In this document: positions 1 through 64,000 of the stretch, piece after piece
Layout of the letters: each line of letters begins with the position of its first letter
How positions within the stretch are numbered: the stretch's first letter is position 1
Assembly: GCA_910585045.1 (NCBI GenBank)
Contig: CAJUCD010000003.1
Location: forward strand, 42,779-106,778
Source of the DNA: an uncultured Bacilli bacterium
Lineage (GTDB): Bacteria > Bacillota_I > Bacilli_A > RF39 > UBA660
Length of the DNA: 64,000 nucleotides
Reading direction: 5' to 3'
The notes under the pieces: generated by a model
Databases searched by the model: none
What the model was told of the DNA's origin: nothing
Seen by the model: the letters and a program-made list of their open reading frames with translations, nothing else
Made by a program: the position numbers and the translations under genes

Positions 1-238
1 TTTCTTCTCTTAGGAATAAACTTTCATTATCAATATTAATGTAATCTTCAGCGATATCTTTAAAATGAGCTAAAGCTTCATTAAAATTAAAATAATATTT
101 TTTTCTTTCTTTTATACTAATTATTTCTAAGAGTGTGTAAAAAGCGTTTTTTAAATTTTTAAGAGGAAGTGGGTTAGAATTATTTTTGAAATAAAGTTTT
201 ATTATTTCTAGAAAAAGAATTTCAGAATGTAGTGTCAT
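1..238 (-). CDS. partial hypothetical protein (5' end; start near 238, runs off the window edge). Its N-terminus (MTLHSEILFLEIIKLYF...) is paralogous to the N-terminus of the 507..1784 protein (MPHSDILFIELIRLYV...).
   Basis: Reverse-strand ATG at 236-238 and an open frame to position 1. N-terminal similarity to the neighbouring gene was seen by eye. Confidence 0.4.
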   Translation of the reverse strand, partial: MTLHSEILFLEIIKLYFKNNSNPLPLKNLKNAFYTLLEIISIKERKKYYFNFNEALAHFKDIAEDYINIDNESLFLREE

Positions 239-506
239 TATGATTTCTCCCTTGTAAATTAAAAGTTATTATAGCAAATAAAAAAAGATAATGCAATAGC
301 TCATAATTCTTAGATTTTAAGCGTCATTATCATATTTTTAGATTACTCATGGAATTAAAATGTTTTTCTAAATTAGAAAATTAATAATATTAATCAGGGG
401 TGAGGTTTGTTAATCCTTCTTAATATTATTTAAGGTTGTGAAAAATGTTTTTTTAATCCCCTTATGATATTTTTATTATAACATAGGTTGAATTAAAAAA
501 ATAGGT

Positions 507-1784
507 CTATCTTATTAAATCTAAATTATCATTAAAAATAATGCTGTCTATAATGTCTGTAGAAATTTCATAACCAGGATTTTTATAATAGTTTGGGTTT
601 GCAATTTTATTATTTAGTTGGTCTTTTAAATGGTTATTTCTAGCTATTTTTAAGAAAGTTTTAATAAATATAGCCTTAGTTATGATGTCACTATAAATTT
701 TAGGATTTTTGTCTAGCCTTTGGTTAGAAATATGGATTTCGGGAATAATCTTTTTACAAGTTTGGTATAATTCGTTTTCATAATCTTCTTCAATTTGTTC
801 AGGTAGAATAGGCAAAGGCATATTATCAAGAGTTTTATTATTTAGAAAATATTCTAAACTTTCACCTAATTCAGGAAGAGATAATAGTAAGTATTTTTTT
901 ATTATAATTGTATCTTTTCCCGGAATATTTCCAGTAATTTTAAGAAATTTATTAAGGTATATAATGAATATTGTTAGAAATACTTCAATGATATTTAAAG
1001 TAATTTTTGGTTCTTCTGAAGGTTCATAGTCTTCAAAGAAATCGTTAAGTATCATTTCATTTTTACTACTTTGAGATTCAAAAATTTCATTAGCATAACT
1101 AGCTATAGTACTATAAGTTATGGTTTGCCATTTTTCACTACTGTTAGAAAAAATGATAATCATCCAAGGATAATCCTCAGTATCATTAACTTCTGGCATA
1201 TGTTCTAAATCATACAAATGGGTAATGATATTTATTTTAGTTAAAGTAGCATTATCTATATTATTAAATAAATCTATTAAATAGTCGCGAATTCTTTCTA
1301 AATTCTCTATTAAATCGCTTGAATCATAATTATTTGATTCATTAGAAGCTATAGCTGTTAAAACACTTAAAAGTCTTTTATTAGCATCTAAATATGGAGC
1401 AATAATTGACCTTGGAATATTAATATTTAAAGCTTTGTAAATATCAGTATTGTAAATTAATCTAGATATGTCAAAGTCGATAGTGTTTGGCTTAAGAGAT
1501 TTTAAAATAGTTTCATAAATAATTTCAATATCTTCTGTTATAGTAATATCCTTAGTAGATTCATTAAAAAAATCAGAGTATTTATCTAAAAACTCATTTA
1601 ATTCTTCTTCAAAATCGTAATAAATATCAGAATTTGTTTCTTCTTCTACTATCTCAATTAGAATTGCTAAAGCATTTTCTAAAGCATTTTTGGAAATAGT
1701 ATTTGTGTCATTACTTAAAACATATAATCTTATTAATTCGATAAATAAAATATCGGAATGAGGCATTTCAAATGTCATAAACAA
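507..1784 (-). CDS. hypothetical acidic protein (425 aa); no domain recognised
   Basis: Long ORF with a very acidic, Asn/Ile-rich composition. Tandem paralog of the partial ORF at 1..238. Confidence 0.5.
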   Translation of the reverse strand: MFMTFEMPHSDILFIELIRLYVLSNDTNTISKNALENALAILIEIVEEETNSDIYYDFEEELNEFLDKYSDFFNESTKDITITEDIEIIYETILKSLKPNTIDFDISRLIYNTDIYKALNINIPRSIIAPYLDANKRLLSVLTAIASNESNNYDSSDLIENLERIRDYLIDLFNNIDNATLTKINIITHLYDLEHMPEVNDTEDYPWMIIIFSNSSEKWQTITYSTIASYANEIFESQSSKNEMILNDFFEDYEPSEEPKITLNIIEVFLTIFIIYLNKFLKITGNIPGKDTIIIKKYLLLSLPELGESLEYFLNNKTLDNMPLPILPEQIEEDYENELYQTCKKIIPEIHISNQRLDKNPKIYSDIITKAIFIKTFLKIARNNHLKDQLNNKIANPNYYKNPGYEISTDIIDSIIFNDNLDLIR

Positions 1785-1879
1785 TTCCTTTCTAAATGTT
1801 ACTTATTATATACAATTGTAAAAGATATTGCAATATGATTTGGTCTTATGATATATTTAAAAAGTTAGGAGTAGAAAGT

Positions 1880-4033
1880 ATGGATCAAAATATTATAAAA
1901 AATATATGTTTAGAATTAAGTGTTAAAGAATTTCAGGTAAATAATACCCTTAATTTATTAAGTGAAGGAGCAACGATTCCTTTTATTGCAAGATATAGAA
2001 AGGAAGCGACAGGTAATTTAGATGAAAATCAAATTAGTAAGATTAATGAAGTATATACTTATCAAGTTAATTTATTAAAAAGAAAAGAAGATGTAATTCG
2101 TTTAATAGATGAAAAAGGTTTACTGACTGATGAATTAAGAGAAAGTATTATGGCTGCTTCTAAATTAGTAGAAATAGAAGATTTATATAGACCTTTTAAA
2201 GAAAAAAAGAAAACAAAAGCTACAGAAGCAATTAAGTTAGGTTTAGAACCATTAGCTAAAGAAATTTTTAGAGAAAATAAAAATATTAGAGAAGAAGCGA
2301 AAAAGTATTTAAATGATAAAGTATTAGATATAGATTTTGCTTTGGAACAAGCTAATTATATTGTGGCAGAAAGCATAAGTGATAATGCTAATTTTAGAAA
2401 GTATATTAGAGCTAATACTTTTAAGTTTGGAATATTAAAAACTAGTAAAAAGAAAAAAGCAGAAGATGAAAATCAAGTTTATGAGATGTATTATGATTAT
2501 AGTGAACCAGTTAAGAATGTTAAGCAGCATAGAGTTTTAGCTATTAATCGAGGAGAGAAAGAAGGCGTATTATCTGTTAGTATAGATACTAATAATGAGT
2601 ATTTAGAAAATTATTTAAAAGGAAAATTGATTCATAAAAATAATGAAGATACAACTAAATTATTAGAGTTAGCTATTAAGGATGCTTTAAAAAGATTGAT
2701 TCTTCCAAGTGTGGAAAGAGAAATTAGAAGTGAATTAACAGAAAATGCAGAAGTTTCTGCGATAAGTAATTTTAGTAAGAATTTATATAATTTGCTGATG
2801 CAACCGCCAATTAAAAGTAAAACTGTTTTAGGATTTGATCCAGCATTTAGAACAGGCTGTAAATTAGCTGTAATATCTGGAACAGGTGAAATGGAACATA
2901 TAGATGTTATTTATCCTCATGAACCTAAGAATGAGATAGAGAAATCTAAAGCTAAAATTTTAGATTTAATAAGTAAATATAATGTTGATATAATTGCTAT
3001 TGGAAATGGAACTGCTTCTAGAGAAAGTGAAGCATTTGTAGCTAAAGTTATAAAAGAAGCTACAAGACCAGTTTCTTATATTATTGTAAATGAAGCAGGG
3101 GCTAGTGTTTATTCTGCTAGTAAATTAGCTCAAACAGAATTTCCTACTTTACATGTGGAGGAACGTAGTGCTGTATCAATTGCAAGACGTCTTATTGATC
3201 CATTATCTGAACTAGTTAAAATTGAACCTAAAAGTATTGGTGTAGGTATGTATCAACATGATGTTTCTGAAAAAAAGCTTGACGAAGAATTGACATTTGT
3301 AGTATCTACTGCAGTTAACAGTGTTGGAGTAAATGTAAATACAGCATCTAGAGAGTTGTTAAATTATATTTCTGGAATGAATAAAAAGATGATTGATAAA
3401 TTAATGGAATATAAGAAAAGCTGTGGTAAAATTTTGGAAAGAAAAGAGTTATCTAAAGTTTTTAGTGCAAAAGTTTATGAGCAAGCAATTGGTTTTTTAA
3501 GAATTCCTGATGGTAGTAATATTCTGGATAAAACAGCAATACATCCTGAAAGTTATAATATTGCTTTACAGATTTTAAATTTGTTTAGTTTATCTTTAAG
3601 TGATATAGGAGGTGAAAAGATAGGTAAAGTTTTAGCATCAGTTGATTGTGAAGATTTAGCAAATAAACTTAATTCAGATCCTTATACTGTCGAAGATATT
3701 ATTAAATGTTTTATTTCGCCACTTAGAGATCCACGCGATTCTATAAAAGCTCCAATTTTAAAAAGTGATATTTTAACGTTAGAAGATTTGAGTATTGGAA
3801 TGGAACTCGAAGGAGTAGTTAGAAATGTTATTGATTTTGGAGCATTTATAGATATAGGCCTTAAAAATGATGGTTTAGTGCATATTTCGCAAATAAGTGA
3901 GGATTATATAAAGCATCCTAATGAAGTGTTAAATGTAGGGGATATAGTAAAATGTTATGTTTTAGATATCAATACAGAAAAAAAGAAGGTTGCCTTAACA
4001 CTTATTGCCAATAATGTTAAAATAATAAAATAA
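1880..4033 (+). CDS. tex: transcription accessory protein Tex (YqgF/RNase H-like, HhH and C-terminal S1 domains)
   Basis: Conserved Tex N-terminus (IPFIARYRKEATGNLDE) and a C-terminal S1 domain (GMELEGVVRNVIDFGAFIDIG...DGLVHISQI). The likely true start is the ATG at 1880 preceded by AGGAG; the track start at 1796 is a leader extension. Confidence 0.9.
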   Translation: MDQNIIKNICLELSVKEFQVNNTLNLLSEGATIPFIARYRKEATGNLDENQISKINEVYTYQVNLLKRKEDVIRLIDEKGLLTDELRESIMAASKLVEIEDLYRPFKEKKKTKATEAIKLGLEPLAKEIFRENKNIREEAKKYLNDKVLDIDFALEQANYIVAESISDNANFRKYIRANTFKFGILKTSKKKKAEDENQVYEMYYDYSEPVKNVKQHRVLAINRGEKEGVLSVSIDTNNEYLENYLKGKLIHKNNEDTTKLLELAIKDALKRLILPSVEREIRSELTENAEVSAISNFSKNLYNLLMQPPIKSKTVLGFDPAFRTGCKLAVISGTGEMEHIDVIYPHEPKNEIEKSKAKILDLISKYNVDIIAIGNGTASRESEAFVAKVIKEATRPVSYIIVNEAGASVYSASKLAQTEFPTLHVEERSAVSIARRLIDPLSELVKIEPKSIGVGMYQHDVSEKKLDEELTFVVSTAVNSVGVNVNTASRELLNYISGMNKKMIDKLMEYKKSCGKILERKELSKVFSAKVYEQAIGFLRIPDGSNILDKTAIHPESYNIALQILNLFSLSLSDIGGEKIGKVLASVDCEDLANKLNSDPYTVEDIIKCFISPLRDPRDSIKAPILKSDILTLEDLSIGMELEGVVRNVIDFGAFIDIGLKNDGLVHISQISEDYIKHPNEVLNVGDIVKCYVLDINTEKKKVALTLIANNVKIIK

Positions 4034-4048
4034 ATTGTATAAAAAGTG

Positions 4049-4077
4049 TTGCATAAACCTTTTTTTTCTGATATGAT
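4049..4077 (+). promoter_or_regulatory. sigma-A-like promoter for the tasA-like operon: TTGCAT, 17-nt spacer, TATGAT
   Basis: -35 TTGCAT at 4049-4054, 17-nt spacer, -10 TATGAT at 4072-4077. It sits about 25 nt upstream of the RBS AAAGGAGG. Confidence 0.35.
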
Positions 4078-4101
4078 TTTTACAGTAAAGGAGGTCAAAC
4101 C

Positions 4102-4791
4102 ATGGAAAAGAAAAATACAGTTCTATTAACAGTTATTGCAGTAGCAACATTATTAGTTGCAGTAGTAGGAGCTACATTTGCGTACTTTACTGCTACAAAT
4201 GGTACAACAGGTGATGCAACTGGTACTACTGATGTAAAAACTGCTGAATCTGTTGCTGGTGTAACATTAAATTTTGGTAAAGTTAATCCTAGTTCTAATG
4301 TTGTTTATCCAGGTACTATGAATTATATTGGAGCTACAGTTGCTGCAGAATTAGAAGCTGGAAAAACAGGAACTTATAATTCAACTTATACTTTAAACGG
4401 AAGTGTAACTTTATCTGAAGCTTTTGTTTTTGAAGTTAATTATAGTTTATATGAAACTTCTACTCCATTAGCTGAAGGACAAACACCAGTTACTTGTGAT
4501 CCAGTTGCCAATAAAGGTACTGCTACAGAGATTAAATATTCTCAATCTTGTACAGTTAATGCTGGTTTAGGAACTAAGATTGATTCTGCTAGTGGTACAA
4601 TAGCTGCTGGTGATACTACTGCTACAATTGCTTTTAGTGGCAATGTAAATACTGGTTCGACTAAGTATTATTATTTAGTAGTAGAGTATCCAGAAAAAGA
4701 TGTAGATCAAAATGCTGATGCTGGTAATAAAACTATTACTCTAGCTATTGATTCTGTTGTTCCAGTTGGAAGTACTCCTGTTAATCAATAA
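4102..4791 (+). CDS. TasA/camelysin-like secreted fibre protein with SipW-cognate signal peptide
   Basis: N-terminus MEKKNTVLLTVIAVATLLVAVVGATFAYFTATNG matches the SipW-cognate signal class (hydrophobic stretch followed by AYF[ST]). Strong RBS AAAGGAGG. Thr/Gly-rich beta-type composition. Shares the motif TKYYYLVVEYPEKDVDQ with the protein at 14523. Confidence 0.7.
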   Translation: MEKKNTVLLTVIAVATLLVAVVGATFAYFTATNGTTGDATGTTDVKTAESVAGVTLNFGKVNPSSNVVYPGTMNYIGATVAAELEAGKTGTYNSTYTLNGSVTLSEAFVFEVNYSLYETSTPLAEGQTPVTCDPVANKGTATEIKYSQSCTVNAGLGTKIDSASGTIAAGDTTATIAFSGNVNTGSTKYYYLVVEYPEKDVDQNADAGNKTITLAIDSVVPVGSTPVNQ

Positions 4792-4812
4792 GATATTGAA
4801 TAGCAAAATTGA

Positions 4813-4839
4813 AAATCTATCAAATGATAGATTTTTTTT
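4813..4839 (+). terminator. rho-independent terminator (AAATCTATC-aaat-GATAGATTT + T-run)
   Basis: Perfect 9-bp stem followed by TTTTT, seen directly after the stop codon. Confidence 0.5.
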
Positions 4840-4926
4840 GTAGAACTAATACTAAATATCTTGAAATATGTCGAATTGTTTGGTAATATAAAAGTATAGT
4901 ATATATAATAGTTGTGGAGGCGTATT

Positions 4927-5526
4927 ATGAAGTTACATTCTAGTGAGAAGACAATTTTGTTAGCGATTGTTGTGTGTGTGTTGTTAATTTCTGGGGGATA
5001 TTCTTTTGCGTATTTTGTTAGTAATGGAGCTAATGTTACAGGTGAAGGAGGATCAACTAATATAAGTACTGCTAAGCTTATTAATGTTAAGTATGATGCT
5101 GGTTCTAGTAGTATTTCACTTGCAAATGCTTTACCAGGAGTAAAGTCAAGTAAGAATTTTAATATTACAGTAACTCCTATTGAGTCACAAAATACTGCTA
5201 ATTATACAATTAAATTGGTTATTAATTCTAATACTTTTGTTAAATGTACAGATGCTAATTATAATGCTAATAGTAATGCTTGTGTTAAAGATAGTGAAGA
5301 ACTTGTTTATACTTTGACTGATAGTGAAGGTGGAGTTTTTACAGGAGATATTACAGGAAAAACTGGTGAGATAGTATTGTTAAATGAAAGAAAAACAACT
5401 GCAGTAGAAGAAGTTTATAATTATACTTTAGAAGTAAGTTATAAGAATACAGGTGCGGATCAAAATCATAATTTTAATAAGACTTTAGAAGCTTTATTAA
5501 AAGTAGAACCTACAAAGGAAAATTAG
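4927..5526 (+). CDS. second SipW-cognate secreted protein (TasA-like paralog, about 200 aa)
   Basis: N-terminal TM segment followed by GGYSFAYFVSNGANVTGEGG, the same signal class. RBS GGAGG at 4916-4920. Start chosen at the ATG at 4927 (MKLHSSEK). Confidence 0.6.
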   Translation: MKLHSSEKTILLAIVVCVLLISGGYSFAYFVSNGANVTGEGGSTNISTAKLINVKYDAGSSSISLANALPGVKSSKNFNITVTPIESQNTANYTIKLVINSNTFVKCTDANYNANSNACVKDSEELVYTLTDSEGGVFTGDITGKTGEIVLLNERKTTAVEEVYNYTLEVSYKNTGADQNHNFNKTLEALLKVEPTKEN

Positions 5527-5634
5527 AAGCGATTATTTTCGCTTTTTTTATTTATTTGGAAGATATTTTACTATTTTATTATTGCGAATAAGAGCGCATT
5601 GTGTTATACTTTTTAATAGTAGGGAGTGTCAGTT

Positions 5635-8400
5635 ATGGATGATATGAATTTACAAGAACAGTATGCAATACTAGAAAAAGAAAGGGAAGAAGATAAAAGA
5701 AAAACTATTATAATTATAATTTTATGTATTTTAATTATATTAATTACCCTATTAGGATTGTATTTTGCTTATTCTAATGTTGGTAAAACTTGTACTTTGA
5801 ATTGTGATACCAATGGTGATGGAATTCCTGATACTAACTTAGATATTGATGGTGATGGAATTTGTGATATTAATTGCTTGGTTACTGGTAAAGATGGCAA
5901 GGAATATATGATAAATATTGATTACAATGGTGATAGAAAAGCACATTTTAATGTTGATACTGATGGTGATGGAATTCCTGATGTTAACTTAGTTAATAAA
6001 GATATTAATGGTGATGGAATTTGTGATTTTAACTGTGATATTGATGGTGATGGAAGGCCAGATATTAATATTGATTTAGATAACACTAATACATGTGATT
6101 TAAATTGCGATACCAATGGTGATGGCAAACCAGATATTAATATTGATACTAATGGAGATGGTAAATGCGATCTTAACTGTGATACTACGGGAGATGGAAG
6201 ACCAAATATAAACATTGATACCAATGGTGATGGAAAATGTGATCTTAACTGTGATACTAATGGAGATGGCAAACCAGATATTAATATTGATATTGATGGT
6301 GATAAAAAACCAGATATTAATATTGATATCAATGGAGATGGTAAACCAGACATAAATATTGATACTGATGGTGATGGCAAACCAGATATAAATATTGATT
6401 ATGATGGTGATGGAAAATGTGATTTCAACTGCGATACTAATGGTGATGGCAAACCAGATGATAATCTTATGAATCAAGATACCAATGGCGATGGTAAATG
6501 CGATCTTAACTGTGATACAAATGGCAATGGTAAACCAGATATTAATATTGATACTAATGGTGATGGCAAACCAGACATAAATGTTGATACTAATGGTGAT
6601 GGTAAACCAGATATAAATATTGATGTTGATAAAGATAAAAAACCAGATATAAATGTTGATACCAATGGCGATGGTAAACCAGATGATAATCTTATGAATC
6701 AAGACACAAACGGTGATGGAAAATGTGATTTCAACTGCGATACTAATGGAGATGGTTTCCCAGATATAAATATTGATATTGATGGTGATGGCAAATGCGA
6801 CCTTAACTGTGACACAGATGGTGATGGCAAATGTGATGTTAACTGCGATACTAATGGCGATGGTAAACCAGATATTAATATAGATGAAACTGGCGATGGC
6901 AAATGTGACATCAATTGTGATACTAATGGTGATGGCAAATGTGATGTTAACTGTGATACAGATAGTGATGGCAAATGTGATGTTAATTGTGACACCAATG
7001 GCGATGGTAAACCAGATATAAATATTGATACCAATGGTGATGGCAAATGTGATTTCAACTGCGACACAGATGGTGATGGTAAACCAGATGATAATCTTAT
7101 GAATCAAGATACAGATGGTGATGGTAAATGTGATCTTAACTGTGATACTAATGGAGATGGAAAGCCAGATATAAATATTGATAATAACGGTGACGGAAAG
7201 CCAGATACTAATATTGATACTAATGGTGATGGCAAACCAGATATTAATATTGATGTTGATAAAGATGGTAGACCAGATGTTAATATAGACACAGATGGTG
7301 ATAAAAAACCAGATGATAATCTTATGAATCAAGATACCAATGGCGATGGCAAATGTGATCTTAACTGTGACACAGATGGTGATGGGTTCCCAGATATAAA
7401 TATTGATATAGATGGCGATAAAGTTTGCGATTTAAATTGCGATAATGATGGCGATGGAAAATGTGATCTTAACTGTGATACAGATGGTGATGGCAAACCA
7501 GATACTAATATTGATACAGATGGCGATGGAAAGCCAGATAAAGATATAGATAAAGATGGTGACGGCAAACCAGATACTAATGTGGATAAAGATGGCGATG
7601 GTAATTGTGATTTAAATTGTGATGTTGATAAAGATGGTGTATGTGATTATAATTGTGACACCAATGGTGATGGAATTTGTGATTATAATTGTACAACTAC
7701 TTTTGAAAAGAATGCTAATTTAAAATCATTAACTATAAATAATTATGCTTTAAGTCCAGTATTTAATGAAAACATTACTAGCTATACAATAAGAGTTGGT
7801 TATAATACAAATAAAGTTAATATTAAAGCTGTTCCTGCTAATCCTAAAGCTACAGTGACTGGTGATGGAGAAGTAGTTCTTACAGGTAGTACAACATATA
7901 CTTCAGTAGTTGTAACTGCAGAGGATGGTACTAAGAAAACATATAATATAACAATTATTAAGAGTGATAAACCTGGTACTTCTGAGGGTGGAGACGATAA
8001 TGATAAAGTTGAAATTGAAAATGGTTCTTTAATTGTTAATTATACAAAAGATATTAATGTTAATAATATTTATCCAAAATGGAGAGGTTCTCAAACATTT
8101 ACAATAACTAATAAATCTAAGTCAACTGTAACTTATAATATTAATTTGAAAAATGTTATAAATACATTTAATAGTGATGACTTTAAATATACTTTATTTA
8201 AGGATAATGTGGTTTTAGTTAAACAAACTCCTGCTCCTAGAAAAGATGGCTCTATATATCAAAACTTAGTTCTTGCAGCTGGTGAATCTGCTACATTTGA
8301 ATTAAGATTTGAGTTTGTAGAAACTGGAAAGCCACAAGATGCTGATATAGGAGTACGTTATTCTTCTAAAGTAGAAATTAGTATTGTGTCTGTAAATTAA
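5635..8400 (+). CDS. large secreted repeat protein. It has a SipW-type signal anchor, about 45 tandem acidic Ca-binding-type repeats (DxNGDGKPDINID / CDLNCD, resembling thrombospondin type-3 repeats), and a C-terminal cadherin-like Ig/beta-sandwich region.
   Basis: Protein reads ...LLGLYFAYSNVGKTCTLNCDTNGDGIPD..., then dozens of DTNGDGKPDINID and CDLNCD units, ending in ...NANLKSLTINNYALSPVFNENITSYTIRVGYNT... (cadherin-like). RBS AGGGAG at 5621-5626. The ATG at 5635 is the likely start; the track used a GTG at 5626. Confidence 0.8.
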   Translation: MDDMNLQEQYAILEKEREEDKRKTIIIIILCILIILITLLGLYFAYSNVGKTCTLNCDTNGDGIPDTNLDIDGDGICDINCLVTGKDGKEYMINIDYNGDRKAHFNVDTDGDGIPDVNLVNKDINGDGICDFNCDIDGDGRPDINIDLDNTNTCDLNCDTNGDGKPDINIDTNGDGKCDLNCDTTGDGRPNINIDTNGDGKCDLNCDTNGDGKPDINIDIDGDKKPDINIDINGDGKPDINIDTDGDGKPDINIDYDGDGKCDFNCDTNGDGKPDDNLMNQDTNGDGKCDLNCDTNGNGKPDINIDTNGDGKPDINVDTNGDGKPDINIDVDKDKKPDINVDTNGDGKPDDNLMNQDTNGDGKCDFNCDTNGDGFPDINIDIDGDGKCDLNCDTDGDGKCDVNCDTNGDGKPDINIDETGDGKCDINCDTNGDGKCDVNCDTDSDGKCDVNCDTNGDGKPDINIDTNGDGKCDFNCDTDGDGKPDDNLMNQDTDGDGKCDLNCDTNGDGKPDINIDNNGDGKPDTNIDTNGDGKPDINIDVDKDGRPDVNIDTDGDKKPDDNLMNQDTNGDGKCDLNCDTDGDGFPDINIDIDGDKVCDLNCDNDGDGKCDLNCDTDGDGKPDTNIDTDGDGKPDKDIDKDGDGKPDTNVDKDGDGNCDLNCDVDKDGVCDYNCDTNGDGICDYNCTTTFEKNANLKSLTINNYALSPVFNENITSYTIRVGYNTNKVNIKAVPANPKATVTGDGEVVLTGSTTYTSVVVTAEDGTKKTYNITIIKSDKPGTSEGGDDNDKVEIENGSLIVNYTKDINVNNIYPKWRGSQTFTITNKSKSTVTYNINLKNVINTFNSDDFKYTLFKDNVVLVKQTPAPRKDGSIYQNLVLAAGESATFELRFEFVETGKPQDADIGVRYSSKVEISIVSVN
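5790..7700 (+). repeat. in-frame coding tandem repeats (39-54 nt units) encoding D-x-[ND]-G-D-G-K-[PC]-D loops
   Basis: Highly periodic ggtgatgg(c/t)aaaccagat / tgtgat(c/t)ttaactgtgat units are visible in the DNA. Confidence 0.8.
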
Positions 8401-8422
8401 GCTACTACAAGTAGCTTTTTTT
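8400..8422 (+). terminator. rho-independent terminator (AGCTACT-aca-AGTAGCT + T7)
   Basis: Perfect 7-bp stem immediately after the stop codon. Confidence 0.5.
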
Positions 8423-8499
8423 CATTTAGAAAATCACTAAATTTACTTGTAATTTGTCTAGTTATAAGCTATAATATTTGTAGAATAGGAGGGGCCTTT

Positions 8500-9255
8500 G
8501 TGAAAGCACAAAGTAGTTTGTCAGCTAATAAATTTTTGAAAGTGTTTGGAAAAATTGTTTCTTGGGCCCTTTTCATTGTACTTGTAGTAGCGGCTGTCTT
8601 TTTATTATATTATTATATTGCTACAAAAATATATACCGCTAAAGGTCCAGGTTATGAGCCTAAATTTTCTATTTATACAATAATAAGTGGATCTATGGAG
8701 CCTAATATAAAGGTTTATGATACTGTAATTAATGAACGTATTGACAATCCTAATGATATTGTTGTAGGTGATGTTATAACTTTTATATCTACAAGTTTAT
8801 TGTCGCCTGGGACGACTATAACGCACCGTGTTATTGCTCTTACAACAGATGAAAATGGTAATATTTGTTATCAAACTAAAGGAGATAATAATGCAGTGGC
8901 AGATCAAGCTTGCGCTAAATTTCATAACGTTTTAGGTAAGGTTATTCTTAAAATACCACAATTAGGTAGGGTTCAATTCTTTTTGGCCTCAAAAGCTGGA
9001 TGGTTATTATGTATTTTAATTCCTGCTTTAATTATTATTGGTAGAGATATTATGCGAATTACTAAATTGACTGCAATTAAGAAAACTACTCAAAAAATTA
9101 ATGATAAAGAGAAAAAAGATCCTAAAAAGATAGTTTTTGAACAGGGTAGAAAAGAAAATTTAAAAAGAAAATTGTTAAATGATGTTAATGAGTCTAAATA
9201 TTATTATGAAGATCCAAAAGTGATTGAAATTGATAGACAAAAGAAAAGGAAATAG
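8500..9255 (+). CDS. sipW: signal peptidase I, SipW/archaeal-eukaryal S26 type, with a Lys-rich C-terminal tail
   Basis: N-terminal TM segment, the catalytic box IISGSMEPNIKVYDTVI (SGSMEP), and a second conserved block GDNNAVADQ. GTG start after AGGAGG. Confidence 0.75.
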   Translation: MKAQSSLSANKFLKVFGKIVSWALFIVLVVAAVFLLYYYIATKIYTAKGPGYEPKFSIYTIISGSMEPNIKVYDTVINERIDNPNDIVVGDVITFISTSLLSPGTTITHRVIALTTDENGNICYQTKGDNNAVADQACAKFHNVLGKVILKIPQLGRVQFFLASKAGWLLCILIPALIIIGRDIMRITKLTAIKKTTQKINDKEKKDPKKIVFEQGRKENLKRKLLNDVNESKYYYEDPKVIEIDRQKKRK

Positions 9256-10494
9256 TTATTTATTTCCTTTTTTGTTAAACTCTTTAGCTAAATAGCCACT
9301 GCGTTTTAATTTATTGTAGCTGTGTTCATTTATAATGAGGTCAAATTCGCCAATAAATTCATAAATATGGGGATTAAATCCAATTTTGAAATCATTTAAG
9401 CCTTTAAATGGGTTAGTTTTGGAGAAGTCTCCAGTTAAACCGTTTAAGTCTAAGAATTTAAAGTCATTTTTATAATATTCAATAATTCTATTATGTAAAT
9501 AATAATTAGCATTAAAATGTTTATAGGTTCTATCTATGCCACTTATTACAATATTAACGCGATTTTGATATTTAATGACAAATGCTCCTGCAACGTAAGT
9601 TGATAAATTGTCACGTAGTCCTTTAGTGGCTATTTCAATATCATTTTTGTAAGATAATAGGGCTTTATCAGAATTTAATTTTTGATTAATATTTATTTCA
9701 CTAGCATCATTAATTACTTTCTCGCTTAAGGTATTATTTAAAATTAATTCTTTATCGTATAATTCTTTAACGCTTAAAAGATATTTTTCATAATTTATTT
9801 TTACTAAAAATATATCACATGAATTATCTTTTTCAAAAATGTTATAATAGTTTTTATAATAATATTCGTTTATATTTCTTTGCTTTTTTATAAATTCATA
9901 AAGAATATCTAATCCTTCACGATCAGATTTTTCTAAGATTAAACCTTTTTTTTCGGCTTTGCGTATTTTATTTTTTGTGTTTTTACTTAAATTTTCAAAT
10001 CTATATTCATCTAAATTTATAATTCCATTGAATCTAGGGAATAGTGCCTCAAAATAAAGGTTATCTTTTAATTTGTTATAATTAAATTCTTTTAAATAAT
10101 CTCGAATAATTATATTTTGATTATAATTTGTTAGTTTAGAGTATTTGTTAATTTCACCAATAGCTATTTCAGGATTAATTTTAATAAAAGCAAGTTTTTT
10201 ATTATAGTATTTTTTTAAGGCTATAGTAAAATTTTTTAATAAATCATAATCGAAGTAGTCAATTAAAAATCCTTTAGGAGAGTAGCCATATTTTAAAGAA
10301 ATAGTTATTTTTTTAATTAGTATTAATGCTGCTGCTTTTATTATGCCTAATTCATCAACATATCCAATTAGTTCATAATCATAGTTGCTTTCAGCCATAA
10401 GAAGGGCATAATTGGAACTTTGATGATAAGAGCCTAAAGGACTTGTTTTGGCAAAAGCATCAAATTCAGCAATAGTTAATTCTTTTAAATGCAT
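9256..10494 (-). CDS. FemAB-family peptidoglycan interpeptide-bridge aminoacyltransferase (412 aa)
   Basis: Size matches the family, and the N-terminal pattern (...FAKTSPLGSYHQSSNYALLMAESNYDYELIGY...) is typical of FemX/MurM-like proteins. Assignment by recollection only. Confidence 0.5.
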   Translation of the reverse strand: MHLKELTIAEFDAFAKTSPLGSYHQSSNYALLMAESNYDYELIGYVDELGIIKAAALILIKKITISLKYGYSPKGFLIDYFDYDLLKNFTIALKKYYNKKLAFIKINPEIAIGEINKYSKLTNYNQNIIIRDYLKEFNYNKLKDNLYFEALFPRFNGIINLDEYRFENLSKNTKNKIRKAEKKGLILEKSDREGLDILYEFIKKQRNINEYYYKNYYNIFEKDNSCDIFLVKINYEKYLLSVKELYDKELILNNTLSEKVINDASEININQKLNSDKALLSYKNDIEIATKGLRDNLSTYVAGAFVIKYQNRVNIVISGIDRTYKHFNANYYLHNRIIEYYKNDFKFLDLNGLTGDFSKTNPFKGLNDFKIGFNPHIYEFIGEFDLIINEHSYNKLKRSGYLAKEFNKKGNK

Positions 10495-10609
10495 TGTTAA
10501 ATTCTCCCCTCTTTTTTATAGGTGGATATTATAGCATAAATGAAATATTTTGTCTAGCTAACTTGACTAGATAAAAATTTTTAGTATAATATAATTAGGA
10601 GGATAAAAT

Positions 10610-11209
10610 ATGAAGAAAAAAGAAGAGAAAAAGGAGTCATTTTTAAATAGAATAGCTTTAGATTTTAAGAAAAATTTGTTTGTAAGTATTATACTTAATA
10701 GCTTGTTTTTGGTATTTGGAATCTATATATATTTAAATCCAGTTCTAGCTGAGGAAGTTACAGGGATTATAATTGGTTTGTTTTTAATTGTTTTTGGTAT
10801 TTTTGATGCTTTTGAGTTTTTGACTAGAGGAAATAATTCATTATTTACTTTAAAAATATTTGTAGCTATTTTAGCTATTATTTTAGGAGTTTTTGTTATT
10901 GTTAATCCTTTTAGTATTGTGAAGATTTTATCATTTACTTTAGGAATATATTTAATTATTTTATCTATTTTTAAAGGTGTATTGTCATTTATTTTAAAGA
11001 AATATAAATTTGATGGATGGTTATTAGTTTTAGTAGTAAGTCTTATACTTTTAGTGTTTGGCATATTTATTACTATTAATCCTATGTCTTCTATATATAT
11101 AGTCGAGGCAGTAGCACTCTTTATTATTCTTTCTAGTATTTTAGAATTATGTAGTTTATTAATGCTTTATTCTAAGGCTAATGAAATAATAAAACTTTTA
11201 GAGAAGTAA
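10610..11209 (+). CDS. small multi-pass membrane protein, HdeD/DUF308-like
   Basis: Six hydrophobic helices with repeated G-x-x-x-I/L-x-x-G-I/L-F patterns and NP motifs. Confidence 0.35.
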   Translation: MKKKEEKKESFLNRIALDFKKNLFVSIILNSLFLVFGIYIYLNPVLAEEVTGIIIGLFLIVFGIFDAFEFLTRGNNSLFTLKIFVAILAIILGVFVIVNPFSIVKILSFTLGIYLIILSIFKGVLSFILKKYKFDGWLLVLVVSLILLVFGIFITINPMSSIYIVEAVALFIILSSILELCSLLMLYSKANEIIKLLEK

Positions 11210-11320
11210 GCGTAAGCTTCTTTTTTTATAAAATAATATTAATATTAAAGTGTAATTATGGTAAATTAACGTAAGATTTGATATAATTTTGACATATTTA
11301 TTATTTAAAGGAGTTTTGAT

Positions 11321-12187
11321 ATGATAAAAAAAGAGAATTTGTATAAGATTGGTATTGGTACTTGGAAAATAGATTATGAACATTTTGAAAATGATATTGA
11401 TGCTTTAGTTTATTCACATAATAAAGGAGAGAATTATTTATCTTTGTATATGTTATACAATAATGGTGAAGTTGTAAAGCAAATGAGAAAATTTTTAGAT
11501 AAAATTGATAGAGAAAAAGTATTTATAAATGTTAATCTTGAACCTACTATCAAAGAGATTGAAGATATTGAAAAGCAACTTGATGAATATTTAAAAATAT
11601 TAGATATAAAATATGTAGATAACTTGCAAATACATGGTTCATTTGTTTCAGAAATTCCTTTAGTTGAAGTTTATAAAGAAATTAAAAGGCTAGTGGATAT
11701 TGGAAAAGTTAGATATATTGGAATTAGTAATGTTAATTTAGAACAATTAAAAGAAATAAGTAGTTTAGTAAGAATAGATTTTTTTGAAGGTGTTTATAAT
11801 CTTGAATGTAAATTATATGAAGATATAGGTGTATTAAATTATTGTAAAGAAAATGATATTAAATTTATTTGTTATCAACCTTTAAGAAGAAATAGAACTG
11901 CAAGAAGAAATTATCCTTTGTTAGTGGAATTAGCTTTAAAATATAATAAAACACAAAATCAAATAATTTTAAATTGGATTATAAATAGAAAGAATATTAT
12001 GCCTTTAATAAAGTCTACTAATATTGAACGGATTGATGAGAATAATGAGTCAATTAATTTTAAAATGAGTGATGATGATTATAATAAATTAGATGATTTT
12101 AGAAATACAGAATTTGATAATGTTAAAATAGATTGGGACTGTAATGGTGGAGTAACTATTGATCAACTAGCAAATCAATTTGAATAG
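11321..12187 (+). CDS. aldo/keto reductase family oxidoreductase
   Basis: The IGIGTWKI motif matches the AKR GxGTW signature; length is about 290 aa. Confidence 0.55.
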   Translation: MIKKENLYKIGIGTWKIDYEHFENDIDALVYSHNKGENYLSLYMLYNNGEVVKQMRKFLDKIDREKVFINVNLEPTIKEIEDIEKQLDEYLKILDIKYVDNLQIHGSFVSEIPLVEVYKEIKRLVDIGKVRYIGISNVNLEQLKEISSLVRIDFFEGVYNLECKLYEDIGVLNYCKENDIKFICYQPLRRNRTARRNYPLLVELALKYNKTQNQIILNWIINRKNIMPLIKSTNIERIDENNESINFKMSDDDYNKLDDFRNTEFDNVKIDWDCNGGVTIDQLANQFE

Positions 12188-12253
12188 ATAAGTAAAATTA
12201 ATTTTAACAAATATTATGTTTTTTGGCATATTATTTTAAAGAGTAATTTGTGG

Positions 12254-12282
12254 TTTACAAAGTTTGAAATATAAGATATAAT
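12254..12282 (+). promoter_or_regulatory. putative sigma-A promoter of the rpsF-ssb-rpsR operon (TTTACA-17-TATAAT) with a 14-bp perfect palindrome ATACTCATGAGTAT overlapping the -10/+1
   Basis: Hexamers and spacing read directly; the palindrome lies at 12281-12294. Confidence 0.35.
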
Positions 12283-12356
12283 ACTCATGAGTATTAAATT
12301 ACTCCTTGCTTTAAAGTTTATTTAAAGCCGTATTAAGACCATGAGGAGGTGGAAAA

Positions 12357-12647
12357 ATGACTAATTATGAAATAATGTTCATTGTAAAAACAACTATGGA
12401 ATCTGATAAGATTAAAAAGACAATTGATACTATGAAGAAAATTGTTACTGATGGAAAAGGTAAAATAGTTGAAACAAAAGAGATGGGCGAGAAAAAGTTA
12501 GCATATCCAATTAAGAAGGAATTAAATGGATATTACTATGTATTAAAAATTGAAGCTACTCCAGAAGTAGTTAAAGAATTTGATCGTCGTGCTTTAATCG
12601 ATGAATCAATTTTAAGACATTTAATTATTAAATTAGATGAGGAGTAG
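12357..12647 (+). CDS. rpsF: 30S ribosomal protein S6
   Basis: MTNYEIMFIV... is a typical S6 N-terminus. Canonical rpsF-ssb-rpsR gene order. Confidence 0.9.
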   Translation: MTNYEIMFIVKTTMESDKIKKTIDTMKKIVTDGKGKIVETKEMGEKKLAYPIKKELNGYYYVLKIEATPEVVKEFDRRALIDESILRHLIIKLDEE

Positions 12648-12650
12648 AAT

Positions 12651-13142
12651 ATGAATAAAGTAATTTTAATTGGAAGGTTAGCTCGTGATCCAGAACTTAG
12701 AACAACACCATCGAATTTAAGTGTTGCAACATTTTCTATTGCAGTTTCTCGACCTTTTACACCACAGTCTGGACAACAAGAAACAGATTTTATTAATTGT
12801 GTTGTTTGGCGAAGACAAGCAGAAAACTTGGCAAAATATTGTCGTAAAGGAAGTCAAATTGCTATAGAAGGAAGAATTCAAACGAGAAATTATAGTGCAC
12901 AGGACGGCTCAAAGCGATATGTTACAGAAGTTATGTGTGATAATATTACCTTCCTAGGATCAAAAGCAGATAATCAAGGTGGACAGTCATATGGTGATAA
13001 TAATTATTCTAATAATAATGATATGATTAATTTCTCTCCTAGTGATATGGGAGCACCTATTCCAACAACTGATATATCTGAGGATCCATTTAAAGATTTT
13101 GGTGAAGAAATTACATTAAGTGATGATGATTTACCATTCTAA
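12651..13142 (+). CDS. ssb: single-stranded DNA-binding protein
   Basis: MNKVILIGRLARDPELR OB-fold N-terminus; Gly/Asn-rich linker; acidic tail DDDLPF. Confidence 0.9.
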   Translation: MNKVILIGRLARDPELRTTPSNLSVATFSIAVSRPFTPQSGQQETDFINCVVWRRQAENLAKYCRKGSQIAIEGRIQTRNYSAQDGSKRYVTEVMCDNITFLGSKADNQGGQSYGDNNYSNNNDMINFSPSDMGAPIPTTDISEDPFKDFGEEITLSDDDLPF

Positions 13143-13160
13143 ATGAAGGAGGAATAAATA

Positions 13161-13376
13161 ATGGCAGAATTCTATCGTAAGAAAAAGAAAATATGTCAAA
13201 TGTGTGCAGGTAAAAGCGTAGACTATAAAGATGTTATGATTATTAATAAATATATTAATGATAAAGGCAAGATTATGCCTAGAAGAATGACTGGAGCTTG
13301 CGCTAAGCATCAAAGACATATTGCAAATCAAGTAAAATATGCAAGATTAATGGCTTTAGTACCATTTGTTAAATAA
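13161..13376 (+). CDS. rpsR: 30S ribosomal protein S18
   Basis: Conserved S18 features: a C-x-x-C element and ...ITGACAKHQRHIANQVKYARLMALVPF. Confidence 0.9.
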   Translation: MAEFYRKKKKICQMCAGKSVDYKDVMIINKYINDKGKIMPRRMTGACAKHQRHIANQVKYARLMALVPFVK

Positions 13377-13396
13377 GCACTTTGTGCTTTTTTTGT
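13375..13396 (+). terminator. rho-independent terminator (AAGCAC-ttt-GTGCTT + T7)
   Basis: Hairpin plus T-run directly after the rpsR stop. Confidence 0.5.
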
Positions 13397-13494
13397 TTAT
13401 TATAAAAACTTTTAAGAATTCATAAAAAAAGATTCAAAAATTAAATTGTTATGAGTCTGGATATCAAATTTATTATTATTTTTTATAATACTTT

Positions 13495-13791
13495 TTGGAT
13501 AAGGACTTCTTTCATTTGTTTAATATAGGAAATATATTGTATTCAGTAAGTTTTTTCTGGAAGGTTTGTATCCTCAATTTCATAGTACCTTCTATCAAAT
13601 GTGAATTTCGCGACTTATATAATCTAAAAATTGATTTAGTCATTGCTAATGAAATTATACATGTGGGTTTAGAAAATGATACTAATAAGAATTTTTATTT
13701 ATATAATGGCGAAAATTATTGGGATGGTATTAATAAGTGGGCTTGCTGGTCGACTAAATGGTGTTCATTCAATGGTGAGCAGTCTTGTTAA
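13495..13791 (+). pseudogene. possible relic of the secreted-protein family at 14523/28456 (has FYLYNGENYWDGINKW; compare KQYYLYNGQHYWTMSPYW)
   Basis: Short ORF with no RBS. Its C-terminal 25 aa resemble the conserved module of the two large paralogs. Weak. Confidence 0.2.
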
Positions 13792-13830
13792 ACTAATGAT
13801 ATATATTTTCTCATAAAAGTAAAGATAAAG

Positions 13831-14283
13831 TTATTTGTAGTATTTGGGACTATCGGTTTTTCCTAATAAATAATCTGCTGAAATTAAATAAGTCTTACAA
13901 ATTTCATATAAAAAAGGAGTTGCTATTATATTTGTTCCACGTTCATATTCTGTTATTGTAGTTCTAGATATGTTTAGTTGTTTGGCAAGTTGTTCTTGCG
14001 TGATTTTGTTGTCTTTGCGTAATTCTTTAAGACGTTTTTTAGATATTTCTTTATTAATACTTTTGGCATTTTTATAATTTGGAATATCACTAAAACTGAA
14101 TATGTAGTCTATTGAAACATTAAAATAGTTACAAAGAGTACTTAAATGTTTAATTGGTATAATAATATATTCTCTTTCATATTCATTATATACGCCTTTA
14201 TAAATACCTATTACGTCGGCTATTTCATATTGTTTTTTATTTTTATTTTCTCTTAGCTCAGTTAGCCTTTCATTATATAGCAT
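13831..14283 (-). CDS. transcriptional regulator with two tandem XRE-type HTH domains
   Basis: Two HTH_3-like segments (QYEIADVIGIYKGVYNEYERE... and ITQEQLAKQLNISRTTITEYERG...). Paralog of 27725..28183, and divergent from the gene at 14523. Confidence 0.75.
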   Translation of the reverse strand: MLYNERLTELRENKNKKQYEIADVIGIYKGVYNEYEREYIIIPIKHLSTLCNYFNVSIDYIFSFSDIPNYKNAKSINKEISKKRLKELRKDNKITQEQLAKQLNISRTTITEYERGTNIIATPFLYEICKTYLISADYLLGKTDSPKYYK

Positions 14284-14353
14284 ATAATCACCATACTAAT
14301 TTTCTCATAGATTATTTATTATAGAATTATGTCCTAAAATAATGACATTTTTC

Positions 14354-14382
14354 TTGACAAATATTATAGAAAATATTAAAAT
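14354..14382 (+). promoter_or_regulatory. putative promoter TTGACA-17-TAAAAT for the gene at 14523
   Basis: Consensus -35, 17-nt spacer, AT-rich -10, lying in the divergent intergenic region. Confidence 0.3.
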
Positions 14383-14522
14383 GAATATATAAAGTAGAAA
14401 TTTCTGATTTATAAAATTATAAAACAAATTATAGGAATAAAGATATTTTTTAATATGCCTTAATATATGAAGTAAGACATCTTATAATTTGCTTGATTGT
14501 GTAATTAGAAAGTAGGAAAGAA

Positions 14523-16328
14523 ATGAAACGAAAGAATAAAAAATTAATAGTAATAGTAAGCTGTCTACTATTAGTAATAAGTGTATCTTTAGCGTATTAT
14601 ATTGGCCAAATATTAATAAATGGCGAAGGAGCTAAAGGAAATGCAACAACAGCTAAAATAAAAGGAGCGACTCTAACAGTAGAAGGGAAGTTAGAGTTTA
14701 ATGATTCAGATATATTACCAGGTTATAAGACTATATCAAGTATAAAGGTAACAGCAACAGGAAATAATGAGTTAATACCATATAATTTAATCTGGAAGGG
14801 AACAAATGGCATAAGTAAAATAAATTATACAGTATATAAAACAAGTAGTGAGATAAATGTAAGTGCTAGTTGTGAGAAGAAGGCAACAGTCCAAAATGGA
14901 GTGCAAATATTGAATGAGGAATGCTCAATAACTAACTTAGATAATTTAGGTTCCTTTATAGCAAGTGGCTCAATAATTAAGAATAGCACTAAAGAAATAC
15001 TAACAAGTGATGAATTTATAACTGCAACTAATGATGGAGATACAAAGTATTATTATGTGATATTAGAGTATCCAAATTTAGATGAAGATCAGAGTAGTGA
15101 TATGGATGCAACATTTGAAGGCATTGTCACCGTAGAAGAGAGCAATGCCACATCTGATATTAATATCATGGCTGTATATCTAGGTGATGAAGTAGGAAAC
15201 TATACCGAAACAACTGATATACCAGGGAGTGGTTATATACTCAGTGAGAAGAGTACATGTAGTAATAATGCGGTTCCTGTATGGGATTATAATAATAGTG
15301 GGTTACTAACTAAAAATCTTACTAAAAGTGGAACCAGTTGTTATTTATATTTTAATAAATTAAAAACAGTAAATACAATACTAGGAAATATTGAGGTTAA
15401 TCCTGAGGTTAAAACAATATTTGATAAAGCAGCTATAGCTGATGAAGGTGTACAATCTGGAATTGATGAAGATGGAACTACTTATTATTGGCGAGGAGCA
15501 GCGACCACCAACTATTTAAAGTTTGCAGGCTATTGTTGGCGAATAGTTAGAATAAATGGTAGCGGAACGATAAGATTGATTTATAGTGGAAATACTTGTC
15601 AACCTAATACGGCTATACTGAAAGATGCTGTTATTTCTGTTAGCGCCTTTAATAGCATAAGCCTAGATAATGCTTATGTAGGATATATGTATGGAACTAC
15701 TGATAGTAATACATATGAAGAGACGCATGCAAATATAAATAATAGTACAATAAAAGAAGTTCTAGATGAGTGGTATAAGACTAATATTTTAGAAAAGGGT
15801 TATGATGGTTATGTTGCTAAAGAAGATGGTTTTTGTAATGATAGAACTATAATTAAGACTGCTGAAACTGGTTATGTGGGTGATGGGTATAATAAATTGC
15901 CAACTAGCTATGGTCCATTTGGAAGATTTGTTTTAGATAATGATTTTATTAAAAAAAATATGAATCCTACTTTTTTGTGTAGTCAAGTAAATGATTTGTT
16001 TACATATAACTTAGCAACAAAAGGAAATAAAATGTTAAGTTATCCTGTAGGGCTTATAACAGTTGATGAAGTTATTTTTGCTGGGGGTTATTCTCAGGTG
16101 GCTAATGCTAATTATTATCTTAATATTGGAGTGCCATTTTGGACTATGTCTCCTTATCATTATCATGTAGAATATTATGCAGTACAATTTGGTGTATATG
16201 CTGATGGGCGATTACAATGGCTCTTAGGTAATGAAATAGAACATGGAGTAAGGCCTGTCATAAATCTTCGCTCTGATATTCAAATTTTAGATGGTGATGG
16301 TACTATTGATAATCCATATGTAGTTTAG
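14523..16328 (+). CDS. secreted protein: SipW-type signal, then a TasA/camelysin-like domain of about 200 aa, then a conserved C-terminal module of about 400 aa with unknown function
   Basis: N-terminus KKLIVIVSCLLLVISVSLAYYIGQ. Motif TKYYYVILEYPNLDEDQ shared with the TasA-like 4102 protein. C-terminal module (NTILGNIEVN...YYWRGAATTNYLKFAGYCWRIVRINGSGTIRLIYSG...RPVINLRSDIQILDGDGTIDNPYVV) nearly identical in blocks to the 28456 protein. Confidence 0.7.
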   Translation: MKRKNKKLIVIVSCLLLVISVSLAYYIGQILINGEGAKGNATTAKIKGATLTVEGKLEFNDSDILPGYKTISSIKVTATGNNELIPYNLIWKGTNGISKINYTVYKTSSEINVSASCEKKATVQNGVQILNEECSITNLDNLGSFIASGSIIKNSTKEILTSDEFITATNDGDTKYYYVILEYPNLDEDQSSDMDATFEGIVTVEESNATSDINIMAVYLGDEVGNYTETTDIPGSGYILSEKSTCSNNAVPVWDYNNSGLLTKNLTKSGTSCYLYFNKLKTVNTILGNIEVNPEVKTIFDKAAIADEGVQSGIDEDGTTYYWRGAATTNYLKFAGYCWRIVRINGSGTIRLIYSGNTCQPNTAILKDAVISVSAFNSISLDNAYVGYMYGTTDSNTYEETHANINNSTIKEVLDEWYKTNILEKGYDGYVAKEDGFCNDRTIIKTAETGYVGDGYNKLPTSYGPFGRFVLDNDFIKKNMNPTFLCSQVNDLFTYNLATKGNKMLSYPVGLITVDEVIFAGGYSQVANANYYLNIGVPFWTMSPYHYHVEYYAVQFGVYADGRLQWLLGNEIEHGVRPVINLRSDIQILDGDGTIDNPYVV

Positions 16329-16458
16329 GTGTTAATAAATTTAAGTTTATTGACATTTTTTCTTTACAGGGATATTTAGGGAGATTTTGATAACCTTTGT
16401 CGAACGTGTTTAAAATTATATTTATTTGTTCTATATTTAAGTAGCAAGGTGATAAATT

Positions 16459-16791
16459 ATGTTAAAAGTTGATATGGAATATGAGAAAGGTATTTTATAT
16501 GTTAGATTGAAAGGAATATTAGATAGAAAGAATTGTTATAAGATTAATAATTATATTGTGCCCGTTGTTTTAAAGCATAAAATAAGATATTTAGTTTTTA
16601 ATTTATTTGAATTAAGAGATATTGATGAATCTGGTTTAGATTCGCTTCTTAATACAAAATGTGCAATTAGAACTAATAAGGGTAAAATTTGCTTGTGTGA
16701 AGTAAGTGATGATTTAAGATTAAAAATAAAGAGATTGAGAATGAAAGTAGCTTCTAATGAACTTGCTGCTAATAGGTTAATAAATATATAA
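16459..16791 (+). CDS. STAS-domain anti-sigma-factor antagonist (SpoIIAA/RsbV-like)
   Basis: 110 aa; DIDESGLDSLLN aligns with the DSSGLG phospho-serine loop of SpoIIAA. Stop overlaps the start of the sigma gene. Confidence 0.55.
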   Translation: MLKVDMEYEKGILYVRLKGILDRKNCYKINNYIVPVVLKHKIRYLVFNLFELRDIDESGLDSLLNTKCAIRTNKGKICLCEVSDDLRLKIKRLRMKVASNELAANRLINI

Positions 16792-17432
16792 TGACAACTA
16801 ATGAACTTATAGCGGCCCATATGGGTTTGATTAAAAATATTGCAGGCAAATTTTATAATTGTGAAAAAGAAGATTTAATTCAGGTGGGAGTTATTGGTTT
16901 ATTAAAAGCTTATCAAAATTTTAATGATACAGGAGAAACACAATTTAGTACATATGCATATACATATATATTTGGTGAAATGTATGCTTTAGCAAATCAA
17001 GCAAGAAATATTAAAATTAGTAAAGATTTGTTAAGACTTTATCGAGAAGTAGAAAAAGTTAGATATGATTTAGCTCAAAAATATAATAGATTAGTTTCTT
17101 ATGAAGAAGTGGCTTTATTTTTAGAGCAAGATGTCAATAAAGTGTATGATGCTGTAAATAGTGCGCAAGCTATGATTTCTCTTGATGATGAAGCTAATGC
17201 ACTTAATTTGCATGAAGTTATTCCTGATAGAAATAGAGATAATCCAGATTTAAAAATAGATTTGGATAATAGTTTTAGTGTTCTTAATAGTGAAGAACAA
17301 GAAATTATTAAATCGCGTTATTTTGAGGATTTGACACAATCTGAAGTAGCACATAAACTTAATATGACTCAAGTAATGGTATCAAGATATGAAAAGAAAA
17401 GCTTAGAGAAGATGCGAGCGGTTATGATGTAG
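16791..17432 (+). CDS. RNA polymerase sigma factor, SigF/SigG/SigB subfamily
   Basis: Region 2 (DLIQVGVIGLLKAYQNFN...FSTYAYTYIFGEM) and region 4 (LTQSEVAHKLNMTQVMVSRYEKKSLEKMR). Confidence 0.8.
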   Translation: MTTNELIAAHMGLIKNIAGKFYNCEKEDLIQVGVIGLLKAYQNFNDTGETQFSTYAYTYIFGEMYALANQARNIKISKDLLRLYREVEKVRYDLAQKYNRLVSYEEVALFLEQDVNKVYDAVNSAQAMISLDDEANALNLHEVIPDRNRDNPDLKIDLDNSFSVLNSEEQEIIKSRYFEDLTQSEVAHKLNMTQVMVSRYEKKSLEKMRAVMM

Positions 17433-17487
17433 CACTTTAGTTTGTCTAAAGTGTTTTTGTATGTTAGAATATTTATAAGGTGATAAG

Positions 17488-18444
17488 ATGGAACTTTTTG
17501 GTATTAAAGATTTGGGTTTATATGTAAATATTAATAATATTCCAGAGGATTGGATTGTTTATGATGGTGAAGCTAGAAAAAGCTTTAAAAAAGAATGGTT
17601 AGATGTAGATTTTGAAGAAATACTTGATTTTTATGAATTAGATGATAATTTTAAAGAATCTTTTTATAAAGAATTAGAAATAGTAAAGCATGATATTAAT
17701 TTAAATTATTTAGTTTATTTATGGTATTTTATTATTTTTTTAACTAAAGATACTTTTAATATTCTTAGATGGGAAACTAAGTTTGATTATTTTCGTGATA
17801 ATGGTTCGTTTATGTTGCCAGTTTTAGCTTTGTTAATGGGTTATAATTTACATAAACAAATGATGGAAACTAATAATTATGATTTAGAACAAATTAATTA
17901 TCATAAGGAAAATGTAAGGTTATCTTTAATAAGTGATGGGTATAGAATGGGAATTAAAGGAATTAGATTTAGTCAGATGATTTGGGGTTCTAGATTTATG
18001 AAAGGGCATATTATTCAAGTTGGATCTTTACAGTATGAATTGAAAGTAGATTTTTGGAATGGTGAAGATGTGATATTTATACATATACCAAGAAATACAG
18101 CTTTAGATCCGGTTTCGATTGATTATTCTTTAAATAATGCAGCTAAATTAATAAAAAAATATTTAAAAGTAGAAAATTTGAAATGTATGACAGAATCTTG
18201 GCTTTTAAGTCCAGAATTAAAGAGTATTTTAAATGAAAATAGTAATATTATAAATTTTCAGAAAAAATTTAGTATTGTAGAAATAAAAGAAAATGTTAAA
18301 GATTTTTTAAATTTTGTATTCAATGATCCTTTATTTAATGGGGATTATGATGAGTTGTGTGCGAATACTACTTTGCAAAAGGAAATTAAGAAGAAATTAC
18401 TTGCTGGAGAAATACTGCACATTGGTATTGGCATATTAAAATAA
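17488..18444 (+). CDS. hypothetical protein (318 aa), possibly a GNAT-like acyltransferase-fold protein
   Basis: ORF with RBS. Only a vague resemblance to N-acyltransferase-type proteins; no firm motif. Confidence 0.4.
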   Translation: MELFGIKDLGLYVNINNIPEDWIVYDGEARKSFKKEWLDVDFEEILDFYELDDNFKESFYKELEIVKHDINLNYLVYLWYFIIFLTKDTFNILRWETKFDYFRDNGSFMLPVLALLMGYNLHKQMMETNNYDLEQINYHKENVRLSLISDGYRMGIKGIRFSQMIWGSRFMKGHIIQVGSLQYELKVDFWNGEDVIFIHIPRNTALDPVSIDYSLNNAAKLIKKYLKVENLKCMTESWLLSPELKSILNENSNIINFQKKFSIVEIKENVKDFLNFVFNDPLFNGDYDELCANTTLQKEIKKKLLAGEILHIGIGILK

Positions 18445-18465
18445 TATGTTATAATTATAGTGTTT

Positions 18466-18541
18466 GCTGAAATAGCTCAGTCGGTAGAGCAACGCACTCG
18501 TAATGCGTAGGTCGCAAGTTCGATTCTTGTTTTCAGCACCA
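18466..18541 (+). tRNA. tRNA-Thr (anticodon CGU)
   Basis: Cloverleaf readable: acceptor GCTGAAA/TTTCAGC, D-arm AGCTCAGTCGGTAGAGC, anticodon stem ACGCA/TGCGT with loop CTCGTAA, T-arm GGTCGCAAGTTCGATTC, 3' ACCA. Confidence 0.9.
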
Positions 18542-18577
18542 GATTTAAGGATAACTCAAACATTTGAGCAATGATAG

Positions 18578-18604
18578 AAAGCGACTTGTCAAAAAGTCGC
18601 TTTT
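18578..18604 (+). terminator. rho-independent terminator after tRNA-Thr (AAAGCGACTT-gtcaaa-AAGTCGCTTT + T)
   Basis: 10-bp perfect stem followed by TTTT. Confidence 0.5.
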
Positions 18605-19291
18605 ATGCTATGATGAATATGTCAAGGGAACTTGCATAAAATAAAAAAGGGAAATATTCAGTTCGCAAAGTTGAATGTCTACCCCAATTTAATGTGTAGA
18701 GACACTTATTCTAGCGAATGAGTGTCACTTTTTTATTACGATAATCATTATGATTAGGAGTAATAAAATGATAGAAAGATGTCTAAGAACCTTTATAACA
18801 AAAATTCTCTTCTTCATTTTTATCAAACCTCCTCTCTTAGTGAGATTTGGTAGACACTCAACAACTGATATTTCCTGTATAAATTATACTAGACAATTAA
18901 GTCTATTACAATAAATTTAACTATATTTTGTTAATTTAATGAATACAATTGTATATTGTCAAAAACAAATATAGTATAACGAAGATTTTATATGAGGTTT
19001 AAAATTAAAAATAGAACTTATTATAATAGTTTGAGATAAATCATTTCAAAGAAATTTTATTTAGATATTATTATTGTGTTGACTTTGGATGTGATTATTT
19101 TTTGTTTATGCTAATTTTTTTAATAAGTATAATAATGTAAAAATACTAATTATAAAAGTTTAGCAATTATAATGGCTAATATCTTTAAAATTGATATAAT
19201 ATAGATATATTAAGATTATGTAGAAATAGAATGTCTGCATGTAATTAATATTTTTTAATTAAATAGATAATATAAGGTTTGGAGGAAAAAT

Positions 19292-19486
19292 ATGTATAAA
19301 AAAATATCAAAAAATGAAAAAATAACTAGGAAGATTAGTGAAGTACACTCCGCAGATAATTATTTGACAAAAGAAACAACAGAAAATGTAAGTTTAGCGA
19401 TTACTAGATTAAACGGGAAATTGGATTCTAGTATGCTAACAAATGAAAGAGTTTATTACTTTATTAATGCTGATGTTGATTTATAA
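19292..19486 (+). CDS. small hypothetical ORF (64 aa) in an AT-rich non-coding gap; an out-of-frame cupin-like peptide follows
   Basis: Good RBS GGAGG, but short and of unknown function. Downstream out-of-frame peptide IHCETGDVLYLDKDTSYSARGYFEAITINVPAFGVIK hints at a decayed gene. Confidence 0.2.
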   Translation: MYKKISKNEKITRKISEVHSADNYLTKETTENVSLAITRLNGKLDSSMLTNERVYYFINADVDL

Positions 19487-20002
19487 TAGATAATGAAAAA
19501 ATTCATTGTGAAACAGGTGATGTATTATATTTAGATAAAGACACTTCATATTCTGCTAGAGGATATTTTGAAGCAATTACTATAAATGTACCTGCATTTG
19601 GCGTTATAAAATAGTATTTATGAAAATTATAATTGCAAAAAAACTATGTAATTATTGAAATTTTTATCAGTTTCTATTTTACATTGTTTAAAAGATTGTA
19701 GAATTTTGAGCATAAAGTTATTTTATATAGAATTATTAAATATCATCAAATTGGTTCATATAGTTATGTTGGTTATAAAAAATGCCACATTATCCAATGA
19801 TTAAATCTTAAATATTTGTGTGGTTAAGATAATATTGTTTGCTAGTGTTGATAATGAATTTAATAAATCATAATAATGTGATTAGAGATAAAAATATTTT
19901 ATATTTCTTTTGTAGTTCAAATTAACTTGAACTTTTTTTAATTTTTTATTTAAATTTGTATTTGTTAATGTTATAATAGTTGACAAAACTTAAGGTGATA
20001 TT

Positions 20003-20668
20003 ATGGAAAAATATTTTTATGCTAATTATATGGATCAAAGAATTATGATTCCAAAGTGCAATGTGGAATTTGAAAATGGATTTGGTAAAGTGGGAGCTTT
20101 CGTTTATCTTTATTCAATAGATGGTGATTTATTAATGATGCCAATATTGGGGGTTGTTGATAAAAACTTTAATGTTGTATTAGATTATAAATTTGCTAGT
20201 TTTTATTCTAATATAAATTTTCTCCCTGGAGGATCAATATTATATGTTATAGATGTAAATGAAGATTTTTATGCACATAATTATAATGTTGCTCTTAGAA
20301 AACCAAATGGGGAAGTAAAGTATTTGGATGCTAGTGATTATAAAATAGTTGATGATGAATTAATTGTGCTTGAATGTGAAGTTGGAGGGCGAAAAAGATA
20401 TTGTTTATCTAATGTAGCTATGGAAGAAACAGCTGATAATCTTTATGATTATATTGATGATTTTGTTTACAAAGAAGAATTTGGATGTGAAGTAGCAGAA
20501 GTAGGAATTTTTGTGGTTGAAGGTTCCGATTCTGTAAATTTTGAAGTATTGACATTTTTTATAAATAAAAATGATGAACAAGTTTCTTCTTATGTGTTTA
20601 ATGGACAAGTTTTTGATAATATGCCTTTAGCAGAAGTAATGGCATTAATTAATAGATGTAGAATTTAG
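20003..20668 (+). CDS. hypothetical protein (221 aa)
   Basis: ORF with RBS AAGGTGA. First gene of a tight four-gene unit of unknown function. Confidence 0.5.
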   Translation: MEKYFYANYMDQRIMIPKCNVEFENGFGKVGAFVYLYSIDGDLLMMPILGVVDKNFNVVLDYKFASFYSNINFLPGGSILYVIDVNEDFYAHNYNVALRKPNGEVKYLDASDYKIVDDELIVLECEVGGRKRYCLSNVAMEETADNLYDYIDDFVYKEEFGCEVAEVGIFVVEGSDSVNFEVLTFFINKNDEQVSSYVFNGQVFDNMPLAEVMALINRCRI

Positions 20669-20703
20669 TATTTTAGAATAATATTTATTAAGTAGGTGGG
20701 TTT

Positions 20704-21663
20704 ATGGAAGTAATAATGAAAACTTTAGATGACTGGGCAAAACTTTTAACTAAAATAGATGAGCTTAGAAAAGATTATGGTTATAGTATTTTTAGCGATG
20801 CTAAGCGTGTTGCTTATGAGTGTAGTAAAGGTAATGCTTGTGTTAGTAAAGGGATTCTTTTAGTTAATTTATTGTATAATAGTGGAATTAGAGATTTTTT
20901 AGTTATTGCTAATTTTATTGATAGTATTAAATGTTTTAGTAATTTTGAAGGTATAGTAAATCAAATTCCTAAATTAGCAGAATTATATGGTGTTAATAAA
21001 TTAGCTTTTATTAACAATTTTGAAAGTGAAAATATTAAAATTGGAACATATGTTAAGGGTTCAAAATACCGAAAAGTATATACGCCTAGATATGCTCAAG
21101 ATATTGTGACATTTTTAGATGTTAATTTAAAAACTAATAGAGATGATGTTATTAAAATAAATAATTTTGATCCTTTTATAGTTGTTGAGGGAGATTTGGA
21201 AAGTTCTCAAGATAGTGAGAAGATTTATTTTACAGGGAATTTTAATTTTAGATGTGCAACACTCCCTTTAAAAGAGGAAATGAATATTGCTAGTTTAGAA
21301 GATGAGAGAGAGTTTATTTTTGAAAATCTGGTAAGTTATTTACAATATTTACAAATACCTGTAAAATTAGAGATAAGAAATCCTAATCAAGAATATATGA
21401 ATGAAAATAGTTTTACTATTAGAAGTGATGGTAATTTATTTAGTTCAAAAGGGGATTTGTTACTAACTTCAGATATTCTAGAAAATGGTAAGGCGGTTTT
21501 AGTAAAAAATGCTAGTTTTGTATTGTTAGCAGATATTAAAGATGGTGATATCTCTTCAGTTTATTTGATAGTAGATCAGGAATTTTATAATAATATTAAA
21601 AATTCTAATATTAGAGAAATGTTAAAAGCTTTGGTAGCTTTAGAAGATAAAGGTAGAAGATAA
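20704..21663 (+). CDS. hypothetical protein (319 aa)
   Basis: ORF with RBS AGGTGGG. Confidence 0.5.
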   Translation: MEVIMKTLDDWAKLLTKIDELRKDYGYSIFSDAKRVAYECSKGNACVSKGILLVNLLYNSGIRDFLVIANFIDSIKCFSNFEGIVNQIPKLAELYGVNKLAFINNFESENIKIGTYVKGSKYRKVYTPRYAQDIVTFLDVNLKTNRDDVIKINNFDPFIVVEGDLESSQDSEKIYFTGNFNFRCATLPLKEEMNIASLEDEREFIFENLVSYLQYLQIPVKLEIRNPNQEYMNENSFTIRSDGNLFSSKGDLLLTSDILENGKAVLVKNASFVLLADIKDGDISSVYLIVDQEFYNNIKNSNIREMLKALVALEDKGRR

Positions 21664-21730
21664 GCAAGTGTGATTCTTGCTTTTTTTAGTGTTTTGATAT
21701 ATAATATGCTACTAAAGCAAGGGGTTTTTA

Positions 21731-22347
21731 TGAGTTTTAATGATTTTAAGAATGGTTTAAAAGATTATTTGAATCAAAAATATGAATTGTTAGGCAATGA
21801 AGCAAGAATTTTAGAAGCAAAAATTGTTGATGTGTTATTGTTGCCAGTTAATTCTATTAGATACCAAGATAGTTTGAATTGTCTTAATAGTGATTATAAA
21901 TTAAATGCAAGAGATGATAGTGAGATTTTAAATAGCTTTAGAAACTTAATTAGAGCTACTTTAGAAGAAAGAGAAAAACTAATTTCAATTAGACATAGTT
22001 TAGACTTTGATTTTAGGATTGGTATTTCTGATATTCCTTTATTCTTGAAGGAAATGATTGTAGCTTTTAAAGGCGAAGAAATAAATATTGCAAAAATTTT
22101 TAAAATGTTATTATTTAATAAAAGCGATAATTCTTTGTTTCCTTTAATTGAGGAAGAGATGCGTGAAAGATATCGAAATGGTGATTTTGAAAATTTTAAA
22201 GAATTAGCTTTAAGCTATTTAGCTACATATTTTGGTGTTTTAAGTGATAAAGATTTAGAGATTTTTCAAAGAATAATAGAGATTTTATGGGGGTTAGAGG
22301 AGAGAATATCTTCTAAAAATGGTGATAATAATGAATTCTTTAGATAG
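21731..22347 (+). CDS. hypothetical protein (about 205 aa)
   Basis: Start taken at the ATG at 21731 (MSFNDFKNG) after AAGGGG; the track's GTG at 21670 is unlikely to be real. Confidence 0.45.
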
Positions 22348-23011
22348 TATTAAAAGACATGTAAAACTAATGGTATTTTTGCAAAAATATGGTGAAGGAT
22401 ATGGCGAGGAATTTGCTTCAATTATAAAAAGTGAATATAAATATTATTTAAGAAATTTGAGATTTGCCAGTGTTTATTTCTATCAGATTTTTAGTTATTT
22501 AGATTTTTTTAAAGATAATAAGGATGTTTATCGAGCTTTATTAGGTAAACTTCAAGATTACTTTTCTTTAGAAAGTAAAATATTAGAAATTGGATGTGGA
22601 AGTATTCCAGCTTTTGCAAGACTTATAGATGAGGAACAACAAAGTTTAGGTAGTGGCACTATTACAGCTTGTGATGATGCATTAATTACAGATAGTTTAG
22701 GAAATATAGAGCTATATAAAAAGAAGTTAACAGATGAAGATGTTAGTAGATTTGATTTGTTAGTGTCAACTTTTTCTTGTAATGCAACAGATAAGGTTTT
22801 AGCAGTCGCAAGAGAAAATAAATTACCTTATTTTATGCATCTTTGTTCTTGTAATCATGGATTTTCTAGTATGACAGATTGGCATAATAATATTTATCAT
22901 CAAGCAAAAATGGATCTTGATCCTGGAGCGGTTTTAGATTTAGATTCTGTTAACTTAGCTGGAAAAAGTTTTGATTATCCAATTTTAATTAAAACTTATA
23001 GGGGTAGGTAA
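22331..23011 (+). CDS. hypothetical protein, possibly a Rossmann/SAM-MTase-like fold (LEIGCGSIPAFA)
   Basis: ILEIGCGSIP resembles methyltransferase motif I. Weak. Confidence 0.4.
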   Translation: MNSLDSIKRHVKLMVFLQKYGEGYGEEFASIIKSEYKYYLRNLRFASVYFYQIFSYLDFFKDNKDVYRALLGKLQDYFSLESKILEIGCGSIPAFARLIDEEQQSLGSGTITACDDALITDSLGNIELYKKKLTDEDVSRFDLLVSTFSCNATDKVLAVARENKLPYFMHLCSCNHGFSSMTDWHNNIYHQAKMDLDPGAVLDLDSVNLAGKSFDYPILIKTYRGR

Positions 23012-23137
23012 TTAAAAGTTGTTGATTTTTAGTAATTTATATAATATAATGTTAATGAAGTTTATATCTCAGTTTAAATTTGCTCCTGAAATTTTTACTT
23101 AGATTAAACCGATTATAAATTAAGAGGAGGATTAAAC

Positions 23138-23407
23138 ATGGCTGTTACAAAAGAGATGCGTGCTAAATTAGTTAAAGAATTTGGTAAGAATGATAAAGAT
23201 TGTGGTTCTACAGAAGTACAAATTGCTATTCTTACAGCAGAAATTAATGATTTAACAGAGCATTTAAAAGTACATAAACATGACTTTCATTCTAATCGTG
23301 GACTTTTAATGAAAGTTGGTAAAAGAAGAAAATTACTAGCTTATTTAAAGGAAAATGATGTTGTTAGTTATAGAAATGTAATTAGTAAATTGAATTTAAG
23401 AAAATAA
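23138..23407 (+). CDS. rpsO: 30S ribosomal protein S15
   Basis: 89 aa; ...[29 protein letters not shown]... is characteristic of S15. Confidence 0.95.
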
Positions 23408-23434
23408 GGCACTAAGATTTTTAGTGTCTTTTTT
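23408..23434 (+). terminator. rho-independent terminator/attenuator between rpsO and pnp
   Basis: GGCACTAA-gattt-TTAGTGTC followed by TTTTTT. Confidence 0.5.
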
Positions 23435-23452
23435 AAATAGAAGGGACAATAT

Positions 23453-25624
23453 ATGAAGAAAGTTTTTAAGTTAGATTTTTTAGGAAGAGACTTAGTTGTA
23501 GAAACAGGTGAACTTGCTAAACAGACAGATGGTGCAGTTTTAGTTCGTTATGGAGATACTGTTGTATTATCTGTTTGTGTAATGGGTAAAGAAGTAGTTG
23601 GTCAAGATTTTTTCCCTTTACAAGTTTTATATCAAGAAAAATTATATTCGGTTGGTAAGATTCCAGGAGGATTTATTAAAAGAGAGGGTAGACCTAGTGA
23701 TGCTGCTACTTTAGCTGCTAGATTAATAGATAGACCTATTAGACCAATGTTTGATGAGGCTTTACGTCAAGAAATACAAGTGGTTAACACTGTATTGTCA
23801 GTTGATCCAGATAATTCTCCAGAAATGGCTGCTTTATTCGGAACAAGTCTTTGTCTTGGCATTTCTAAAATTCCTTTTGATGGGCCTGTATCAGGGGTTA
23901 TAGTAGGTAAGGTTGGTAAGGAATTAGTTATTAATCCAACAGCAGAACAAGTTGATGCTAGTAATTTATCACTTACAGTAGCAGGAACAGAAGATGCTAT
24001 TTGTATGGTAGAAGCTGGAGCTCAAGAGTTAAGTGAAAAAGATATGTTAGAAGCATTAATGTTTGGACATGAACAAATAAAGAAATTATGTCAATTTCAA
24101 AAGGATATTATTGCTGAAATAGGAGAAGAAAAAGTAGAATTGCCTAAAGCAGAATTTGATCCAGAAATTAAAAAAGCTGTTGAAGATTTTGCCACTAAAG
24201 ATATGCTTGCAGCTATTCAAATTAAAGATAAATTAGAGAAGTATGCAGCAATTGATGAGGTTAAATTAAGAACAGTAGAGAATTTTACAGAAATTTATGC
24301 TGAAGATGAAAATGCTGCTGATAAGATTAAACAAGTAGAAAAAATAGTTAATCTAATTGAAGCTGAAGAAGTTCGTAAATTGATAACTGATAAAAAAGTT
24401 AGACCAGATGGAAGAGCGATGGATGAAATACGACCTTTATCTTGCGAAATAGATTTACTTCCAAGAACTCATGGTTCAGCAGTATTTACAAGAGGCGAAA
24501 CACAATCTCTTGCTACAACAACATTGGGTGCTATTGGAGAACATCAAATTTTAGATGGCTTAGGATTAGAAGATACTAAAAGATTTATGTTACATTATAA
24601 CTTCCCTGCTTTTTCAGTTGGAGAAACTGGAAGATATGGTGCTCCAGGAAGAAGAGAAATTGGTCATGGCGCTTTAGGAGAAAGAGCTCTTGCTCAGGTT
24701 ATTCCGAGTGAAGAAGAATTTCCTTATACTATTCGTGTAGTAAGTGAAATATTAGAATCTAATGGAAGTAGTAGTCAAGCTACTATATGTGCAGGATGTC
24801 TTAGTTTAATGGCGGCAGGTGTTCCTATTAAAGCTCCTGTTGCAGGTATTGCTATGGGCTTAATTCAAAATGGTAAAAAATATACTATATTAACAGATAT
24901 TCAAGGTTTAGAAGACCACATGGGAGATATGGACTTTAAAGTTGCTGGAACTAGAAAAGGTATTTGTGCTTTACAAATGGATATTAAAATTAAAGGTGTG
25001 ACAGAAGAAATACTAAAAGAAGCTTTAGCTCAAGCTAAGAAAGCTCGTATGGAAATACTTGATGTAATGGAAAATTGTATTTCAGAACCACGTAAGAGTT
25101 TATCTAAATATGCCCCAAAAATTGATACATTTATGATTAATCCTGAAAAAATTAAAGATGTTATTGGTCGTGGTGGAGAAATGATTACAAAAATTATTTT
25201 AGAAGCTAGTAATGTTAAAACTGTTAATGATAAAGATGCAGTTAAAGTAGATTTAGAAGATGATGGAAGAGTCATAATTTATCATACTGATGCTAGTATT
25301 ATTGCTAAAACAAGGAAAATGATTGAAGAAGTAATTAGAGAAGTAGAAGTAAATGCTATTTATACTGGTAAAGTTGTTAAAGTTGAAGATTTTGGCTGTT
25401 TTGTGGAATTATGGCCAGGATGTGAAGGTTTAGTTCATGTATCAGAACTTGATTATAAAAGGGTAGAAAAAACTAAAGATTTAGTAAGTGTTGGCGATAA
25501 AATTATGGTTAAAGCAATGGGCTATGATAATCGTGGGCGTCTAAATCTTTCTCGTAAACAAGCTCTACCAAAGCCAGAAATAAAAGAAGATAAAAAAAAG
25601 TCTAATAAAAAAGTAGATGAATAA
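23453..25624 (+). CDS. pnp: polynucleotide phosphorylase (PNPase)
   Basis: Two RNase PH domains, then KH and S1 domains ([15 protein letters not shown]...GLVHVSEL). Canonical rpsO-pnp arrangement. Confidence 0.95.
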
Positions 25625-25710
25625 GAAAAGGTATTTTAAAAAGAATCTTTTCTTTTTTTATTTTTAATAATAATATTTTAAGTATTTTAAAAGAAGAATT
25701 TTAGTTCTTC

Positions 25711-26898
25711 TTATTTGTTAGAGTTTTTTGCTCTCTTTAATGCATTTTGATAAACTTTTAAAACATTTTTAGCAAAAACCTCTTTAGAATACTTATATAT
25801 ACTTTTCATAGCATTATTAGATATTTCTTTATATAATTTTTGATCTTTTATAATTTTATTTACTAAATCTTGAAATTCAGATTCTGTCTTAAATAAATAG
25901 CCATTATAACCATATGTAACCATAGATTTAAAACTATCATCTTCTATACATATTATAGGAAGTGAAGCTGATAGTCCTTCAATAATTGTTAATCCTTGAG
26001 TTTCCGTAGTTGAAAATGAAGTCATTATATTAAATAAATTATAATAATATGGAATTAAATTATATAATACTTTACCTGTAAAAATAATATTTTTTGAAAT
26101 ACCTAATTCTTTACTTAACTTTTTTAAATTTTCTAATTCAGGACCATCGCCAATAATAATTAATTTGATATTTTTATTATCATTAATTAGTTTTTTACTT
26201 GCTTTAATTAGTTTATCAAAACTTTTTTCTTTAGCAATGCGACCTACGGCTCCAATTATAAAGTCATTAGTTGATATATTATATTGTTTTTTTAATTTAT
26301 TTACTTCATTTTGAATTTCTTTGGTTAAGGCAAATTTTTTTGTATCAATTCCAGTTGGAATAACATTAATTTTTTTAGTGATAGCATATTTATTTTGAAA
26401 TATGTCTTTAATTTTGGTGGTTGGAACAATTAATTCGTCACAGTTTTTATTAAAGTAACGTTTATTAATTTTAATTAAAGTTTTTTTGACAATGCTAGTA
26501 AAATGACCTTTAAAGACGTAGTGAGCATAATCTTCATATAAAGTATGATATGTATGAATAACAGGGATGTTTAGTTTTTTAGCAATTTTATGTGAGAAAG
26601 TTCCCATTGTAAGTTCAGTTTGAGTGTGAATTATATCAAGGTTCCAACTCTTTATAATCTTAAAAGCTTTTTTAGAAAAAGTATTAGTTAATCGAATAAA
26701 AAGTATTCCCGTTTTTATGCCTGGTATGTATATTATTTTATTTTCTTTATCATATTTAAATTTAAATTCTGCTAAGTTTGTAGTAACAATATAGACAGTA
26801 TGACCTTCATTTTCCAAAGCGGTTTTTAGCATGTTTATACTTGTAGTTACACCACTGATATGGGGTTCATATGCATCTGTAAAAATTCCTATTTTCAT
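25711..26898 (-). CDS. glycosyltransferase, GT4 (GT-B) family
   Basis: N-terminus MKIGIFTDAYEPHISGV and C-terminal EGLSASLPIICIED, matching the E-x7-E region of GT4 enzymes. Confidence 0.7.
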   Translation of the reverse strand: MKIGIFTDAYEPHISGVTTSINMLKTALENEGHTVYIVTTNLAEFKFKYDKENKIIYIPGIKTGILFIRLTNTFSKKAFKIIKSWNLDIIHTQTELTMGTFSHKIAKKLNIPVIHTYHTLYEDYAHYVFKGHFTSIVKKTLIKINKRYFNKNCDELIVPTTKIKDIFQNKYAITKKINVIPTGIDTKKFALTKEIQNEVNKLKKQYNISTNDFIIGAVGRIAKEKSFDKLIKASKKLINDNKNIKLIIIGDGPELENLKKLSKELGISKNIIFTGKVLYNLIPYYYNLFNIMTSFSTTETQGLTIIEGLSASLPIICIEDDSFKSMVTYGYNGYLFKTESEFQDLVNKIIKDQKLYKEISNNAMKSIYKYSKEVFAKNVLKVYQNALKRAKNSNK

Positions 26899-26988
26899 AT
26901 TTTACCTCTTAGTTTTATTATACATTATATTTTCAAATATTAAAACTTTTTTTGAATTAAATGATATAATATTATTGAGGCGATTATT

Positions 26989-27717
26989 ATGATTGGTATA
27001 TTTGATTCTGGAATAGGCGGAGTAACAGTATTTAAAGAAATATTAAAAAGTTTACCTAACTATCAATATTTGTATTATAGTGATTCTATTAATAATCCAT
27101 ATGGCGACAAAAATAATGAAGAATTAATTAGCATTACAAGAGAAATAGTTAAGTATTTAATTAAACGTGGAGCAAAAATAATAGTTATTGCTTGTAATAC
27201 TGCTAGTGCAATATGCAAAGATGACTTAAGAATAGAGTTTGATATACCAATTATTGCAATAGAACCAGCGATAAAATTAGCTTATGATTTGTCATATGAT
27301 AAGAAAACTTTAGTGCTTGCAACAAAAGGAACTTTGGAATCAAATAAGTTTAGAGAATTATATCAGAAATATAATAATTATAATATGACTATTTATGAAT
27401 GTGTAGGGTTAGCAGATTTAATAGAGAAAAATGAAGAAGATAAAATTAATGAATATTTAATTAATAATATAAAAAAATTTAGGGGAGTAAATAATGTTGT
27501 TTTAGGTTGTACACATTATCCTATTATAAAAGATAAAATAAAAAGTGCTTTAGGTCAAGTTGATTTTTATGATGGTAGTTTAGGGGTAGTTAAACAGCTG
27601 AAAAAAGTTATTATAGCAAATAACTTGGAAGAAACTAAACTAGATATTAAGTTTATAGATAGTAGTAATAGTAAAATAAAAGAAGATAGATTTTATGAAA
27701 TATTAAAAGAGGATTAA
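26989..27717 (+). CDS. murI: glutamate racemase
   Basis: IGIFDSGIGGVTV, the IACNTAS catalytic Cys block, and GCTHYP. Confidence 0.85.
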   Translation: MIGIFDSGIGGVTVFKEILKSLPNYQYLYYSDSINNPYGDKNNEELISITREIVKYLIKRGAKIIVIACNTASAICKDDLRIEFDIPIIAIEPAIKLAYDLSYDKKTLVLATKGTLESNKFRELYQKYNNYNMTIYECVGLADLIEKNEEDKINEYLINNIKKFRGVNNVVLGCTHYPIIKDKIKSALGQVDFYDGSLGVVKQLKKVIIANNLEETKLDIKFIDSSNSKIKEDRFYEILKED

Positions 27718-27724
27718 TTAAGGA

Positions 27725-28183
27725 TTAATTAGAAATTAATTCTTTTAATTTGACTTTTTCGTCTATTCTTCCCATGATATAATCAGCAGAAATATTAAAT
27801 TCTTTAGCATAAGCTTTTAAAAAAGAAGTTAAAATTAGTGTTTGACCATTTTCATAGCGAGATATAACACCATTGTCTGTGTTTAGGATTTTAGCAATTT
27901 TATCTTGGGTATATTTATTAGTTTTACGAATACTTTTTAACCTTTCACGATGAGTATTATAATCTATTTCTTTTTGGATATTTTGGTAAGTTTTTTCATT
28001 AGTAAGACCTAATGCATAATCTAGCGATATATTAAAATGATTGCAAAAGTCAATAAGTCTATTTAAAGGAATTATATTAATTTCTGCTTCCCAAACGGAA
28101 TAAGTACTACGGGTTACTCCCAGTATACTTGCAATATCATTTTGAGAAAGTTCATATTCTTCTCTTATGTACTTTAAATTCAT
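27725..28183 (-). CDS. transcriptional regulator with two tandem XRE-type HTH domains (paralog of 13831..14283)
   Basis: LSQNDIASILGVTRSTYSVWE... and YTQDKIAKILNTDNGVISRYENG.... Divergent from the gene at 28456. Confidence 0.75.
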   Translation of the reverse strand: MNLKYIREEYELSQNDIASILGVTRSTYSVWEAEINIIPLNRLIDFCNHFNISLDYALGLTNEKTYQNIQKEIDYNTHRERLKSIRKTNKYTQDKIAKILNTDNGVISRYENGQTLILTSFLKAYAKEFNISADYIMGRIDEKVKLKELISN

Positions 28184-28455
28184 TTTTTTCGCTCCAAACT
28201 CTTAATAATTAAATTGTATCGAAAAAAGCATATAACAAAATATTTAGCTGCAATATAACATAAAAATATTGAATTTCACTCAATAATATTGTATACTAGA
28301 AATATATCATAGAAAGTGGCAATTAATTTTTTTGTTAGCTATATTTGAGCTTATTTGTGTAAATGATGATTGTTGACAAGTTTTGATAAGTTTTGTCGAA
28401 GCTAATGAAAGTTAAGAAAATAGTAATTATAATAATTGTGAAAGGGTAGGATATT

Positions 28456-29739
28456 ATGAAATTTGAGGTTATAGAAAAAAGTAAAAAGAAGAGATGGATA
28501 ATAGGAAGTATAGCTGTAATAGGGTTAATATCAATAGGAATATATGCGGGTAGTTATGCTAAGTATCAGAATATAGAAGATATAAAACTAGTAGAAGGAA
28601 ATATAAATTATAAACCATATGATTTTAAAATGATGGCAATGTATAAGAGTGATGATGGAACAAATTATACAGAGATAGATAAAACTCCCAGATCTAATTA
28701 TAAAATTAATGAAGAAAAAAGTTACTGTACTCTAAATAATGTAGATAAAGATAATTCAGCAAGAATTTATACAGATAGATTTGGTCATCATGTATTTAAT
28801 AACCTTTCTAAGAATAGTAAGTGTTATATTTGGTTTGATAAAAATACGGAAGTAGTAAATACAGTATTAGGGAATATCGAAGTAAATAACTATATCCCAG
28901 ACTTTAGTGAGGCTGCTACAACAGATGAAGGAATCCAACAAGTGAGTGATGGAATGTATGGAGGGACATCATATTATTGGCGAGGAGCAGCCACAACAAA
29001 CTACTTAAAATTTGGTGGATATTGTTGGCGCATCATCAGAATCAATGGAGATGGAACTATAAGATTAATTTATGATGGAACAACTTGTCATGCAAATGGC
29101 GAAGAAACGACAGATAGTATAGCAGTAGAAAATGTAGTATATAATTCAAGCTATAACAAGAGCGAATATGTAGGCTGGACATACACAGAAGGCTTACAAA
29201 GACCAGTAAATAATAATGAAGGCACATCATCAAATGCGAAAACAAAATTAGAAGAATGGTATAATACAAATTTAAAGAGTCAAGAATCAAAAATAGCAGA
29301 TGGAAAATACTGTAATGATCGAAATGTAGAAAGTGGACAAAGTTGGTCAAGTACACCAAGCAGTATGTTTCTCTATACAGGATATAAGAGAATATATACA
29401 GATTATGCACCAACACTAAATTGTGGGTCATTAGATACATACACATTAAAAGTAGGACTCATAACAGCAGATGAAGTAGAATTTGCAGGCGGCAAAAACG
29501 CAGATAACAAGCAATATTACCTATATAACGGTCAGCATTACTGGACAATGTCTCCGTACTGGAGCCAAAGTGATGGTGAAATTGTTATGTTCGCTGTGCG
29601 TGGCGACAATAGCGGCTGGTTGGGCCACGGTTATGTTAAATGGACTGATCTTGATATACGTCCAGTAATAAATTTACGTTCAGATATTACAATATCAAGC
29701 GGAAATGGCACTTTAGAAAATCCTTATATTGTGGCTTAA
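28456..29739 (+). CDS. secreted protein carrying the conserved unknown module (paralog of the C-terminal 400 aa of 14523..16328)
   Basis: N-terminal TM/signal ...IGIYAGSYAKYQN. Shared blocks NTVLGNIEVN, YYWRGAATTNYLKFGGYCWRIIRINGDGTIRLIYDG, RPVINLRSDITISSGNGTLENPYIVA. Confidence 0.7.
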   Translation: MKFEVIEKSKKKRWIIGSIAVIGLISIGIYAGSYAKYQNIEDIKLVEGNINYKPYDFKMMAMYKSDDGTNYTEIDKTPRSNYKINEEKSYCTLNNVDKDNSARIYTDRFGHHVFNNLSKNSKCYIWFDKNTEVVNTVLGNIEVNNYIPDFSEAATTDEGIQQVSDGMYGGTSYYWRGAATTNYLKFGGYCWRIIRINGDGTIRLIYDGTTCHANGEETTDSIAVENVVYNSSYNKSEYVGWTYTEGLQRPVNNNEGTSSNAKTKLEEWYNTNLKSQESKIADGKYCNDRNVESGQSWSSTPSSMFLYTGYKRIYTDYAPTLNCGSLDTYTLKVGLITADEVEFAGGKNADNKQYYLYNGQHYWTMSPYWSQSDGEIVMFAVRGDNSGWLGHGYVKWTDLDIRPVINLRSDITISSGNGTLENPYIVA

Positions 29740-29821
29740 AAAATAAATTAGTAACTTGTGTAAAGTTGCTTTTTTTAATGATTTCTTTTTGGTATAATTT
29801 TATTAGTTAGGTGGTAGTAAG

Positions 29822-32800
29822 ATGTTTGATAAATTAAATGATAGACAAGAGGAAGCTGTTCGTCATGTAGATGGTCCATGTTTAGTTATAGCGGGAGCAG
29901 GTTCAGGGAAAACTAAAGTGCTTACGACAAGAATTGCTTATTTGATTGATCAGGGAATAAGTGATTATAATATTTTAGCTATAACATTTACCAATAAGGC
30001 AGCTAAGGAGATGCGTGAAAGACTTAGTCATTTAGTACCTGATAATCATGTTTTTGTAGGAACTTTTCACTCTTTTGGCTTAAAGATTATTAGAGAAAAT
30101 GTAGCCGAACTAGGAATGGATAAAAATTTTACAATTATTGATAGTGATGATGTATTGAGTTTAATTAAAAGAATTATGAAAGATTTAAATTTGGATCCAA
30201 AAGAGTTAAGTCCTTATTTTGTAAGAAGTAAGATAAGTTTTATTAAAAATGAATTATTAACAGATGGAGATTTGGATAAGTTTTTTAATACACCTGCTGA
30301 GAAAAGTGTAATAAATGTATATCATGAGTATGATAAAATATTAAGAAGAAATAATTCAGTAGATTTTGATGATTTATTAGCTTTACCAGTAAAGTTATTT
30401 CGAAATAATAAAGATATTTTAGATAAATATCAAGAACATTATAAATATATTTTAATTGATGAGTATCAAGATACAAATGAAGTGCAGTATAAATTGAGTA
30501 GATTAATTGGTGCAAAGTATAAAAATATTTTCGTTGTAGGTGATGCCAATCAATGTGTCGTAAAGGGTTCTAAAATTAAAACTAAATTGGGAGAAAAAAA
30601 TATTGAGGATATAAAAGAAAATGATGAAGTTTTGACTGCTGTTGGTTATGGAGGAGTGGATTATCAACTTGTTGAAAAAATAATTCCTACCAAATATGAA
30701 GGTAAAATAGTTAAGATTACAACTGAATCAGGACTTATATTAGAATGTACTCCAGATCATACAATGTTTTATAAATTGCCTATTGAAGATAGTAAATATT
30801 ATGTATATTTAATGTATAAAAATAATTTAGGTTTTAGAATTGGGCAAACTAGGTCATATAGAAGTGATGGTAGAAAAATTGTTAATGGTTTAATGCAAAG
30901 ACTTAATCAAGAACATGCAGATAGAATTTGGCTTTTAAAACAATGTGATAGCCAGATGGAAGCTAGTTATTATGAACAGTTTTATGCCGCAAAGTATGGT
31001 ATTCCGCAAATGTGTTTTCATGTGATAGGAAGAAAAATGCTTTTTACTCAAGATTATATAAATAAATTATTTGCTAATATAGATACTGATCTTAGAGCAG
31101 CTATGTTAATGAATGAAGAAATGCTTTCTTTTGATTATCCACATTATATGAAAAGTGGATTTGTACATAAAAGTGTTTCAAATCGAGTAGTAAATATTAG
31201 TTATTTAAGTTGTGAGAAAGCTAAAAAGAGGAATTATTGCGCTCAAAGAATTAGTTTTAATACGACATCTTCAGAATATCGTTTAATGTTAGAAAATGCT
31301 GGGTTTAATGTAAGAAATGGAAAAAATAAAGATTTTAGAATTGAAACTGAGAGAATTACAATGAATGAAGCTTATGATTTTGCTAATAGAATAGCTTTTT
31401 TCATTCCAGATGTTTCGATAGTTGAAAAGATACGTTTAACAAAAGAATTATCTTTTAAGTTTCTTCCAGCTGGATCTTTAAGAAGCGGTATGGTTGTAGC
31501 AGTATTAAAAAATGGTGAATTGGTAGAAGAAAAAATTATAAAAATAGATAAATTAGATTATAATGATTATGTTTATGATTTATCTATTCCTACTACGAGA
31601 AATTTTATTGTTAATGACATTTGTGTTCATAATTGTATATATGGTTTTAGAGGTTCAAATTTTAGAAATATTCTTAATTTTGAAAAAGATTATGGGGATG
31701 CTAAAGTTGTTGCCTTAGAACAAAATTATCGTAGTACAAAGAATATTTTAGATGCTGCTAATTCAGTTATTAAAAATAATAAAGAACGTAAAGATATGGA
31801 GTTATTTAGTAATTTAGGTGATGGTGTTAAAGTTAAGTATTTGCGTAGTTATGATGAAAAACATGAAGTAACTTTGATTGTTGATGAAATAAAAAGATTA
31901 ATTAGTGATGGATATAAATATAGTGATATAGCAATTTTTTATAGAACAAATGCTCAATCAAGAAATGTTGAAGAAGTTATGCTTAAAAATAATTTTCCTT
32001 ATAAAGTTTTTGGTAGTTTTTATTTCTATAGTCGTAAAGAAATTAAAGATTTGCTATGTTATTTGAGACTTATTAATAATCCTAATGATGATATAAGTCT
32101 TAGAAGAGTAATAAATGTGCCTAAGAGAAAGATTGGTAATAAAAGTGTAGAAGACTTGGCTGGAATGGCTGAGAGACTTAATACTTCAATGTTTGAAGCA
32201 ATTGATGGAGGTAAAGAAGGAGAATTTAAAAATCTGATTATTGAACTTCAGAATGATGCTTTAAATCTTTCATTAACAGAATTAATAGATATAGTATTAG
32301 AAAAAAGTGGATTAAAGAAAGAATTAGAAACTGAGAAAACTTTAGATAGTGAACTTAGATTAGAAAACTTAATGGAGTTTAAGAGTATTACAGCTTCTTT
32401 TGAGGCAAGAACTGGTTCAGTTAATTTAGGAGATTTTCTTGATGAAATAAGTTTAGTCGCTGATATAAGTGAGCATGAAGATAATGATGATGTTATAACT
32501 TTAATGACACTTCATAGTGCTAAAGGTTTGGAATTTCCAATTGTGTTTATAACAGGAATGGAAGAAGGTATTTTTCCTCATCAAAATGCTTTTTTAGAAG
32601 GGGATGAAGGTATAGAAGAGGAAAGGAGACTTTGTTATGTTGGATTTACAAGAGCTAAAGAGAGATTATATTTAACTAATGCTAAAAAAAGAATGCTCTA
32701 TGGTAAAACAACTGTTAATGCACCTTCAAGATTTATTAGTGAAATTCGTGATGATGTTATGGAAGCTAGTAATTTAAGTATTAAAGAAGAAAAAGTTATT

Positions 32801-32983
32801 AACAAAAATGAAATGTATAATGAAGAATCAACAGAATATAATAAGGGAGATATTGTTATGTCTACTATATATGGTAGAGGTGTGGTAATAGATATTGATG
32901 ATAGATTTGTAACCGTTGCTTTTGCACGTAATTTTGGAGTTAGAAAACTTATGAAAAATCATAAGAGTTTAAAGAAAATTTAG
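29822..32983 (+). CDS. pcrA: ATP-dependent DNA helicase PcrA/UvrD, interrupted in helicase motif III by a 360-aa intein
   Basis: Walker A AGAGSGKT and the motif TFTNKAAKEM. The intein is inserted as VGDANQ | C...VHN | CIYGFRGS. C-terminal UvrD motifs LMTLHSAKGLEF and YVGFTRAKERLY. Confidence 0.9.
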   Translation: MFDKLNDRQEEAVRHVDGPCLVIAGAGSGKTKVLTTRIAYLIDQGISDYNILAITFTNKAAKEMRERLSHLVPDNHVFVGTFHSFGLKIIRENVAELGMDKNFTIIDSDDVLSLIKRIMKDLNLDPKELSPYFVRSKISFIKNELLTDGDLDKFFNTPAEKSVINVYHEYDKILRRNNSVDFDDLLALPVKLFRNNKDILDKYQEHYKYILIDEYQDTNEVQYKLSRLIGAKYKNIFVVGDANQCVVKGSKIKTKLGEKNIEDIKENDEVLTAVGYGGVDYQLVEKIIPTKYEGKIVKITTESGLILECTPDHTMFYKLPIEDSKYYVYLMYKNNLGFRIGQTRSYRSDGRKIVNGLMQRLNQEHADRIWLLKQCDSQMEASYYEQFYAAKYGIPQMCFHVIGRKMLFTQDYINKLFANIDTDLRAAMLMNEEMLSFDYPHYMKSGFVHKSVSNRVVNISYLSCEKAKKRNYCAQRISFNTTSSEYRLMLENAGFNVRNGKNKDFRIETERITMNEAYDFANRIAFFIPDVSIVEKIRLTKELSFKFLPAGSLRSGMVVAVLKNGELVEEKIIKIDKLDYNDYVYDLSIPTTRNFIVNDICVHNCIYGFRGSNFRNILNFEKDYGDAKVVALEQNYRSTKNILDAANSVIKNNKERKDMELFSNLGDGVKVKYLRSYDEKHEVTLIVDEIKRLISDGYKYSDIAIFYRTNAQSRNVEEVMLKNNFPYKVFGSFYFYSRKEIKDLLCYLRLINNPNDDISLRRVINVPKRKIGNKSVEDLAGMAERLNTSMFEAIDGGKEGEFKNLIIELQNDALNLSLTELIDIVLEKSGLKKELETEKTLDSELRLENLMEFKSITASFEARTGSVNLGDFLDEISLVADISEHEDNDDVITLMTLHSAKGLEFPIVFITGMEEGIFPHQNAFLEGDEGIEEERRLCYVGFTRAKERLYLTNAKKRMLYGKTTVNAPSRFISEIRDDVMEASNLSIKEEKVINKNEMYNEESTEYNKGDIVMSTIYGRGVVIDIDDRFVTVAFARNFGVRKLMKNHKSLKKI
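30554..31633 (+). other. intein (1080 nt / 360 aa) inside pcrA
   Basis: Begins with Cys (tgt at 30554), has block B TPDHTMF, ends ...NDICVHN, and is followed by Cys+1 (tgt at 31634). Removing it restores the uninterrupted motif VGDANQ-CIYGFRGS. Confidence 0.8.
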
Positions 32984-32993
32984 GAGATAATTT

Positions 32994-33641
32994 ATGAAAA
33001 TAAGAAAGTATCCTCAGTCTTGTTTCTTGATTGAGGCTAATAATAAAATAATATTAGTAGATCCAGGAATGTTGAAGTTTCAAAGTGAATTTATTGATGA
33101 TTGGTGTAGGGCAGATATGATTTTAATTACTCATAAACATTCTGATCATATAAATGCTCAAGTAATTAAAGATTTAAATATTCCTATATATGCTACAAAA
33201 GAAGTACAAGATACTTATCCAGATATAAAGTTTAATATTGTAGAAGATGGTAATAATTTAGTTTTTGATACTTTAAAAATAGAAGTAGTTAAAGCTGTAC
33301 ATGGTTATAATCCTAAACTAAAAGGTAAAGGTGAAGTTTTATTTAATGTGGGTTATATAATTGATGATGGTAAAGTAAGATTTTATATAACTAGTGATAC
33401 AATTTGTTTTAATAATGATTATAAAGCAGATATAGTAGCTTTACCTGTAACTGGGTATGGACTTACAATGTCATCTTATGAGGCTTCTTTGTTTGCAATA
33501 GATTTAAAAGCGAAGTTAGTGTTGCCAAGTCATATGGATAATAGTGTTTATCCAACTGATTTAAAGTATATGGAAAAGAATTTTAAAGAGTTTAATATTA
33601 ATTATAAAGTATTAGATATTTTAGAAGACATAGAAGTTTAG
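32994..33641 (+). CDS. metallo-beta-lactamase-fold hydrolase
   Basis: THKHSDH, an HxHxDH metal-binding motif. Confidence 0.7.
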   Translation: MKIRKYPQSCFLIEANNKIILVDPGMLKFQSEFIDDWCRADMILITHKHSDHINAQVIKDLNIPIYATKEVQDTYPDIKFNIVEDGNNLVFDTLKIEVVKAVHGYNPKLKGKGEVLFNVGYIIDDGKVRFYITSDTICFNNDYKADIVALPVTGYGLTMSSYEASLFAIDLKAKLVLPSHMDNSVYPTDLKYMEKNFKEFNINYKVLDILEDIEV

Positions 33642-33731
33642 GCTTTTATGTTTTTTTTATACTTATTTTAGTTTAGACTATTCATTGTAATTATTAAATG
33701 GTATAATTGAGTTAGATGATGGAGGTTATTT

Positions 33732-36627
<2,896 letters not shown>

Positions 36628-36722
36628 GTTATTTACATTTTTTTGTGTAAATTTTTGTAAAATAATTATAAATTGCGGGATTTTGTAATAAATGTTATAA
36701 TAGAAGAACATAGAGGTGAATT

Positions 36723-37214
36723 ATGAAAAAGTTGAAAAAAATATGGCAAGAAAATAGTGTTTTGTTAGTATTGTTTCTAATTTTAATTGCATGTCTAGTT
36801 GCAATGTCTATAGTAGTTGTAACATATTTTGTTGGAGATGGAAGTTCAAAGTATGGCGATAGACTAGAAGATGCTTCAAAATATCCTTTTCAAGAGGATA
36901 AACAAAAGGAAATTGTTTCTAAATTAGAGGAAGAAGAACTAATTGAGAAAGCAAGTATTAGAACTTCAGGAAAGAGAATTATTGTTACAATAAAGTTTGT
37001 GCCTAAAACAACTTTAGTTGAAGCTCAAAGTAAAGCTTTAGCCTCAGTAGAATATTTTAGTGAAGAGATACTTGGATTTTATGATATTGAGTATATGATA
37101 AAAGCTGATTCCACAGAAGAAAGTGAAGGATTCCAAATTATAGGAAGCCATAATGTTAGTGGAACTGGTGGAATAGTTTGGAATAATAATACAGCGATAG
37201 ATAAAGAAAAGTAG
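36723..37214 (+). CDS. hypothetical membrane-anchored protein (163 aa)
   Basis: N-terminal signal-anchor; no motif recognised. Confidence 0.4.
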   Translation: MKKLKKIWQENSVLLVLFLILIACLVAMSIVVVTYFVGDGSSKYGDRLEDASKYPFQEDKQKEIVSKLEEEELIEKASIRTSGKRIIVTIKFVPKTTLVEAQSKALASVEYFSEEILGFYDIEYMIKADSTEESEGFQIIGSHNVSGTGGIVWNNNTAIDKEK

Positions 37215-37221
37215 GTTAATT

Positions 37222-39267
37222 ATGAAAAATAAAAAAAGTGTAATTATTGCAATGATTGTTATTTTTATTATTGCAATAATTGGGTTAGTAACTTATAGTA
37301 TTTTAAGTGATAATAATAAGCTTACAGCTTTAGAAAAGAAGTGGATTAATAATAATATTAATACAATTCAAAATATAAATGTAGTTAATGATGTTAATAT
37401 TTTTGGTAATACAGGTAGTGGAATATTTTATGATTTTATTAAAGATTTGGAATTAGAGCATAAATTACAACTTAATCCTGTTACTTTTAATTATGGTGAG
37501 GTAACAATGGGAGTTACTTTGGGAGTTAAAAATAATTTACAAAGTAATGATAATGTCTTTTATGAAGACCATTATGTTTTAGTAAGTAAAAAAGATGAGA
37601 TTGTACCTAGTTATATAGATTTTAGAGGTAAAAAAATAGGTGTTTTTAATAATGATTTATCTTATATTAGTGGGTATTTAAGTGATATTAGTAATATTAC
37701 TTTGTCTCAATATAGTAGTCGTAAAGAATTATTAGAGGCAATGAATGAGAATAAAGATATTCAATATATGATTGTGCCTTTAACACTATATTTAGATGAA
37801 ATTTTAAAGAATGATTATTTTATTATTAATCATTTATCTGATGTTAAGTTTTATTATACTATATCTGGTTCTAGTGTTAATGAGAATGAAACTAATTTAA
37901 CAAGTGTGCTTAATAAGTTTTTTAATAGTTGGAAAACAGATAATTTAGACGAATATTTTAAAAGAGAAGAATTTAATTTATTTGTTAATTCACTTGGAAT
38001 AACAGAAACTGAAGTAGATGCAATGCAAAGTATAACTTATAATTATGGGTTTATTAATAATAGTCCATATGAGGTTATTATGAGTGGTAATTATGGGGGG
38101 ATAGTTGCTATGTATTTGTATGACTTTGGAGCATTTGGAAAAATTGAGTTTAATTATACTAAATATAGAAATTTAAAGAAATTTAAGAAAGCAATAGATA
38201 ATAAAGAAGTAGATTTGTATTTTAACTACTATAATTTAAAAGATGAATATCATAATGTTAATTCAAAAATTTTGGTAGAATATAGTGTAGTTGCTAGTAA
38301 AAATAATGGTTTGGTAGTTAATTCTGTTAACAGTTTGGTTGGAAATACAGTATATGTTGAAGAAAATAGTTTAATTGCAAGTTATTTAGCTTCGATTAAA
38401 GGAATTGATATTAAAACATATAAGGATGATAAAGAACTTAAAAAGTTAAATAAAGAAGATGCTATAATAGTTATTGATAGAAATATTTTTAATCTTTATT
38501 CAAGTAAAGAATTAACTAATTATACTGAGAGGTTTAATGATACTTTAAATAGTACTTATAATTTTAGGTCAAGAGTTGATAGTGCATTTTATAAATTATT
38601 TAGTAAGTATGTTATGACTAAAGATAATAAAGAGATGGTTTATAAAGGAATGTATTCTCATAGTATGACTGTTAAAACTGGTAGTGTGCTAAGCACTATT
38701 GCGAAATATATTTTAATTACTTTAACTGTTTTTGGAGTTATATTTATTATATTCTATAAGAGTAGTAAAAAGATTAAAGTTGCTAAAAAGATAAAGAAGG
38801 AGAATAAACTTAAGTTTATTGATCAGCTTACAACTTTAAAAAATCGTAATTATTTGAGTGAATATATTAATAGTTGGAATAATAATACTATTTATCCTCA
38901 AACTATGATTGTAATTGATTTGAATAATATTCAATTTATAAATGATACTTTAGGATATGAAGAAGGGGATAAACAAATTAAATCTGCTGCTAATATTCTT
39001 ATTAAAACACAGTTAGATAATAGTGATATTATGAGAACTGATGGTAATGAATTTTTAATTTATTTAATTGGTTATACTCAAAAACAAGTCACTAATTATA
39101 TTCATAAGTTAAATAAAGAATTTAAAAAATTGCCTTATGAATATGGAGCAGAATTTGGTTATTCCATGATAAATGATAGTATAAAAACGATTGAAGATGC
39201 CATAATAGAAGCAACAGATGAAATGAAGAAACAAAAGAAGAAAGCGGAAGATGAAGGAAATGCGTGA
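37222..39267 (+). CDS. membrane sensor protein with an extracytoplasmic domain and a C-terminal GGDEF-like domain carrying a degenerate DGNEF site
   Basis: Two TM segments. C-terminus ...KNRNYLSEYINSW...GYEEGDKQIKSAA...RTDGNEFLIYL resembles a diguanylate cyclase fold, but GG[DE]EF is replaced by DGNEF. Confidence 0.5.
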   Translation: MKNKKSVIIAMIVIFIIAIIGLVTYSILSDNNKLTALEKKWINNNINTIQNINVVNDVNIFGNTGSGIFYDFIKDLELEHKLQLNPVTFNYGEVTMGVTLGVKNNLQSNDNVFYEDHYVLVSKKDEIVPSYIDFRGKKIGVFNNDLSYISGYLSDISNITLSQYSSRKELLEAMNENKDIQYMIVPLTLYLDEILKNDYFIINHLSDVKFYYTISGSSVNENETNLTSVLNKFFNSWKTDNLDEYFKREEFNLFVNSLGITETEVDAMQSITYNYGFINNSPYEVIMSGNYGGIVAMYLYDFGAFGKIEFNYTKYRNLKKFKKAIDNKEVDLYFNYYNLKDEYHNVNSKILVEYSVVASKNNGLVVNSVNSLVGNTVYVEENSLIASYLASIKGIDIKTYKDDKELKKLNKEDAIIVIDRNIFNLYSSKELTNYTERFNDTLNSTYNFRSRVDSAFYKLFSKYVMTKDNKEMVYKGMYSHSMTVKTGSVLSTIAKYILITLTVFGVIFIIFYKSSKKIKVAKKIKKENKLKFIDQLTTLKNRNYLSEYINSWNNNTIYPQTMIVIDLNNIQFINDTLGYEEGDKQIKSAANILIKTQLDNSDIMRTDGNEFLIYLIGYTQKQVTNYIHKLNKEFKKLPYEYGAEFGYSMINDSIKTIEDAIIEATDEMKKQKKKAEDEGNA

Positions 39268-40111
39268 GAAATTAAAAAGGGGGATTAACAACTTTTTAAA
39301 GACTATTACAAGACCAGAAATGGAAATATTGCCTGGTCACTTGGCATTTTCTTTTTTTCTTTCAATAGTTCCAACTCTAACTATTTTAACTTATATAGCA
39401 TCAGCTTTTAATGTTTCTTTGGATTTTATATCAGATTTTATTTCACAGGCTTTTAGTCAAGATTTTGCTAATATGCTTTTAGGTGTAAATATGATTATTA
39501 AAGCAGATTTAAATTTTTTTATCACTTTAATAGTTGGTTATATTATTGCTAGTAATGGTGCAGCTTCAATTATAGTTAGTTCAAATACTATATATGGTAT
39601 AAAAAATTCTAATTTTTTCAAAAGAAGACTTAAAGCATTTATTATGATTTTTATTATAATTTTGTTGTTTGTTTTCTTACTTATTTTTGGGGTTTTTGGT
39701 AATAAAATAATTGAGATGTTACAAATAATGGATATAAGCGAAAAAATAATAACTAATATTACATTAGTTATAAGTGTGCTTAAAGGACCTATTTCATGGT
39801 TTATTATATTTATATTTATTAAAGTTATTTTTACAATGGCCCCCGATAAAAAAATACCTAGTCATGGAGTTAATAAAGGGGCAATATTTACTACTGTAGG
39901 GTTTATTGTTATTACATATATTTATAGTTTATATACAACTAGTTTTGCACGATATGATGTTTTTTATGGTAATTTAGCAAGTATTGTTGTTCTCATGATT
40001 TGGTTTTATTTGTTATCTTATATATTTACAATTGGTTTAGCACTTAATTATCGCGAAGAAGTTATAACTTTAGAGAAAACTGCTAAATTAGATGTGGTAA
40101 GCGAAGAATAG
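39260..40111 (+). CDS. YihY/BrkB-family membrane protein
   Basis: N-terminus ...LKTITRPEMEILPGHLAFSFFLSIVPTL plus six TM helices. Confidence 0.55.
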   Translation: MREKLKRGINNFLKTITRPEMEILPGHLAFSFFLSIVPTLTILTYIASAFNVSLDFISDFISQAFSQDFANMLLGVNMIIKADLNFFITLIVGYIIASNGAASIIVSSNTIYGIKNSNFFKRRLKAFIMIFIIILLFVFLLIFGVFGNKIIEMLQIMDISEKIITNITLVISVLKGPISWFIIFIFIKVIFTMAPDKKIPSHGVNKGAIFTTVGFIVITYIYSLYTTSFARYDVFYGNLASIVVLMIWFYLLSYIFTIGLALNYREEVITLEKTAKLDVVSEE

Positions 40112-40219
40112 AAATATTCTTCTTTTTAGTTCTTTAATTATTTTATGTTTAAATTTAAAGAGTTGCATTTTTAGTAGCTTTAAGTTATAATTAATTTATA
40201 ATAAAGGGGCTGTATAGTT

Positions 40220-41725
40220 ATGAATAATAATGATAATAACAATGATGGGTTAAATGCGATATCTTTAGGAAGTGTAGATACAGGTAGTAATAATTCCAAT
40301 ACTAGTAGTATTCCAACTATAACACCTACAATTCAAGAACCTAAAAATGAAGAACTTAGCGTGCCAGAGCCTATAAGCGCAGATACTTCTAAAGTTGCAC
40401 TTGCAAATGATACTTCAACGTCGCTTGAGCCTGTAGCTCCAATTCCAATGGAAGAAATTCCTAAAGTGGATGGTATTCCCACGGGAGAAGTTTCTAATTC
40501 AGTTATAGAAGAACCAAAAACGACAGCAGATCAAAATTTAATGGCTTCGATTGATGCAATAAACGGAGATATTGGAAGTATGCCGCCAATTGGAGGAGAT
40601 ATGCCACCAGTGCCACCACTTGAACCTATAGCTCCAGTGCCTAAAGCAGAGGTTAAAGAAGAAGTTTTGGAACCAGTGGATCCTGTAGAATTTGATGTGC
40701 CTGAGACTATTAATAATTTTAATCCCTCAATCAATGAAATAGGAACTGTACCACCAATTCCTAATATTCCTATTATTGAGACTCCTACAGGAAGTCAGGT
40801 AGTTAAGAAAAAAAATAATAATAAAATCCTTTTTGTATTAATTATTGTCTTAGCTTTAGCAGCAGTGGCAGTTGGAGTTTATATTCTTTTACATATGACT
40901 CAGCCTAAAGCTGGTGTACAAGTTAAAAATGTAAAAATAGAAATTAATTCTAAAGTTTCAACAGATATAAAAGATTATGCTACATTTAATGGGATTGACC
41001 CTAGTTTGTGTTCTTTAGATACAACAGAGATTCCAAATGAACTTAATAAGATAAATGAGGAATATACATTTAAAATAAATTGTAATGAAACTACATATAC
41101 AGGTAAAGCTAAAGTTGTAGATACTACAGCACCAGAAGTTAAATTAAAGGAACTTACAGTACCAATAGATGGAAGTGTAAAACCTGAGGACTTTATCCAA
41201 GAATGTGTTGATGCTACAGAATGTTCTTATAGTTTTAAGGATGAAGAAAAGCTTAAAGAACAATTAAAAGAAGCAGCTTCTTATCATGTAGAAATTGTTG
41301 TAAGTGATACATCTGGTAATAAAAAGGAAGTTACAGCAACATTAATTGTAAGTGAGAAAGTATTTAAAGAAGCAGAATTGTATCTTACAGTTAATGCAAG
41401 TATTAATGGTCAATCTGTTATTTATAAATTAGGAATTGAAAATGGTAATTTTAATGAGTCAGCATTAAAAACTTATGTATTTAAAATTACTAATGATGAA
41501 GATTATAATAAATTAAAAAGTGATAGTGCTGGGAAATCAGAGATTGCTTATAATAATGTTACAGGATCTCCAACATTTAGTGATGTTGACAAGAGTGTAT
41601 CTATTTCACAAATTCTTGATTATAACGATTTGAATAAAGAAGAAAATACTACTTTGCCATTAACGATAGGTGATTTAAGAGCATATTATGAGAGTAAAGG
41701 TTATAGTTGTAGCTTAGGATTTTAA
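40220..41725 (+). CDS. hypothetical membrane-anchored protein: low-complexity Pro/Asn-rich N-terminal half, one TM, structured C-terminal domain
   Basis: Composition and hydrophobic segment VLIIVLALAAVAVGVYILL. Confidence 0.45.
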   Translation: MNNNDNNNDGLNAISLGSVDTGSNNSNTSSIPTITPTIQEPKNEELSVPEPISADTSKVALANDTSTSLEPVAPIPMEEIPKVDGIPTGEVSNSVIEEPKTTADQNLMASIDAINGDIGSMPPIGGDMPPVPPLEPIAPVPKAEVKEEVLEPVDPVEFDVPETINNFNPSINEIGTVPPIPNIPIIETPTGSQVVKKKNNNKILFVLIIVLALAAVAVGVYILLHMTQPKAGVQVKNVKIEINSKVSTDIKDYATFNGIDPSLCSLDTTEIPNELNKINEEYTFKINCNETTYTGKAKVVDTTAPEVKLKELTVPIDGSVKPEDFIQECVDATECSYSFKDEEKLKEQLKEAASYHVEIVVSDTSGNKKEVTATLIVSEKVFKEAELYLTVNASINGQSVIYKLGIENGNFNESALKTYVFKITNDEDYNKLKSDSAGKSEIAYNNVTGSPTFSDVDKSVSISQILDYNDLNKEENTTLPLTIGDLRAYYESKGYSCSLGF

Positions 41726-41746
41726 AAAAGCAGAAATGCTTTTTTT
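41726..41746 (+). terminator. rho-independent terminator (AAAAGCA-gaaa-TGCTTTT + T-run)
   Basis: Hairpin plus T-run immediately after the stop. Confidence 0.5.
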
Positions 41747-41794
41747 CATATATTTTTCACAAATTTGTTATAATATGTTTTAAGAGGTGATTAA

Positions 41795-42463
41795 ATGCAA
41801 ATTTTAGTATGTGATGATGAATCATTAATAAGGGATGTTATAAAAGAGTATTTATTAATTGAAAAATTTCAAGTTTTTGAGGCTTCAAATGGATTAGAAG
41901 CTATAGAAGTAGTTGCTAATAAAGATATTGATTTAGTAATAATGGATATTATGATGCCTAAAATGGATGGATATCAAGCTATAAAAGAAATAAAAAAGAT
42001 AAAAGATATTCCTTTTATTATGTTAACAGCACGTAGTGAAGAATTTGATAAATTGTTAGGTTTTGATATTGGAGCAGATGATTATGTTACAAAACCATTT
42101 TCACCTAAAGAATTAGTAGCTAGAGTAAAGGCTGTAACAAAAAGATTTCAAAATGAAGAAATTAGTTTTGTTTATGAAGATTTAGTTTTAGATGATTTAG
42201 CTCATGAGGTTAAAGTAGATGGAGAAATTATTGATTTGACACCAAAAGAATATGAGCTTTTAAAATATTTTATGCAAAATAAAAATATTGCTTTATCAAG
42301 AGATACTATTTTATCAAATATTTGGGGTTATGATTTTTATGGTGATGAGAGAACAGTTGATACACATGTTAAAACACTTAGAAATAATTTAGGAAAATAT
42401 CGTGATAATATTAAAACTGTTCGAGGAATGGGGTATAAGTTTGAAGTTAAAGAGAAAAACTAA
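41795..42463 (+). CDS. OmpR/PhoB-family response regulator
   Basis: Receiver domain (VCDDE, DLVIMDIMMPKMDG, phospho-Asp) and a winged-helix C-terminus. Confidence 0.9.
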   Translation: MQILVCDDESLIRDVIKEYLLIEKFQVFEASNGLEAIEVVANKDIDLVIMDIMMPKMDGYQAIKEIKKIKDIPFIMLTARSEEFDKLLGFDIGADDYVTKPFSPKELVARVKAVTKRFQNEEISFVYEDLVLDDLAHEVKVDGEIIDLTPKEYELLKYFMQNKNIALSRDTILSNIWGYDFYGDERTVDTHVKTLRNNLGKYRDNIKTVRGMGYKFEVKEKN

Positions 42464-43829
42464 TAGTATTAATTTTAAAACGTTAGTTTATTTAGTAGCT
42501 TTTAGTGTTACGATATTACTTTTTTTAATATTTTCTCAAAGTATTTTATTAAAATATTCTTATGAAAGATATCAAACTGATAAGATTAAGAAAATTGTAA
42601 AGTCAGTACAGGATTATGATGCAGATGATATTTTTCATAATTTAGAAACGTTAGTTTATGATAATAGTGTATGTGCGCAATATATTTTTGATGGTGGAAA
42701 TAATATTTCTTATAATACTTTAATGGTTGGCTGTGGGCTTAATAAAAATAATACACAAATTGTTGAACTAATGAATAATATTATGTCTGATAATAAGGAT
42801 GTACAATATATAAAATTGATAAATAAAAAAACAGATACAAAAGCTATTTTAACTGGTATTAAGGTAGATAAAGGGTATTTATTTATATATTCTCCTTTAG
42901 AAGATTTAGCAGGGGCTAATATTGTTCTTAGAAGTCAAGTTATTTTTATTACTTGTATAGTAATAATTCTTGCTTGTTTTATATCTTATTTTTTATCTAA
43001 TAAAATTACAGACCCAATAATGAAAATTACTCGTAAGGCTAAGGAATTAGGTGAAGGAAATTATAATATTGAGTTTGATTCTAGTGATGTATTAGAAATT
43101 GATGAACTGGCTAATACTTTAAATCATGTAAGTAGAGATTTATCAAAGATAGATGAACTTAGACGAGACTTGATGGCTAATGTATCTCATGATTTAAAAA
43201 CTCCTTTAACTATGATTAGAGCTTATGCTGAAATGATAAGAGATATCTCTTATAAAGATAAAGTAAAAATGGATAAAGATTTAAGTGTTATAATAGAGGA
43301 AACAGAGAGACTAAATGTATTAGTTAATGATATTTTAGATTTGTCTAAGATGCAAGCGGATGCAGATAGTCTTAACATTGAGCAGTTTGATTTATGTGAG
43401 CTTATTAAGGAAGTTATGAGAAGATATGATATTTTAAAAACAACAGAAGATTATAATTTTATTATGGAACTTCCTGATAATGCTAAAGTTAGTGCAGATA
43501 AGCAAAAGATGATGCAAGTTATTTATAATTTAATTAATAATGCTATAAATTATACTGGTGATGATAAAAAGGTATTTATAAAAGTTAGTAAAGTTAAAAA
43601 AGAATATTTAGTGGAAATTAAAGATACTGGAAAAGGAATAAAAAAAGAAGAAATTCCATATATATGGGATAAATATTATAAAAAAGATAAGAAACATCAA
43701 AGAAATGTAGTTTCGACAGGAATTGGCTTATCGATTGTAAAAGAAATTCTTACTAAGCATAAATTTGATTATGGTGTAAAGAGTGTTCCTAAGAAAGGTA
43801 CAACATTTTATTTTAAAATTAAGAAGTAG
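42441..43829 (+). CDS. sensor histidine kinase (HAMP, HisKA, HATPase_c)
   Basis: H-box ANVSHDLKTPLTMI and N/G boxes (NLINNAINYT, DTGKGI, STGIGLSIV). The start is uncertain: TTG at 42441 or ATG at 42402. Both overlap the regulator gene. Confidence 0.8.
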   Translation: MKLKRKTNSINFKTLVYLVAFSVTILLFLIFSQSILLKYSYERYQTDKIKKIVKSVQDYDADDIFHNLETLVYDNSVCAQYIFDGGNNISYNTLMVGCGLNKNNTQIVELMNNIMSDNKDVQYIKLINKKTDTKAILTGIKVDKGYLFIYSPLEDLAGANIVLRSQVIFITCIVIILACFISYFLSNKITDPIMKITRKAKELGEGNYNIEFDSSDVLEIDELANTLNHVSRDLSKIDELRRDLMANVSHDLKTPLTMIRAYAEMIRDISYKDKVKMDKDLSVIIEETERLNVLVNDILDLSKMQADADSLNIEQFDLCELIKEVMRRYDILKTTEDYNFIMELPDNAKVSADKQKMMQVIYNLINNAINYTGDDKKVFIKVSKVKKEYLVEIKDTGKGIKKEEIPYIWDKYYKKDKKHQRNVVSTGIGLSIVKEILTKHKFDYGVKSVPKKGTTFYFKIKK

Positions 43830-43886
43830 TAATGTGTAAAGCTTTAAAGTTTCATATAAATAACACAATTTGCACACAATAGAGTG

Positions 43887-44215
43887 GTATACTTATAAAC
43901 ATGAAAGGAGAAGTGATATTTAATAGACATACACACTTTATAAACCTAAAATAAAGAAAAATAACATATAAACTCAAACTCACACTTTTTAAGAGAAGGA
44001 TATAATCTTCTCTTTTGTTTTTATTGTAAATCATAATAGTTTCACTATTAGTTCACAAATATTTCACATTGATAAAGTATACTTATAAACATGAGAGGAG
44101 AAGTGATATTCAATAGACATACACACTTTATAAACCTATACAAAAAAAATAACATATAAACTCAAACTCACACTTTTTAAGAGAAGGATATAGTCTTCTC
44201 TTTTGTTTTTGATTT
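43887..44215 (+). repeat. tandem direct duplication (2 copies, period about 191 bp, about 93 % identical), each copy ending in an intrinsic terminator
   Basis: Copy 1 tatacttataaacatgaaaggagaagtgatatttaatagacatacacactttataaacc...aagagaaggatataatcttctcttttg. Copy 2 is the same with a few substitutions. Terminator hairpins at 43991-44022 and 44179-44210. Confidence 0.7.
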
Positions 44216-44264
44216 TTTAAATTATTTGTGGTATTATTGTTTATAAAAGAAAGAAGTGTGGTTT

Positions 44265-45884
44265 ATGCAAACATTTATTTTTGGACATCGTAATCCTGAT
44301 ACTGATAGTGTTTGTTCAAGTATTGCTTTGTCTTATTTGATGAATGAAGATGGGGCTAATACAGTACCTAAAGTGTTAGGGCATTTGAATGCTGAAACAA
44401 AATTTGTTTTAGATTATTTTAAAGTAAAAACTCCTGATTATTTAAATGATACAAAAATTCAGATTAAAGATATAAAATATAATAAAAAAGCAGTTATAAA
44501 TGAAAGTAAATCTATTAATGATGCTTTTGCTTTAATGCAAAAAGAAAATGTTACTGCTTTACCAATAATTGATTTAAAAAAAGTATTAAAAGGTTTTGTT
44601 ACTTTAAAGGAAATAGCTAAATATTTGATTAGTGAAGAAAAGGATCTTGTTGATACAAGTTATGATAATGTTTTAAACAGTCTTGATGGTAGAGCTATTG
44701 TTAGAGCAAATGATGATGTTAAAGGTAAAATTTTGGTTGCTTCTTATAAAAGTAAGACTTTTTTTGAGGAAGTAACTCTAACTCATAATGATATTTTAAT
44801 TGTGGGTGATAGATATGGGATTATTGATTATGCTATTGATTCTAAGGTGAAATTGATTGTTCTTACTGGTAATCATGAAATTCCTAAGAAGCTTATTAAA
44901 AAAGCAGAAAAAAATGGTGTTAATATTATTGTTAGTAAGTATGATAGTTTTGAGAGTACTAATAAAGTAATGCTTAGTAATAAAGTTATTTCCATTAATA
45001 TTAATGTAAAACCTGTAACTATTAATTATAAAGCTTTTAGAACTGATTTTCTTAGTTTAGCTCAGAAATCTAATCACACTCATTATCCTGTTATTAATAA
45101 TAAAAATGAATGTTTAGGATTACTTAAAATAACTAGCGTTGATAATTTCCAAAAACAAAAAGTGGTTATGGTGGACCATAATAGTTTTGCTCAAAGTGCT
45201 ATTGGTATAGAAGAAGCGGAAGTTATTGAAATTATTGACCATCATAATTTAAGTGCTATTGGTACTAATGTGCCTATTAACTTTAGAAGTATGCCTGTTG
45301 GTTGTACTTGTACTATTATTTATAATATGTTTGTAGAAAAAAAGATTGCCATACCAAAATATATTGCAGGTTTAATGCTTAGTGCAATTTTGTCTGATAC
45401 TTTGGTTTTTAAATCGCCTACAACAACTAATGAAGATATTTTTGCAGCAAGTAAATTAGCAAAATTGGCTAAAATAGATATTGATAATTATGGATATCAA
45501 ATGTTTAAAGCTGCTTCAAGTGTAAAAGGTATTAGTGTTAATGATTTAATTAATCAAGATTTTAAGTCTTATAATGTGGGTAATTATCAAATTGGTATTA
45601 GTCAAGTTATGACTATGGATTTTAATGAAATTGAAGAAAAAATTGATGAATATATTGAGAGATTAAATGATATTAAAAATGGTAGTTATTTGTGTGTAGT
45701 TTTATTTATTACAGATGTTTATAAGAATGGCTCTTATGTAATTTATAATAATGATGCAGAGGATATTATTTTAGATGCATTTGATTTAAAAGATGTAAAA
45801 GAAGGTATTTATATTCCTGATTTAGTTTCAAGAAAGAAACAGATGCTTCCAGCTTTGTTAGAGGTAATAGAAAAGCGTGTATAG
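44265..45884 (+). CDS. ppaC: manganese-dependent inorganic pyrophosphatase, CBS-domain-containing family II (DHH, CBS pair, DHHA2)
   Basis: N-terminus IFGHRNPDTDSVCSSIA (DHH motif I); CBS region in the middle; DHHA2 C-terminus. Confidence 0.8.
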   Translation: MQTFIFGHRNPDTDSVCSSIALSYLMNEDGANTVPKVLGHLNAETKFVLDYFKVKTPDYLNDTKIQIKDIKYNKKAVINESKSINDAFALMQKENVTALPIIDLKKVLKGFVTLKEIAKYLISEEKDLVDTSYDNVLNSLDGRAIVRANDDVKGKILVASYKSKTFFEEVTLTHNDILIVGDRYGIIDYAIDSKVKLIVLTGNHEIPKKLIKKAEKNGVNIIVSKYDSFESTNKVMLSNKVISININVKPVTINYKAFRTDFLSLAQKSNHTHYPVINNKNECLGLLKITSVDNFQKQKVVMVDHNSFAQSAIGIEEAEVIEIIDHHNLSAIGTNVPINFRSMPVGCTCTIIYNMFVEKKIAIPKYIAGLMLSAILSDTLVFKSPTTTNEDIFAASKLAKLAKIDIDNYGYQMFKAASSVKGISVNDLINQDFKSYNVGNYQIGISQVMTMDFNEIEEKIDEYIERLNDIKNGSYLCVVLFITDVYKNGSYVIYNNDAEDIILDAFDLKDVKEGIYIPDLVSRKKQMLPALLEVIEKRV

Positions 45885-45924
45885 TTAATAAAAATTTTCA
45901 GAATATATATAAAGAGGTGGTTTA

Positions 45925-46677
45925 ATGTTAGCACTTATTACAGGAGCTTCTAGTGGTATGGGTAAAGATATGGCAAAAATATTAGCTGATAGAGGCTATG
46001 ATTTGATTTTGGTTGCTAGAAGACGAGATAGATTAGAAGATTTGGCTAATAGTTTAAGTGTTAATGTTAATATTGTAGACTTAGATTTAAGTATAGAAAA
46101 AAATGTATTTAAAATATATGAGAAATTTAAGGATAAAGATATAGATTTGCTAATTAATAATGCTGGGTTTGGCCTTTTTGGTGAGTTTGTAGCAACTGAT
46201 TTGAATACTGAATTAAAAATGATAGATGTTAATATAAAAGCTTATCATATTTTAACTAAGTTGTTTTTACAAGATTTTGTAAAAAAAGATAAAGGTTATA
46301 TTTTAAATGTTTGCTCTAGTGCTGGCTTTATGGCAGGACCAAGATTATCCACTTATTATGCTACTAAGAATTATATTACGAAACTTACTATGGCGATTAA
46401 TGAGGAATTAAGAGTAAAAAAGAGCAAAGTTGTAATAAGTGCTTTATGTCCAGGGCCTGTAGCAACTGAATTTAATAAAGTAGCTCATGGAACTTTTAGC
46501 ATTAGAGAAGCAGATTCTTTTAATGTCTCAAAATATGCTATAGATAAATTATTTAAGGGGAAAATGCTTATAGTACCAACATTTATGATGAAATTTACTT
46601 TATTTCTAAATAGATTTGCTCCTCATAGATTGTCTTTAATTATCGCACATAATATTCAAAAAAGAAAAAGTAGATAG
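45925..46677 (+). CDS. short-chain dehydrogenase/reductase (SDR)
   Basis: LITGASSGMGKD (TGxxxGxG) and the YATKNY catalytic Y-x3-K. Confidence 0.85.
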   Translation: MLALITGASSGMGKDMAKILADRGYDLILVARRRDRLEDLANSLSVNVNIVDLDLSIEKNVFKIYEKFKDKDIDLLINNAGFGLFGEFVATDLNTELKMIDVNIKAYHILTKLFLQDFVKKDKGYILNVCSSAGFMAGPRLSTYYATKNYITKLTMAINEELRVKKSKVVISALCPGPVATEFNKVAHGTFSIREADSFNVSKYAIDKLFKGKMLIVPTFMMKFTLFLNRFAPHRLSLIIAHNIQKRKSR

Positions 46678-46751
46678 TATGGCTGTTGACGCTAATTTGA
46701 CAATTCAGGGGATTTATGCTATAATAGTTCACAAGAAAAGGGGTTTTGATT

Positions 46752-47384
46752 ATGAATTATAGTTTTATTGCGTCTGATGGCGATATTGAAATGAATACTG
46801 TAAGGAATTTTATTAAAAATAGTTATAATACAGAGAATATTCCACTAGAATGGATGCTTCTTACAGCTTTTTATAAATGGGAAATTGTTAAAAATAGTGA
46901 ATTATCAAGTGTTTTTATTGAGTTTGTAAAAACTTTTTATCCAGATTATTATAAGTTTTTTGGTAATGGTCTTGATAGTAGTAAAATGGTTAGTCAAATG
47001 TGCTTTTTTGTGAATAATTGGTTTTTGAAAATGTATGCTTATGGAATGACTGGGGACATAGTTTTGGAAGATGGTAGTGTTTTAAAATCAACTCCAAGAG
47101 AACAAGAGCAAAGGAATAGAGCAATAGATTTTGGAGCAATTGTTTATGATTTCTTAGTACGATATCTTGGTTATGTAATAGTAAATAAAGATAATAAAAC
47201 AATTCTTAGTGTTAATGACGATACTGATGGTAGAATATTACCTTTACTTAATGATGGTTATGATTTATATAAAACTCAAGGTCTAGATTATATTAGAACT
47301 TCTGATAATCCTTTAGCTAGAAGAGAATTTGTTGCAGTAACTGAAAATAAAGCTGTATTACCAAAATCAAATATGTGTTTATAG
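46752..47384 (+). CDS. hypothetical protein
   Basis: ORF with RBS AAAGGGG; no domain recognised. Confidence 0.4.
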   Translation: MNYSFIASDGDIEMNTVRNFIKNSYNTENIPLEWMLLTAFYKWEIVKNSELSSVFIEFVKTFYPDYYKFFGNGLDSSKMVSQMCFFVNNWFLKMYAYGMTGDIVLEDGSVLKSTPREQEQRNRAIDFGAIVYDFLVRYLGYVIVNKDNKTILSVNDDTDGRILPLLNDGYDLYKTQGLDYIRTSDNPLARREFVAVTENKAVLPKSNMCL

Positions 47385-47473
47385 AGATTAATAATCTCTT
47401 TTTTTGTAAATATATTGTTAAGTATATGATAATGTTTATAAAATTTTCGTAAAATGGTTTACAATATTATTAG

Positions 47474-47758
47474 GTGATATCTATGTATTGTAAGAAGTGT
47501 GGGGCAGCTTTGCCTAGTAGAGGTTTTATTTGTAAGTCATGTGGAATGATGATGGATGTTAATCAGATTAAAGAACAAAAAAATTTTTTAAAAGAGAATA
47601 AGAGTAACATGGAAGTAAATTTGTTGTCTGATAAGTATAGTAGTGAACCTATAAATCGTGATTATAGTAAAATAAAAGAAAATAAATATTTAGGTGCTTT
47701 ACTAATCGTTTTAGTTGTTATAGTTTTGATAATAATAGCAATTTTAAAGGTTATGTAA
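47474..47758 (+). CDS. small zinc-ribbon protein with a C-terminal TM anchor
   Basis: CKKCGAALPSRGFICKSCG, plus a hydrophobic tail. Confidence 0.4.
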   Translation: MISMYCKKCGAALPSRGFICKSCGMMMDVNQIKEQKNFLKENKSNMEVNLLSDKYSSEPINRDYSKIKENKYLGALLIVLVVIVLIIIAILKVM

Positions 47759-47793
47759 ATTATTTTTATGAGCATAATATAAAAGGTGATATT

Positions 47794-48300
47794 ATGCTTT
47801 TTGTTTGTTTAGAAATCTTTTTAGCTAGAATAGTTGATGTTTCAATATCCACTTTTAGAACAATGATAATGGTAAGAAAAAGAAGTTTTGTTATTCCTAT
47901 ATTGGCTTTTTTTGAAGTTTTTGTATGGTTTATGGCAGCGAGAAAGGCTTTAAATACAGAAATAGATAGTTTAATGATTCCAATTTGTTATAGTTTAGGT
48001 TATGCTACTGGAACTTATATAGGTGGTCTTTTATCAAAAAGATTTATTAAAGATGTAAATAGTATTGAAGTTACAACTAAAAAAAACAATTATAAGTTAA
48101 TTGATACTCTAAGAAATGAAGGTTATGCAGTCTCTGTTCTAGCTTTAAAAGATAATTATAAAGATCAAAAAGATTTATTAATAATAAGTGTTAAAAGTAA
48201 AAATACTAATGAAGTTATTAAACTTATAAAAAATGTTGATAATAAAGCTTTTATTGTAGTAAAAGATACAAGATTAGTGCATAATGGGTATATAAAATAA
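47794..48300 (+). CDS. UPF0316/DUF2179-family membrane protein (YebE-like)
   Basis: N-terminus FLARIVDVSISTFRTMIMVRKRS resembles the B. subtilis YebE family; two TM helices plus a C-terminal soluble domain. Confidence 0.55.
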   Translation: MLFVCLEIFLARIVDVSISTFRTMIMVRKRSFVIPILAFFEVFVWFMAARKALNTEIDSLMIPICYSLGYATGTYIGGLLSKRFIKDVNSIEVTTKKNNYKLIDTLRNEGYAVSVLALKDNYKDQKDLLIISVKSKNTNEVIKLIKNVDNKAFIVVKDTRLVHNGYIK

Positions 48301-48340
48301 ACTTTTAATAACAATAATAGTGGTGATGCTTATGTACTAT

Positions 48341-48823
48341 ATTAATATATTTTTTATTTATTCTTTTTTAGGTTTTTTATTTGAAAGTATTTTTACGATG
48401 ATTATGGGTACTAATTTTAATAGTGGAATATTGTATGGTCCTTGGACATTTATTTATGCTTTTGGAATATTTGGTATTATGCTTTTTAATAAGTTTTTAA
48501 ATAAGTTTGATTTAAAAAAATGGTTAGAAGTTTTTATATTTTTTATTGGTTCAGCATTTATGATGTCTGTTATTGAATTAAGTGGCGGTTTTTTAATAGA
48601 AAAATTGTTTCATGTTGTATATTGGGATTATTCTTATATGACTTTTAATATAGGTAGTTATATTTGCTTGGAAGCAGCTTTATTTTGGGGTTTATTTGCA
48701 ACTTTAGTTAATTATTTTGTAGCACCAAAATTAGATAACTTGGCTAAAAAAGTTCCTGTTTATATTACAGTTATTTTCATGGCTTTATTTGTAGTTGATA
48801 TAGTGGCTACTATTATATATTAA
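48341..48823 (+). CDS. hypothetical polytopic membrane protein
   Basis: Four to five TM helices; no confident family. Confidence 0.4.
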   Translation: MNIFFIYSFLGFLFESIFTMIMGTNFNSGILYGPWTFIYAFGIFGIMLFNKFLNKFDLKKWLEVFIFFIGSAFMMSVIELSGGFLIEKLFHVVYWDYSYMTFNIGSYICLEAALFWGLFATLVNYFVAPKLDNLAKKVPVYITVIFMALFVVDIVATIIY

Positions 48824-48868
48824 AAAATAAAAACTTACAAACCAAATGGTATGTAAGTTGTTTTTAAA

Positions 48869-48942
48869 TGGAGGGGCCTACCGGATTTGAACCGGTGCTC
48901 AGGGAGTTGCAGTCCCTTGCCTTACCGCTTGGCTAAAGCCCC
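48869..48942 (-). tRNA. tRNA-Cys (anticodon GCA)
   Basis: Reverse complement GGGGCTTTAGCCAAGCGGTAAGGCAAGGGACTGCAACTCCCTGAGCACCGGTTCAAATCCGGTAGGCCCCTCCA: anticodon loop CTGCAAC, T-arm GGTTCAAATCC, 3' CCA. Confidence 0.85.
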
Positions 48943-49062
48943 ATTAATATATATTATGCAATCTTTCTTTGCAATATTATTGTATTATAATTCTTTAGAT
49001 TTGTCAATTAAGATATATTGATTTTTCAAGTTAGGTATTATATACTAATGTTAGTGATTGTT

Positions 49063-50454
49063 ATGAGAAGTAAATTGAGTGCAACTATAGGTGGAAAATG
49101 GCAAATTTTAGATTATAATTTAGATGGTGAATTAACATGTATTCCAGATACAGGCGAAATCACTTTAGTGATTCATTATGTTGATTATTTTCCCTTTAAA
49201 AAGTTTCAAAAATTTAATAAAGTTTCAGATATAAAAGAAATTTGGGGTGTTACCTCTTTTAGGCAAAAATGTGTACTTTTAGAATGTCAATTTATTAGTG
49301 ATTATTCTTTTAATGCCGATCATGAATTAACAATTAAAGCTAAATATTTAATATGGGATATGACTAAAGTAAAAGATGAAGAAATTAAATTTAATAAAAT
49401 GTCTTTTAGATTAACTAATAGTTTATTATGGTCGGGAATGCAATGTTATAATTCTTTTAAAAAAGATGATAAATATTTAATATCTTGTGATTTTGGTGAG
49501 AAAATAATTAAAAGTGATTTAAAAACAGAAATAAAGTTTTGTGCAACTATAAATAGCATTGATGGATTTATGCGAGCAGAAAAAATAGAGTTATATCAAT
49601 ATTTGGAAGTAATAATAAAGAAGAGTGAATTAACTCATTATACTGAGTTTTTAGAAGATATAAAGAAAGTGATAAATTTGATTAAATTAGCTACCAATGA
49701 AGAAGTTAATATTAATGAAATTTGTGGTTATAGAAATGATAAAACTTATGTGTGTGGAGATAAAAAGTATTATTATGAATTTTGTATGGTAACTAATGAG
49801 ATGCGAAATAATATTTTAAGTTATTGTGATGATACAAATTATTTATATAGTCTTCCTAATATGATAAGTGAAGGTAAAATAGAGGTATGGTTCAAAACAT
49901 ATAATGATTATAAAAATGTATATGAATTATATTTATTGTCTTATAAAGATGAAGTTTCCTCAGAGATTAGTTTTATTTATTTAGTTCAGGCTTTAGAACT
50001 TTTGCATCGAATTAAATTTAAAAATAAGAATAAGTTTATGAAATATTTAAAAAATAAATTGCAAGATAAGAAAGAGTTATGGGATAATATTAGAGAAAAT
50101 AGTGATCAAGAAGATTCTAGATATATAATTCTACGTAGTAGATTGATTGATATGATAGATTGTGATTTTGAAATTAAAAATGATTTTAAAGAAGAAACAA
50201 TTATAAAATTAGCAGATATAATTACTAATAGTAGAAATTATTATACACATTTTAGTGAATCTAAAAAAGAGAAATGTGTTAGAAAGAAAAGTCTTTCATA
50301 TGTTATGGAAATTTTAAGATATTTTATTAAATGTTATGCTCTAAAAGAATTAGGATTTGATATTAACTATATTAATGAGAAAACAGAATCAAGTTTGGAA
50401 TACATTAGATATTATAATATGATAGAAAAAATATTAAGTGAAAATGGAGATTAA
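49063..50454 (+). CDS. hypothetical protein (463 aa) with a C-terminal HEPN-like R-N-x-x-x-H motif
   Basis: ADIITNSRNYYTHFSE (R at 50233) fits the HEPN Rx4-6H signature, with a following aromatic. The N-terminal 380 aa are unrecognised. Stop is 2 nt before the start of the next gene. Confidence 0.5.
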   Translation: MRSKLSATIGGKWQILDYNLDGELTCIPDTGEITLVIHYVDYFPFKKFQKFNKVSDIKEIWGVTSFRQKCVLLECQFISDYSFNADHELTIKAKYLIWDMTKVKDEEIKFNKMSFRLTNSLLWSGMQCYNSFKKDDKYLISCDFGEKIIKSDLKTEIKFCATINSIDGFMRAEKIELYQYLEVIIKKSELTHYTEFLEDIKKVINLIKLATNEEVNINEICGYRNDKTYVCGDKKYYYEFCMVTNEMRNNILSYCDDTNYLYSLPNMISEGKIEVWFKTYNDYKNVYELYLLSYKDEVSSEISFIYLVQALELLHRIKFKNKNKFMKYLKNKLQDKKELWDNIRENSDQEDSRYIILRSRLIDMIDCDFEIKNDFKEETIIKLADIITNSRNYYTHFSESKKEKCVRKKSLSYVMEILRYFIKCYALKELGFDINYINEKTESSLEYIRYYNMIEKILSENGD

Positions 50455-50456
50455 TA

Positions 50457-51155
50457 ATGATAGAAGAAGTTAAAAGGTATACTTTAGAGTTTTTAGAAGA
50501 AGAAAAGTCTGGTCATGGTATGGATCATGCTTTAAGAGTTTTTGATTTAGCTTCAAAATTTGCATTAGTTGAAGGAGCAGATATACAAGTTGTAGGAATT
50601 GCAGCACTAATTCATGATGTTGATGATTATAAAATTGTGGGAGATGCTAAATCTTTAGATTTGCTGAATGCCAAAAAAATAATGGATAAAGCAGAAGTTC
50701 CTATGCAAATACAAGAAATGGTTTTAAATATTATTAAAAATATGGGTTATAAAAATTATTTAAAAGGTATTAGACCTAAAACGCTAGAAGGAATGATAGT
50801 TTCAGATGCGGATATGTGTGAAGCAATAGGTGCGCATGGAATAATACGATCAGTTGTGTATGCTGTTAGTGATAAAGGTTCAGGGGTTATTTTTGATAAA
50901 AATGTTTGGCCTAATGTTAATATGACTTTTGATGATTATAATAAAAATGGAACTACTTATGATACTGATAATGCTATTAATTATTGTTTTGAAAAAATGT
51001 TAAAGTTAAAAGATTTAATGTTATGTAAGAGTGGTAAATTTGAAGCAGAGAAGAGACATCAGTTTATTATTGATTTTTTAAAACAGTTTTTTATGGAAGA
51101 ACAAGAATTAGATTGGCTCAATTATTTAGATAATTATTTGGAAGAATTAAATTAG
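50457..51155 (+). CDS. HD-domain metal-dependent phosphohydrolase
   Basis: H...HD signature: GHGMDHALRV ... IAALIHDVDDYK ... D. Confidence 0.75.
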   Translation: MIEEVKRYTLEFLEEEKSGHGMDHALRVFDLASKFALVEGADIQVVGIAALIHDVDDYKIVGDAKSLDLLNAKKIMDKAEVPMQIQEMVLNIIKNMGYKNYLKGIRPKTLEGMIVSDADMCEAIGAHGIIRSVVYAVSDKGSGVIFDKNVWPNVNMTFDDYNKNGTTYDTDNAINYCFEKMLKLKDLMLCKSGKFEAEKRHQFIIDFLKQFFMEEQELDWLNYLDNYLEELN

Positions 51156-51213
51156 TTATGCAAAAAATGTATAACTTTTTTTTATGTACTCATAATAAGA
51201 ATGGAGGTCTATT

Positions 51214-51651
51214 ATGAATAAGGATGAATATCAAAAGCTAGTAAAAAAATATGAGCCAAGAGAAGATAAACTTCATAATACTATTTATGCTTTTCTAATT
51301 GGGGGAACTGTAGGTTTTATTGTAGAAGGTTTAATTGTAGTATTGATGAATTTATATAATCTTAGTCGAGTTGTAGCAAGTACTTGGACTTGCTTAGTTG
51401 TAATATTTATGGCTTCTTTATTTACAGCACTTAATTTTTTTGATAATTGGATGACAAAAGCCAAGGCAGGGTTATTACTACCAACTACAGGTTTTGCTCA
51501 TTCTGTTACTAGTAGTGCACTTGATTATAAAAAAGAGGGTTTAATAACAGGACTAGGTTCAAATTTCTTTAAATTAGCTGGAAGTGTAATTTTATATGGA
51601 ATTTTAGCGGCATTTGTAATGGTGATTGTGAAGGTGATAATTCATGGCTAG
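51214..51651 (+). CDS. spoVAC: stage V sporulation protein AC
   Basis: 145-aa four-TM protein (AFLIGGTVGFIVEG ... GFAHSVTSSALDY), immediately upstream of a spoVAD-like gene. Confidence 0.65.
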   Translation: MNKDEYQKLVKKYEPREDKLHNTIYAFLIGGTVGFIVEGLIVVLMNLYNLSRVVASTWTCLVVIFMASLFTALNFFDNWMTKAKAGLLLPTTGFAHSVTSSALDYKKEGLITGLGSNFFKLAGSVILYGILAAFVMVIVKVIIHG

Positions 51652-52618
51652 TAAAAGATTTAATAATGTGTATATTAAAGATAATTTTTCAGTAGTAGGT
51701 CCATTAGAAAAAGATGGTTTACTTAAAAATTATGATTTAGTTATGGATGATTATTATTATGGCGAAAAAACTTTTGAACAAGCAGAAATAAAAATGCAAA
51801 AAGTTGTAGTAGATAATTTGCTTGCACATAATAAGTTGACTGATAGTAAAATCGATGCTTTAATAGGTGGAGATTTAGTAAACCAAATAAGTATTTCTAG
51901 TTATAATGCTGCTAAATATAGAATACCTTATTTGGGTGTTTATAGCGCTTGTGCAAGTTATGCTGAAGAATTAATTATTGGAGCAGCATTAATAAGTGGA
52001 AAATTAGCTAAAAATATAGTTTGTGTTACTAGTAGTCATAACTTAAATGCGGAACGTCAATTTAGATATCCAGTAGAGTATGGAGCTGTAAAAAAACATA
52101 CGACAACGTTTACTACTACTGCAGCTATAGCAACTTTACTTACTAGTGATATGACAAGTATTAAACTTGAAAGTGCAACTATTGGTAAAGTTATTGATAT
52201 GGGAGTAAAAGATACAAATAATATGGGAGCGGTAATGGCTCCAGCAGCTGCAGATGTGCTTAATACTCATTTGTTGGAAATGAAAAGAAATATTAATTAT
52301 TATGATATTATTTTAACTGGGGATTTAGGTAGAGTAGGAAAAGAAATATTTACAGAAATGTTAGATAAAGTATATAATTTAAGAATAAAAAAATATATGG
52401 ATGCAGGTTGTGAGATTTATACTAATAATCAAGAAACATATGCAGGAGCAAGTGGACCTGTTGCGTTACCATTAGTTTTATTTGAAAAAGTACTATCTTG
52501 TAAAAAATATAAGAAAATATTAGTTATTGCTACAGGTTCATTACAATCAGTTCAACTAGCTAATCAAAAGTTAGGTATACCTGGTATAGCACATGCAATA
52601 AGTTTGGAGGTTATGTAA
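51644..52618 (+). CDS. spoVAD: stage V sporulation protein AD (thiolase/KAS-III-like fold)
   Basis: About 324 aa; N-terminus ...FNNVYIKDNFSVVGPLEKDG... and the GVYSACAS active-site-like Cys region typical of SpoVAD. Confidence 0.7.
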   Translation: MASKRFNNVYIKDNFSVVGPLEKDGLLKNYDLVMDDYYYGEKTFEQAEIKMQKVVVDNLLAHNKLTDSKIDALIGGDLVNQISISSYNAAKYRIPYLGVYSACASYAEELIIGAALISGKLAKNIVCVTSSHNLNAERQFRYPVEYGAVKKHTTTFTTTAAIATLLTSDMTSIKLESATIGKVIDMGVKDTNNMGAVMAPAAADVLNTHLLEMKRNINYYDIILTGDLGRVGKEIFTEMLDKVYNLRIKKYMDAGCEIYTNNQETYAGASGPVALPLVLFEKVLSCKKYKKILVIATGSLQSVQLANQKLGIPGIAHAISLEVM

Positions 52619-52619
52619 T

Positions 52620-52970
52620 ATGACATTTATTTGGGCTTTTATTGTAGCTGGATTATTTTGTGTAGTAGGTCAGATTATACTGGATAATACAAAATTAACA
52701 CCAGGTCATGTTACGACAATTTTTACAGTTTTAGGAGCAATTTTAGGTTTTTTTGGGATTTATGATAAACTGATAGAACTTGCTGGTGGTGGAGCTTCAA
52801 CTATTATTTCTAATTTTGGTTATTTATTGTATACGGGGGCTTATGAAGGTTATCAAAGTGCTGGCATACTTGGAATATTTACTGGAATGCTAACTAAAGG
52901 AGGAGCTGCTATAGTAGGAGCTATAGTATTTGCAGCTTTCTTAACATTATTTTTTAAACCAAAGGACTAA
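52620..52970 (+). CDS. spoVAEB: stage V sporulation protein AEB
   Basis: 116-aa membrane protein at the third position of the spoVAC-spoVAD-spoVAE arrangement seen in Clostridia. Confidence 0.6.
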   Translation: MTFIWAFIVAGLFCVVGQIILDNTKLTPGHVTTIFTVLGAILGFFGIYDKLIELAGGGASTIISNFGYLLYTGAYEGYQSAGILGIFTGMLTKGGAAIVGAIVFAAFLTLFFKPKD

Positions 52971-53028
52971 AAGTCCTTTTTATTTTGTTTAAATTTTGAT
53001 ATAATCATAATAAGTAAGAAGGGATATC

Positions 53029-53988
53029 ATGGCTAAGAATAAAATAAAAATTAAAAATATGAAATTGGAACAAAATGAACTTTCAGCAACAACTATAGGA
53101 GTATTTGAAAACCGAAAAAAAAGTTCTATAGGAGTTTTTGTTTTGTTAGGAATATTTGTAGCAGTAGTTTTTTATTTGCCAGAAGTTACAGAGTTTATAG
53201 ATGCTTATTTGAATCCAGTGATTGCAACACCGCCAAGTACTTCTAAACCAAATGAACCAGTACTTCCGCCTTCAACTGATGATGAACCAAATTATAATAA
53301 TGAGTTTTATACTTTAAGCGCTGATTTGAAGATTGAACGTGAAGATATTGTTGTAAGTCAGTTTGTGGTAGATAATCTTACAAATAAAATAAATTTTGTT
53401 GTAACTAATGCCCTTAATAAACATCAATCTATGGAAGCTCTTAATTATTATTTGGAACTTTATAGTGAAGAACAAACATTATTGGAACGTGTTAAAATAA
53501 CTGGTGATAAATTGCTCGCTAGTGGTGCTTTTGTAAGTTATACTAAAAATATTTTAGCTAATTCTGCTAGTAGTGTTACTAAAGTTGCTTTAGTAAAAAA
53601 GAATTTAACTGATTATCCTGCTTTTGATTTAAAAAGTGATGATACAGGTATGGGTACTTTGGTATGTTCTAATAATCATGAGAAAGTTACTTATAAATTT
53701 AAAGATAGTTTATTGAAAGAGGTTGTTAGTGAGGTTTCTTATTTGAGTACAGATGCCAATTATATGGATAATTTTTTAGAAAATAAAAATTTGTCTAATT
53801 CTTATAATAATCAAGATGGAATTGTTTCTATTTATATGGATTATGAAAGTGGATATAAAGTTACTACCAATGTTAATTTAAGTGAAGCAGGAAGGCTATA
53901 TATTTATAGTGCAGATACATTTAAATTAGATACAGCACCTAATGTGGTTAATTTTGAAATGGAAGCTCAAGGATTTAGTTGCGAATAA
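53029..53988 (+). CDS. hypothetical membrane-anchored or secreted protein (319 aa)
   Basis: Signal-anchor VFVLLGIFVAVVFYL, Pro-rich linker, C-terminal domain. Confidence 0.45.
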   Translation: MAKNKIKIKNMKLEQNELSATTIGVFENRKKSSIGVFVLLGIFVAVVFYLPEVTEFIDAYLNPVIATPPSTSKPNEPVLPPSTDDEPNYNNEFYTLSADLKIEREDIVVSQFVVDNLTNKINFVVTNALNKHQSMEALNYYLELYSEEQTLLERVKITGDKLLASGAFVSYTKNILANSASSVTKVALVKKNLTDYPAFDLKSDDTGMGTLVCSNNHEKVTYKFKDSLLKEVVSEVSYLSTDANYMDNFLENKNLSNSYNNQDGIVSIYMDYESGYKVTTNVNLSEAGRLYIYSADTFKLDTAPNVVNFEMEAQGFSCE

Positions 53989-54017
53989 AGAAGTACAAGA
54001 AGTGAGGAAGTGATTTC

Positions 54018-54755
54018 ATGGAAGACTATAAATTTTGTATAAATGATTTTGAAGGTCCTTTAGACCTTCTTTTGCATCTTGTTAAAACATCAAAGATGGA
54101 TATTTATGAAATTGATATTAGAATTATTATTGAAGAATATTTGAGTTTTATTGAAAGCGAGAAGAATAAAAATATTGATATTGCTAGCTCTTATTTAGTG
54201 ATGGCTGCAGAATTAATTCATTTAAAAAGTAAGATGCTTATTAATGATAAAGAAGTGGATGAAAGTAATAATGATGAGTTCCATATTGATTCAGAAGAAG
54301 ATTTAAAAAGAAAAATAATTGAATATGAGAAGTATAAGAAAATATCTGAAACTTTAGAAGAATTGGAAAGTAAAAGAAATAATTTTTATACTAAAAGTCC
54401 TATGAAATTAGATGATTTGGCTGAAAAACAAAAAATAAACTTTGGAGAGTTATCTTTGGATGATTTGGTTAAGGCTTTACAAAATTTTAAAGCGAGAGAA
54501 AAATATCTCAAACCTTTAAGTACAAAGGTTACTAAAAGAGAATATAGTATTGAAAAAAGAATTGATGATATTAGAAAAATTTTGCAAGTTAGAGATAAAT
54601 TAGAATTTTTAGAATTATTTAATGAAGAAAATAAAGATTTTTTAATAGTTACATTTTTATCAGTGCTTACTATGAGTAAAACTGGAGAAATAGAGCTTAG
54701 TCAGGAAGAAAATTTTAAACCTATTATGATTGAAAGGAGGAATATTAGTGAATAA
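54018..54755 (+). CDS. scpA: segregation and condensation protein A
   Basis: N-terminus FEGPLDLLLHLVKTSKMDIYEIDI is the kleisin ScpA signature. Confidence 0.85.
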   Translation: MEDYKFCINDFEGPLDLLLHLVKTSKMDIYEIDIRIIIEEYLSFIESEKNKNIDIASSYLVMAAELIHLKSKMLINDKEVDESNNDEFHIDSEEDLKRKIIEYEKYKKISETLEELESKRNNFYTKSPMKLDDLAEKQKINFGELSLDDLVKALQNFKAREKYLKPLSTKVTKREYSIEKRIDDIRKILQVRDKLEFLELFNEENKDFLIVTFLSVLTMSKTGEIELSQEENFKPIMIERRNISE

Positions 54756-55323
54756 ATTAGGAGTATTAGAAGGTATTTTATTTGTAGTAGGAGATGAAGG
54801 AATAACTTTAAATAATTTGTGTGAAATTTTAGAAATAGAAATGGAAGAAGCAAAAGAACTACTATTGGAATTAAAAAATAGTTATGAAAGTGATAATCGA
54901 GGCATTAGGATAAGCTATTTAGGGGATGCTTTTAAACTTACAACTAAAGAAGAACATAAAGAATATTATCAGAAACTTATTGAAAATCCAGAAACTAATA
55001 CTTTGTCGCCGTCTACTTTAGAAGTTTTAGCAATTATTGCTTATAATCAGCCTTTAACTAGAGTAGAAATTGATGAAATGCGTGGTGTAAGTAGTTCACA
55101 TATTATTAGAAAACTAGTGGCAAAAGGGCTTGTTAAAGAAGCAGGAAAGTCAAAAATGCCTGGAAGACCAAATTTATATAGAACAACACATGAGTTTTTA
55201 GATGCTTTTGGATTAGCTAGTTTAAGTGAATTGCCAGAATTGGAAGAAAATACAACTGTTGAAGAAGAAACAGAGTTATTTACTTCTATTTATAAAGAGG
55301 ATAGTAATGAAGTGGGAATTTAG
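54748..55323 (+). CDS. scpB: segregation and condensation protein B
   Basis: LGVLEGILFVVGDEGITLNNLCEIL, and a second winged helix ...LEVLAIIAYNQPLTRVEIDEMRGV. GTG start after AAAGGAGG. Confidence 0.85.
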   Translation: MNKLGVLEGILFVVGDEGITLNNLCEILEIEMEEAKELLLELKNSYESDNRGIRISYLGDAFKLTTKEEHKEYYQKLIENPETNTLSPSTLEVLAIIAYNQPLTRVEIDEMRGVSSSHIIRKLVAKGLVKEAGKSKMPGRPNLYRTTHEFLDAFGLASLSELPELEENTTVEEETELFTSIYKEDSNEVGI

Positions 55324-55924
55324 TAGAGATTTGGTAAAAGGGAATTTTAATGATTATGAAGATATTTCTTTAACTAATGTAATGTTTTTTAAAGAAGAGG
55401 TTGCTAATAAAACAGTGAAGTTTGAAACATTTAGAGAAGTATGTTTTAAAAACTGTAAATTTAGTAAGGTTTCATTTGATAATAATTTTATGGGAAAAGT
55501 GCAATTTCTTAATTGTGAATTTATTGGTGTTAGTTTTGTAGAATCTAATTTAAGTAAAGTAATGTTTAGTAATTGTAAATTTACAGATGTTAGTTTTTTT
55601 GAATCTACGTTAAGCGATATAGAAATAATAGAATCTTTAATGCAATATTCTAAGATTGAGAATTCTACGTTAAAAGATGCTAAGTTAGATGATGTAAGAT
55701 TAAATGAGAATATTCATAGACATAATAAATATCATAATGTTATTTTTTATAAATGCGAACTTGTAGCTGAAAATTTTATTGATACTAAATTTGGTGATTG
55801 TGATTTAAAAACTAGTTCATTTAAAGGAGTAAATATTAATTTGGATGATTTAATAACTTCAAAATTATCTATGTTAAATATTATTGAAATTTTAAGTGAT
55901 AAGGGTATATTAATTGAAGACTAA
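55307..55924 (+). CDS. pentapeptide-repeat protein
   Basis: Repeated A(D/N)LxxA-type pentapeptides: NCKFSKVSFDNNFMGKVQFLNCEFIGVSFVESNLSKVMFSNCKFTDVSF.... Confidence 0.7.
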   Translation: MKWEFSRDLVKGNFNDYEDISLTNVMFFKEEVANKTVKFETFREVCFKNCKFSKVSFDNNFMGKVQFLNCEFIGVSFVESNLSKVMFSNCKFTDVSFFESTLSDIEIIESLMQYSKIENSTLKDAKLDDVRLNENIHRHNKYHNVIFYKCELVAENFIDTKFGDCDLKTSSFKGVNINLDDLITSKLSMLNIIEILSDKGILIED

Positions 55925-55977
55925 TTAAAAAAATATTTTAAGATGTTAAAAAATGTGTTATAATATTTTTGTTAGTT

Positions 55978-56063
55978 GCTTGTGTGGCGGAATGGTAGAC
56001 GCACCAGACTCAAAATCTGGCGAGGTCAAACTCGTGTGGGTTCAAGTCCCACCACAAGCACCA
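55978..56063 (+). tRNA. tRNA-Leu (anticodon CAA), class II with a long variable arm
   Basis: GCTTGTGTGGCGGAATGGTAGACGCACCAGACTCAAAATCTGGCGAGGTCAAACTCGTGTGGGTTCAAGTCCCACCACAAGCACCA. Anticodon loop CTCAAAA, T-loop GGTTCAAGTCC, 3' CCA. Confidence 0.9.
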
Positions 56064-56147
56064 GATTGATATGAAATGGCTTCGAAAAGTTAGAAAAAGA
56101 ATGTATAATAAAAATATATTCTTAAACTTGGAAGGAGTCATTTTTTA

Positions 56148-57235
56148 ATGAAAAAAACGATAGAAGAAAAACTTGAAATGTGTAAAGAACATGTAGTAGA
56201 GGGAAAGTCATTATCACACATATGTGAATTACACAATACAAGAAACATAGATGATTTAAAATATCTAGTTAATTTATATAAAAGATATGGAGAAGAACCA
56301 TTTTTAAACAGAGAAAGAATGATATATAGAAGAGCAACAAAACTATTAACTATAAGCAGAATAAAAAATGGAGACAAGTAAGTTTGGATATCGGATTAAT
56401 AAATTATAAAACGGCATTAGATTGGGTAAAAAAGTATGATACAGAAGGAGAACAATCAATACAAGATACTTATCCTAGAAAAAACTATTTAAATGAAGAT
56501 GAACGATATAAAAAGATGATAGATAAGAAATTAATGGAAGAAAATGAAAGATTAAAAGCAGAGATTGATTTCTTAAAAAAATCGCAGTCCTTAGCAAAAA
56601 AACTAGAATAACTAACAACAAAAGAAAAAGTAAAAGTTGTCAATGAGCTAAGGATAAAGTATGAATTAAAAGTTCTTCTAGAAATGGCAGATATTCCATT
56701 GTCAGTATATTATTATCAGTTAAATGCAATAAAAAATAAAGTCAACTATAGAAGATATAATTCTTATAAAGGTGATTTAGGAGGAGTAAAGGAAAATGTT
56801 TTAAATCAAGATTTCAAGGCAACAAAACCTTATGAAAAAGCAGGAACAGATGCAAAATTAGAAAAAGTATTAAACATGATAAAGAAATTAAAAGAAAATC
56901 ATCAGGAAAATATAAAAGGTATGATAATACAATCAGATCAAGGTGTACAATACCAAAACTCTAGATATTCAGAATTGTTAAATGAATATGAAATAATCCA
57001 ATCAATGAACAGAAAAGGAAATTGTTTAGATAACTCTCCGACAGAAAATTTTTTTGGAAGACTAAAAGAAGAAATATGGTATAATAAAGAATATAAATAT
57101 GAAAACTCTGTGGAATTAATAAAAGAAATTCATAATTATATAAAATATTATAATGAAATACGGATAGTGACTAAATTAAAAACAACTCCAATTGATTTTA
57201 GGAAAAAATGCTTAAGTGAACTGGGAGTTGCATAA
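56148..57235 (+). mobile_element. decayed IS3-family (IS150-like) insertion sequence: OrfA split into two pieces and a truncated OrfB (rve) C-terminal part; non-functional
   Basis: OrfA-like ...YLVNLYKRYGEEPF plus a leucine-zipper piece ...LMEENERLKAEIDFLKK. OrfB piece ...IIQSDQGVQYQNSRYSELL...QSMNRKGNCLDNSPTENFFGRLKEE matches the integrase-core C-terminus. No intact DDE region. Confidence 0.7.
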
Positions 57236-57362
57236 ATTTTTTTCTAACTTTTTGAAGTCGTTTCAAAAATGGATTTTATTTAAAAATGAAACGGAAATTA
57301 TTCAAAAGTTATTTCACCTATGATATAATTAATTCAGATACAATGAAGGGGGAATTTATCAT

Positions 57363-58255
57363 ATGAAAAATAATTTAATCAAAACAGAAATAGATGTTAT
57401 TAATAATAAAATAAGTGTAATGAGAATAGACGGCATAGATTATATATCTCTTACAGATTTAGCAAAATATACAAATCCTGAAGATCCATCTGGAGTAATT
57501 AGAAATTGGATGTCTAATAAAAATTCTTTTGAATATTATAGTCTTTGGGAAGAGATTAATAATAGAGATTTTAATTCCGTGGAATCTCACAGAATTAAAA
57601 TTAATGAAGTTGGGTATAATCGATTTACTATGACACCAAATCGTTGGAAAAGAGATTTTAATGCAATCGGTATAATACCAAGCAGTGGTAATATAGTCAA
57701 GGAACTTTTGCCCACCCAGATATAGCATTCGAATTCGCTAGTTGGTTAAGCCCAGAGTTCAAATTGTATTTAATAAAAGAATTCGAAAGATTAAAGAAAA
57801 ATGAGGCTTATCAGGAAAAAATAGAATGGCGTGCTAATAGGTTATTATCTAAAGCAAATTATATAGTTCATACTGATGCTGTTAAAAATTATATTGTTCC
57901 AACATTAACAGAACAGCAAAAGAAGTTTATATATGCAGAAGAAGCTGATGTGTTAAATGTAGCTTTATTTGGAATGACAGCTAAAGAGTGGAGGAAAAAG
58001 AATCCAAAACTTGCTGAAGATGGTAATATAAGAGATTATACAGATTTATTACATTTAATAATATTAAACAATTTAGAGAATTCTAATGCTGAATTTATAA
58101 AATTGGGGATTGTTCAAAGAGAGAGGCTAATAAAATTAAATGAATCTGCTCGAAATCAAATGGAAATCTTAAAAAACAATAACGGAATAAAAGAATTAGA
58201 AATGTTACAAAATCAAATAAATAATAGTGGGTATTTAATCGATAATAAAAATTGA
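57363..58255 (+). pseudogene. KilA-N domain protein (phage antirepressor-type) disrupted by a frameshift near 57700
   Basis: Frame 1 gives the KilA-N N-terminal part (...ISVMRIDGIDYISLTDLAKY...NWMSNKNSFEYYSLWEEINNRDFNS...) and stops at 57725. The conserved continuation GTFAHPDIAFEFASWLSPEFKLYLIKEFERLK is in a different frame from about 57703 and runs into the 57764..58255 ORF. Confidence 0.6.
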
Positions 58256-58689
58256 TTTTACTATAATAAATTGAAATAAAAGTTACTAGTGGAAATGAAA
58301 CGGAAATTATTCGGAAGTTGAAATTTTGATATAGAATTTTGAAAATAAAGAATTAAAGGAAAATCAATAATCAATTATAAACACAAATATTATAACACCT
58401 TATAAAACCTAAAGACTTACGTTAATAATTTAAAAATTAGCAAGAAATTATCCAAACTTAAATCGGAAGTTATTCAAAAATTTCTAAAATGAGAAAATAT
58501 GATATGGCTATTTAGAGTGACTTTTGATATAATGAAAATGCCAATGGGGAGAGTTCAAATAAGAGCCTTATAACACACCAGATTGATAGTAAACTCGAAC
58601 TTTTATGTTTCGAGTTTTAATATGCTTTAAATTATTGTATAATGTATTTGTAGTAATCAAACTAATTTATTTATTGGGAAGTTTAATTA

Positions 58690-58796
58690 ACAAAAAAATA
58701 TTTAAATTAGAAATTAATGAAAATGATAACAAAATAAAAGTAATAAGAATAGGATCTAAGGAATATATATCTGTAACTGATTTAGTACAGTTTTAA
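58690..58796 (+). pseudogene. second short KilA-N N-terminal fragment (KIFKLEINENDNKIKVIRIGSKEYISVTDL)
   Basis: Resembles LIKTEIDVINNKISVMRIDGIDYISLTDL of the upstream KilA-N gene; truncated after about 35 aa. Confidence 0.3.
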
Positions 58797-59352
58797 AACA
58801 TTTACTAATTTTATTTAGAAAACACTAATGTTGAACTTATTAACGATTGAAATACAAAGGTAAAAAATTACGCCAAAAAAACTATATTTTTTTAATATAG
58901 CTTTATAATTAACGTAATCATTTTTTAAAATGGTTAACTATTTTAGAGATTAGTTAAAGTAAATAAAACATGGAATATTATATTTATTCTTTCTCTATAT
59001 ATACTTAAGTTTGTTACTTCTTCAATAAAGTCTTTATATTAATCGTTTTTAATATTCCTATGGTTAGACATATTACGATTATTATTACTATTATTAGTAT
59101 TTTCTTCTTTTGCATCATTACTATTTTCCCTTTATTTTATACTCGATAATAAATTTAATTCAATTTTATCATAATATTAGAGTATTGATAATTTTTTTTA
59201 TTAAAAATAAAAAATTGAAAAAATATTATTTATAAAATAAGATTAAATAAAAGAATATTTTATTGTTATAAATGCTGAATGTTAATAATCATTGCTTGTA
59301 GCAACGAGCTACTTTGCATATAATAGGCAGTAAAGAAAGGAGTTGTTCTAAA

Positions 59353-59862
59353 ATGCTTAAAGAAAACATTAAAACAATAAGGAAATCAAGAGGTCTTTCT
59401 CAAGAGGAGCTTGCTATTAAAGTAAATGTAGTAAGACAAACTATTTCTAAGTGGGAGCAAGGATTATCTGTTCCTGATTCAGAAATGTTAATTAGAATAT
59501 CAGAAGTTCTTGAAATACCAGTAAGTACTTTGCTGGGAGAGAATATTTCTGAATTTAAAAAAGATGATTTAAAAGTAATTTCTGATAAATTAGAGATTAT
59601 AAATTTACAACTTTTACAAAGAAAACTTGCAAGAAGAAAAATAATTCATTTGACATTAATTTTTATATGTATAAGTGTAATAGTGATTGGCTGTTGTTTA
59701 TTTTTGTTACATAGTTCTTATTTAAATTGGAATTATGATGATCCTGAAAAGAGTGTTTTGGGAGTGTTTTTTCATTCGTTTGAATGGCTATTTGTAAGAA
59801 TAGCACCTATAATTGTTATCATATCATTAGTGGGAATAATGTTGACTCGAAATAAAGATTAG
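59353..59862 (+). CDS. membrane-anchored XRE-family HTH regulator (N-terminal HTH_3 plus two C-terminal TM helices)
   Basis: IRKSRGLSQEELAIKVNVVRQTISKWEQG, then LTLIFICISVIVIGCCLFLL and APIIVIISLVGIML. RBS AAAGGAG; ATG at 59353. Confidence 0.6.
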   Translation: MLKENIKTIRKSRGLSQEELAIKVNVVRQTISKWEQGLSVPDSEMLIRISEVLEIPVSTLLGENISEFKKDDLKVISDKLEIINLQLLQRKLARRKIIHLTLIFICISVIVIGCCLFLLHSSYLNWNYDDPEKSVLGVFFHSFEWLFVRIAPIIVIISLVGIMLTRNKD

Positions 59863-59934
59863 TTTTAAAAATGTTATTTATGTTTTATAATTTGTGCTAT
59901 AATATAAAGGAATTTTTTAGGAGATTATTTTAAT

Positions 59935-61137
59935 ATGATTAAGAATTTATCATTAAATGATTGTACTCAAGAAAATATAATAGAGCACCTTAAAAATACT
60001 GAAAAATTATTGAAAACAGTTGCAACTAAGTTATCAAAAGAGGAAAAAGATGCCAAAATATATGTAATGCCTGATTTAGGAATTGCTCAAAATGCAACAA
60101 GAATGTTAGGAGGATTTTATACAGGAGCTTGTTATACGTGGGATACAGATGTTCCGTTTATTCCAGTTGATGCTACAGTAAATGTTTGTGGAACGGCAAT
60201 TTATAAATTAAATAAAAGTATTAGTAATGAAGAATTTATTAATAGACTTAATAATATATTAAATGATAGAAAATCTTATTTAGACTTTGCTAATAAGCAT
60301 TTACCATTAGAAGTTTTAAAAACTATTGATATTAATGATGCTTCAAAATATTATTGGAATTATACTAATGGTAATCATTTTATTATTTTTGCTGAGTCTG
60401 ATGGAGAATATGGACTGGAAAAAGGTCAGTATATGATTGTTCATGCTTCTGCGATAGAATTTAAAAAAGATAATTTGGAATTTGGATTATATCCTGTAAA
60501 AGGAAATTGGTATTATGATGATATAAAAACAGAATATGATGAAGATTCTAAAAGATATTTACGATATATAACAGGTGAAAAAGCTAAAAGATTTTATGAT
60601 ATAGCTACCTATTTAAAAGATTTTAATAAAATTAGAAATAGTTATTTTTGTAAGGCTGTTTTAGGTGATTTATTACAAAAAGAAGTTATTAATATAAGCC
60701 ATTATGGAATGCCAACAAATAATTCTATATGTATTGGCTCTCAGTGGGAACAACTTGATTATGCATTATTGACAGCACCTGGAAATGCTATTTATTTGGT
60801 ACATCCTAAATTAAATTTAAACAATACTTTTGCACTAGATAATATAAATATTACTTTGACTCCTCATGGTTGTGGTGTAAAAATGAATAATAGTGCAGAT
60901 AAAATAGAATATCTCGATAAAAACACATTAAAAGTTGGTAATAATATTTTTAGTTTAGGTAATAGTGTAAATATTGGCATAGATGTTTCAGTAAGAACAA
61001 ATGGTATGAATGAAGAAGAATTAGATACATACATATTAAATATTCTAAAGCAATGTCCTGGAACTGTTTATGGTAAATTAAAGCAACGCTATGCTAAAAC
61101 AAAATCTGGAGATTTTGAATTTATTAAAGAAAATTAA
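59935..61137 (+). CDS. hypothetical protein (400 aa), function unknown
   Basis: ORF with RBS TAGGAG; no motif recognised. Confidence 0.45.
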   Translation: MIKNLSLNDCTQENIIEHLKNTEKLLKTVATKLSKEEKDAKIYVMPDLGIAQNATRMLGGFYTGACYTWDTDVPFIPVDATVNVCGTAIYKLNKSISNEEFINRLNNILNDRKSYLDFANKHLPLEVLKTIDINDASKYYWNYTNGNHFIIFAESDGEYGLEKGQYMIVHASAIEFKKDNLEFGLYPVKGNWYYDDIKTEYDEDSKRYLRYITGEKAKRFYDIATYLKDFNKIRNSYFCKAVLGDLLQKEVINISHYGMPTNNSICIGSQWEQLDYALLTAPGNAIYLVHPKLNLNNTFALDNINITLTPHGCGVKMNNSADKIEYLDKNTLKVGNNIFSLGNSVNIGIDVSVRTNGMNEEELDTYILNILKQCPGTVYGKLKQRYAKTKSGDFEFIKEN

Positions 61138-61231
61138 ATTGTTAGAAACTCGAATTTTATGTTTCGAGTTTTAATATGGATTAATTTATGTTATAATTTT
61201 TTTGATTATATAGTATTGGATGTGATTATTA

Positions 61232-61576
61232 ATGTATTTTAAAATTGCACAATCTTTTTCTGAGACTCCTGGTGGTCGTTATAAAAAAGAAGGACCTTAT
61301 TCAGCTGAAGAATTTAGAGATAATTTTTTAGTACCTTTATATTTAAAGTGCTTAGCGCTATCAGAAAAATTAATGTTAGATTTTGATGGTGGTTATGGTT
61401 ATGCTCCTGGTTTTTTAGAGGAAACTTTTGGGGGAATGATTAGACTTGGTTATTCTGCAACAGAAATGGCTACAGTTATAGAGTTTGTTTCAAATGAAGA
61501 ACCTAATTTAATATCTAATATTGCAAGTTATATTAGTGATGCTGAATGGGTTTTAAATGATAGGAATTTAAATTAA
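61232..61576 (+). CDS. small STAS-like (DUF4325-type) protein
   Basis: ...PGGRYKKEGPYSAEEFRDNFL...KLMLDFDGGYGYAPGFLEETFGGMI resembles the DUF4325 STAS-like pattern (LDFEGV...sSFldE). By recollection only. Confidence 0.4.
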   Translation: MYFKIAQSFSETPGGRYKKEGPYSAEEFRDNFLVPLYLKCLALSEKLMLDFDGGYGYAPGFLEETFGGMIRLGYSATEMATVIEFVSNEEPNLISNIASYISDAEWVLNDRNLN

Positions 61577-61586
61577 GAGGTGTGTT

Positions 61587-63269
61587 ATGGGGTATTCATT
61601 AAAAGTTAGAAACATTGTAAAAGATGTTAAAGTTAAAGGGAAAACTAAAAGGTTATTAGATAATGTATCTTTTGATATTAGTGAGCATGAATTTGTAGCA
61701 TTAGTTGGTGTATCAGGGGCTGGTAAAACAACACTTTTGAATGTTTTAAGTGGTTATGATTCATATTCTAATGGCGAGGTTTATATTAATGATTTAGCAA
61801 TTTCATCTAATATGGACTATTATATGAATAAAATGAGTTATGTACCGCAAAGAGAAGTGTTGCATAATCATTTAACTTTAGAAAGAGCTTTGTATTATAG
61901 TGCTAGTCTTAGAATTGCTAATGCTAGTAGCGAAGAAATAAAGAGAAAAGTAAAAAAAGTAATTAGAGAATTAGACTTGCAAGGAAAAGAAAATACTTTT
62001 ATAAAAAATTTGAGTGGAGGAGAGAGAAAAAGAGCTTCTATAGCTACAGAACTTTTAACTAAGCCAGATATTATGTTTTTAGATGAGCCTACTAGTGGTC
62101 TTGATTCTAATATTGAGAAGAAATTGATGATTACTTTAAGAGAGTTAGCTAATCAAGGTAAAACGGTTGTGATAACAGCACATACTTTAGCTAATTTATA
62201 TTTGTGCGATAAAATAATATTTATGAGTGAAGGGGGAAAAATTTGTTTCATTGGTACTTATGAAGAAAGTTTAAAATATTTTCAAGTTAAAGAGTTTGTT
62301 GATATTTATGAAAAGCTAAAAGATCCTTCTCAAATAGAAAAGTATCAAAAAAAATATAATGAAAAAGAATTGTTAAATATAGAAAAAAGAAGAAAAATTA
62401 ATCATAAGAAGCAAAAAAAAATATCTAGATTAAAAGAAATTTATTTTTTGACAAAAAGATACTCGGAAATAATAATGAATAATAAAGTATTTTGTTTTTT
62501 GCTCTTTTTTCAAGCAATAATTATGGGATTTGCCATTATCATTGTAGCTAAAGATGATTGGTTGAAAGTTTATGATACTGCTAAAATTTTATTGTTTGCA
62601 TTTTCATGTGCAGCAATGTGGCTGGGACTTTTTAATTCTGTTCAAGAAATTGTAAAGGAAAAAGATATTATTAAATTGGAATATTTTAATAATATGCGAT
62701 TGTCTTCTTATGTTGTTTCAAAATTGTTGGTATTTGCATTTTTATCTTTAGTACAAGCTTTGTTGTTTTTAGGTATAATTAGTTTAAAAGTTGGAATGCC
62801 AGTTTCAGGAATAATATTTTCATCAGCTTTTGTAGAATATATTTTTTGTTTCTTTTTAGTCTCTTTTTCTTCTTCAATGCTTGGTATGTTAATATCAGCA
62901 GTAGTTAAAACAACAGAAATCACTCTTATAATTACGCCTATATATATGATGTTTCAATTATTATTTTCAGGAATATTAGTATCTTTACATGGTATCGGCG
63001 ATACTATTTCTCATTTTATAATTGGAAGATATGCGATAGAATCGTTTGGTATTACAACTAACTTGATAGAAGTGCTTAAAAATACTAGTTTGGGTGGAAT
63101 TATTGATCCTATAACAACAACGGGAATGTTTATTGATGAGGCGGAACAATACTACTTGTATACACTTAGTCATATGAATCAAATTATTTTAATATTAGTA
63201 TTTACAATTTGTTTATTTATGGTTCTATCTATTTTGGCAATTAAGTATAATATAAAAAAATCATATTAG
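61587..63269 (+). CDS. ABC transporter with fused ATP-binding domain and ABC-2-type permease
   Basis: Walker A GVSGAGKTTLLNVLSG, signature LSGGERKRASIA, Walker B IMFLDEPTSGLD, followed by six TM helices. Confidence 0.85.
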   Translation: MGYSLKVRNIVKDVKVKGKTKRLLDNVSFDISEHEFVALVGVSGAGKTTLLNVLSGYDSYSNGEVYINDLAISSNMDYYMNKMSYVPQREVLHNHLTLERALYYSASLRIANASSEEIKRKVKKVIRELDLQGKENTFIKNLSGGERKRASIATELLTKPDIMFLDEPTSGLDSNIEKKLMITLRELANQGKTVVITAHTLANLYLCDKIIFMSEGGKICFIGTYEESLKYFQVKEFVDIYEKLKDPSQIEKYQKKYNEKELLNIEKRRKINHKKQKKISRLKEIYFLTKRYSEIIMNNKVFCFLLFFQAIIMGFAIIIVAKDDWLKVYDTAKILLFAFSCAAMWLGLFNSVQEIVKEKDIIKLEYFNNMRLSSYVVSKLLVFAFLSLVQALLFLGIISLKVGMPVSGIIFSSAFVEYIFCFFLVSFSSSMLGMLISAVVKTTEITLIITPIYMMFQLLFSGILVSLHGIGDTISHFIIGRYAIESFGITTNLIEVLKNTSLGGIIDPITTTGMFIDEAEQYYLYTLSHMNQIILILVFTICLFMVLSILAIKYNIKKSY

Positions 63270-63310
63270 AAATTTAATATGAAATTTAATTAGATGATTG
63301 TGGTGATTAA

Positions 63311-63901
63311 ATGATATTTGCTTCTATATTATTATTTTTATTATTTGTTTTATGGTCTTTTAATATGGTTAAAGGGAACTTAGAACATTTAGATAATAAA
63401 GTTTACAGTTATTTACATATAAATAAAGTGTATACGAAGATATTTAAAATTATAACTATTTTAGGAAGTACAAAGTTTTTTGTGCTGCTTTCTTTTTTGT
63501 TGTTAATATTTATGAAGAATAAGATATTGGCAAGTGTAATAGTAGTCTTATTAATTATAAGTAGTGGACTAATAGAAGGATTTAAACGGATGTTTAAAAG
63601 AGAAAGACCTAATATAAAAAGATTAGTTAAAGAAAAAGGTTATAGTTTCCCATCGGGACATACTACTAGTTCCACTTCTTTTTTTGGTTTTCTTATTTTT
63701 TTAGTTAGTATTAGTTATTTAATTATTAGTGTTAAAATTATTTTAATTATGCTTATTTTGGTAATAATTCTTTTGATTGGTCTTAGTAGAATATATTTAG
63801 GAGTGCATTATTTTAGTGATGTAATAGGGGCTTATTTGCTAGCTTCTAGCTATGTACTTTTGTATGTCTACTTTGTGCATGCTCTTTTAAAATTTGTTTG
63901 A
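63311..63901 (+). CDS. PAP2-family phosphatase (undecaprenyl-diphosphatase/PgpB-like)
   Basis: KRMFKRERP (KxxxxxxRP), PSGHT, SRIYLGVHYFSD (SRx5Hx3D). Confidence 0.8.
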   Translation: MIFASILLFLLFVLWSFNMVKGNLEHLDNKVYSYLHINKVYTKIFKIITILGSTKFFVLLSFLLLIFMKNKILASVIVVLLIISSGLIEGFKRMFKRERPNIKRLVKEKGYSFPSGHTTSSTSFFGFLIFLVSISYLIISVKIILIMLILVIILLIGLSRIYLGVHYFSDVIGAYLLASSYVLLYVYFVHALLKFV

Positions 63902-64000
63902 TGTTTAAAATAGTAGTGTTATAATTATAGTATTAAGTAGGTGAAATAGTTTGATTAAAAAAAAGAATAAGGAAAATAAAGGAAAGATTGTACCTTTTTT

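Follow-up and report, generated by a model that had tools for sequence, protein, structure and literature searches.

Four co-directional genes occupy positions 4102 to 9255 of the window, by which we mean the whole 64,000-nucleotide stretch of DNA that was analysed, and their open reading frames lie where an earlier interpretation made from the letters alone (hereafter the sequence-only reading) had placed them. The clostridial affiliation assumed in that reading did not hold: the source is an uncultured gut member of the class Bacilli, for which the records say 'Bacilli', 'Tenericutes' or 'Mycoplasma sp. CAG:776'. The genes, here termed P1, P2, P3 and SipW, and the associated features are as follows.

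4102-4791, + strand: P1, 229 aa, RBS AGGAGG; presumed major subunit
4102-4182, + strand: P1 signal peptide (aa 1-27), SipW-type, predicted cleavage between ...GATFA and YFTA
4815-4839, + strand: terminator-like hairpin 3' of P1, read directly from the sequence
4927-5526, + strand: P2, 199 aa, RBS GGAGG; presumed minor subunit
5525-5546, + strand: terminator-like hairpin 3' of P2, found by the scanner
5635-8400, + strand: P3, 921 aa counted from the ATG; presumed membrane anchor and stalk
5635-5772, + strand: P3 N-terminus, a conserved charged cytoplasmic segment and a transmembrane helix ending GLYFAYS
5806-7692, + strand: P3 stalk, 45 tandem 12-residue units DxNGDGK[P/C]DxN[I/C]
7720-7959, + strand: P3 Cadherin-like beta-sandwich (PF12733, 36.1 bits, cutoff 24.2, E 8.9e-9)
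7996-8397, + strand: P3 C-terminal TasA-superfamily jelly-roll domain (hhalign)
8399-8417, + strand: terminator-like hairpin 3' of P3, found by the scanner
8447-8475, + strand: promoter-like site 5' of the peptidase gene (TTGTAA, 17 nt, TATAAT; consensus match only)
8500-9255, + strand: SipW-type signal peptidase I, 251 aa, GTG start, AGGAGGGG
14523-16328, + strand: probable fourth substrate, located beyond the reported interval, 601 aa, signal ...SVSLAYYIG

The start of P3 was set at ATG 5635, the ORF list beginning at GTG 5626 (924-aa ORF). The hairpin behind P1 has an AT-rich stem of 8 bp (4815-4822 / 4825-4832) with a T8 run behind it, and was left unflagged by the terminator scanner because its stem holds fewer than three G-C pairs. 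With a terminator-like hairpin and a promoter-like site for each gene, the locus looks like four transcription units rather than one operon. No RNA family was found in the locus by the Rfam search, which returned only three tRNAs across the window. Long antisense ORFs at 5922-7568 sit within the P3 repeat array and are taken to be putative by-products of the repeats.

The signal peptidase and the signals of its presumed substrates

The peptidase that closes the block matched the archaeal-type signal peptidase I model TIGR02228 with 93.3 bits (cutoff 51.85), compared with only 23.8 bits for the bacterial LepB-type model TIGR02227 (cutoff 47), and carries the motifs SGSMEP (aa 63-68), H109 and GDNN (aa 128-131) together with two transmembrane helices (aa 22-40 and 167-181). 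Judged by these sequence features it is an archaeal/ER-type signal peptidase I of the SipW type, in agreement with the S26 SGSMEP-type enzyme first proposed. Its score of 92.1 bits against the Bacillus SipW equivalog NF046067 stays under the cutoff of 190, and it therefore belongs to the same family as Bacillus SipW but is not an orthologue by NCBI's criterion; a long, Lys-rich C-terminal tail of 61 aa is a further difference from the B. subtilis enzyme.

Direct reading of the sequence places the helix ends at VVGATFA-YF in P1, GGYSFA-YF in P2 and LGLYFA-YS in P3, a single class of signal in which G-x-[TSY]-F-A-Y-[FS] closes the hydrophobic helix, so that the SipW-cognate-like signal described earlier for the three proteins (a hydrophobic helix, then F-A-Y-F/S) is indeed there. 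Against the NCBIfam model of the SipW-cognate signal (TIGR04088), P1 reached 14.2 bits, below the cutoff of 19, and P2 and P3 had no match. Weak TIGR04088 matches were obtained in 11 of the 37 P2 orthologues (best E 5.6e-4), loci collected through the peptidase display signals that grade continuously into GGGTFAYFSD, the classical form in TasA/CalY-type proteins, and motif-bearing substrates adjoin a SipW-type peptidase in 43 loci. A type IV pilin reading was rejected, as no prepilin motif of the G/FTLIE type (cut after G) is found and the adjoining enzyme belongs to the S26 signal peptidases and not to the prepilin peptidases.

Remote homology of P1, P2 and the P3 C-terminal domain

Behind its signal peptide P1 has a Thr/Gly-rich N-terminal extension (aa 28 to ~50), modelled with low confidence, and a beta-sandwich (aa ~50-229), the AF2 model having a pLDDT of 84.6 overall and >90 for aa 50-229. 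P2 is built likewise, a SipW-type signal ending ...GGYSFA before YFVS being followed by a beta-sandwich (AF2 pLDDT 82). The N-terminal extension of ~20 residues is disordered in both models, which is compatible with, although not diagnostic of, an unpaired donor strand. Structure prediction gave confident sandwiches for the two proteins, but fold searches with these good models recovered generic beta-sandwiches only and did not single out TasA. The P1 family comprises 1917 homologues, none of them named or with a Pfam domain; the P2 family has 37 members and is found in only 18 of 43 complete modules.

Direct searches gave little. At E<=0.1, Peptidase_M73 (PF12389, Pfam) matched neither P1, P2, whole P3 nor the isolated P3 C-domain, which found no Peptidase_M73 match even at E<=10; the TasA (NF046066) and BsaA (TIGR04090) models of NCBIfam did not match P1, P2 or whole P3 at E<=0.1, nor did the NCBIfam scan match TapA/YqxM (TIGR04087) to any of the three. 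Nothing relevant was found among PDB sequences when these were searched with profiles of the P1 and P2 families. The sequence-only reading had named a lack of TasA/camelysin and SipW-signal matches, or an ordinary LepB-type peptidase, as grounds for giving it up; the three proteins have no direct Peptidase_M73 match and a sub-threshold TIGR04088 score at best, whereas the peptidase is not of the LepB type.

The superfamily was reached through intermediates. Weak Peptidase_M73 matches occur in 6 of the 37 members of the P2 family, one of which (P0143) passes the model over its full length with 26.5 bits (cutoff 22.5), and the P1 and P2 families align with each other with an hhalign probability of 98.6%. 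A P2 profile retrieves 2441 representative proteins; Peptidase_M73 is matched by 33 of 57 distant full-length relatives of P2 (best E 1.4e-10), and in the same set of relatives seven match the BsaA model, six match the TasA model and some match cognate_SipW. The P1 family aligns with the M73-positive set at 99.6% (E 7e-25). Because the P3 C-domain gave no match in a word-indexed search for homologues, its alignment was built from the related loci (38 orthologous C-termini); it matches the M73-positive set at 99.7% (E 1.8e-26) over 135 columns in which no signal peptide is included. This transitive profile evidence establishes P1, P2 and the P3 C-domain as remote homologues of TasA/camelysin. 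The description of P1 and P2 as two TasA-like proteins consequently stands for superfamily membership, but not for any direct match to Peptidase_M73.

P3 and the conservation of the module

P3 carries a net charge of about -122. The cytoplasmic segment of its orthologues has the consensus LLEEEKKE..KKT, and the positive charges ahead of the helix predict an N-in topology. The stalk was counted as 45 matches to the pattern D-x-[DN]-G-D-G-x-[PC]-D-x-N-x, in line with the estimate of about 45 Ca-binding-type repeats in the sequence-only reading; TRF reports a 36-nt period with 40 copies, and about half of the units contain a CxxxC pair. The units are putative EF-hand/DxDxDG-type Ca-binding loops, as judged from their sequence. 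The suggested TSP_3 assignment failed, with no TSP_3 match to P3, nor to its repeat fragments even at E<=10, and matches of the repeats to FG-GAP Ca-loops were all sub-threshold. An identity as MSCRAMM ClfA/Sdr was rejected, the matches being far under the cutoffs and attributed to the Asp-rich repeats.

The cadherin-like domain (aa 699-778 of the 924-aa ORF) is above its PF12733 cutoff but is not C-terminal, as had been supposed, a beta-sandwich of ~135 aa standing behind it; it is missing from many shorter orthologues. The last domain is marked by the motifs PxW..Q.F.I.N.S, N.F and Y..F.ETg.PQD.D.G..Y..K.EI. With a TasA-superfamily domain of its own at the end, P3 does not fit the idea of a giant adhesin put in the place of TapA. 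Orthologues of 387-1283 aa occupy the place behind P1/P2 and ahead of SipW at 43 loci. At distant SipW loci, the gene adjoining the peptidase encodes a protein of 209-257 aa whose transmembrane helix shows no SipW motif and which further contains a spacer of low complexity and a domain recognised by the P3 C-domain profile only. P3 is accordingly no unrelated adhesin but belongs to a conserved SipW-adjoining class with the order transmembrane helix, spacer, jelly roll.

Synteny was compared in 78 related loci, gathered by a scan for the P1 N-terminal peptide and hence biased on the invariance of that peptide. The complete core P1(xN)-[P2]-P3-SipW is present in 43 of them, all from MAGs of uncultured gut Bacilli, and most of the others are cut by contig ends. 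The conserved order is Tex, P1 (one to six copies), P2 where present, P3, SipW and FemAB; its recurrence in dozens of other genomes means that the arrangement is not due to chance. The P1 signal contains a 22-residue core, LLTVIA[VI]ATLLVAVVGATFAYF, in 105 gene copies from 64 loci, its 98% pairwise amino-acid identity being largely due to the choice of copies by that very pattern.

The probable fourth substrate was found with P1 as the query (tblastn E 1.6e-10). Its N-terminal domain is P1/P2-like, its C-terminal domain of ~390 aa is without family match, and the protein has no match in Pfam; many relatives in an exhaustive search are built alike, with a long extension behind the N-terminal domain.

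A candidate cell-surface fibre, its precedents and its alternatives

In Bacillus and Clostridium biofilms the protein scaffold is made of TasA-superfamily fibres, which also include several of the archaeal pili that bundle cells with one another. The statement that the present combination is not a described arrangement was overstated, since C. perfringens sipW-bsaABC, the archaeal Tafi loci with their TafF anchor, and TapA are precedents; the locus represents a known system in diverged form and not a machine of a new kind.

The B. subtilis tapA-sipW-tasA locus, in which TapA primes TasA through strand donation (PMC10151520), likewise encodes a dedicated archaeal-type signal peptidase beside its substrates, signals that end in ...[TS]-[FW]-A and have an aromatic P2' residue, a major subunit made of a beta-sandwich and an N-terminal extension, and a second, low-abundance accessory protein with the same kind of signal. 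In contrast to B. subtilis, similarity to TasA is detectable through intermediate profiles only, no TapA (TIGR04087) homologue is encoded, the gene order is different, each gene has an apparent promoter and terminator of its own, and the accessory protein is P3, with 921 aa and a transmembrane helix, Ca-binding repeats, a cadherin-like and a TasA-like domain.

C. perfringens sipW-bsaA-bsaB-bsaC codes for SipW, a vWA protein of 70 kDa and two TasA-like proteins, and its polymers of BsaA are attached to the membrane (PMC11580942). Both loci combine, in one co-directional block, two TasA-like proteins, a large protein with adhesion domains and SipW, and some intermediate relatives of P2 match the BsaA model TIGR04090. 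BsaC, unlike P3, has a vWA domain but no TasA-like domain; in P3, Ca-binding-type repeats and a cadherin-like domain precede a C-domain that is TasA-like. BsaC depends on type IV pilus proteins for its secretion, and none of these were seen beside this locus.

Archaeal Tafi loci comprise major and minor pilins, a tip protein, a transmembrane-plus-jelly-roll anchor and a signal peptidase (PMC12337348), namely the pilins TafA/TafE, the tip TafC, the anchor TafF and the peptidase TafD (PMC12337348, PMC11821415). TafF, which joins a transmembrane helix to a jelly roll, has been put forward as the protein that anchors Tafi pili (PMC12337348). The same architecture and context are seen in P3 and in the short proteins related to it, by analogy and not by membership, although TafF lacks a long repeat stalk. 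Tafi systems further differ in being archaeal, many of them Tat-dependent, and in needing an extra peptidase helper, TafG. The AbpX clade (bioRxiv 10.64898/2026.01.04.697558) also pairs a TasA-superfamily subunit with an adjoining TIGR02228-type peptidase; its assembly depends on calcium, and AbpX loci hold minor and tip components as well. There, however, the subunit itself binds calcium, whereas here the putative Ca sites are in the P3 stalk, and the associated peptidases are described with ten transmembrane helices, compared with two here.

Our preferred reading, to which we assign a probability of roughly 0.6, is that the locus encodes a TasA-superfamily cell-surface fibre that is processed by SipW, built of P1 with P2 as a low-copy component, and has P3 at its base. 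If TasA, BsaA and the archaeal AbpA, Tafi and cannulae filaments are a guide, P1, P2 and P3 would leave the cell through Sec, SipW would cleave them after ...F-A, and the freed N-terminal extension of P1 would enter the sandwich of the next P1 as a donor strand, giving a filament. P2 could act as a low-copy initiator, terminator or tip adaptor. P3 would form the base, with its N-terminal helix in the membrane, the 45 predicted Ca loops and the cadherin-like domain serving as a rigid acidic stalk that presumably spans the wall, and the C-terminal TasA-like domain docking the first P1 subunit via strand complementation. The short proteins with a transmembrane helix, a spacer and a P3-type domain beside distant SipW genes make P3 most likely a long-stalk membrane anchor, and the conserved place beside SipW, the conserved cytoplasmic segment and the variable length all point to this role. 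The transcription units, which appear to be separate, count against the fibre reading as regards co-regulation.

The FA-YS of P3 looks cleavable, and P3 might be released instead of anchored. SipW would in that case free a calcium-dependent tip adhesin or cross-linker that joins the fibre through its C-domain, or through its new N-terminus as donor strand, and whose cadherin-like domain binds ligands on the host or on neighbouring cells. F-A-Y-S is kept in P3, most orthologues have a small -1 residue (A, S or T), the cadherin-like domain and the strongly acidic repeat region suit an adhesin, and the large operon partner of C. perfringens, BsaC with its vWA domain, is secreted (PMC11580942). 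We nevertheless regard such release as rather unlikely, since a conserved cytoplasmic N-segment is unexpected in a signal peptide that is discarded, the Leu found at -1 in one clade is ill-suited to signal peptidase I, the distant equivalents have a transmembrane helix without any cleavage motif, and many orthologues without the cadherin-like domain retain helix, repeats and C-domain.

P1 could also be a non-filamentous surface coat or variable surface antigen, monomeric or lattice-forming, with P3 as a separate surface protein; SipW would then merely remove the P1 signal, and the paralogue arrays would provide antigenic or phage-receptor diversity. Related genomes carry P1 amplified into 2-6 copies that diverge from one another (25 of 78 loci, with mixed orientation in 11 of these), and its 5' ends are homogenised within a genome, third codon positions being 97.5% identical within loci and 41% between genomes. 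Because of the latter value, conservation at the nucleotide level (a recombination site or RNA element) was rejected as the source of the invariant P1 N-terminus, for between-genome comparisons only. Amplified divergent copies with homogenised 5' ends are the typical pattern of variable surface-protein families, and the fold searches, too, do not single out fibre subunits. Such variability is, however, compatible with filaments, as pilins vary too; the disordered N-terminal extension and a conserved partner, P3, with a matching domain fit strand complementation, and all characterised TasA-superfamily members are reported to polymerise (PMC9674648, PMC9245690, PMC12337348), making a non-filamentous coat an unlikely explanation. 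That P1 and P2 are secreted metalloproteases of the camelysin type (Peptidase_M73), as the name 'Camelysin metallo-endopeptidase' of the Pfam family reached through intermediates might imply, is ruled out for practical purposes by their histidine content, P1 having none and thus being no zinc protease and P2 having two, one in the signal region, with no HExxH motif, and the structurally studied family members are fibre subunits (PMC10151520; PMC9674648).

Beyond the fibre itself, TasA-type fibres of bacteria may have a general third component, made of a cytoplasmic tail, a transmembrane helix, a species-specific spacer and a specialised TasA-like domain, which may be a so far undescribed membrane-anchored base protein. 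The 45-unit spacer of P3 may be a Ca-binding ruler whose length sets the distance from the membrane at which the fibre starts, and the near-invariant signal peptide of P1 may serve a function that follows cleavage or goes beyond it. That all three hold together, a general SipW-adjoining base protein, a Ca ruler in this gut lineage and a P1 signal with a further function, is a tentative proposal whose odds we put clearly short of even.

The analysis places a large unannotated family, about 1,900 P1-type proteins with neither Pfam domain nor name, in the TasA superfamily and in a conserved genomic slot of a poorly known uncultured gut lineage. P3-type proteins, with a transmembrane helix, a dedicated TasA-like domain and a very variable spacer, offer a concrete candidate for the anchor, so that the question of how bacterial TasA-type fibres are anchored becomes testable. 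For these gut bacteria, the product of the locus is likely to be a dominant surface structure and antigen.

The gene block and its signal peptidase

Between Tex on the upstream side and FemAB (minus strand) plus an HdeD-like protein on the downstream side lies a block of four co-directional genes, each an open reading frame with a good ribosome-binding site:

4102-4791, + strand: P1, presumed major fibre subunit (229 aa)
4927-5526, + strand: P2, presumed minor fibre subunit (199 aa)
5635-8400, + strand: P3, giant repeat protein (921 aa)
8500-9255, + strand: signal peptidase (251 aa)

A hairpin followed by a T-run lies 3' of each of P1, P2 and P3, and promoter-like hexamers precede the downstream genes; on the basis of these features, which are consensus matches only, the block would read as four transcription units.

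In an NCBIfam scan the peptidase scored 93.3 bits against TIGR02228 (cutoff 51.85), only 23.8 bits against the LepB-type model (cutoff 47) and 92 bits against the Bacillus SipW equivalog model (cutoff 190). The motifs SGSMEP, His109 and GDNN are present, and by these sequence criteria the enzyme is of the archaeal/ER type. The sequence-only reading had described an SGSMEP-type rather than LepB-type peptidase in a four-gene block with FAY-type signals, P3 repeats and a Cadherin-like domain, all of which were confirmed. Two TM helices are followed by a Lys-rich tail of 61 residues (aa 191-251, window 9070-9255; 16 lysines). Since tblastn alignments to distant homologues end near aa 200, this tail appears to be found in close relatives only. 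In B. subtilis, the C-terminus of SipW has been reported to act in biofilm formation in a second way that does not involve proteolysis.

Relationship of P1 and P2 to the TasA superfamily

The hydrophobic helices of the three putative substrates end in GATFA-YF (P1), GYSFA-YF (P2) and LYFA-YS (P3). Of the model matches anticipated by the sequence-only reading, those of the peptidase and the Cadherin-like domain were obtained, while Peptidase_M73 (Pfam) matched none of P1, P2, whole P3 and the isolated P3 C-terminal domain, and TIGR04088 remained below its cutoff of 19 on P1 (14.2 bits). The TasA, BsaA and TapA models (NCBIfam) likewise gave no match to P1, P2 or whole P3. None of the 1917 homologue matches in the P1 family carries a Pfam domain or a name, and no solved structure was reached by sequence with the P1 or P2 family profiles.

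Weak matches to Peptidase_M73 were found in 6 of 37 P2 orthologues, and one P2 orthologue exceeded the cutoff with a whole-length alignment. When the P2 family profile was run in an exhaustive search, it retrieved 2441 representative proteins. Among 57 distant single-domain matches to this profile (E 1e-13 to 1e-22), 33 matched Peptidase_M73 (best E 1.4e-10), and some also matched the BsaA, TasA and cognate_SipW models. In hhalign comparisons the P1 family matched the P2 family at 98.6% and this distant, Peptidase_M73-positive set at 99.6% (E 7e-25). Because of this profile evidence we conclude that P1 and P2 are probably diverged members of the TasA superfamily, a proposed identity that thus holds through distant relatives rather than by direct HMM match.

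A probable fourth substrate lies further downstream, between putative regulatory genes:

13831-14283, - strand: double-HTH XRE-type regulator
14523-16328, + strand: 601-aa protein with the signal SVSLAYYIG, akin to those of P1-P3
16459-17432, + strand: apparent STAS-like anti-sigma antagonist and sigma-factor gene, read by eye

The N-terminal domain of the 601-aa protein is P1/P2-like (tblastn with P1, E 1.6e-10), and its C-terminal ~390 aa gave no Pfam match. Possibly it is a further substrate of the SipW-type peptidase of the locus, acting as a tip or adhesin subunit.

Architecture of P3

The repeat region of P3 holds 45 copies of a 12-residue unit, D-x-[DN]-G-D-G-K-[P/C]-D-x-N-[I/C], which TRF reports as 40 copies of a 36-nt period; about half of the units carry a CxxxC pair, and the net charge of the mature protein is near -122. 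Past the Cadherin-like domain, which is C-terminal to the repeats, the last ~135 residues form a TasA-like domain that the first reading had overlooked. An alignment of 38 orthologous C-termini, in which the signal peptide is absent and so cannot inflate the score, matched the Peptidase_M73-positive set at 99.7% (hhalign, E 1.8e-26). P3 would thus run from a charged cytoplasmic segment through a FAY-motif TM helix, a putative Ca-loop stalk and an optional cadherin-like domain to a TasA-like domain.

Orthologues are between 387 and 1283 aa long; in every one an LLEEEKKE..KKT-type N-segment is present and the TM helix terminates in G-[AL]-[TY]-[FY]-[AS]-Y. Conservation of this N-segment (window 5635-5703; …LEKEREEDKRKT) in orthologues that are otherwise ~30% identical (loci L003-L078) suggests that the segment makes contacts on the cytoplasmic face of the membrane. 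The strongest argument for reading P3-type proteins as membrane anchors, and the repeat array as an expanded spacer, comes from the more distant loci. There, the protein encoded beside the peptidase gene is 209-257 aa long and comprises a charged N-segment, a single TM helix that lacks any cleavage motif, a low-complexity spacer and a C-terminal domain whose only match is the P3 C-domain profile. A 396-aa P3-like protein in a peptidase-anchored metagenome locus (L079:6663-7913) has a P3-type N-segment, a TM helix (GTTFSYF) and the C-domain, with apparent ordinary beta-rich domains in place of the putative Ca-binding repeats, so that the spacer module appears interchangeable.

The extracellular parts of P1, P2 and P3 are unusually Cys-rich for a likely anaerobe: P3 contains 45 Cys, mainly as CxxxC pairs in alternate units of its repeat region (window 5806-7692), and P1 (aa 132 and 150) and P2 (aa 107 and 119) each have one conserved pair. 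Several long antisense ORFs (62-410 aa) within the repeat region (window 5922-7568, - strand) are regarded as by-products of the repeats rather than as genes.

Conservation, mechanism and precedents

The source is an uncultured gut member of the class Bacilli; the window shares 99% identity with MAG contig CAXHRJ010000001.1, and records of relatives carry the labels uncultured Bacilli, Tenericutes, Mycoplasma sp. CAG:776 or Candidatus Caccenecus. Gene order in 78 related loci is Tex, P1 (one to six copies), [P2], P3, SipW, FemAB, HdeD. The P1, P3 and SipW core is present in 43, of which 18 also have P2; the remainder are mostly truncated contigs. In a further 80 loci, gathered via the peptidase alone and therefore free of P1-sequence bias, TasA-superfamily genes immediately precede the peptidase gene in most loci with room for them, and their signals grade continuously from LLTVIAVATLLVAVVGATFAYF into the classical GGGTFAYFSD. 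The locus is a real, conserved system.

The P1 signal and first four mature residues (aa 1-31, MEKKNTiLLTVIAVATLLVAVVGATFAYFTA, window 4102-4194) are essentially invariant in two family alignments, beyond which identity falls to ~40%. The 22-residue signal core (LLTVIA[VI]ATLLVAVVGATFAYF) is carried by 105 gene copies at 64 loci, among which its 98% pairwise amino-acid identity is largely the result of choosing copies by that pattern; third codon positions are only 41% identical between loci, and synonymous sites are near saturation between genomes. Such constraint is not expected in a discarded signal peptide, although ascertainment bias may explain part of it, as the loci were retrieved by a scan for the same peptide and the peptidase-anchored set is more variable. 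Paralogues within one genome show 97.5% third-position identity, which indicates gene conversion.

In some related genomes there are 3-6 P1 paralogues that alternate in orientation (L018:1-11445; also L009, L010, L022 and L045). The copies are 92-100% identical over ~95 promoter-proximal nt and over the first ~95 nt of coding sequence, and these stretches form inverted repeats spaced 1.2-5.8 kb, a pattern that points to concerted evolution and possibly to antigenic variation of an inversion-prone kind in the major subunit. L018 also has an AbiEi/AbiEii toxin-antitoxin pair and an AAA_14/DUF4143 ATPase situated between P1 copies.

A SipW-processed donor-strand fibre is the best reading of the system. 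P1 would be the major and P2 the minor subunit, with P3 as membrane-anchored stalk and base; cleavage would follow ...FA, subunits would exchange strands, and Ca binding and anchoring would complete the scheme. Peptidase identity and the shared signal class are established here, as are the homology of the three domains and the conservation of the module. P1 could also be a variable, non-polymerising coat protein, and P3 a released Ca-dependent adhesin or tip. That the substrates are proteases was rejected, because P1 lacks histidine altogether and an HExxH motif is absent from both P1 and P2.

For the donor-strand fibre, the parts list is already known. In B. subtilis tapA-sipW-tasA, TapA donates a strand and primes TasA (PMC10151520); C. 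perfringens sipW-bsaA-bsaB-bsaC encodes two TasA-like proteins and a 70-kDa vWA protein, and forms membrane-anchored polymers (PMC11580942); haloarchaeal Tafi loci combine major and minor pilins, a tip protein, a signal peptidase and TafF, an anchor made of a TM helix plus a jelly roll (PMC12337348); and in AbpX-type loci a TIGR02228-type peptidase accompanies a Ca-responsive TasA-superfamily subunit (bioRxiv 10.64898/2026.01.04.697558). The core idea of a SipW-type peptidase with TasA-like fibre substrates was right, but the claim of an undescribed arrangement was overstated in view of these precedents. No paper tying SipW to these lineages was found in the literature searched. The new elements are the family itself, which lacks annotation and occurs only in a little-known gut lineage, the P3 architecture, and comparative evidence for a putative bacterial anchor class.

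Follow-up and report, generated by a model that had tools for sequence, protein, structure and literature searches.

In the genome of an uncultured, low-GC, gut-type member of the Bacilli, a single reading frame specifies a protein in which a short, Asp-rich unit is repeated head to tail dozens of times, raising the questions of what kind of repeat this is and what a protein of this design does. The window analyzed here is the whole 64,000 nt stretch of DNA carrying this gene, and the features relevant to these questions are collected in Table 1. A preliminary description had portrayed the product as a 920 aa protein of about 45 thrombospondin type-3-like repeats with paired cysteines. A protein built of repeats is indeed specified, and recounting gave 921 aa and about 48–51 units.

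Table 1. Features of the repeat protein gene and its surroundings (positions within the window).
Feature	Position	Strand	Basis
229 aa secreted protein, SipW-cognate-like signal ...VGATFAYFTA	4102..4791	+	homologues, profile comparison
204 aa paralogue of the 229 aa protein, signal ...GGYSFAYFVS	4912..5526	+	HMM of 229 aa family, E 1.3e-12
Terminator-like hairpin 5' of the repeat protein gene	5525..5546	+	consensus scan only
Promoter-like site after the hairpin	5582-5610	+	consensus scan only
Repeat protein gene	5635..8400	+	ORF list; 921 aa from ATG at 5635
N-terminal hydrophobic segment, aa 27-47	5704..5775	+	read from sequence
Array of ~48-51 twelve-residue units, aa 56-689	5791..7692	+	Tandem Repeats Finder, unit patterns, FG-GAP Ca-loop match
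Cadherin-like beta-sandwich, aa 699-778	7720..7959	+	PF12733, E 8.9e-9
Flexible acidic linker (predicted), aa 786-798	7981..8019	+	AlphaFold2 pLDDT <50, model residues 96-108
C-terminal beta-sandwich (predicted), TasA/camelysin/BsaA superfamily, aa ~802-923 (last ~125 aa)	8029..8397	+	
Terminator-like hairpin directly 3' of the stop codon	8399..8417	+	consensus scan only
SipW/archaeal-type signal peptidase I	8500..9255	+	TIGR02228, E 1.3e-26, 93.3 bits (cut-off 51.85)

The Gene and Its Reading Frame

The frame is uninterrupted from either of two possible starts, the ATG at 5635 or a GTG at 5626, the latter giving 924 aa. The ATG is favored because a ribosome binding site-like GGGAG (5623–5627) is found 7 nt 5' of it, and the gene call on an independent contig (L012, a Logan assembly of another run) begins at the same ATG. 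Amino acid numbers are counted from the GTG throughout. An exact look-up of the 924 aa product returned no record, and a genome scan with this single protein retrieved the source contig only. Terminator-like hairpins flank the gene, so that co-transcription with its neighbors is putative.

Organization of the Repeat Array

The array consists of a 12-residue unit, D-x-[DN]-G-D-G-K-[P/C]-D-[ILV]-N-[I/C], and not of the two interleaved motifs first proposed; there is one unit with two alternative tails, K-P-D-I-N-I (Pro8/Ile12) or K-C-D-L-N-C (Cys8/Cys12). A strict pattern finds 48 units and a looser one 51. Pro8/aliphatic12 units number 27 and Cys8/Cys12 units 19; in about 40% of the loops, Pro/Ile is replaced by a Cys-x3-Cys pair within the unit. 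Five variant units are 15 residues long, four of them ending in ...PDDNLMNQ and one in ...PDVNLVNK, and these delimit higher-order blocks of 75 aa. Repeat makes up nearly all of aa 61–689, with 175 Asp (27%), 91 Gly, 88 Asn and 43 Cys in 639 residues.

Tandem Repeats Finder, a check suggested in the preliminary description, returned a periodicity of 36 nt with 40 copies over 6109–7588, together with higher-order periods of 108 and 225 nt. The earlier figures of 39–54 nt for the DNA unit, and of high similarity among the copies, did not hold: units measure 36 nt (45 nt in the variants), no two are identical, pairwise identity averages 70%, no exact repeat in the gene exceeds 44 nt, and units coding for identical peptides differ at 3–14% of their bases. 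It had also been anticipated that the gene varies in length by recombination or slippage. Repeat number does differ between relatives, with 14–18 units in orthologues from other species versus ~50 in the window protein, a difference seen between species and not strains (the flanking Tex gene is 76% identical between these species), but slippage-type variation is less likely because the DNA units are only 70% identical on average.

The source is a short-read MAG contig (named NODE_7), and the independent k-mer assembly, L012, stops inside the array, which might suggest that the periodicity or copy number was created during assembly. We rejected this explanation as extremely improbable, because the DNA copies have diverged to the extent given above and because L012, from another sample, matches the window over 3332..6264 at 99.8% without indels and covers the first ~13 units (630 nt). 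The reading frame also stays open across 1.9 kb of repeats, and the same repeat is present in hundreds of homologues.

Conservation of the Unit and Predicted Calcium Sites

At least 917 database proteins, from Firmicutes of the gut and elsewhere, contain the 12-residue repeat, invariably beside the membrane or wall anchor. A consensus was derived from 2067 units of 120 homologues, with D1 and D/N3 fixed by the search pattern (hence 100% at both), and shows conservation of D5 (96%), D9 (94%, 1938/2067), G6 (85%), N11 (85%) and G4 (71%), while position 12 is aliphatic or Cys. Positions 8 and 12 switch together almost perfectly (Cys8/Cys12 covariation of 175:1:0 over the 2067 units), and most homologous arrays are devoid of Cys. 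The regular Cys pairs of the preliminary description are real and covary; the Cys-type units may form disulfides, one of the two kinds of staple (disulfide or metal) that it proposed.

According to the literature, a Dx[DN]xDG motif suffices to bind Ca when another Asp follows it, which can be just two residues downstream (PMC3123361). In the window protein, 48 units match D-x-[DN]-[GDNKS]-[DN]-[GKDNRS], and the Asp at position 9 provides the further acidic ligand after the motif. The units are predicted to be calcium-binding loops, which may stiffen the chain. As to the doubt, voiced at the outset, that no Ca-binding repeat model might match, FG-GAP (PF01839) matches three units with a summed score of 30.5 bits (cut-off 22.1) via profile positions 8–18 of 37, its loop (Dx[DN]xDGxxD) being the sole Ca-site model to reach cut-off. 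The array resembles these 'calcium blades' (Rigden et al. 2011, PMC3123361) in the loop sequence D-x-N-G-D-G-x-x-D-[aliphatic] and in the expected ligand positions 1, 3, 5, 7 and 9, but the full 37-position blade or propeller was not found: only the 11 positions of the Ca loop align, the period is 12 residues and not about 60, and ~50 loops are concatenated head to tail without intervening propeller strands.

Membership of the EF-hand (EF-hand_5, 17.9 bits versus a cut-off of 25.9), dockerin (Dockerin_1, E 5.5) and RTX families was rejected, the last because searches with the window protein hit neither an RTX nor a type I secretion model. The RTX nonapeptide beta-roll is similar in consisting of tandem, short, Gly/Asp-rich repeats that are expected to fold only with extracellular Ca2+, but its motif (GGxGxDxUx) has a period of 9 residues compared to 12 in the array. 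A match of the repeat region to a sulfur globule protein family, seen when the whole protein was searched against Pfam and NCBIfam, was dismissed as compositional. The repeat has no model or structure in the searched copies of Pfam, NCBIfam and PDB; PDB sequence searches, whether run with the protein or the repeat profile, retrieved filamin and polcalcin noise alone (E > 0.02) and no solved homologue, and a literature search with peptide strings found nothing relevant.

AlphaFold2, supplied with ten in-register units and a 24-row alignment, returned no confident fold (pLDDT 47), so that the model lends no structural support to the Ca-loop reading, and it was left out of the fold search. The low pLDDT, the Asp content and the alignment by NCBIfam of the array to the SD-repeat parts of the ClfA/Sdr models would suit a spacer or cation sink that is intrinsically disordered and highly acidic, without defined Ca sites or fold, like the staphylococcal Ser-Asp repeats. 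Those stalks are also acidic, low-complexity arrays placed between a membrane or wall anchor and functional domains. We nevertheless regard disorder as unlikely, since G4, G6, D9, N11 and the aliphatic residues at 10 and 12 are conserved by position over the 2067 units, and the 8/12 covariation argues for a defined local structure. The matches to ClfA/Sdr (MSCRAMM, NF033609 and related) were rejected as compositional because their scores are only about 10% of the cut-offs (130.5 bits versus 1150); moreover, the window array has a 12-residue Ca motif and not an SD dipeptide, and the protein lacks an A-domain or B-repeats.

Comparison with Thrombospondin Type-3 Repeats

The preliminary description had seen TSP3- or EF-hand-like Ca sites in the array. 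The sites themselves stand, each unit having a complete Dx[DN]xDG plus Asp9, but the family assignments do not: EF-hand_5 is below cut-off, and the HMM comparison with TSP_3 (PF02412) that had been recommended gave no match on the whole protein at E ≤ 0.1 (HMMER filters may hide matches above about 0.1) or on three repeat fragments at E ≤ 10. Neither the protein (E ≤ 1) nor the repeat profile (E ≤ 10) retrieved a thrombospondin or COMP chain from PDB.

Thrombospondin type-3 repeats (PF02412; 1UX6) have in common with the array contiguous DxDxDG calcium sites, little regular secondary structure, Cys pairs flanking D-x-N and, as is predicted for the window array, the role of an extracellular, Ca-dependent structural segment; thrombospondin is also a recognized Dx[DN]xDG context (PMC3123361). 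True homology would make the array a thrombospondin-like calcium 'wire' with disulfides linking its motifs. Besides the missing HMM and PDB matches, however, the array keeps a strict 12-residue period, and its Cys pair (C-D-x-N-C) sits inside one unit (i, i+4) and not between motifs, and is optional, being absent from most homologous arrays; we find such homology quite improbable. Because the best model match is the FG-GAP Ca loop and TSP_3 is unmatched, the array was not counted as a thrombospondin type-3 member. Judged by sequence comparison, it is like these repeats in principle, yet outside that family.

Domains Flanking the Array

The Cadherin-like beta-sandwich that had been placed after the array was borne out, with PF12733 matching at 36.1 bits (cut-off 24.2) over profile positions 1–87 of 89, and AlphaFold2 modeled a confident sandwich over this stretch (block pLDDT 87–97). 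Three features were found beyond those in the preliminary description: an N-terminal membrane segment, a TasA-superfamily C-terminal domain and a SipW-type operon context.

The C-terminal domain of the window protein has no match to PF12389 or TIGR04090 at E ≤ 10, whether searched as aa 789–924 or 691–924, and likewise none when searched as member 1 of a family alignment. A profile of the domain finds small secreted relatives (E 1e-21 to 1e-49), and among 43 of these, 12 match PF12389 (several above cut-off), eight match TIGR04090 and two match TasA. The top PDB sequence matches of the profile are TasA structures 5of1 and 8aur, at weak scores (E 0.11–0.19). By this transitive link, through family members and profile–profile comparison, the window domain is assigned to the TasA/camelysin/BsaA superfamily (models PF12389, TIGR04090, NF046066). 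Profile evidence likewise places the two small upstream proteins among its homologues: direct BLASTP is marginal (E 0.02) and a first hhalign comparison with the upstream family gave 38% probability, the link becoming clear only after the small relatives were added.

At the other end of the protein, the hydrophobic segment is preceded by DKRK, and then comes the motif G-L-Y-F-A-Y-S (aa 44–50), which resembles G-A-T-F-A-Y-F and G-Y-S-F-A-Y-F of the two upstream proteins. A hydrophobic stretch is present in 57/57 family members, starting at residue 24–101. The segment in the window protein would serve as a signal anchor or else as a long signal peptide of the SipW type. If the adjacent SipW-type peptidase were to cut ...LYFAYS between A and Y, the protein would be released and would become a long, calcium-dependent tether, with the new N-terminal strand at one end and the TasA-like sandwich at the other, for cross-linking or extending matrix fibers. 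Consistent with this, G-x-x-F-A-Y is common to the large protein and the two putative substrates upstream, and lies directly before the sandwich in small relatives of the end domain; the adjacency to the peptidase is conserved; and TapA, a SipW substrate, has a signal sequence of 43 residues (PMC10151520). Release seems doubtful, however, given that the motif is poorly kept in orthologues (YFSIS, FFTRS, WFSYK), that many family members have cytoplasmic N-domains of 35–100 residues, more typical of anchors, and that the large protein, which only shares the motif G-x-x-F-A-Y, is not matched by TIGR04088 (SipW-cognate signal).

Gene Neighborhood

The 229 aa protein encoded upstream has 1917 homologues with an invariant N-terminal motif, matches TIGR04088 weakly (E 0.036, under cut-off) and is homologous to the C-terminal domain family; from these similarities it is likely to be a fiber subunit. 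Its N-terminus aligns with that of the 204 aa protein by BLASTP (E 7e-4). On the downstream side, orthologues of the peptidase directly follow the repeat protein gene in loci L001, L002, L008, L011 and L013 (E 1e-62 to 1e-99). A SipW-type peptidase gene is present at this position in six loci of two synteny types, the pairing recurring in distant relatives whose neighbors are otherwise unrelated. The 650–700 aa subfamily has no adjacent TasA-like subunit gene, a lipoprotein gene and ftsEX-M23 being found there instead, and a third subfamily (L005, L009, L014) is usually without a nearby peptidase gene.

Some of these neighbors could point to cell-wall growth or division, with the family providing a wall-spanning ruler or sensor that works with FtsEX-PcsB or PBP2B-FtsW. 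The gene of the 650–700 aa subfamily always comes after ftsE-ftsX-M23 peptidase-lipoprotein (L002, L008, L011, L013), another subfamily precedes PBP2B-MraY-FtsW (L005, L009), and a FemAB gene adjoins the locus in the window. Having division genes as neighbors does not, however, amount to evidence of interaction; the window and L001 have Tex and two TasA-like subunits in their place, and the family to which the end domain belongs is one of secreted matrix proteins. A division role is, in our view, very unlikely.

The window locus is comparable to tapA-sipW-tasA of B. subtilis, sipW-tasA-calY plus CapP of B. cereus and sipW-bsaA of C. perfringens, all of which combine a dedicated SipW-type peptidase, TasA-superfamily subunits with cognate signals and a larger accessory protein (PMC9674648, PMC10151520, bioRxiv 10.1101/2024.02.27.582368, PMC11580942). 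In these sources, TapA, with its long 43 aa signal and an Ig-like domain, sits at the filament start, and the C-terminal half of CapP, made up of variable tandem repeats, is implicated in cell-surface attachment. The window accessory protein differs in that its TasA-like sandwich is C-terminal, behind ~750 inserted residues. The repeats of CapP are QKKV/AEE, whereas those of the window protein are Ca-loop 12-mers, and TapA is a strand donor unable to act as acceptor, while the window protein has no donor strand next to its sandwich.

Proposed Role

On balance, we lean towards the gene product being a modular cell-surface protein of a SipW-dependent, TasA-like fiber locus, in which a calcium-loaded, wall-spanning stalk presents a TasA-like module, probably as a base or accessory subunit. 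It is read as a stalk because the same repeat adjoins the wall anchor in sortase-anchored giant proteins: no fewer than 35 large proteins of the sortase type have the end of the array 10–40 aa ahead of the sorting motif and C-terminal TM segment, and in the family of the window protein it directly follows the N-terminal TM segment.

The N-terminal hydrophobic segment would span the membrane with the N-terminus inside, and each of the ~50 contiguous Dx[DN]GDGxxD loops would bind one Ca2+, coordinated by side chains of residues 1, 3, 5 and 9 and by the backbone of residue 7, in the manner of integrin FG-GAP loops and further Dx[DN]xDG sites. Successive loops would be connected by the [ILV]-N-[I/C] triplet, with positions 8 and 12 in contact, either through packing of Pro against Ile or through a Cys-Cys staple. 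By neutralizing the net charge, about -2 to -3 in each unit, calcium would convert an acidic, otherwise self-repelling chain to a stiff stalk of sufficient length to span the wall, and the far end would present the Cadherin-like and TasA-superfamily sandwiches. The terminal domain, not immediately preceded by an N-terminal donor strand, may then dock onto or nucleate fibers of the two upstream subunits after their processing by SipW, in which case the protein would be the base of the fiber, its anchor or an accessory subunit.

A more radical possibility, to which we give little weight, is that a TasA-type subunit has been pulled apart, its GLYFAYS signal/N-terminal strand motif and acceptor sandwich being split by ~750 residues that include the ~50 calcium loops. 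The result would be a tether switchable by calcium, and possibly also by redox state or metal, that keeps a donor-strand fiber at a fixed spacing from the membrane or cross-links fibers over long range, and the 12-mer array would represent a new fold class of calcium 'wire', widely used as the wall-spanning stalk of surface proteins of gut Firmicutes.

Returning to the preferred reading of a wall-spanning stalk at a TasA-like fiber locus, the repeat is uncharacterized yet widespread, and is found here in a familiar kind of system. The near-perfect switch between Pro8/Ile12 and Cys8/Cys12 is a constraint that can be used in solving the structure of the repeat, and a defined Ca-dependent stalk module would improve the annotation of many large, unnamed surface proteins and would tie surface architecture to calcium availability. 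The locus would extend the TasA/SipW biofilm-fiber system into uncultured, low-GC Bacilli, and would add to it a new type of accessory protein, with a TasA-like domain at the end of a stalk.

Repeat protein gene and its array

The large repeat protein is encoded by a single long ORF, 924 aa in length if translation begins at the GTG codon from which residues are numbered here. A GGGAG sequence is found 7 nt upstream of an ATG at 5635, the start that an independent gene call also selects, so the likely product is 921 aa, in keeping with the length in the preliminary description. The almost pure repeat region described there is also borne out by composition, as amino acids 61-689 are nearly all repeat, with 175 Asp, 91 Gly, 88 Asn, 52 Ile, 50 Lys and 43 Cys in a stretch of 639 residues. 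When the protein is cut at every D-x-[DN] start, the two interleaved motifs proposed earlier give way to one 12-residue unit throughout, D-x-[DN]-G-D-G-K-[P/C]-D-[ILV]-N-[I/C], with 48 copies under a strict pattern and 51 under a looser one. Nineteen units carry Cys at positions 8 and 12 (Cys-type) and 27 carry Pro8 together with an aliphatic residue (Ile, Leu or Val) at position 12 (Pro-type). Five are 15-residue variants ending in PDDNLMNQ (four) or PDVNLVNK (one); the PDDNLMNQ copies, at spacings of 75 or 135 residues, mark 75-aa blocks that were duplicated recently. Tandem Repeats Finder detects a period of 36 nt (40 copies, 65% matches) along with higher-order ones of 108 and 225 nt (76–82% matches).

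Features around the repeat-protein gene (window positions)
Feature	Position	Strand	Location	Details
Tex gene	1796..4033			reference for codon use
229-aa ORF	4102-4791		upstream	hydrophobic N-terminus ending ...VGATFAYFTA
204-aa ORF	4912-5526		upstream	hydrophobic N-terminus ending ...GGYSFAYFVS
Repeat-protein ORF	5626..8400	plus		GTG at 5626
Array, codon-use region	5806..7695			
Array, 36-nt period	6109-7588			
Antisense ORFs	5922..7568	minus	wholly within array	6100..7332 (410 aa), 5922..6380, 6699..7067, 7104..7292, 7329..7568
SipW/archaeal-type signal peptidase I	8500-9255		downstream	TIGR02228, 93.3 bits vs cut-off 51.85
FemAB-family peptidyltransferase	9256..10494	minus	abuts signal peptidase gene, convergent	PF02388, E 7e-55

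The antisense ORFs of the array translate to repetitive strings rich in Ile, Ser and Pro, and appear to be incidental to a repeat that lacks stop codons, not genes. Codon use in the array differs from that of the Tex gene, with AAC making up 22% vs 2% of Asn codons, GGC 30% vs 9% of Gly codons and TGC 26% vs 12% of Cys codons, and GC content is 33.5% vs about 26%. High expression might account for the skewed codon use, as might selection that keeps the repeats diverse at the DNA level.

The sequence comes from a metagenome-assembled genome, where an artefact of assembly has to be considered. The 36-nt units share a mean pairwise identity of 70% with no identical pairs, units with identical peptides still differ at 3–14% of bases, and the longest exact repeat inside the gene is 44 nt. 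A Logan assembly of a different run (SRR27283106; locus L012) matches window positions 3332..6264 at 99.8% without indels, its contig stopping within the array, and the same repeat is present in hundreds of homologues. The periodicity is therefore real and an artefact is extremely unlikely, with independent support for copy number covering units up to about the 13th only. The divergence of the units weakens the earlier picture of highly similar, slippage-prone DNA, but the number of units does vary among relatives. Orthologues of the same synteny have 17 (P0001), 14 (P0002 and P0003) or 18 (P0005) units, far below the window protein, and belong to other species (the flanking Tex gene of locus L001 is just 76% identical).

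Nature of the repeat unit

Every unit contains a complete Dx[DN]xDG motif plus Asp9, and a calcium site can be completed by one more Asp, even when it lies just two residues past this motif (Rigden et al., PMC3123361). The only calcium-site model matched at its cut-off was FG-GAP (PF01839; 30.5 bits on three units vs 22.1), in an alignment limited to the integrin Ca loop (profile positions 8-18); next came FG-GAP_3 and EF-hand_5, under their cut-offs. Each unit has a net charge of about -2 to -3, which one Ca2+ per unit would roughly neutralise. The preliminary description had likened the array to thrombospondin type-3 repeats. The Pfam TSP_3 model, however, gave no match to the whole protein at E<=0.1 or to three repeat fragments at E<=10, and searches of the PDB with the protein and with a 24-row in-register repeat profile returned no significant chain, and none from thrombospondin; true homology to that family is improbable. 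Matches to the NCBIfam models ClfA, ClfB, SdrC and SdrD were set aside as compositional, since they are confined to Ser-Asp regions at about 10% of the cut-offs. A text search of the literature with peptide strings yielded no relevant paper.

The array might instead be an acidic, disordered spacer. AlphaFold2 gave a pLDDT of 47 on ten units. In 2,067 units taken from 120 homologues, conservation is 96% for D5, 85% for G6, 94% for D9 and 85% for N11, and positions 10 and 12 are aliphatic. Conservation tied in this way to particular positions speaks for a defined local structure over plain acidic low complexity. We consider a disordered spacer distinctly unlikely.

Cysteines 8 and 12 occur together in 175 of these units, Cys8 alone in one and Cys12 alone in none. 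Isolated Cys-type units are flanked by Pro-type units, and the partner of each cysteine must therefore lie within one unit (C-D-x-N-C). Given this co-occurrence and the partner within the unit, positions 8 and 12 behave as a contacting pair, filled either by Pro and an aliphatic residue or by two cysteines; the latter could be joined by a disulfide, hold a metal or be in some other state. Cys-type units are nearly confined to the membrane-anchored family, as opposed to the sortase-anchored giants.

Ends of the protein and neighbouring genes

Near the N-terminus is a hydrophobic segment (aa 27-47), preceded by DKRK and followed by G-L-Y-F-A-Y-S. The Cadherin-like domain that had been proposed to follow the array was recovered (PF12733, aa 699-778, E 8.9e-9), and an AlphaFold2 model of aa 691-924 (33-row alignment, pLDDT 88.6) consists of two beta-sandwiches with a disordered acidic linker between them. 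The last sandwich (aa ~802-923) has no Pfam match of its own, and its profile retrieved 2,347 representative proteins at E<=1e-3, of which 1,141 reached E<=1e-10, from 1.84 billion searched. Many of these are 150-250 aa long, with the domain immediately following the signal peptide. Among 43 such small relatives, Pfam Peptidase_M73 (camelysin/TasA family) picks out 12, several over the cut-off, TIGR04090 (BsaA-family SipW-dependent biofilm matrix protein) eight and TasA two, and by this transitive homology the end domain can be assigned, on sequence grounds, to the TasA superfamily.

The two upstream ORFs specify paralogues (HMM E 1.3e-12) with SipW-like signals. The 229-aa protein has 1,917 homologues, in which the N-terminal motif is invariant, and no Pfam model covers this family. 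Among 41 sequences of this putative fibre subunit family that are just 37–57% identical overall, the N-terminal 17 residues (A15-A31, ATLLVAVVGATFAYFTA) are invariant, as are C132 and C150. When the expanded C-terminal-domain family was compared profile to profile with the 229-aa family, the probability was 98% (E 2.8e-14, 161 columns), so the end domain of the large protein is homologous to both upstream neighbours. Terminator-like hairpins lie on both sides of the repeat-protein gene, so that co-transcription with these neighbours is only a possibility. The convergent arrangement of the FemAB and signal peptidase genes is conserved in L001.

Other loci and uses of the repeat

Peptidase orthologues (E 1e-62 to 1e-99) lie directly 3' of the repeat-protein gene in several other loci, among them L001, whose synteny is that of the window. 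With a peptidase so placed, the protein could be a tether or cross-linker released by SipW, a reading we hold to be possible though unlikely. In a subfamily of 650-700 aa (P0098, P0085, P0116 and P0074, from loci L002, L008, L011 and L013), the gene order is always ftsE, ftsX, M23 (PcsB-like) peptidase, lipoprotein, repeat protein, SipW-type peptidase. The TasA-like/SipW pair thereby adjoins cell-separation machinery in these four loci; a role in division or the wall is nonetheless very unlikely. A third subfamily (P0104, P0053, P0096 and P0032, from L005, L009, L010 and L014) has a conserved cytoplasmic N-domain of about 95 aa, its gene lying 3' of a DUF2357 gene, and is usually without a peptidase (L005, L009, L014), L010 having one of S26 type. 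The DUF2357 gene is preceded by that for a 501-aa membrane protein in L005 and L010. The third-subfamily gene is upstream of PBP2B-MraY-FtsW in L005 and L009, and in L010 is upstream of the S26 peptidase and a 1,288-aa Ig-like surface protein.

Of the 120 best matches, about half have no TasA-like domain; these are proteins of 1,200-1,576 aa that bear domains such as Ig-like, InlB-B and MucBP. At least 35 of them have a Pro-type array that stops 10-40 residues ahead of an xPxTGD or xxT[GS]D sorting motif, hydrophobic segment and basic tail, and in the membrane-anchored family of the window protein the array follows the N-terminal membrane segment. The array thus lies between anchor and functional domains in both membrane-anchored and sortase-type proteins, which is where a wall-spanning stalk belongs. 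Locus L006 (6001..7713) codes for a 570-aa protein (P0008) with 20 Pro-type units; the ORFs around it are small and a REP_ORF2-G2P rolling-circle replication gene is adjacent, which suggests that the repeat is also carried by a phage or plasmid-like element.

Proposed role

Dx[DN]xDG sites were known before, as were stalk repeats and operons of the SipW/TasA kind. New are the strict 12-residue concatenated loop, with no representative in the Pfam, NCBIfam and PDB copies searched, its switch from Pro/Ile to Cys/Cys, and its insertion between the signal and body of a TasA-family protein.

We propose that the repeat protein belongs, probably as an accessory component, to a TasA-like fibre system that depends on SipW. 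Its membrane-inserted N-terminus would be followed by a stalk of about 50 calcium loops, the Cadherin-like sandwich and, at the tip, the TasA-superfamily sandwich. Inferred here are the binding of calcium, the stiffening, the cleavage status and the anchoring of fibres. An 'AYF' motif stands immediately before the sandwich in the small relatives, whereas about 750 residues part the two in the large protein, so that its tip sandwich could accept a strand from the upstream subunits while donating none. TapA gives a strand and is unable to accept one (PMC10151520), and the roles would be reversed in the large protein. CapP of B. cereus is likewise an accessory protein, and its variable repeat half has been linked to surface attachment. 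The large protein could in this way form the base of the fibre, held off the membrane by the thickness of the wall.

Follow-up and report, generated by a model that had tools for sequence, protein, structure and literature searches.

The gene pair located between murI and pcrA in an uncultured, apparently mouse-gut Bacilli bacterium encodes a DNA-binding regulator with two HTH domains and a putatively exported protein, and the predicted lectin-like head of this protein is exchanged between several similar loci in different strains. Thus, the pair most likely represents one locus of a recombination-driven, variable, ligand-binding surface protein system rather than a plain duplicate, although export, the ligand and the role of the regulator are inferred. 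Here, we analyzed a 64-kb stretch of DNA (hereafter the window), in which the initial annotation had described this pair as a second copy of a regulator plus secreted-module cassette also present at 13831..16328. The features of this pair (cassette B) and of the related pair (cassette A) are as follows:

27725..28183 (−): regB, a 152-aa Xre-type regulator made of two tandem HTH_3 domains
28184..28455 (no strand): divergent control region ('class 2' intergenic region)
28269..28297 (+): promoter-like site P1, TTGAAT-17-TATACT, embedded in the palindrome ATATTGA..TCAATAT
28368..28400 (+): three 10-bp direct repeats (TTGTTGAC / AAGTTTTGAT / AAGTTTTGTC) followed by GAA, a candidate operator for the tandem-HTH regulator
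28405..28433 (+): promoter-like site P2, ATGAAA-17-TATAAT, directly downstream of the repeats, with a Shine-Dalgarno-like AAGGGTAGG at 28442..28450
28456..29739 (+): modB, a 427-aa putatively exported protein with a signal peptide, a predicted beta-sandwich stalk and a C-type-lectin-like head
28456..28557 (+): locus-specific 5' part of modB, encoding a basic n-region, a 22-residue hydrophobic core and a putative S-Y-A|K-Y-Q signal-peptidase site (codons 1-34/35; cleavage inferred)
28558..28930 (+): stalk homology box, encoding the mature N-terminus, the beta-sandwich domain (model strands 60-144) and the linker VNTVLGNIEVN
28930..29739 (+): exchangeable head, an enlarged C-type-lectin-like domain (residues ~158-427), distantly related to DUF6273
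29566..29655 (+): hypervariable segment of the head (residues 371-400), just before the invariant RPVINL strand
13831..14283 (−): regA, the paralogous tandem-HTH regulator of cassette A
14523..16328 (+): modA, a 601-aa paralogue with an extra jelly-roll N-domain
13585..13779 (+): decayed remnant of a third head, matching modB residues 318-375

The observation made in the initial annotation was confirmed. Both open reading frames sit exactly at the stated coordinates, in divergent orientation, between a glutamate racemase gene (26989..27717; PF01177) and a UvrD/PcrA-type helicase gene (29822..32983). In a Pfam search, HTH_3 and HTH_19 each matched two stretches in both regB and regA (HTH_3, E 1.7e-23 for regB), and the internal repeat was also visible in the pairwise alignment, in which the two regulators were 39% identical over 136 aa (E 2e-33). 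ModB aligned with residues 212-601 of modA at 40% identity over 420 columns (E 4e-71, with compositional adjustment), and the conserved blocks YYWRGAATTNYLKF[AG]GYCWRI[IV]RING.GTIRLIY and RPVINLRSDI were found in both. Lack of similarity beyond compositional bias had been set beforehand as the result that would refute paralogy, and the observed similarity is far beyond such bias. As the initial annotation had noted, modB lacks the ~210-aa N-domain of modA. However, the proposed TasA-like nature of this domain was rejected, as no profile or fold match to TasA/camelysin (Peptidase_M73) was obtained. The third module fragment at 13585..13779 was detected by tblastn (E 3e-9) and is also present in another locus (L059; L and P numbers denote the loci, contigs and sequences compared here).

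On the other hand, the interpretation in the initial annotation was only partly supported. The regulator and module do form a recurrent two-gene unit: the tandem-HTH gene was the only neighbour family that recurred next to the module, being present in 26 of 80 loci lying in many unrelated housekeeping contexts, and in about 23 of about 39 close-relative loci that have upstream sequence. In addition, a related lineage (L099/L100) has murI directly next to pcrA, and no remnant of the cassette could be found in the empty site of L099. However, cassette B is not a recent second copy of cassette A. The two share only one 240-nt stretch of DNA at 71% identity, and belong to different promoter/regulator classes, each with its own relatives in other genomes; they are old paralogues. 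The cassette is also old at this site, as it occupies the same murI-pcrA position in a lineage whose MurI is only 68% identical. In that lineage the regulator is 66% identical but the module only 39-40%, a contrast in rate that fits variation of the module. It was suggested that the pair had moved as a unit; on the basis of our results, what moves today is not the pair but segments of the module gene, above all the C-terminal head.

The control region of cassette B was aligned with those of seven regB-type cassettes from other genomes, and blocks were conserved although the coding regions have diverged. P1 was conserved in most or all of these eight class-2 regions, the -10 positions of P2 were invariant (P2 gave 10 of 12 matches in a promoter scan), and the direct repeats formed a near-invariant block, AAGTTTTGACAAGTTTTGTCGAAnnTAATGAAA, although other class-2 cassettes have two units rather than three. 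This block is unique in the window (0 matches expected by chance), and no other site with the class-2 repeat or the class-1 palindrome was found there. Binding by the regulator and promoter function are inferred from these sequences alone. No Rfam match was found in the intergenic region, and the whole window has only three tRNAs by the same search. An invertible promoter was rejected: weak inverted repeats flank P1, but no strain showed the flipped orientation, the only differences being point changes and a T7/T6 tract difference.

The module is predicted to have the same fold as a solved DUF6273 domain and as the CTLD core. Pfam and NCBIfam scans of both module proteins found no family; modB had no PF19789 hit even at E<=1, whereas 11 of 33 close relatives hit this profile weakly (best E 4.6e-4) and a few database relatives carry a precomputed PF19789 tag. 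Sequence and profile searches against PDB found nothing meaningful. The family is large, with 10,389 clusters at 50% identity (E<=1e-3), and reaches 8-15 loci per genome in several gut Bacilli MAGs. Among 120 homologues, the highest column entropy was found at residues 371-400 (2.50, 1.65 and 2.66 bits in successive 10-residue blocks), where within-genome nucleotide identity was also lowest (37-46%). This segment lies at the same position as the variable region of DUF6273 domains targeted by diversity-generating retroelements (DGRs) (10.1101/2024.10.15.618418; PMC11792537). Three disulfides (C91-C123, C190-C211 and C286-C323) are putative.

Comparison of conspecific strains provided evidence for head exchange. 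In L087, L089, L090 and L004, the flanks, regB, the intergenic region and the first 450 nt of modB were ~95-100% identical to the window (regB was 99.6-100% identical in nucleotides in all conspecific contigs, whichever head allele they carry), whereas the head was only 65-74% identical, with breakpoints at 28900-28930 and at the stop codon. The same heads reappeared elsewhere. The head of the window was 100% identical behind a C-type signal peptide (P0002/L109), and was 94% (nucleotide) and 97% (amino acid) identical in a modA-type gene of another species whose remaining parts were 76.5% identical. The head of L090 was 100% identical to the head P0016 of locus C, which, like cassette D, lies outside the window. 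Mosaic blocks differed by pair. Identity between loci B and C was about 52-55% up to 28557, rose abruptly and was ~90-100% (50-nt bins) across the ~370-nt stalk box; cassettes C and D shared the promoter, leader and signal peptide at 98-100% and the start of the head at 96-98%. This points to general homologous recombination, and a fixed site-specific recombination site was considered unlikely, because the shared blocks differ between cassette pairs and the SNP patches in the box are mosaic.

Both reciprocal types of flank junction between B and C were found, which fits a chromosomal inversion, although only in contigs from short-read metagenome assemblies in which chimeric joins through the box are not excluded. 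L090 carries murI-regB-5'B, the C head and gpsA-rarA-xerC, whereas L095 and L109 carry the C 5' part, a B-linked head and pcrA-ligA (L095 also shows ThiF-regC upstream); the C-left + pcrA junction occurred on two different pcrA-linked head alleles. It should be noted that allele replacement with both B flanks and the cross-species transfer do not depend on these hybrid contigs. Not all observations favored a variable system. Cassette A is invariant in the population, with the same gene content in all 23 contigs read, the fully assembled copies within other multi-copy MAGs showed no elevated identity in the stalk region (although such copies are biased against repeats), and the GTDB representative genome carrying cassette A gave no hit for a B-type module.

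Taken together, we consider it more likely than not that cassette B is one expression site of a multi-locus family of exported ligand-binding proteins. In this view, RegB would bind the conserved 10-bp repeats next to P2 and so control modB, whose product would be exported and would carry its head on a conserved beta-sandwich stalk; the C-type-lectin-like fold is the scaffold that phages and bacteria use for variable receptor binding. Homologous recombination or gene conversion would act at conserved joints (the stalk box, the conserved first part of the head, the 3' end of the gene and, in class-1 cassettes, the promoter-leader), exchanging heads among B, C and D in this species and even between species. 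Crossover between B and C in the stalk box probably inverts the chromosome segment between them, so that each head would come under the other regulator, promoter and signal peptide. The analysis itself establishes the paralogy, the fold (from models), the family size, the regulator linkage, the mosaic alleles and the shared boxes, whereas export, surface location, ligand binding, regulator function, inversion and the biological role, proposed as variable adhesion or evasion of host IgA or phage on the bacterial surface in the gut, are inferences without experimental support.

Several other explanations were considered. The most serious, though still unlikely, is that head exchange is real but occurs only by short-patch gene conversion, the B/C inversion being an artefact of assemblers that mis-joined the two loci through the stalk box. 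Indeed, no differences lie between about 28575 and 28763 (about 190 nt) when the B copy of the window is compared with the C copy of L094, many MAG contigs of relatives begin or end in the stalk part of the gene, many contigs break inside the module gene (L091, L092) and others in the class-1 leader just upstream of it (L105, L106, L108, L109), and hybrid contigs are rarer than normal ones. The contig breaks inside the gene are only suggestive of high-frequency switching within a clone. However, the two reciprocal junction types come from different samples, the record name of L090 differs in style from the two XIAO15-1 scaffolds, and a second species shows alternative downstream flanks after an otherwise 99.9% identical cassette (L097/L098). 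It is much less likely that these are static paralogues, duplicated or moved once, with apparent head swapping reflecting deep allelic divergence or assembly noise. The age and divergence of the two cassettes, the invariance of cassette A and the occupation of the murI-pcrA site since before a 32% MurI divergence would fit this, but point mutation cannot produce 65-74% identity confined to 810 nt with sharp edges between flanks that are 99-100% identical, nor 100% identical heads behind different signal peptides and flanks, nor the 94% identical head in an otherwise diverged gene, and the replaced alleles recur in independent assemblies (L004, L087, L089, P0005-P0007).

The remaining possibilities appeared very unlikely. 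An origin from a prophage, tailocin or satellite could be suggested because DUF6273/C-lec domains are receptor-binding and DGR-target domains of gut phages (PMC10743442; PMC11792537; 10.1101/2024.10.15.618418) and the regulators score on the phage RstR repressor model. However, no phage structural, integrase or lysis gene was adjacent in the window or in the 80 loci, the flanks are housekeeping genes, a Foldseek search against viral structures gave only one weak, uninformative hit, and a signal peptide does not suit a virion protein. A polymorphic toxin locus, as in Rhs/CdiA/LXG systems, would share the constant-N, variable-C mosaic with recombination at the junction, but all heads are homologous and keep the same lectin-like core and invariant motifs, the predicted fold is CTLD, no toxin, LXG, Rhs or PT-domain hit was found, and an 82-nt spacer leads straight to pcrA without any open reading frame for an immunity protein. 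Least likely is a DGR target, in spite of the fold class shared with Mtd, TvpA and TaqVP and the hypervariable segment at the C-terminal end of the domain: in blastn of modB against the window only modA was found (71%), with no template-like repeat, no reverse transcriptase or accessory gene was called next to the cassette, the allelic differences span the whole head and include indels rather than adenine-specific substitutions in a ~100-nt region, and identical heads at other loci are a signature of recombination.

A more speculative possibility, which we regard as rather unlikely on present evidence but not excluded, is that cassettes B, C and D form a programmed switch, in which inversion through the stalk box would re-wire alternative heads between two expression sites governed by different dedicated regulators, and the bacterium would thereby change which host or phage ligand-binding head it displays under which condition. 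This would be a recombination-based counterpart of DGR diversification of the same scaffold, perhaps driven by, or aimed at, mucosal IgA or host glycans, given that the closest solved relative of the head sits on an IgA peptidase.

The C-type-lectin scaffold was already known to be diversified by retroelements in phages; if our interpretation is correct, it is also diversified by head swapping between paralogous chromosomal loci in uncultured gut Bacilli, apparently from mouse. This would give the large, uncharacterised DUF6273-like family a testable biological context in cellular gut bacteria, and points to specific regulators and candidate operators. These loci also appear to be hotspots of chromosomal rearrangement and of metagenome assembly breaks, which matters for strain tracking and MAG quality in this lineage.

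With regard to known systems, the regulators resemble Xre/Cro-C1 family repressors, including the RstR-family model NF041951, for which regA scored 87.9 bits (above the cut-off of 80) and regB 70.5 bits (below it); here, however, the two HTH domains are tandem in one 150-aa chain, paired with a specific exported-protein gene. The closest solved structure is the N-terminal domain (A31-A321; Pfam DUF6273) of the Thomasclavelia ramosa IgA peptidase IgAse/ThomasA (PDB 9qa6), which is fused to an M64 metallopeptidase, single-copy, dispensable for IgA cleavage and of unknown function (PMC12237041), and which has a zinc site (D78/H90/C126), whereas here the domain is the C-terminal head of a small stalked protein, multi-copy and recombinationally variable. 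In C-lec/DUF6273 variable proteins of DGRs (Bordetella phage Mtd, Treponema TvpA, Thermus TaqVP and gut-phage tentaclins), a short variable region is mutagenized by reverse transcriptase, whereas here whole heads are exchanged among paralogous loci. Mycoplasma vsa/vpma/vsp systems and Neisseria pilE/pilS gene conversion likewise involve a multigene family of surface proteins in host-associated, low-GC, reduced-genome bacteria, mosaic alleles, and a junction inside the coding region just after the signal peptide or N-terminal part, but rely on site-specific Xer-like recombinases at fixed sites or on silent donor cassettes. In our data, B, C and D each have a promoter-like region, a start codon, a signal peptide and their own regulator, the only silent piece seen being the remnant at 13585..13779. 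Finally, in the Campylobacter fetus sap S-layer locus, RecA-dependent inversions occur between conserved 5' regions of sapA homologues. The paralogues there also share a conserved 5' coding box with variable 3' parts, and recombination in the box, including inversion of the intervening DNA, re-pairs 5' ends with alternative 3' parts, as is inferred here for B and C; however, sap moves one promoter among clustered, silent homologues, whereas here each cassette has its own promoter and dedicated regulator and the loci are dispersed among housekeeping genes.

We first confirmed the positions and similarity of the two genes under study. Both ORFs lie where the initial annotation had placed them, and the features concerned are as follows:

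26989..27717, glutamate racemase gene (murI)
27725..28183, minus strand, regB, a regulator of 152 aa with two HTH_3/HTH_19 domains
28456..29739, plus strand, modB, a protein of 427 aa
29822..32983, UvrD/PcrA-type helicase gene (pcrA)
13831..14283, regA, the regulator gene of cassette A
14523..16328, modA, the module gene of cassette A
13585..13779 (inside ORF 13495..13791), decayed fragment of a third head

regB and modB are divergent, are separated by 272 nt and lie between the glutamate racemase and helicase genes. The regB product is 39% identical to the 13831..14283 regulator (E 2e-33), and the modB product is 40% identical to residues 212-601 of the 14523..16328 protein (E 4e-71), with the nearly identical sequence blocks noted initially all present, whereas the first ~210 residues of modA are lacking. 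The decayed fragment at 13585..13779 matches modB residues 318-375 (E 3e-9), lies tail-to-tail with regA and is also present in L059, a 99%-identical genome. Thus, the observation that this pair is paralogous to the 13831/14523 pair was confirmed, and the similarity is far beyond what the AT-rich composition (26.7% GC) could produce. By contrast, the interpretation of the pair as a second copy of that cassette, inserted between murI and pcrA, was only partly supported, as described below.

Neither module protein matches any Pfam or NCBIfam family or any PDB sequence. The family is nevertheless very large: a word-indexed search found more than 5800 relatives, and an exhaustive profile search found 10,389 clusters at 50% identity with E<=1e-3 and 2,918 with E<=1e-30, including giant proteins with up to 20 copies of the module. 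An AlphaFold2 model built on 33 relatives is confident (pLDDT 83, pTM 0.80). In this model residues 1-57 (signal peptide and linker) are of low confidence, residues 60-145 form a beta-sandwich and residues ~150-427 form a mixed alpha/beta domain. The closest solved relative of the head is the N-terminal domain (A31-A321) of the Thomasclavelia ramosa IgA peptidase (PDB 9qa6), which has been described in two papers published in 2025 as Pfam DUF6273, an enlarged C-type-lectin-like domain that is dispensable for IgA cleavage and has no known function (PMC12402451, PMC12237041). Consistently, 11 of 33 relatives of modB hit PF19789 weakly (best E 4.6e-4), although modB itself does not. In gut phages, DUF6273/C-lec domains are receptor-binding proteins and DGR targets, with the variable region at the C-terminal end of the domain (PMC10743442, PMC11792537, 10.1101/2024.10.15.618418). 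In the modB family, the most variable stretch is residues 371-400, directly before the invariant RPVINL strand, where the 10-residue blocks have column entropies of 2.50, 1.65 and 2.66 bits and within-genome nt identity is 37-46%. Six invariant cysteines (C91, C123, C190, C211, C286 and C323) are present, and the N-terminus has a basic stretch, a 22-residue hydrophobic core and then S-Y-A|K-Y-Q. Both features fit an exported protein, although export is inferred from sequence alone.

To examine how far the two genes belong together, we scanned one genome per species, which returned 80 loci. Several gut MAGs labelled Bacilli, Tenericutes or Erysipelotrichaceae hold 8-15 loci each (for example, MGBC164908 and SRR15510222_bin.10), and record names (MGBC isolates and a contig named 'mouse.gut.metagenome') point to mouse gut. 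Clustering of all neighboring ORFs showed that the tandem-HTH regulator is the only recurrent neighbor. It was found in 26 of 80 loci, always divergent and 130-270 nt upstream, which corresponds to about 23 of about 39 close-relative loci that have enough upstream sequence, whereas the other neighbors are unrelated housekeeping genes. In some genomes (loci L021, L024, L055 and L057), a regulator is followed by a modB-type gene and then a modA-type gene in tandem on one strand, so that the two architectures can form one operon-like array.

The intergenic regions fall into two classes. Class 1 goes with regA-like regulators (17 loci) and has an almost invariant TTGACT-17-TATAAT promoter and a leader containing the palindrome TCTAATATAATTGAGCGCTCATTATTTAGA. 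The class-1 promoter and leader are almost invariant at ~110 nt across cassettes of different genomes (loci L005, L007, L009 and others; 5880..5985 in L094, a contig carrying cassette C of this species). Two class-1 cassettes, L019 and L045, carry a GCGC to GGCC change that preserves this 30-nt palindrome (L025 has GGCCCC), and the element could be an operator or an RNA hairpin. Class 2 goes with regB-like regulators (the cassette under study, here termed B, and seven others) and shows the following elements in the window:

28269..28297, conserved TTGAAN-17-TATACT element
near-invariant block AAGTTTTGACAAGTTTTGTCGAA..TAATGAAA, immediately upstream of a conserved -10 (28405..28433)
28326..28332, poly-T tract between the first promoter-like element and the direct repeats

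The near-invariant block consists of 10-bp direct repeats, three in the window and two elsewhere, and is unique in the window. Direct repeats one helical turn apart are what a monomer with two tandem HTH domains would be expected to bind, although such binding is inferred. The poly-T tract is T7 in the window and T6 in the conspecific contig L090, which, apart from a variant patch next to the start codon in contig L091, is the only length difference seen in the control region among conspecific strains. Cassette A has a diverged class-1 promoter, and A and B share only 240 nt of DNA at 71% identity. They are therefore ancient paralogues from different sub-lineages, and B is not a recent copy of A.

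Several other features of the window were observed around these genes. Immediately downstream of cassette A (16459..17432) lie genes for a STAS-domain protein (anti-sigma-factor-antagonist type) and a sigma-70-family factor, an arrangement that is conserved in another locus, L096. At 4102..9255, two small proteins (4102..4791 and 4912..5526) are paralogues of the predicted jelly-roll N-domain of modA and have an A-Y-F motif after the hydrophobic segment. They are followed by a 924-aa SD-repeat/cadherin-like protein (5626..8400) and an ORF with a weak signal-peptidase S26 hit (8500..9255), which may represent a dedicated export or fibre operon.

With regard to whether B was inserted between murI and pcrA, all 22 contigs examined that encode an identical MurI carry the cassette. 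A lineage whose MurI is only 68% identical has it at the same place (GT-murI-reg-mod-pcrA), with a regulator that is 66% identical but a module that is only 39-40% identical. On the other hand, another lineage at 67% MurI identity (contigs L099 and L100) has murI directly followed by pcrA, with no remnant of the cassette. Thus, an occupied and an empty site both exist, whether through gain or loss, and the occupancy is old. It should be noted that L059 (CAXHRJ010000001.1, a 678-kb contig), the GTDB representative that carries cassette A at 99% identity, produced no hit for a B-type module, although B should lie about 14 kb away and every allele contains the search motifs; loss, masking or rearrangement could be the cause. 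The neighboring helicase gene (29822..32983; 1053 aa) carries an intein (PF14890), which is also present in the L099 lineage (1054 aa), whereas a close relative (GCA_026338125.1) and the lineage of contig L097 have an intein-less PcrA of 693 aa, so that its presence and absence are patchy.

Our main finding is that the head is exchanged. Among conspecific contigs, the regions outside the head are nearly identical in DNA: pnp, the glycosyltransferase gene, murI, regB and pcrA are 97-100% identical, the intergenic region is 95-100% identical and the first 450 nt of modB are 92-100% identical. However, in four of these contigs (L087, L089, L090 and L004), codons 151-427 are only 65-74% identical. 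The edges are sharp, in that identity falls at 28900-28930 and returns at the stop codon. The heads reappear elsewhere. The head of the window is 100% identical in P0002, a protein with a different signal peptide, and is 97% aa/93.8% nt identical in P0010, a modA-type gene of another species in a capsule-gene neighborhood, whose regulator and N-domain are only 76.5% identical to those of cassette A in the window. The head of L090 is 100% identical to that of protein P0016, and the head of L087 is 95% identical to those of P0013/P0014.

Looking up these proteins revealed further cassettes of the same species outside the window. Cassette C is arranged as gatB…ThiF-regC<->modC-gpsA-rarA-xerC-like (L094), with a class-1 control region and a regulator that is 44% identical to regB. 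Cassette D is arranged as folD-glyA-tmk-queA-regD<->modD (contig L104, in the same assembly as the B locus L087). The paralogues are mosaics. B and C share a box from 28558 to about 28930 at ~90-100% nt identity (50-nt bins), whereas their regulators, control regions and signal-peptide codons are ~50-60% identical and their heads 40-90% identical across bins. The box starts exactly at the putative signal-peptidase site, and the mature B and C proteins would therefore have the same stalk. C and D instead share promoter, leader and signal peptide (98-100%) and the first part of the head (96-98%), but not the stalk. The whole gene of D also occurs behind a different regulator (contig L107), and SNP patches inside the B/C box are themselves mosaic. 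Shared blocks that differ from pair to pair argue for general homologous recombination or gene conversion, and not for a recombinase acting at one fixed site. A gene for a 302-aa XerC/XerD-like tyrosine recombinase lies about 2.2 kb downstream of cassette C (L094:9548..10456 and L090:10017..10729); it is probably the housekeeping Xer, but the possibility that it has a role in the rearrangements could not be excluded.

Contigs joining the flanks of B and C were also identified. L090 joins murI-regB-5'modB to the C head and to gpsA-rarA-xerC, whereas contig L095 joins ThiF-regC-5'modC to a B-type head and to pcrA-ligA, its right-hand part being 99.65% identical to window 29691..35739. A further contig, L109, joins the 5' end of modC (its signal-peptide codons and 51 nt of leader) to a B-type head and pcrA-ligA. 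These are the two reciprocal products that would be expected from a crossover in the stalk box between oppositely oriented B and C, and an inversion of the segment between them is probable. It should be noted that these data, and those on the junctions and alternative flanks given next, all come from short-read metagenome contigs, that no differences lie between about 28575 and 28763 when the B copy of the window and the C copy of L094 are compared, and that contigs often break inside the module gene (L091 and L092) or in the class-1 leader just upstream of it (L105, L106, L108 and L109), so that chimeric joins cannot be excluded for the inversion. Neither the allele replacement with both B flanks, which was seen in several independent assemblies, nor the cross-species transfer depends on this. 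The C-left/pcrA junction exists on two different head alleles, that of L095 and that of L109, which carries the head of the window. In the lineage with 68% MurI identity, two otherwise 99.9% identical contigs diverge 22 nt before the stop codon of the module, and the alternative flank in one of them (L098:7870..8733) starts with a metallo-beta-lactamase-fold protein that hits the anti-Pycsar Apyc1 family. By contrast, cassette A had the same gene content in all 23 contigs examined.

On the basis of these results, we propose that modB would be exported and that its stalk would present a lectin-like head whose C-terminal loops (residues 371-400) form the variable binding surface. In this view, heads are re-assorted among expression sites by homologous recombination at conserved joints, and each site is controlled by its own tandem-HTH regulator, so that a B/C exchange would place a given head under a different promoter class and regulator. 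The paralogy of the pairs, the replacement of heads between nearly identical flanks and the mosaic structure of the cassettes were observed directly in the sequences, whereas export, ligand binding, the action of the regulators, the inversion and the function of the system are inferred. The likely selective agents, namely host ligands or glycans, mucosal antibody or phages, are likewise suggested by inference only. We also considered that the cassettes might be static paralogues, that the inversion (but not the exchange of heads) might be an assembly artefact, or that the locus might be a prophage remnant, a polymorphic toxin or a DGR target, and judged each of these less likely.

Among the papers on DUF6273 that we consulted, which deal with phages or the IgA peptidase, none describes this cellular family. 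The predicted fold and its probable role match DUF6273/C-lec receptor-binding domains, and the logic of variation matches that of recombinational surface-variation systems, such as the sap locus of Campylobacter fetus, vsa/vpma of Mycoplasma and pilE/pilS of Neisseria. The cassettes differ from all of these systems in that the loci are dispersed, that each locus has a promoter and a dedicated regulator, with no pool of silent donors seen, and that the recombination joints are variable.

Follow-up and report, generated by a model that had tools for sequence, protein, structure and literature searches.

Two tandem units behind a two-component system operon of an uncultured gut Bacilli bacterium as candidate regulator-activated small RNA genes

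What is the function of the DNA that lies between a histidine kinase gene and ppaC, the gene of a CBS-DRTGG family II inorganic pyrophosphatase (PPase), in an uncultured Bacilli bacterium? In the 64-kb stretch that was analyzed as a whole (the window), the 435-nt gap from the stop codon of the kinase gene (43829) to the ATG of ppaC (44265) is wholly occupied by two tandem units (Table 1). An earlier note, made from the sequence alone, took these for an attenuator or small-RNA locus that had been duplicated in the leader of ppaC. We suggest that each unit of ~190 nt is probably an independent, regulator-activated gene for a small noncoding RNA (sRNA) with a predicted length of ~120 nt. Thus, the small-RNA part of the earlier proposal is retained, and the attenuator or peptide-leader part is not. 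The units have several features that are expected of an sRNA gene: a predicted promoter and a terminator of their own, a lack of coding signal, and conservation that is independent of the neighboring gene. Each of them combines a promoter that appears to depend on an activator, a largely unstructured predicted transcript, and an intrinsic terminator.

Table 1. Positions of the features at the response regulator–histidine kinase–ppaC locus, counted from the first nucleotide of the window.
Feature	Coordinates	Strand	Details or basis
RR–HK operon promoter (predicted)	41745..41774	+	TTCAT-N6-TTCAC direct repeats 41745-41760, 8 nt, extended −10 TGtTATAAT 41766-41774
OmpR/PhoB-family response regulator (RR)	41795-42463	+	Pfam
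HAMP-HisKA-HATPase histidine kinase (HK)	start 42402 or 42441, to 43829	+	Pfam
Copy 1 promoter (predicted)	43835..43893	+	TGTAAA 43835-40; extended −10 TGgTATACT 43885-43893
Copy 1 boxes, degenerate	TTCAT 43851-55, AACAC 43862-66, CACAC 43873-77	+	10/15 matches
sRNA copy 1, predicted transcript ~120 nt	43900..44023	+	nhmmer family profile E = 2.6e-22; CM R1 64.4 bits
Copy 1 5' SD-like block CAUGAAAGGAGAAGUGAUA	43900-43918	+	
Copy 1 block 2, degenerate, CCUAAAAUAAAG	43945-56	+	
Copy 1 invariant block AAUAACAUAUAAACUCAAACUCACACUUUUU	43960-43990	+	
Copy 1 terminator	hairpin 43991-44014, T-run to 44023	+	terminator scan
Copy 2 promoter (predicted)	44025..44083	+	TGTAAA 44025-30; 10 nt after boxes; −10 TATACT 44078-83
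Copy 2 boxes, three perfect TTCAC	44041-45, 44052-56, 44063-67	+	15/15 matches
sRNA copy 2, predicted transcript ~120 nt, canonical	44090..44211	+	nhmmer E = 6.1e-26; CM R1 62.6 bits
Copy 2 5' block	44090-44108	+	
Copy 2 block 2, CCUAUACAA	44135-44143	+	
Copy 2 invariant block	44148-44178	+	
Copy 2 terminator	hairpin 44179-44202, T-run to 44211	+	terminator scan
ppaC own promoter-like site	44209..44237	+	TTGATT, 17 nt, TATTAT with upstream TG
ppaC, CBS-DRTGG family II inorganic pyrophosphatase	44265..45884	+	Pfam DHH / CBS / DRTGG / DHHA2

The tandem copies and their history

Two families of direct repeats, 43887-43968 with 44077-44158 (spacing 190) and 43954-44022 with 44142-44210 (spacing 188), merge into one tandem duplication, in which a 2-nt indel shifts the register. 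The two copies of about 93% identity reported previously are thus real, as two units of ~190 nt with an identity of 0.92 over the predicted transcribed part. The promoter parts (43830-43886 and 44020-44076) can be aligned at far lower similarity. Core 34- and 40-mers occur exactly twice each in the 64-kb window, while none are expected from shuffled sequence. Likewise, a terminator with a 9-bp stem and a T-run was detected in each copy, compared with none expected in 50 shuffles, which agrees with the strong terminators described before. A search of the window with the family profile gave no further paralogues beyond the two copies. The earlier exclusion of a CRISPR array also holds, as there are two 190-nt units and no spacers. 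The same intergenic sequence, with at most one SNP, is found in nine other metagenome or MAG contigs that encode an identical PPase and span the gap. A tenth contig with an identical PPase begins within copy 1, as is typically seen when an assembly breaks at a repeat.

Tandem doublets occur in at least 14 other species-level genomes, with doublet loci L034, L039, L057, L066, L068, L073, L074, L083, L084, L106, L120, L130, and L131, and locus L028 has a triplet. Nearly all of the multicopy loci belong to the sub-clade in which ppaC follows. In the other doublet species, it is usually the downstream copy in which the boxes have degenerated and the invariant block differs slightly. The window shows the reverse pattern, with a canonical copy 2 and a copy 1 whose boxes are weaker, whose −10 is extended, and whose CUAUACAA block has degenerated. 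The closest relative of each window copy is the other copy (0.92, compared with 0.89-0.91 to orthologues), yet the junction motif TGTAAATCAT is common to the window and the second copies of L034 and L120. For this reason, the duplication in the window may be either an old one homogenized by gene conversion or a recent one. It appears to belong to the evolution of this module that the sRNA is repeatedly duplicated in tandem and that the regulator boxes of one copy decay.

Linkage to the two-component system

The 21-mer ATAAACTCAAACTCACACTTT, taken from the most conserved stretch, was scanned against 185,579 species genomes and was found exactly in at least 119 species-level genomes. The matches listed are all uncultured low-GC gut MAGs labelled Bacilli, Tenericutes, or Mycoplasmatota (among them Mycoplasma sp. 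CAG:776, Coprobacillus sp. CAG:605, and Ca. Coprovivens), together with a few contigs in mis-binned Bacteroidales MAGs. The lineage of the carriers appears to be of the RF39 type. In about 110 of the 119 matches listed, the element directly follows orthologous RR and HK genes of the same strand, and across these linked loci the identities are 58-85% for the RR and 48-81% for the HK. The unlinked exceptions are contig ends and locus L101, where the unit and the two-component system (TCS) have opposite orientations and the boxes are kept.

Metagenome loci were also selected by their HK protein, a procedure that is blind to the RNA sequence. When the HK was at least 50% identical, the element was present in 12 of 12 loci, with zero to two changes in the invariant block, and it was present at none of the loci with unrelated kinases. 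Four loci obtained by means of HK homologues of 67-78% identity are syntenic and have a single element right after the HK stop codon.

The other side of the element is variable. Among the matches listed, ppaC is the downstream gene only in a sub-clade in which the HK is at least 66% identical. Other loci have a small multidrug exporter (28 loci), Dus (8 loci), a histidine phosphatase, an isochorismatase, or a hypothetical protein, and altogether the downstream genes fall into more than 25 unrelated clusters and are on the opposite strand, convergent, in six loci. Because the RR–HK pair is constant upstream while the downstream genes vary, the element is part of the two-component system and not of ppaC. 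The annotation as a leader of ppaC, plausible from the window, is thereby corrected. The flanking genes in the window are, 5' of the RR, one for a 501-aa protein without a Pfam domain and, 3' of the PPase, one for a short-chain dehydrogenase (Pfam).

A cis-acting ppaC leader, with read-through of the two terminators controlled by translation of the mini-ORF or by an alternative fold, is nevertheless what the window by itself brings to mind. The units are immediately 5' of ppaC on the same strand, they contain an SD-like sequence, an ATG, and terminators, and in this species the invariant block finds a 7+6-nt match in the start region of ppaC. The comparison of loci speaks against it: ppaC is the neighbor in one sub-clade only, with unrelated and in six cases convergent genes elsewhere, and in L011 and L012 an insert of 130-600 nt, including an extra ORF, separates the element from ppaC. 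Furthermore, ppaC has its own promoter-like site, which lies 3' of terminator 2 and outside the sRNA units, and the corresponding TGgTAT(T/C)AT is kept before ppaC in L011-L013. A 'third partial unit' at the ppaC promoter and leader was considered and dropped, as the region has only generic extended −10 and SD features, which are also present in single-copy relatives. The terminators, discussed below, bear on the leader reading as well.

What kind of two-component system is it? The best NCBIfam matches of the RR and HK are PhoB, WalK, and PnpS, all below the cut-offs. For the regulator, the best matches are PhoB in NCBIfam and RegX3 in the PDB, and it falls below every equivalog cut-off.

Promoter, transcript, and coding potential

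The upstream regions of the family have a constant order. TGTAAA is found ~16 nt before the first of three TTCAC(A)-like pentamers with a period of exactly 11 bp, and these are followed by 10 nt, a −10 box (TATACT, TAATAT, or TATCAT), and 7 nt ending in C. From first to third, the boxes with this 11-bp period read TTCAC(A/T), TTCACA, and TTCA(C/T)A, and where the motif score is full, the first pentamer is at −48/−49 from the unit start. The threefold TTCAC motif scores at least 12 of 15 in 61 of 72 distinct upstream regions, a score which is reached in only 2 of 3600 shuffles. A related sequence, TTTCAT-N6-TTCACA with an extended −10 TATAAT, precedes the RR gene in 85 of 88 distinct loci (threshold ≥10/15; shuffles mostly give 7-9). 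The strict dual box has just two occurrences in the 64-kb window, one at the RR–HK operon promoter and one at copy 2. Because the same repeats co-occur at the sRNA units and at the RR–HK operon, we read the TTCAC repeats as putative binding sites of the adjacent regulator. If so, the RR–HK operon would be autoregulated by means of the repeats in its own promoter. Two other identities for the repeats and the unit were set aside by eye, namely clostridial VirR boxes, which have the wrong spacing, and a dif/Xer site, which lacks a counterpart to its dyad arms here and conflicts with the promoter–terminator modules and the duplicates.

The predicted transcript consists of a 5' purine block AUGAAAGGAGAAGUGAUA, a variable middle of 30-90 nt, CUAUACAA, the near-invariant block AAUAACAUAUAAACUCAAACUCACACUUU, and the terminator. 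The near-invariant block, which includes CAU ... CUC ... CACACUUU, is unstructured and adjoins the terminator. About 55 nt over the three blocks are almost invariant between species with HK proteins of only ~50% identity. The sRNA is among the most conserved noncoding sequences of the locus. Outside the terminator, no significant structure was found (folding z −0.3 to −0.5). The sole other consensus helix given by RNAalifold, GAAGUG/CACUUU, is a long-range, invariant pairing of 6 bp with no covariation, and it was rejected, as altered second copies (L066 and L073) have no compensating change.

By contrast with the invariant blocks, the terminator arms vary freely. A hairpin with a T-run is present in 119 of 124 distinct units, in the form of 103 different hairpin sequences with a median of −10.2 kcal/mol. 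In the model-based alignment of 109 matches, the terminator helix is 92.9% paired, compared with 80.3% in shuffles, with 127 double-change cells compared with 38. The covariation score is 0.539 in the real register, 0.293 in shuffles (0/500), and 0.20-0.29 when the helix is slid, and compensatory changes are seen at seven of the eight terminator pairs. These compensatory changes demonstrate selection at the level of RNA. With a hairpin, a U-tract, and compensatory change, the units have the features of intrinsic (Rho-independent) termination. The predicted distance from the −10 to the terminator is ~120 nt, within the 250-nt limit used for csRNA genes. There is no terminator between the HK stop codon and the first unit, so the sRNA terminator would also end the RR–HK operon.

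This last point could be taken, together with the fact that the clearest motifs (the direct repeats and the −10) are DNA motifs, as a sign that the element acts as DNA, for example as a regulator array, as operon terminator and promoter debris, or as a recombination site, with a functionless RNA. We consider this very unlikely. The compensatory changes in the hairpin reflect selection on RNA, the most conserved blocks are inside the predicted transcript, where an activator site on the DNA is not expected, and whole promoter-to-terminator modules have been duplicated in at least 14 other species.

The same data complete the case against the ppaC leader. A conserved antiterminator is impossible because the terminator arms vary, with 103 hairpins, while the upstream blocks that would have to pair with them are invariant, and RNAalifold gave no antiterminator helix overlapping the terminator. 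The mini-ORF on which a translated leader would depend is also unconserved. We regard a cis-acting ppaC leader as extremely improbable. A riboswitch was likewise rejected, since only the terminator covaries and there is no covarying aptamer.

Do the units encode small proteins? An SD-like sequence and a mini-ORF are present in each copy, as the earlier note had stated. The mini-ORFs have 17 codons from the ATG at 43901 and 22 codons from the ATG at 44091. A leaderless peptide beginning MKGEVI on the plus strand would fit the position of the ATG, exactly at the predicted transcription start in 62 of 73 distinct units. However, the ATG is absent in the other 11, the ORF length ranges from 6 to 24 codons, and only the six codons of MKGEVI are common to the family. 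Within these, the changes are spread evenly over the codon positions, with 3.1 changes per first or second position compared with 3.6 per third, as counted from the tabulated codons. The absence of a third-position excess points to constraint on the RNA, and the peptide-leader-like character that had been given to the mini-ORF is lost. On the minus strand, ORFs that could encode hydrophobic proteins (MLFFLYRFIKCVC...) start from an ATG opposite the invariant block. There are 35 codons in copy 2 of the window, and hydrophobic ORFs of 20 to 45 codons exist in many relatives. However, over the whole family these ORFs have from 3 to 45 codons, they cross the 5' block in all three frames, with spacer lengths differing by non-multiples of three, and they have no promoter or terminator logic. 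The hydrophobic ORF was rejected for its unconserved frame. Thus, the units are noncoding on both strands, and we give almost no credence to small proteins from either. A likeness between the mini-ORF and the N-terminus of the PPase (VIFNRH and FIFGHR) was dropped because the mini-ORF past codon 6 is absent in relatives.

Single-copy orthologues that conserve neither the mini-ORF nor the hairpin had been named in the earlier note as the unfavorable outcome. Half of that is what we see: the orthologous loci are mostly single-copy and do not conserve the mini-ORF, and they do conserve the hairpin. The Rfam scan that it had proposed matched no family. Over 43700-44400 at E ≤ 10, there were only chance matches of 15-21 bits, compared with gathering scores of 49-80. 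With Rfam 15 at the gathering score, the whole window contains three tRNAs only, and L141-L143 gave none. In the searchable literature, neither the sequence nor any small RNA of RF39 was found. The alignments (A2 and A4) and the model (R1) offer annotators a new RNA family.

Proposed mode of action and known counterparts

How would such a module work? We propose that the phosphorylated OmpR/PhoB-type RR binds the three TTCAC(A) repeats in the −35 region, which end 10 nt before the −10, and activates transcription of the sRNA. The same repeats at the RR–HK operon would provide autoregulation. The RNA may additionally arise from the RR–HK operon as a product of the 3'-UTR type. The purine block at the 5' end can be described as a 'super Shine-Dalgarno' that serves no meaningful ORF; it probably binds the 30S subunit and shields this end of the RNA from decay. 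As the presumed effector, we propose the near-invariant CA/U-rich block that adjoins the terminator and is single-stranded, with AACAUAUAAACUCAAACUCACACUUU as the candidate pairing stretch. It probably pairs with mRNAs, possibly at translation-initiation regions, although both the transcription start and base pairing in trans are inferred. A conserved module of this kind, made up of a regulator with its probable DNA box, autoregulation, and a dedicated sRNA, would be of interest in the abundant, uncultured, small-genome gut Bacilli, where regulation is almost unstudied, and the box, the regulator, and the predicted ~120-nt RNA make a compact experimental system.

Which mRNAs might be paired? 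In the window, the ppaC start region pairs with the invariant block at −13.9 kcal/mol, rank 3 of 63 genes. This pairing is not conserved in 23 species of the ppaC clade (median −9.9, which shuffled seeds equal in 5% of trials), and ppaC was rejected as a conserved target for this reason. Start regions in general are bound equally well by shuffled seeds and by the real block. A screen of neighboring genes covered 933 start regions, and the target searches taken together covered ~1 Mb of neighboring DNA and one 64-kb window. The best result, a family of hypothetical proteins with a median of −13.4 kcal/mol, comprises only seven start regions and is unconvincing. The same holds for a widespread family of 238-aa proteins (median −11.1), which we take to be YebC-like from the N-terminal sequence.

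As no signal of a specific conserved mRNA target was found in these screens, it is possible that the regulator-induced RNA acts by sequestration instead, as an anti-SD decoy (a 30S 'sponge') or as the platform to which an RNA-binding protein attaches. The 5' block pairs with the 3' tail of a Bacillus-type 16S rRNA over 13 bp at −16.8 kcal/mol, and thus out-pairs the SD regions of all 14 real genes that were compared (−7.8 to −14.0 kcal/mol). The near-invariance of ~55 nt in three blocks at ~50% HK identity points in the same direction, because ~29 nt in one block and two further blocks exceed the needs of a simple seed, and this leaves room for binding of a protein or the ribosome. On the other hand, one or two RNAs of ~120 nt would need extreme abundance to titrate ribosomes, a simpler role is known for strong 5' SD elements, namely that of stabilizers, and no candidate protein partner was found. 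Base-pairing sRNAs such as OmrA/B and GcvB also have long conserved single-stranded regions. We consider sequestration unlikely. A fuller form of it, in which an almost unstructured, TCS-induced RNA joins a 13-bp SD mimic to a block of ~29 nt that binds a conserved partner (the ribosome or a protein), seems to us quite unlikely. If true, it would be a signal-dependent decoy for ribosomes or an RNA-binding protein in a gut lineage with reduced genomes, possibly responding to a phosphate-type signal through its PhoP-like box.

For the preferred reading, a regulator-activated sRNA that pairs with mRNAs, the stabilizer role of the 5' block would have a precedent. In Bacilli, strong 5' SD sequences stabilize RNAs even without a start codon (PMC3997798). 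The units resemble these STAB-SD elements (cryIIIA and similar) in having a strong SD-like sequence near the 5' end without a functional ORF (PMC3997798), whereas STAB-SDs are described for mRNA leaders and the 13-bp, −16.8 kcal/mol pairing predicted here is on a putative sRNA.

The gene organization is closest in outline to the csRNAs of Streptococcus, which depend on CiaRH, are 51-202 nt long, and have several paralogues per genome (Marx et al. 2010, PMC3091779). In csRNA promoters, the place of the −35 is taken by a direct repeat to which an OmpR-family regulator binds, with 10 nt between this repeat and the −10 and a C just before the start. An intrinsic terminator follows within 250 nt, and an unpaired region is proposed to pair with SD/AUG regions (PMC3091779). 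The units share with csRNA genes the repeat box in place of the −35, the 10 nt to the −10, the C before the predicted start, and the terminator. They differ in the box itself, which is TTCAC(A) three times and not the CiaR box NTTAAG-N5-TTTAAG twice. There is also no sequence similarity, the lineage is another one, the gene is fixed at the 3' end of the TCS operon, and it has a 5' SD-like block and no 5' stem-loop. As for csRNA-type pairing, the invariant block does pair with some start regions, no better than shuffled seeds.

The boxes recall a different regulator. The PHO box of Bacillus subtilis PhoP is TT(A/T/C)ACA with an 11-bp period, as Eder et al. (1999) are quoted in PMC11870197. The hexamers of the window family (TTCAC(A/T)/TTCACA/TTCA(C/T)A) and their 11-bp period are similar to the PHO box as quoted there. 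The number of conserved boxes differs, with three here and two at the operon promoter, compared with four. The HK also lacks the cytoplasmic PAS domain between HAMP and HisKA, and no pst genes with TTCAC-type boxes were seen in the 64-kb window. Orthology with PhoPR is therefore not established, owing to the number of boxes, the NCBIfam scores below the cut-offs, the missing PAS domain, and the lack of boxed pst genes in the window.

The kind of gene that we propose, an sRNA activated by a two-component system and sometimes tandemly duplicated, is well known. LhrC1-5 of Listeria monocytogenes depend on LisRK, and OmrA and OmrB of Escherichia coli depend on EnvZ-OmpR. Both groups consist of tandem sRNA paralogues that have individual promoters and terminators, are activated by an OmpR-family regulator, and have conserved ends or seeds, a more variable middle, and known targets. 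The window units are like them in the tandem arrangement, in the promoter and terminator of each copy, in the predicted OmpR-family regulator, and in the variable middle between conserved parts. The seeds of LhrC (UCCC loops) and of OmrA/B (5' end) and their chaperone dependence differ from those of the window sRNA, and LhrC and OmrA/B are located away from the genes of their own two-component systems, whereas the units here are adjacent. Three traits are less usual for the class, namely this constant position behind the TCS operon, at its 3' end, the 'super-SD' at the 5' end of the predicted RNA, and the length of the invariant block.

Promoter elements of the response regulator–histidine kinase operon

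The promoter of the response regulator–histidine kinase (RR-HK) operon carries TTCAY direct repeats, which it has in common with the promoters of the two tandem small RNA (sRNA) units, and the repeat together with the extended −10 is kept in 85 of the 88 related loci. Because the repeats match those of the sRNA promoters and are so widely kept, the operon is probably autoregulated. Both sRNA units are also preceded by TGTAAA, and this conserved hexamer lies at the same 16 nt distance before the first regulator box (the putative regulator-binding repeat) in most orthologous units. TGTAAA is the inverse of TTTACA, a PHO-box-like hexamer.

Features in the window and in the loci compared with it
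Feature	Sequence	Position	Strand	Remarks
RR-HK operon promoter	window	41745-41774		two TTCAY direct repeats adjoining extended −10
TGTAAA, copy 1	window	43835-43840		16 nt 5′ of first regulator box
TGTAAA, copy 2	window	44025-44030		16 nt 5′ of first regulator box
501-aa protein gene	window	40220-41725		upstream of RR-HK operon
tRNA gene	window	18466-18538	+	Rfam
tRNA gene	window	48872-48942	−	Rfam
tRNA gene	window	55978-56060	+	Rfam
GC-rich structured element, ~90 nt	L141	~2690-2790		3′ of sRNA terminator; also L142, L143, L145, L146
166-aa ORF	L012 (related species)	5658-6158		between sRNA terminator and ppaC
Variable region	L001	10725-13620		about 4.7 kb downstream of ppaC
Variable region	L002-L008	10782-12890		about 4.7 kb downstream of ppaC

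A structured element beyond the sRNA terminator

In the clade whose histidine kinase is about 50% identical, the GC-rich element is strongly structured (MFE −38.7, z −5.8), with three hairpins, the last of which is a terminator of its own. An Rfam search with it gave no match, and it may be a second small RNA, unrelated to the first. Across the window, Rfam matched only the three tRNA genes.

Neighbourhood of ppaC and assembly of the locus

No Pfam hit is on record for the ORF inserted in L012; the corresponding site of L011 holds ~130 nt of additional, unrelated sequence. The 501-aa protein, without a Pfam or NCBIfam domain, keeps its position only in the ppaC sub-clade, at 37–48% identity. 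Farther downstream is a strain-variable island, where most same-species strains have an ApeA_NTD1/HEPN_Apea gene and an HD-domain gene. In L001 a Mob_Pre relaxase and small ORFs take the place of this pair.

The same-species metagenome contig L010 (ERZ13692153 NODE_1213) begins at about window position 43932, within copy 1, which probably marks an assembly break at the duplicated units. The Bacilli-type locus was also seen on four contigs (L058, L070, L087, L092) from MAGs labelled Phocaeicola vulgatus or Muribaculaceae, a placement that looks like bin contamination.
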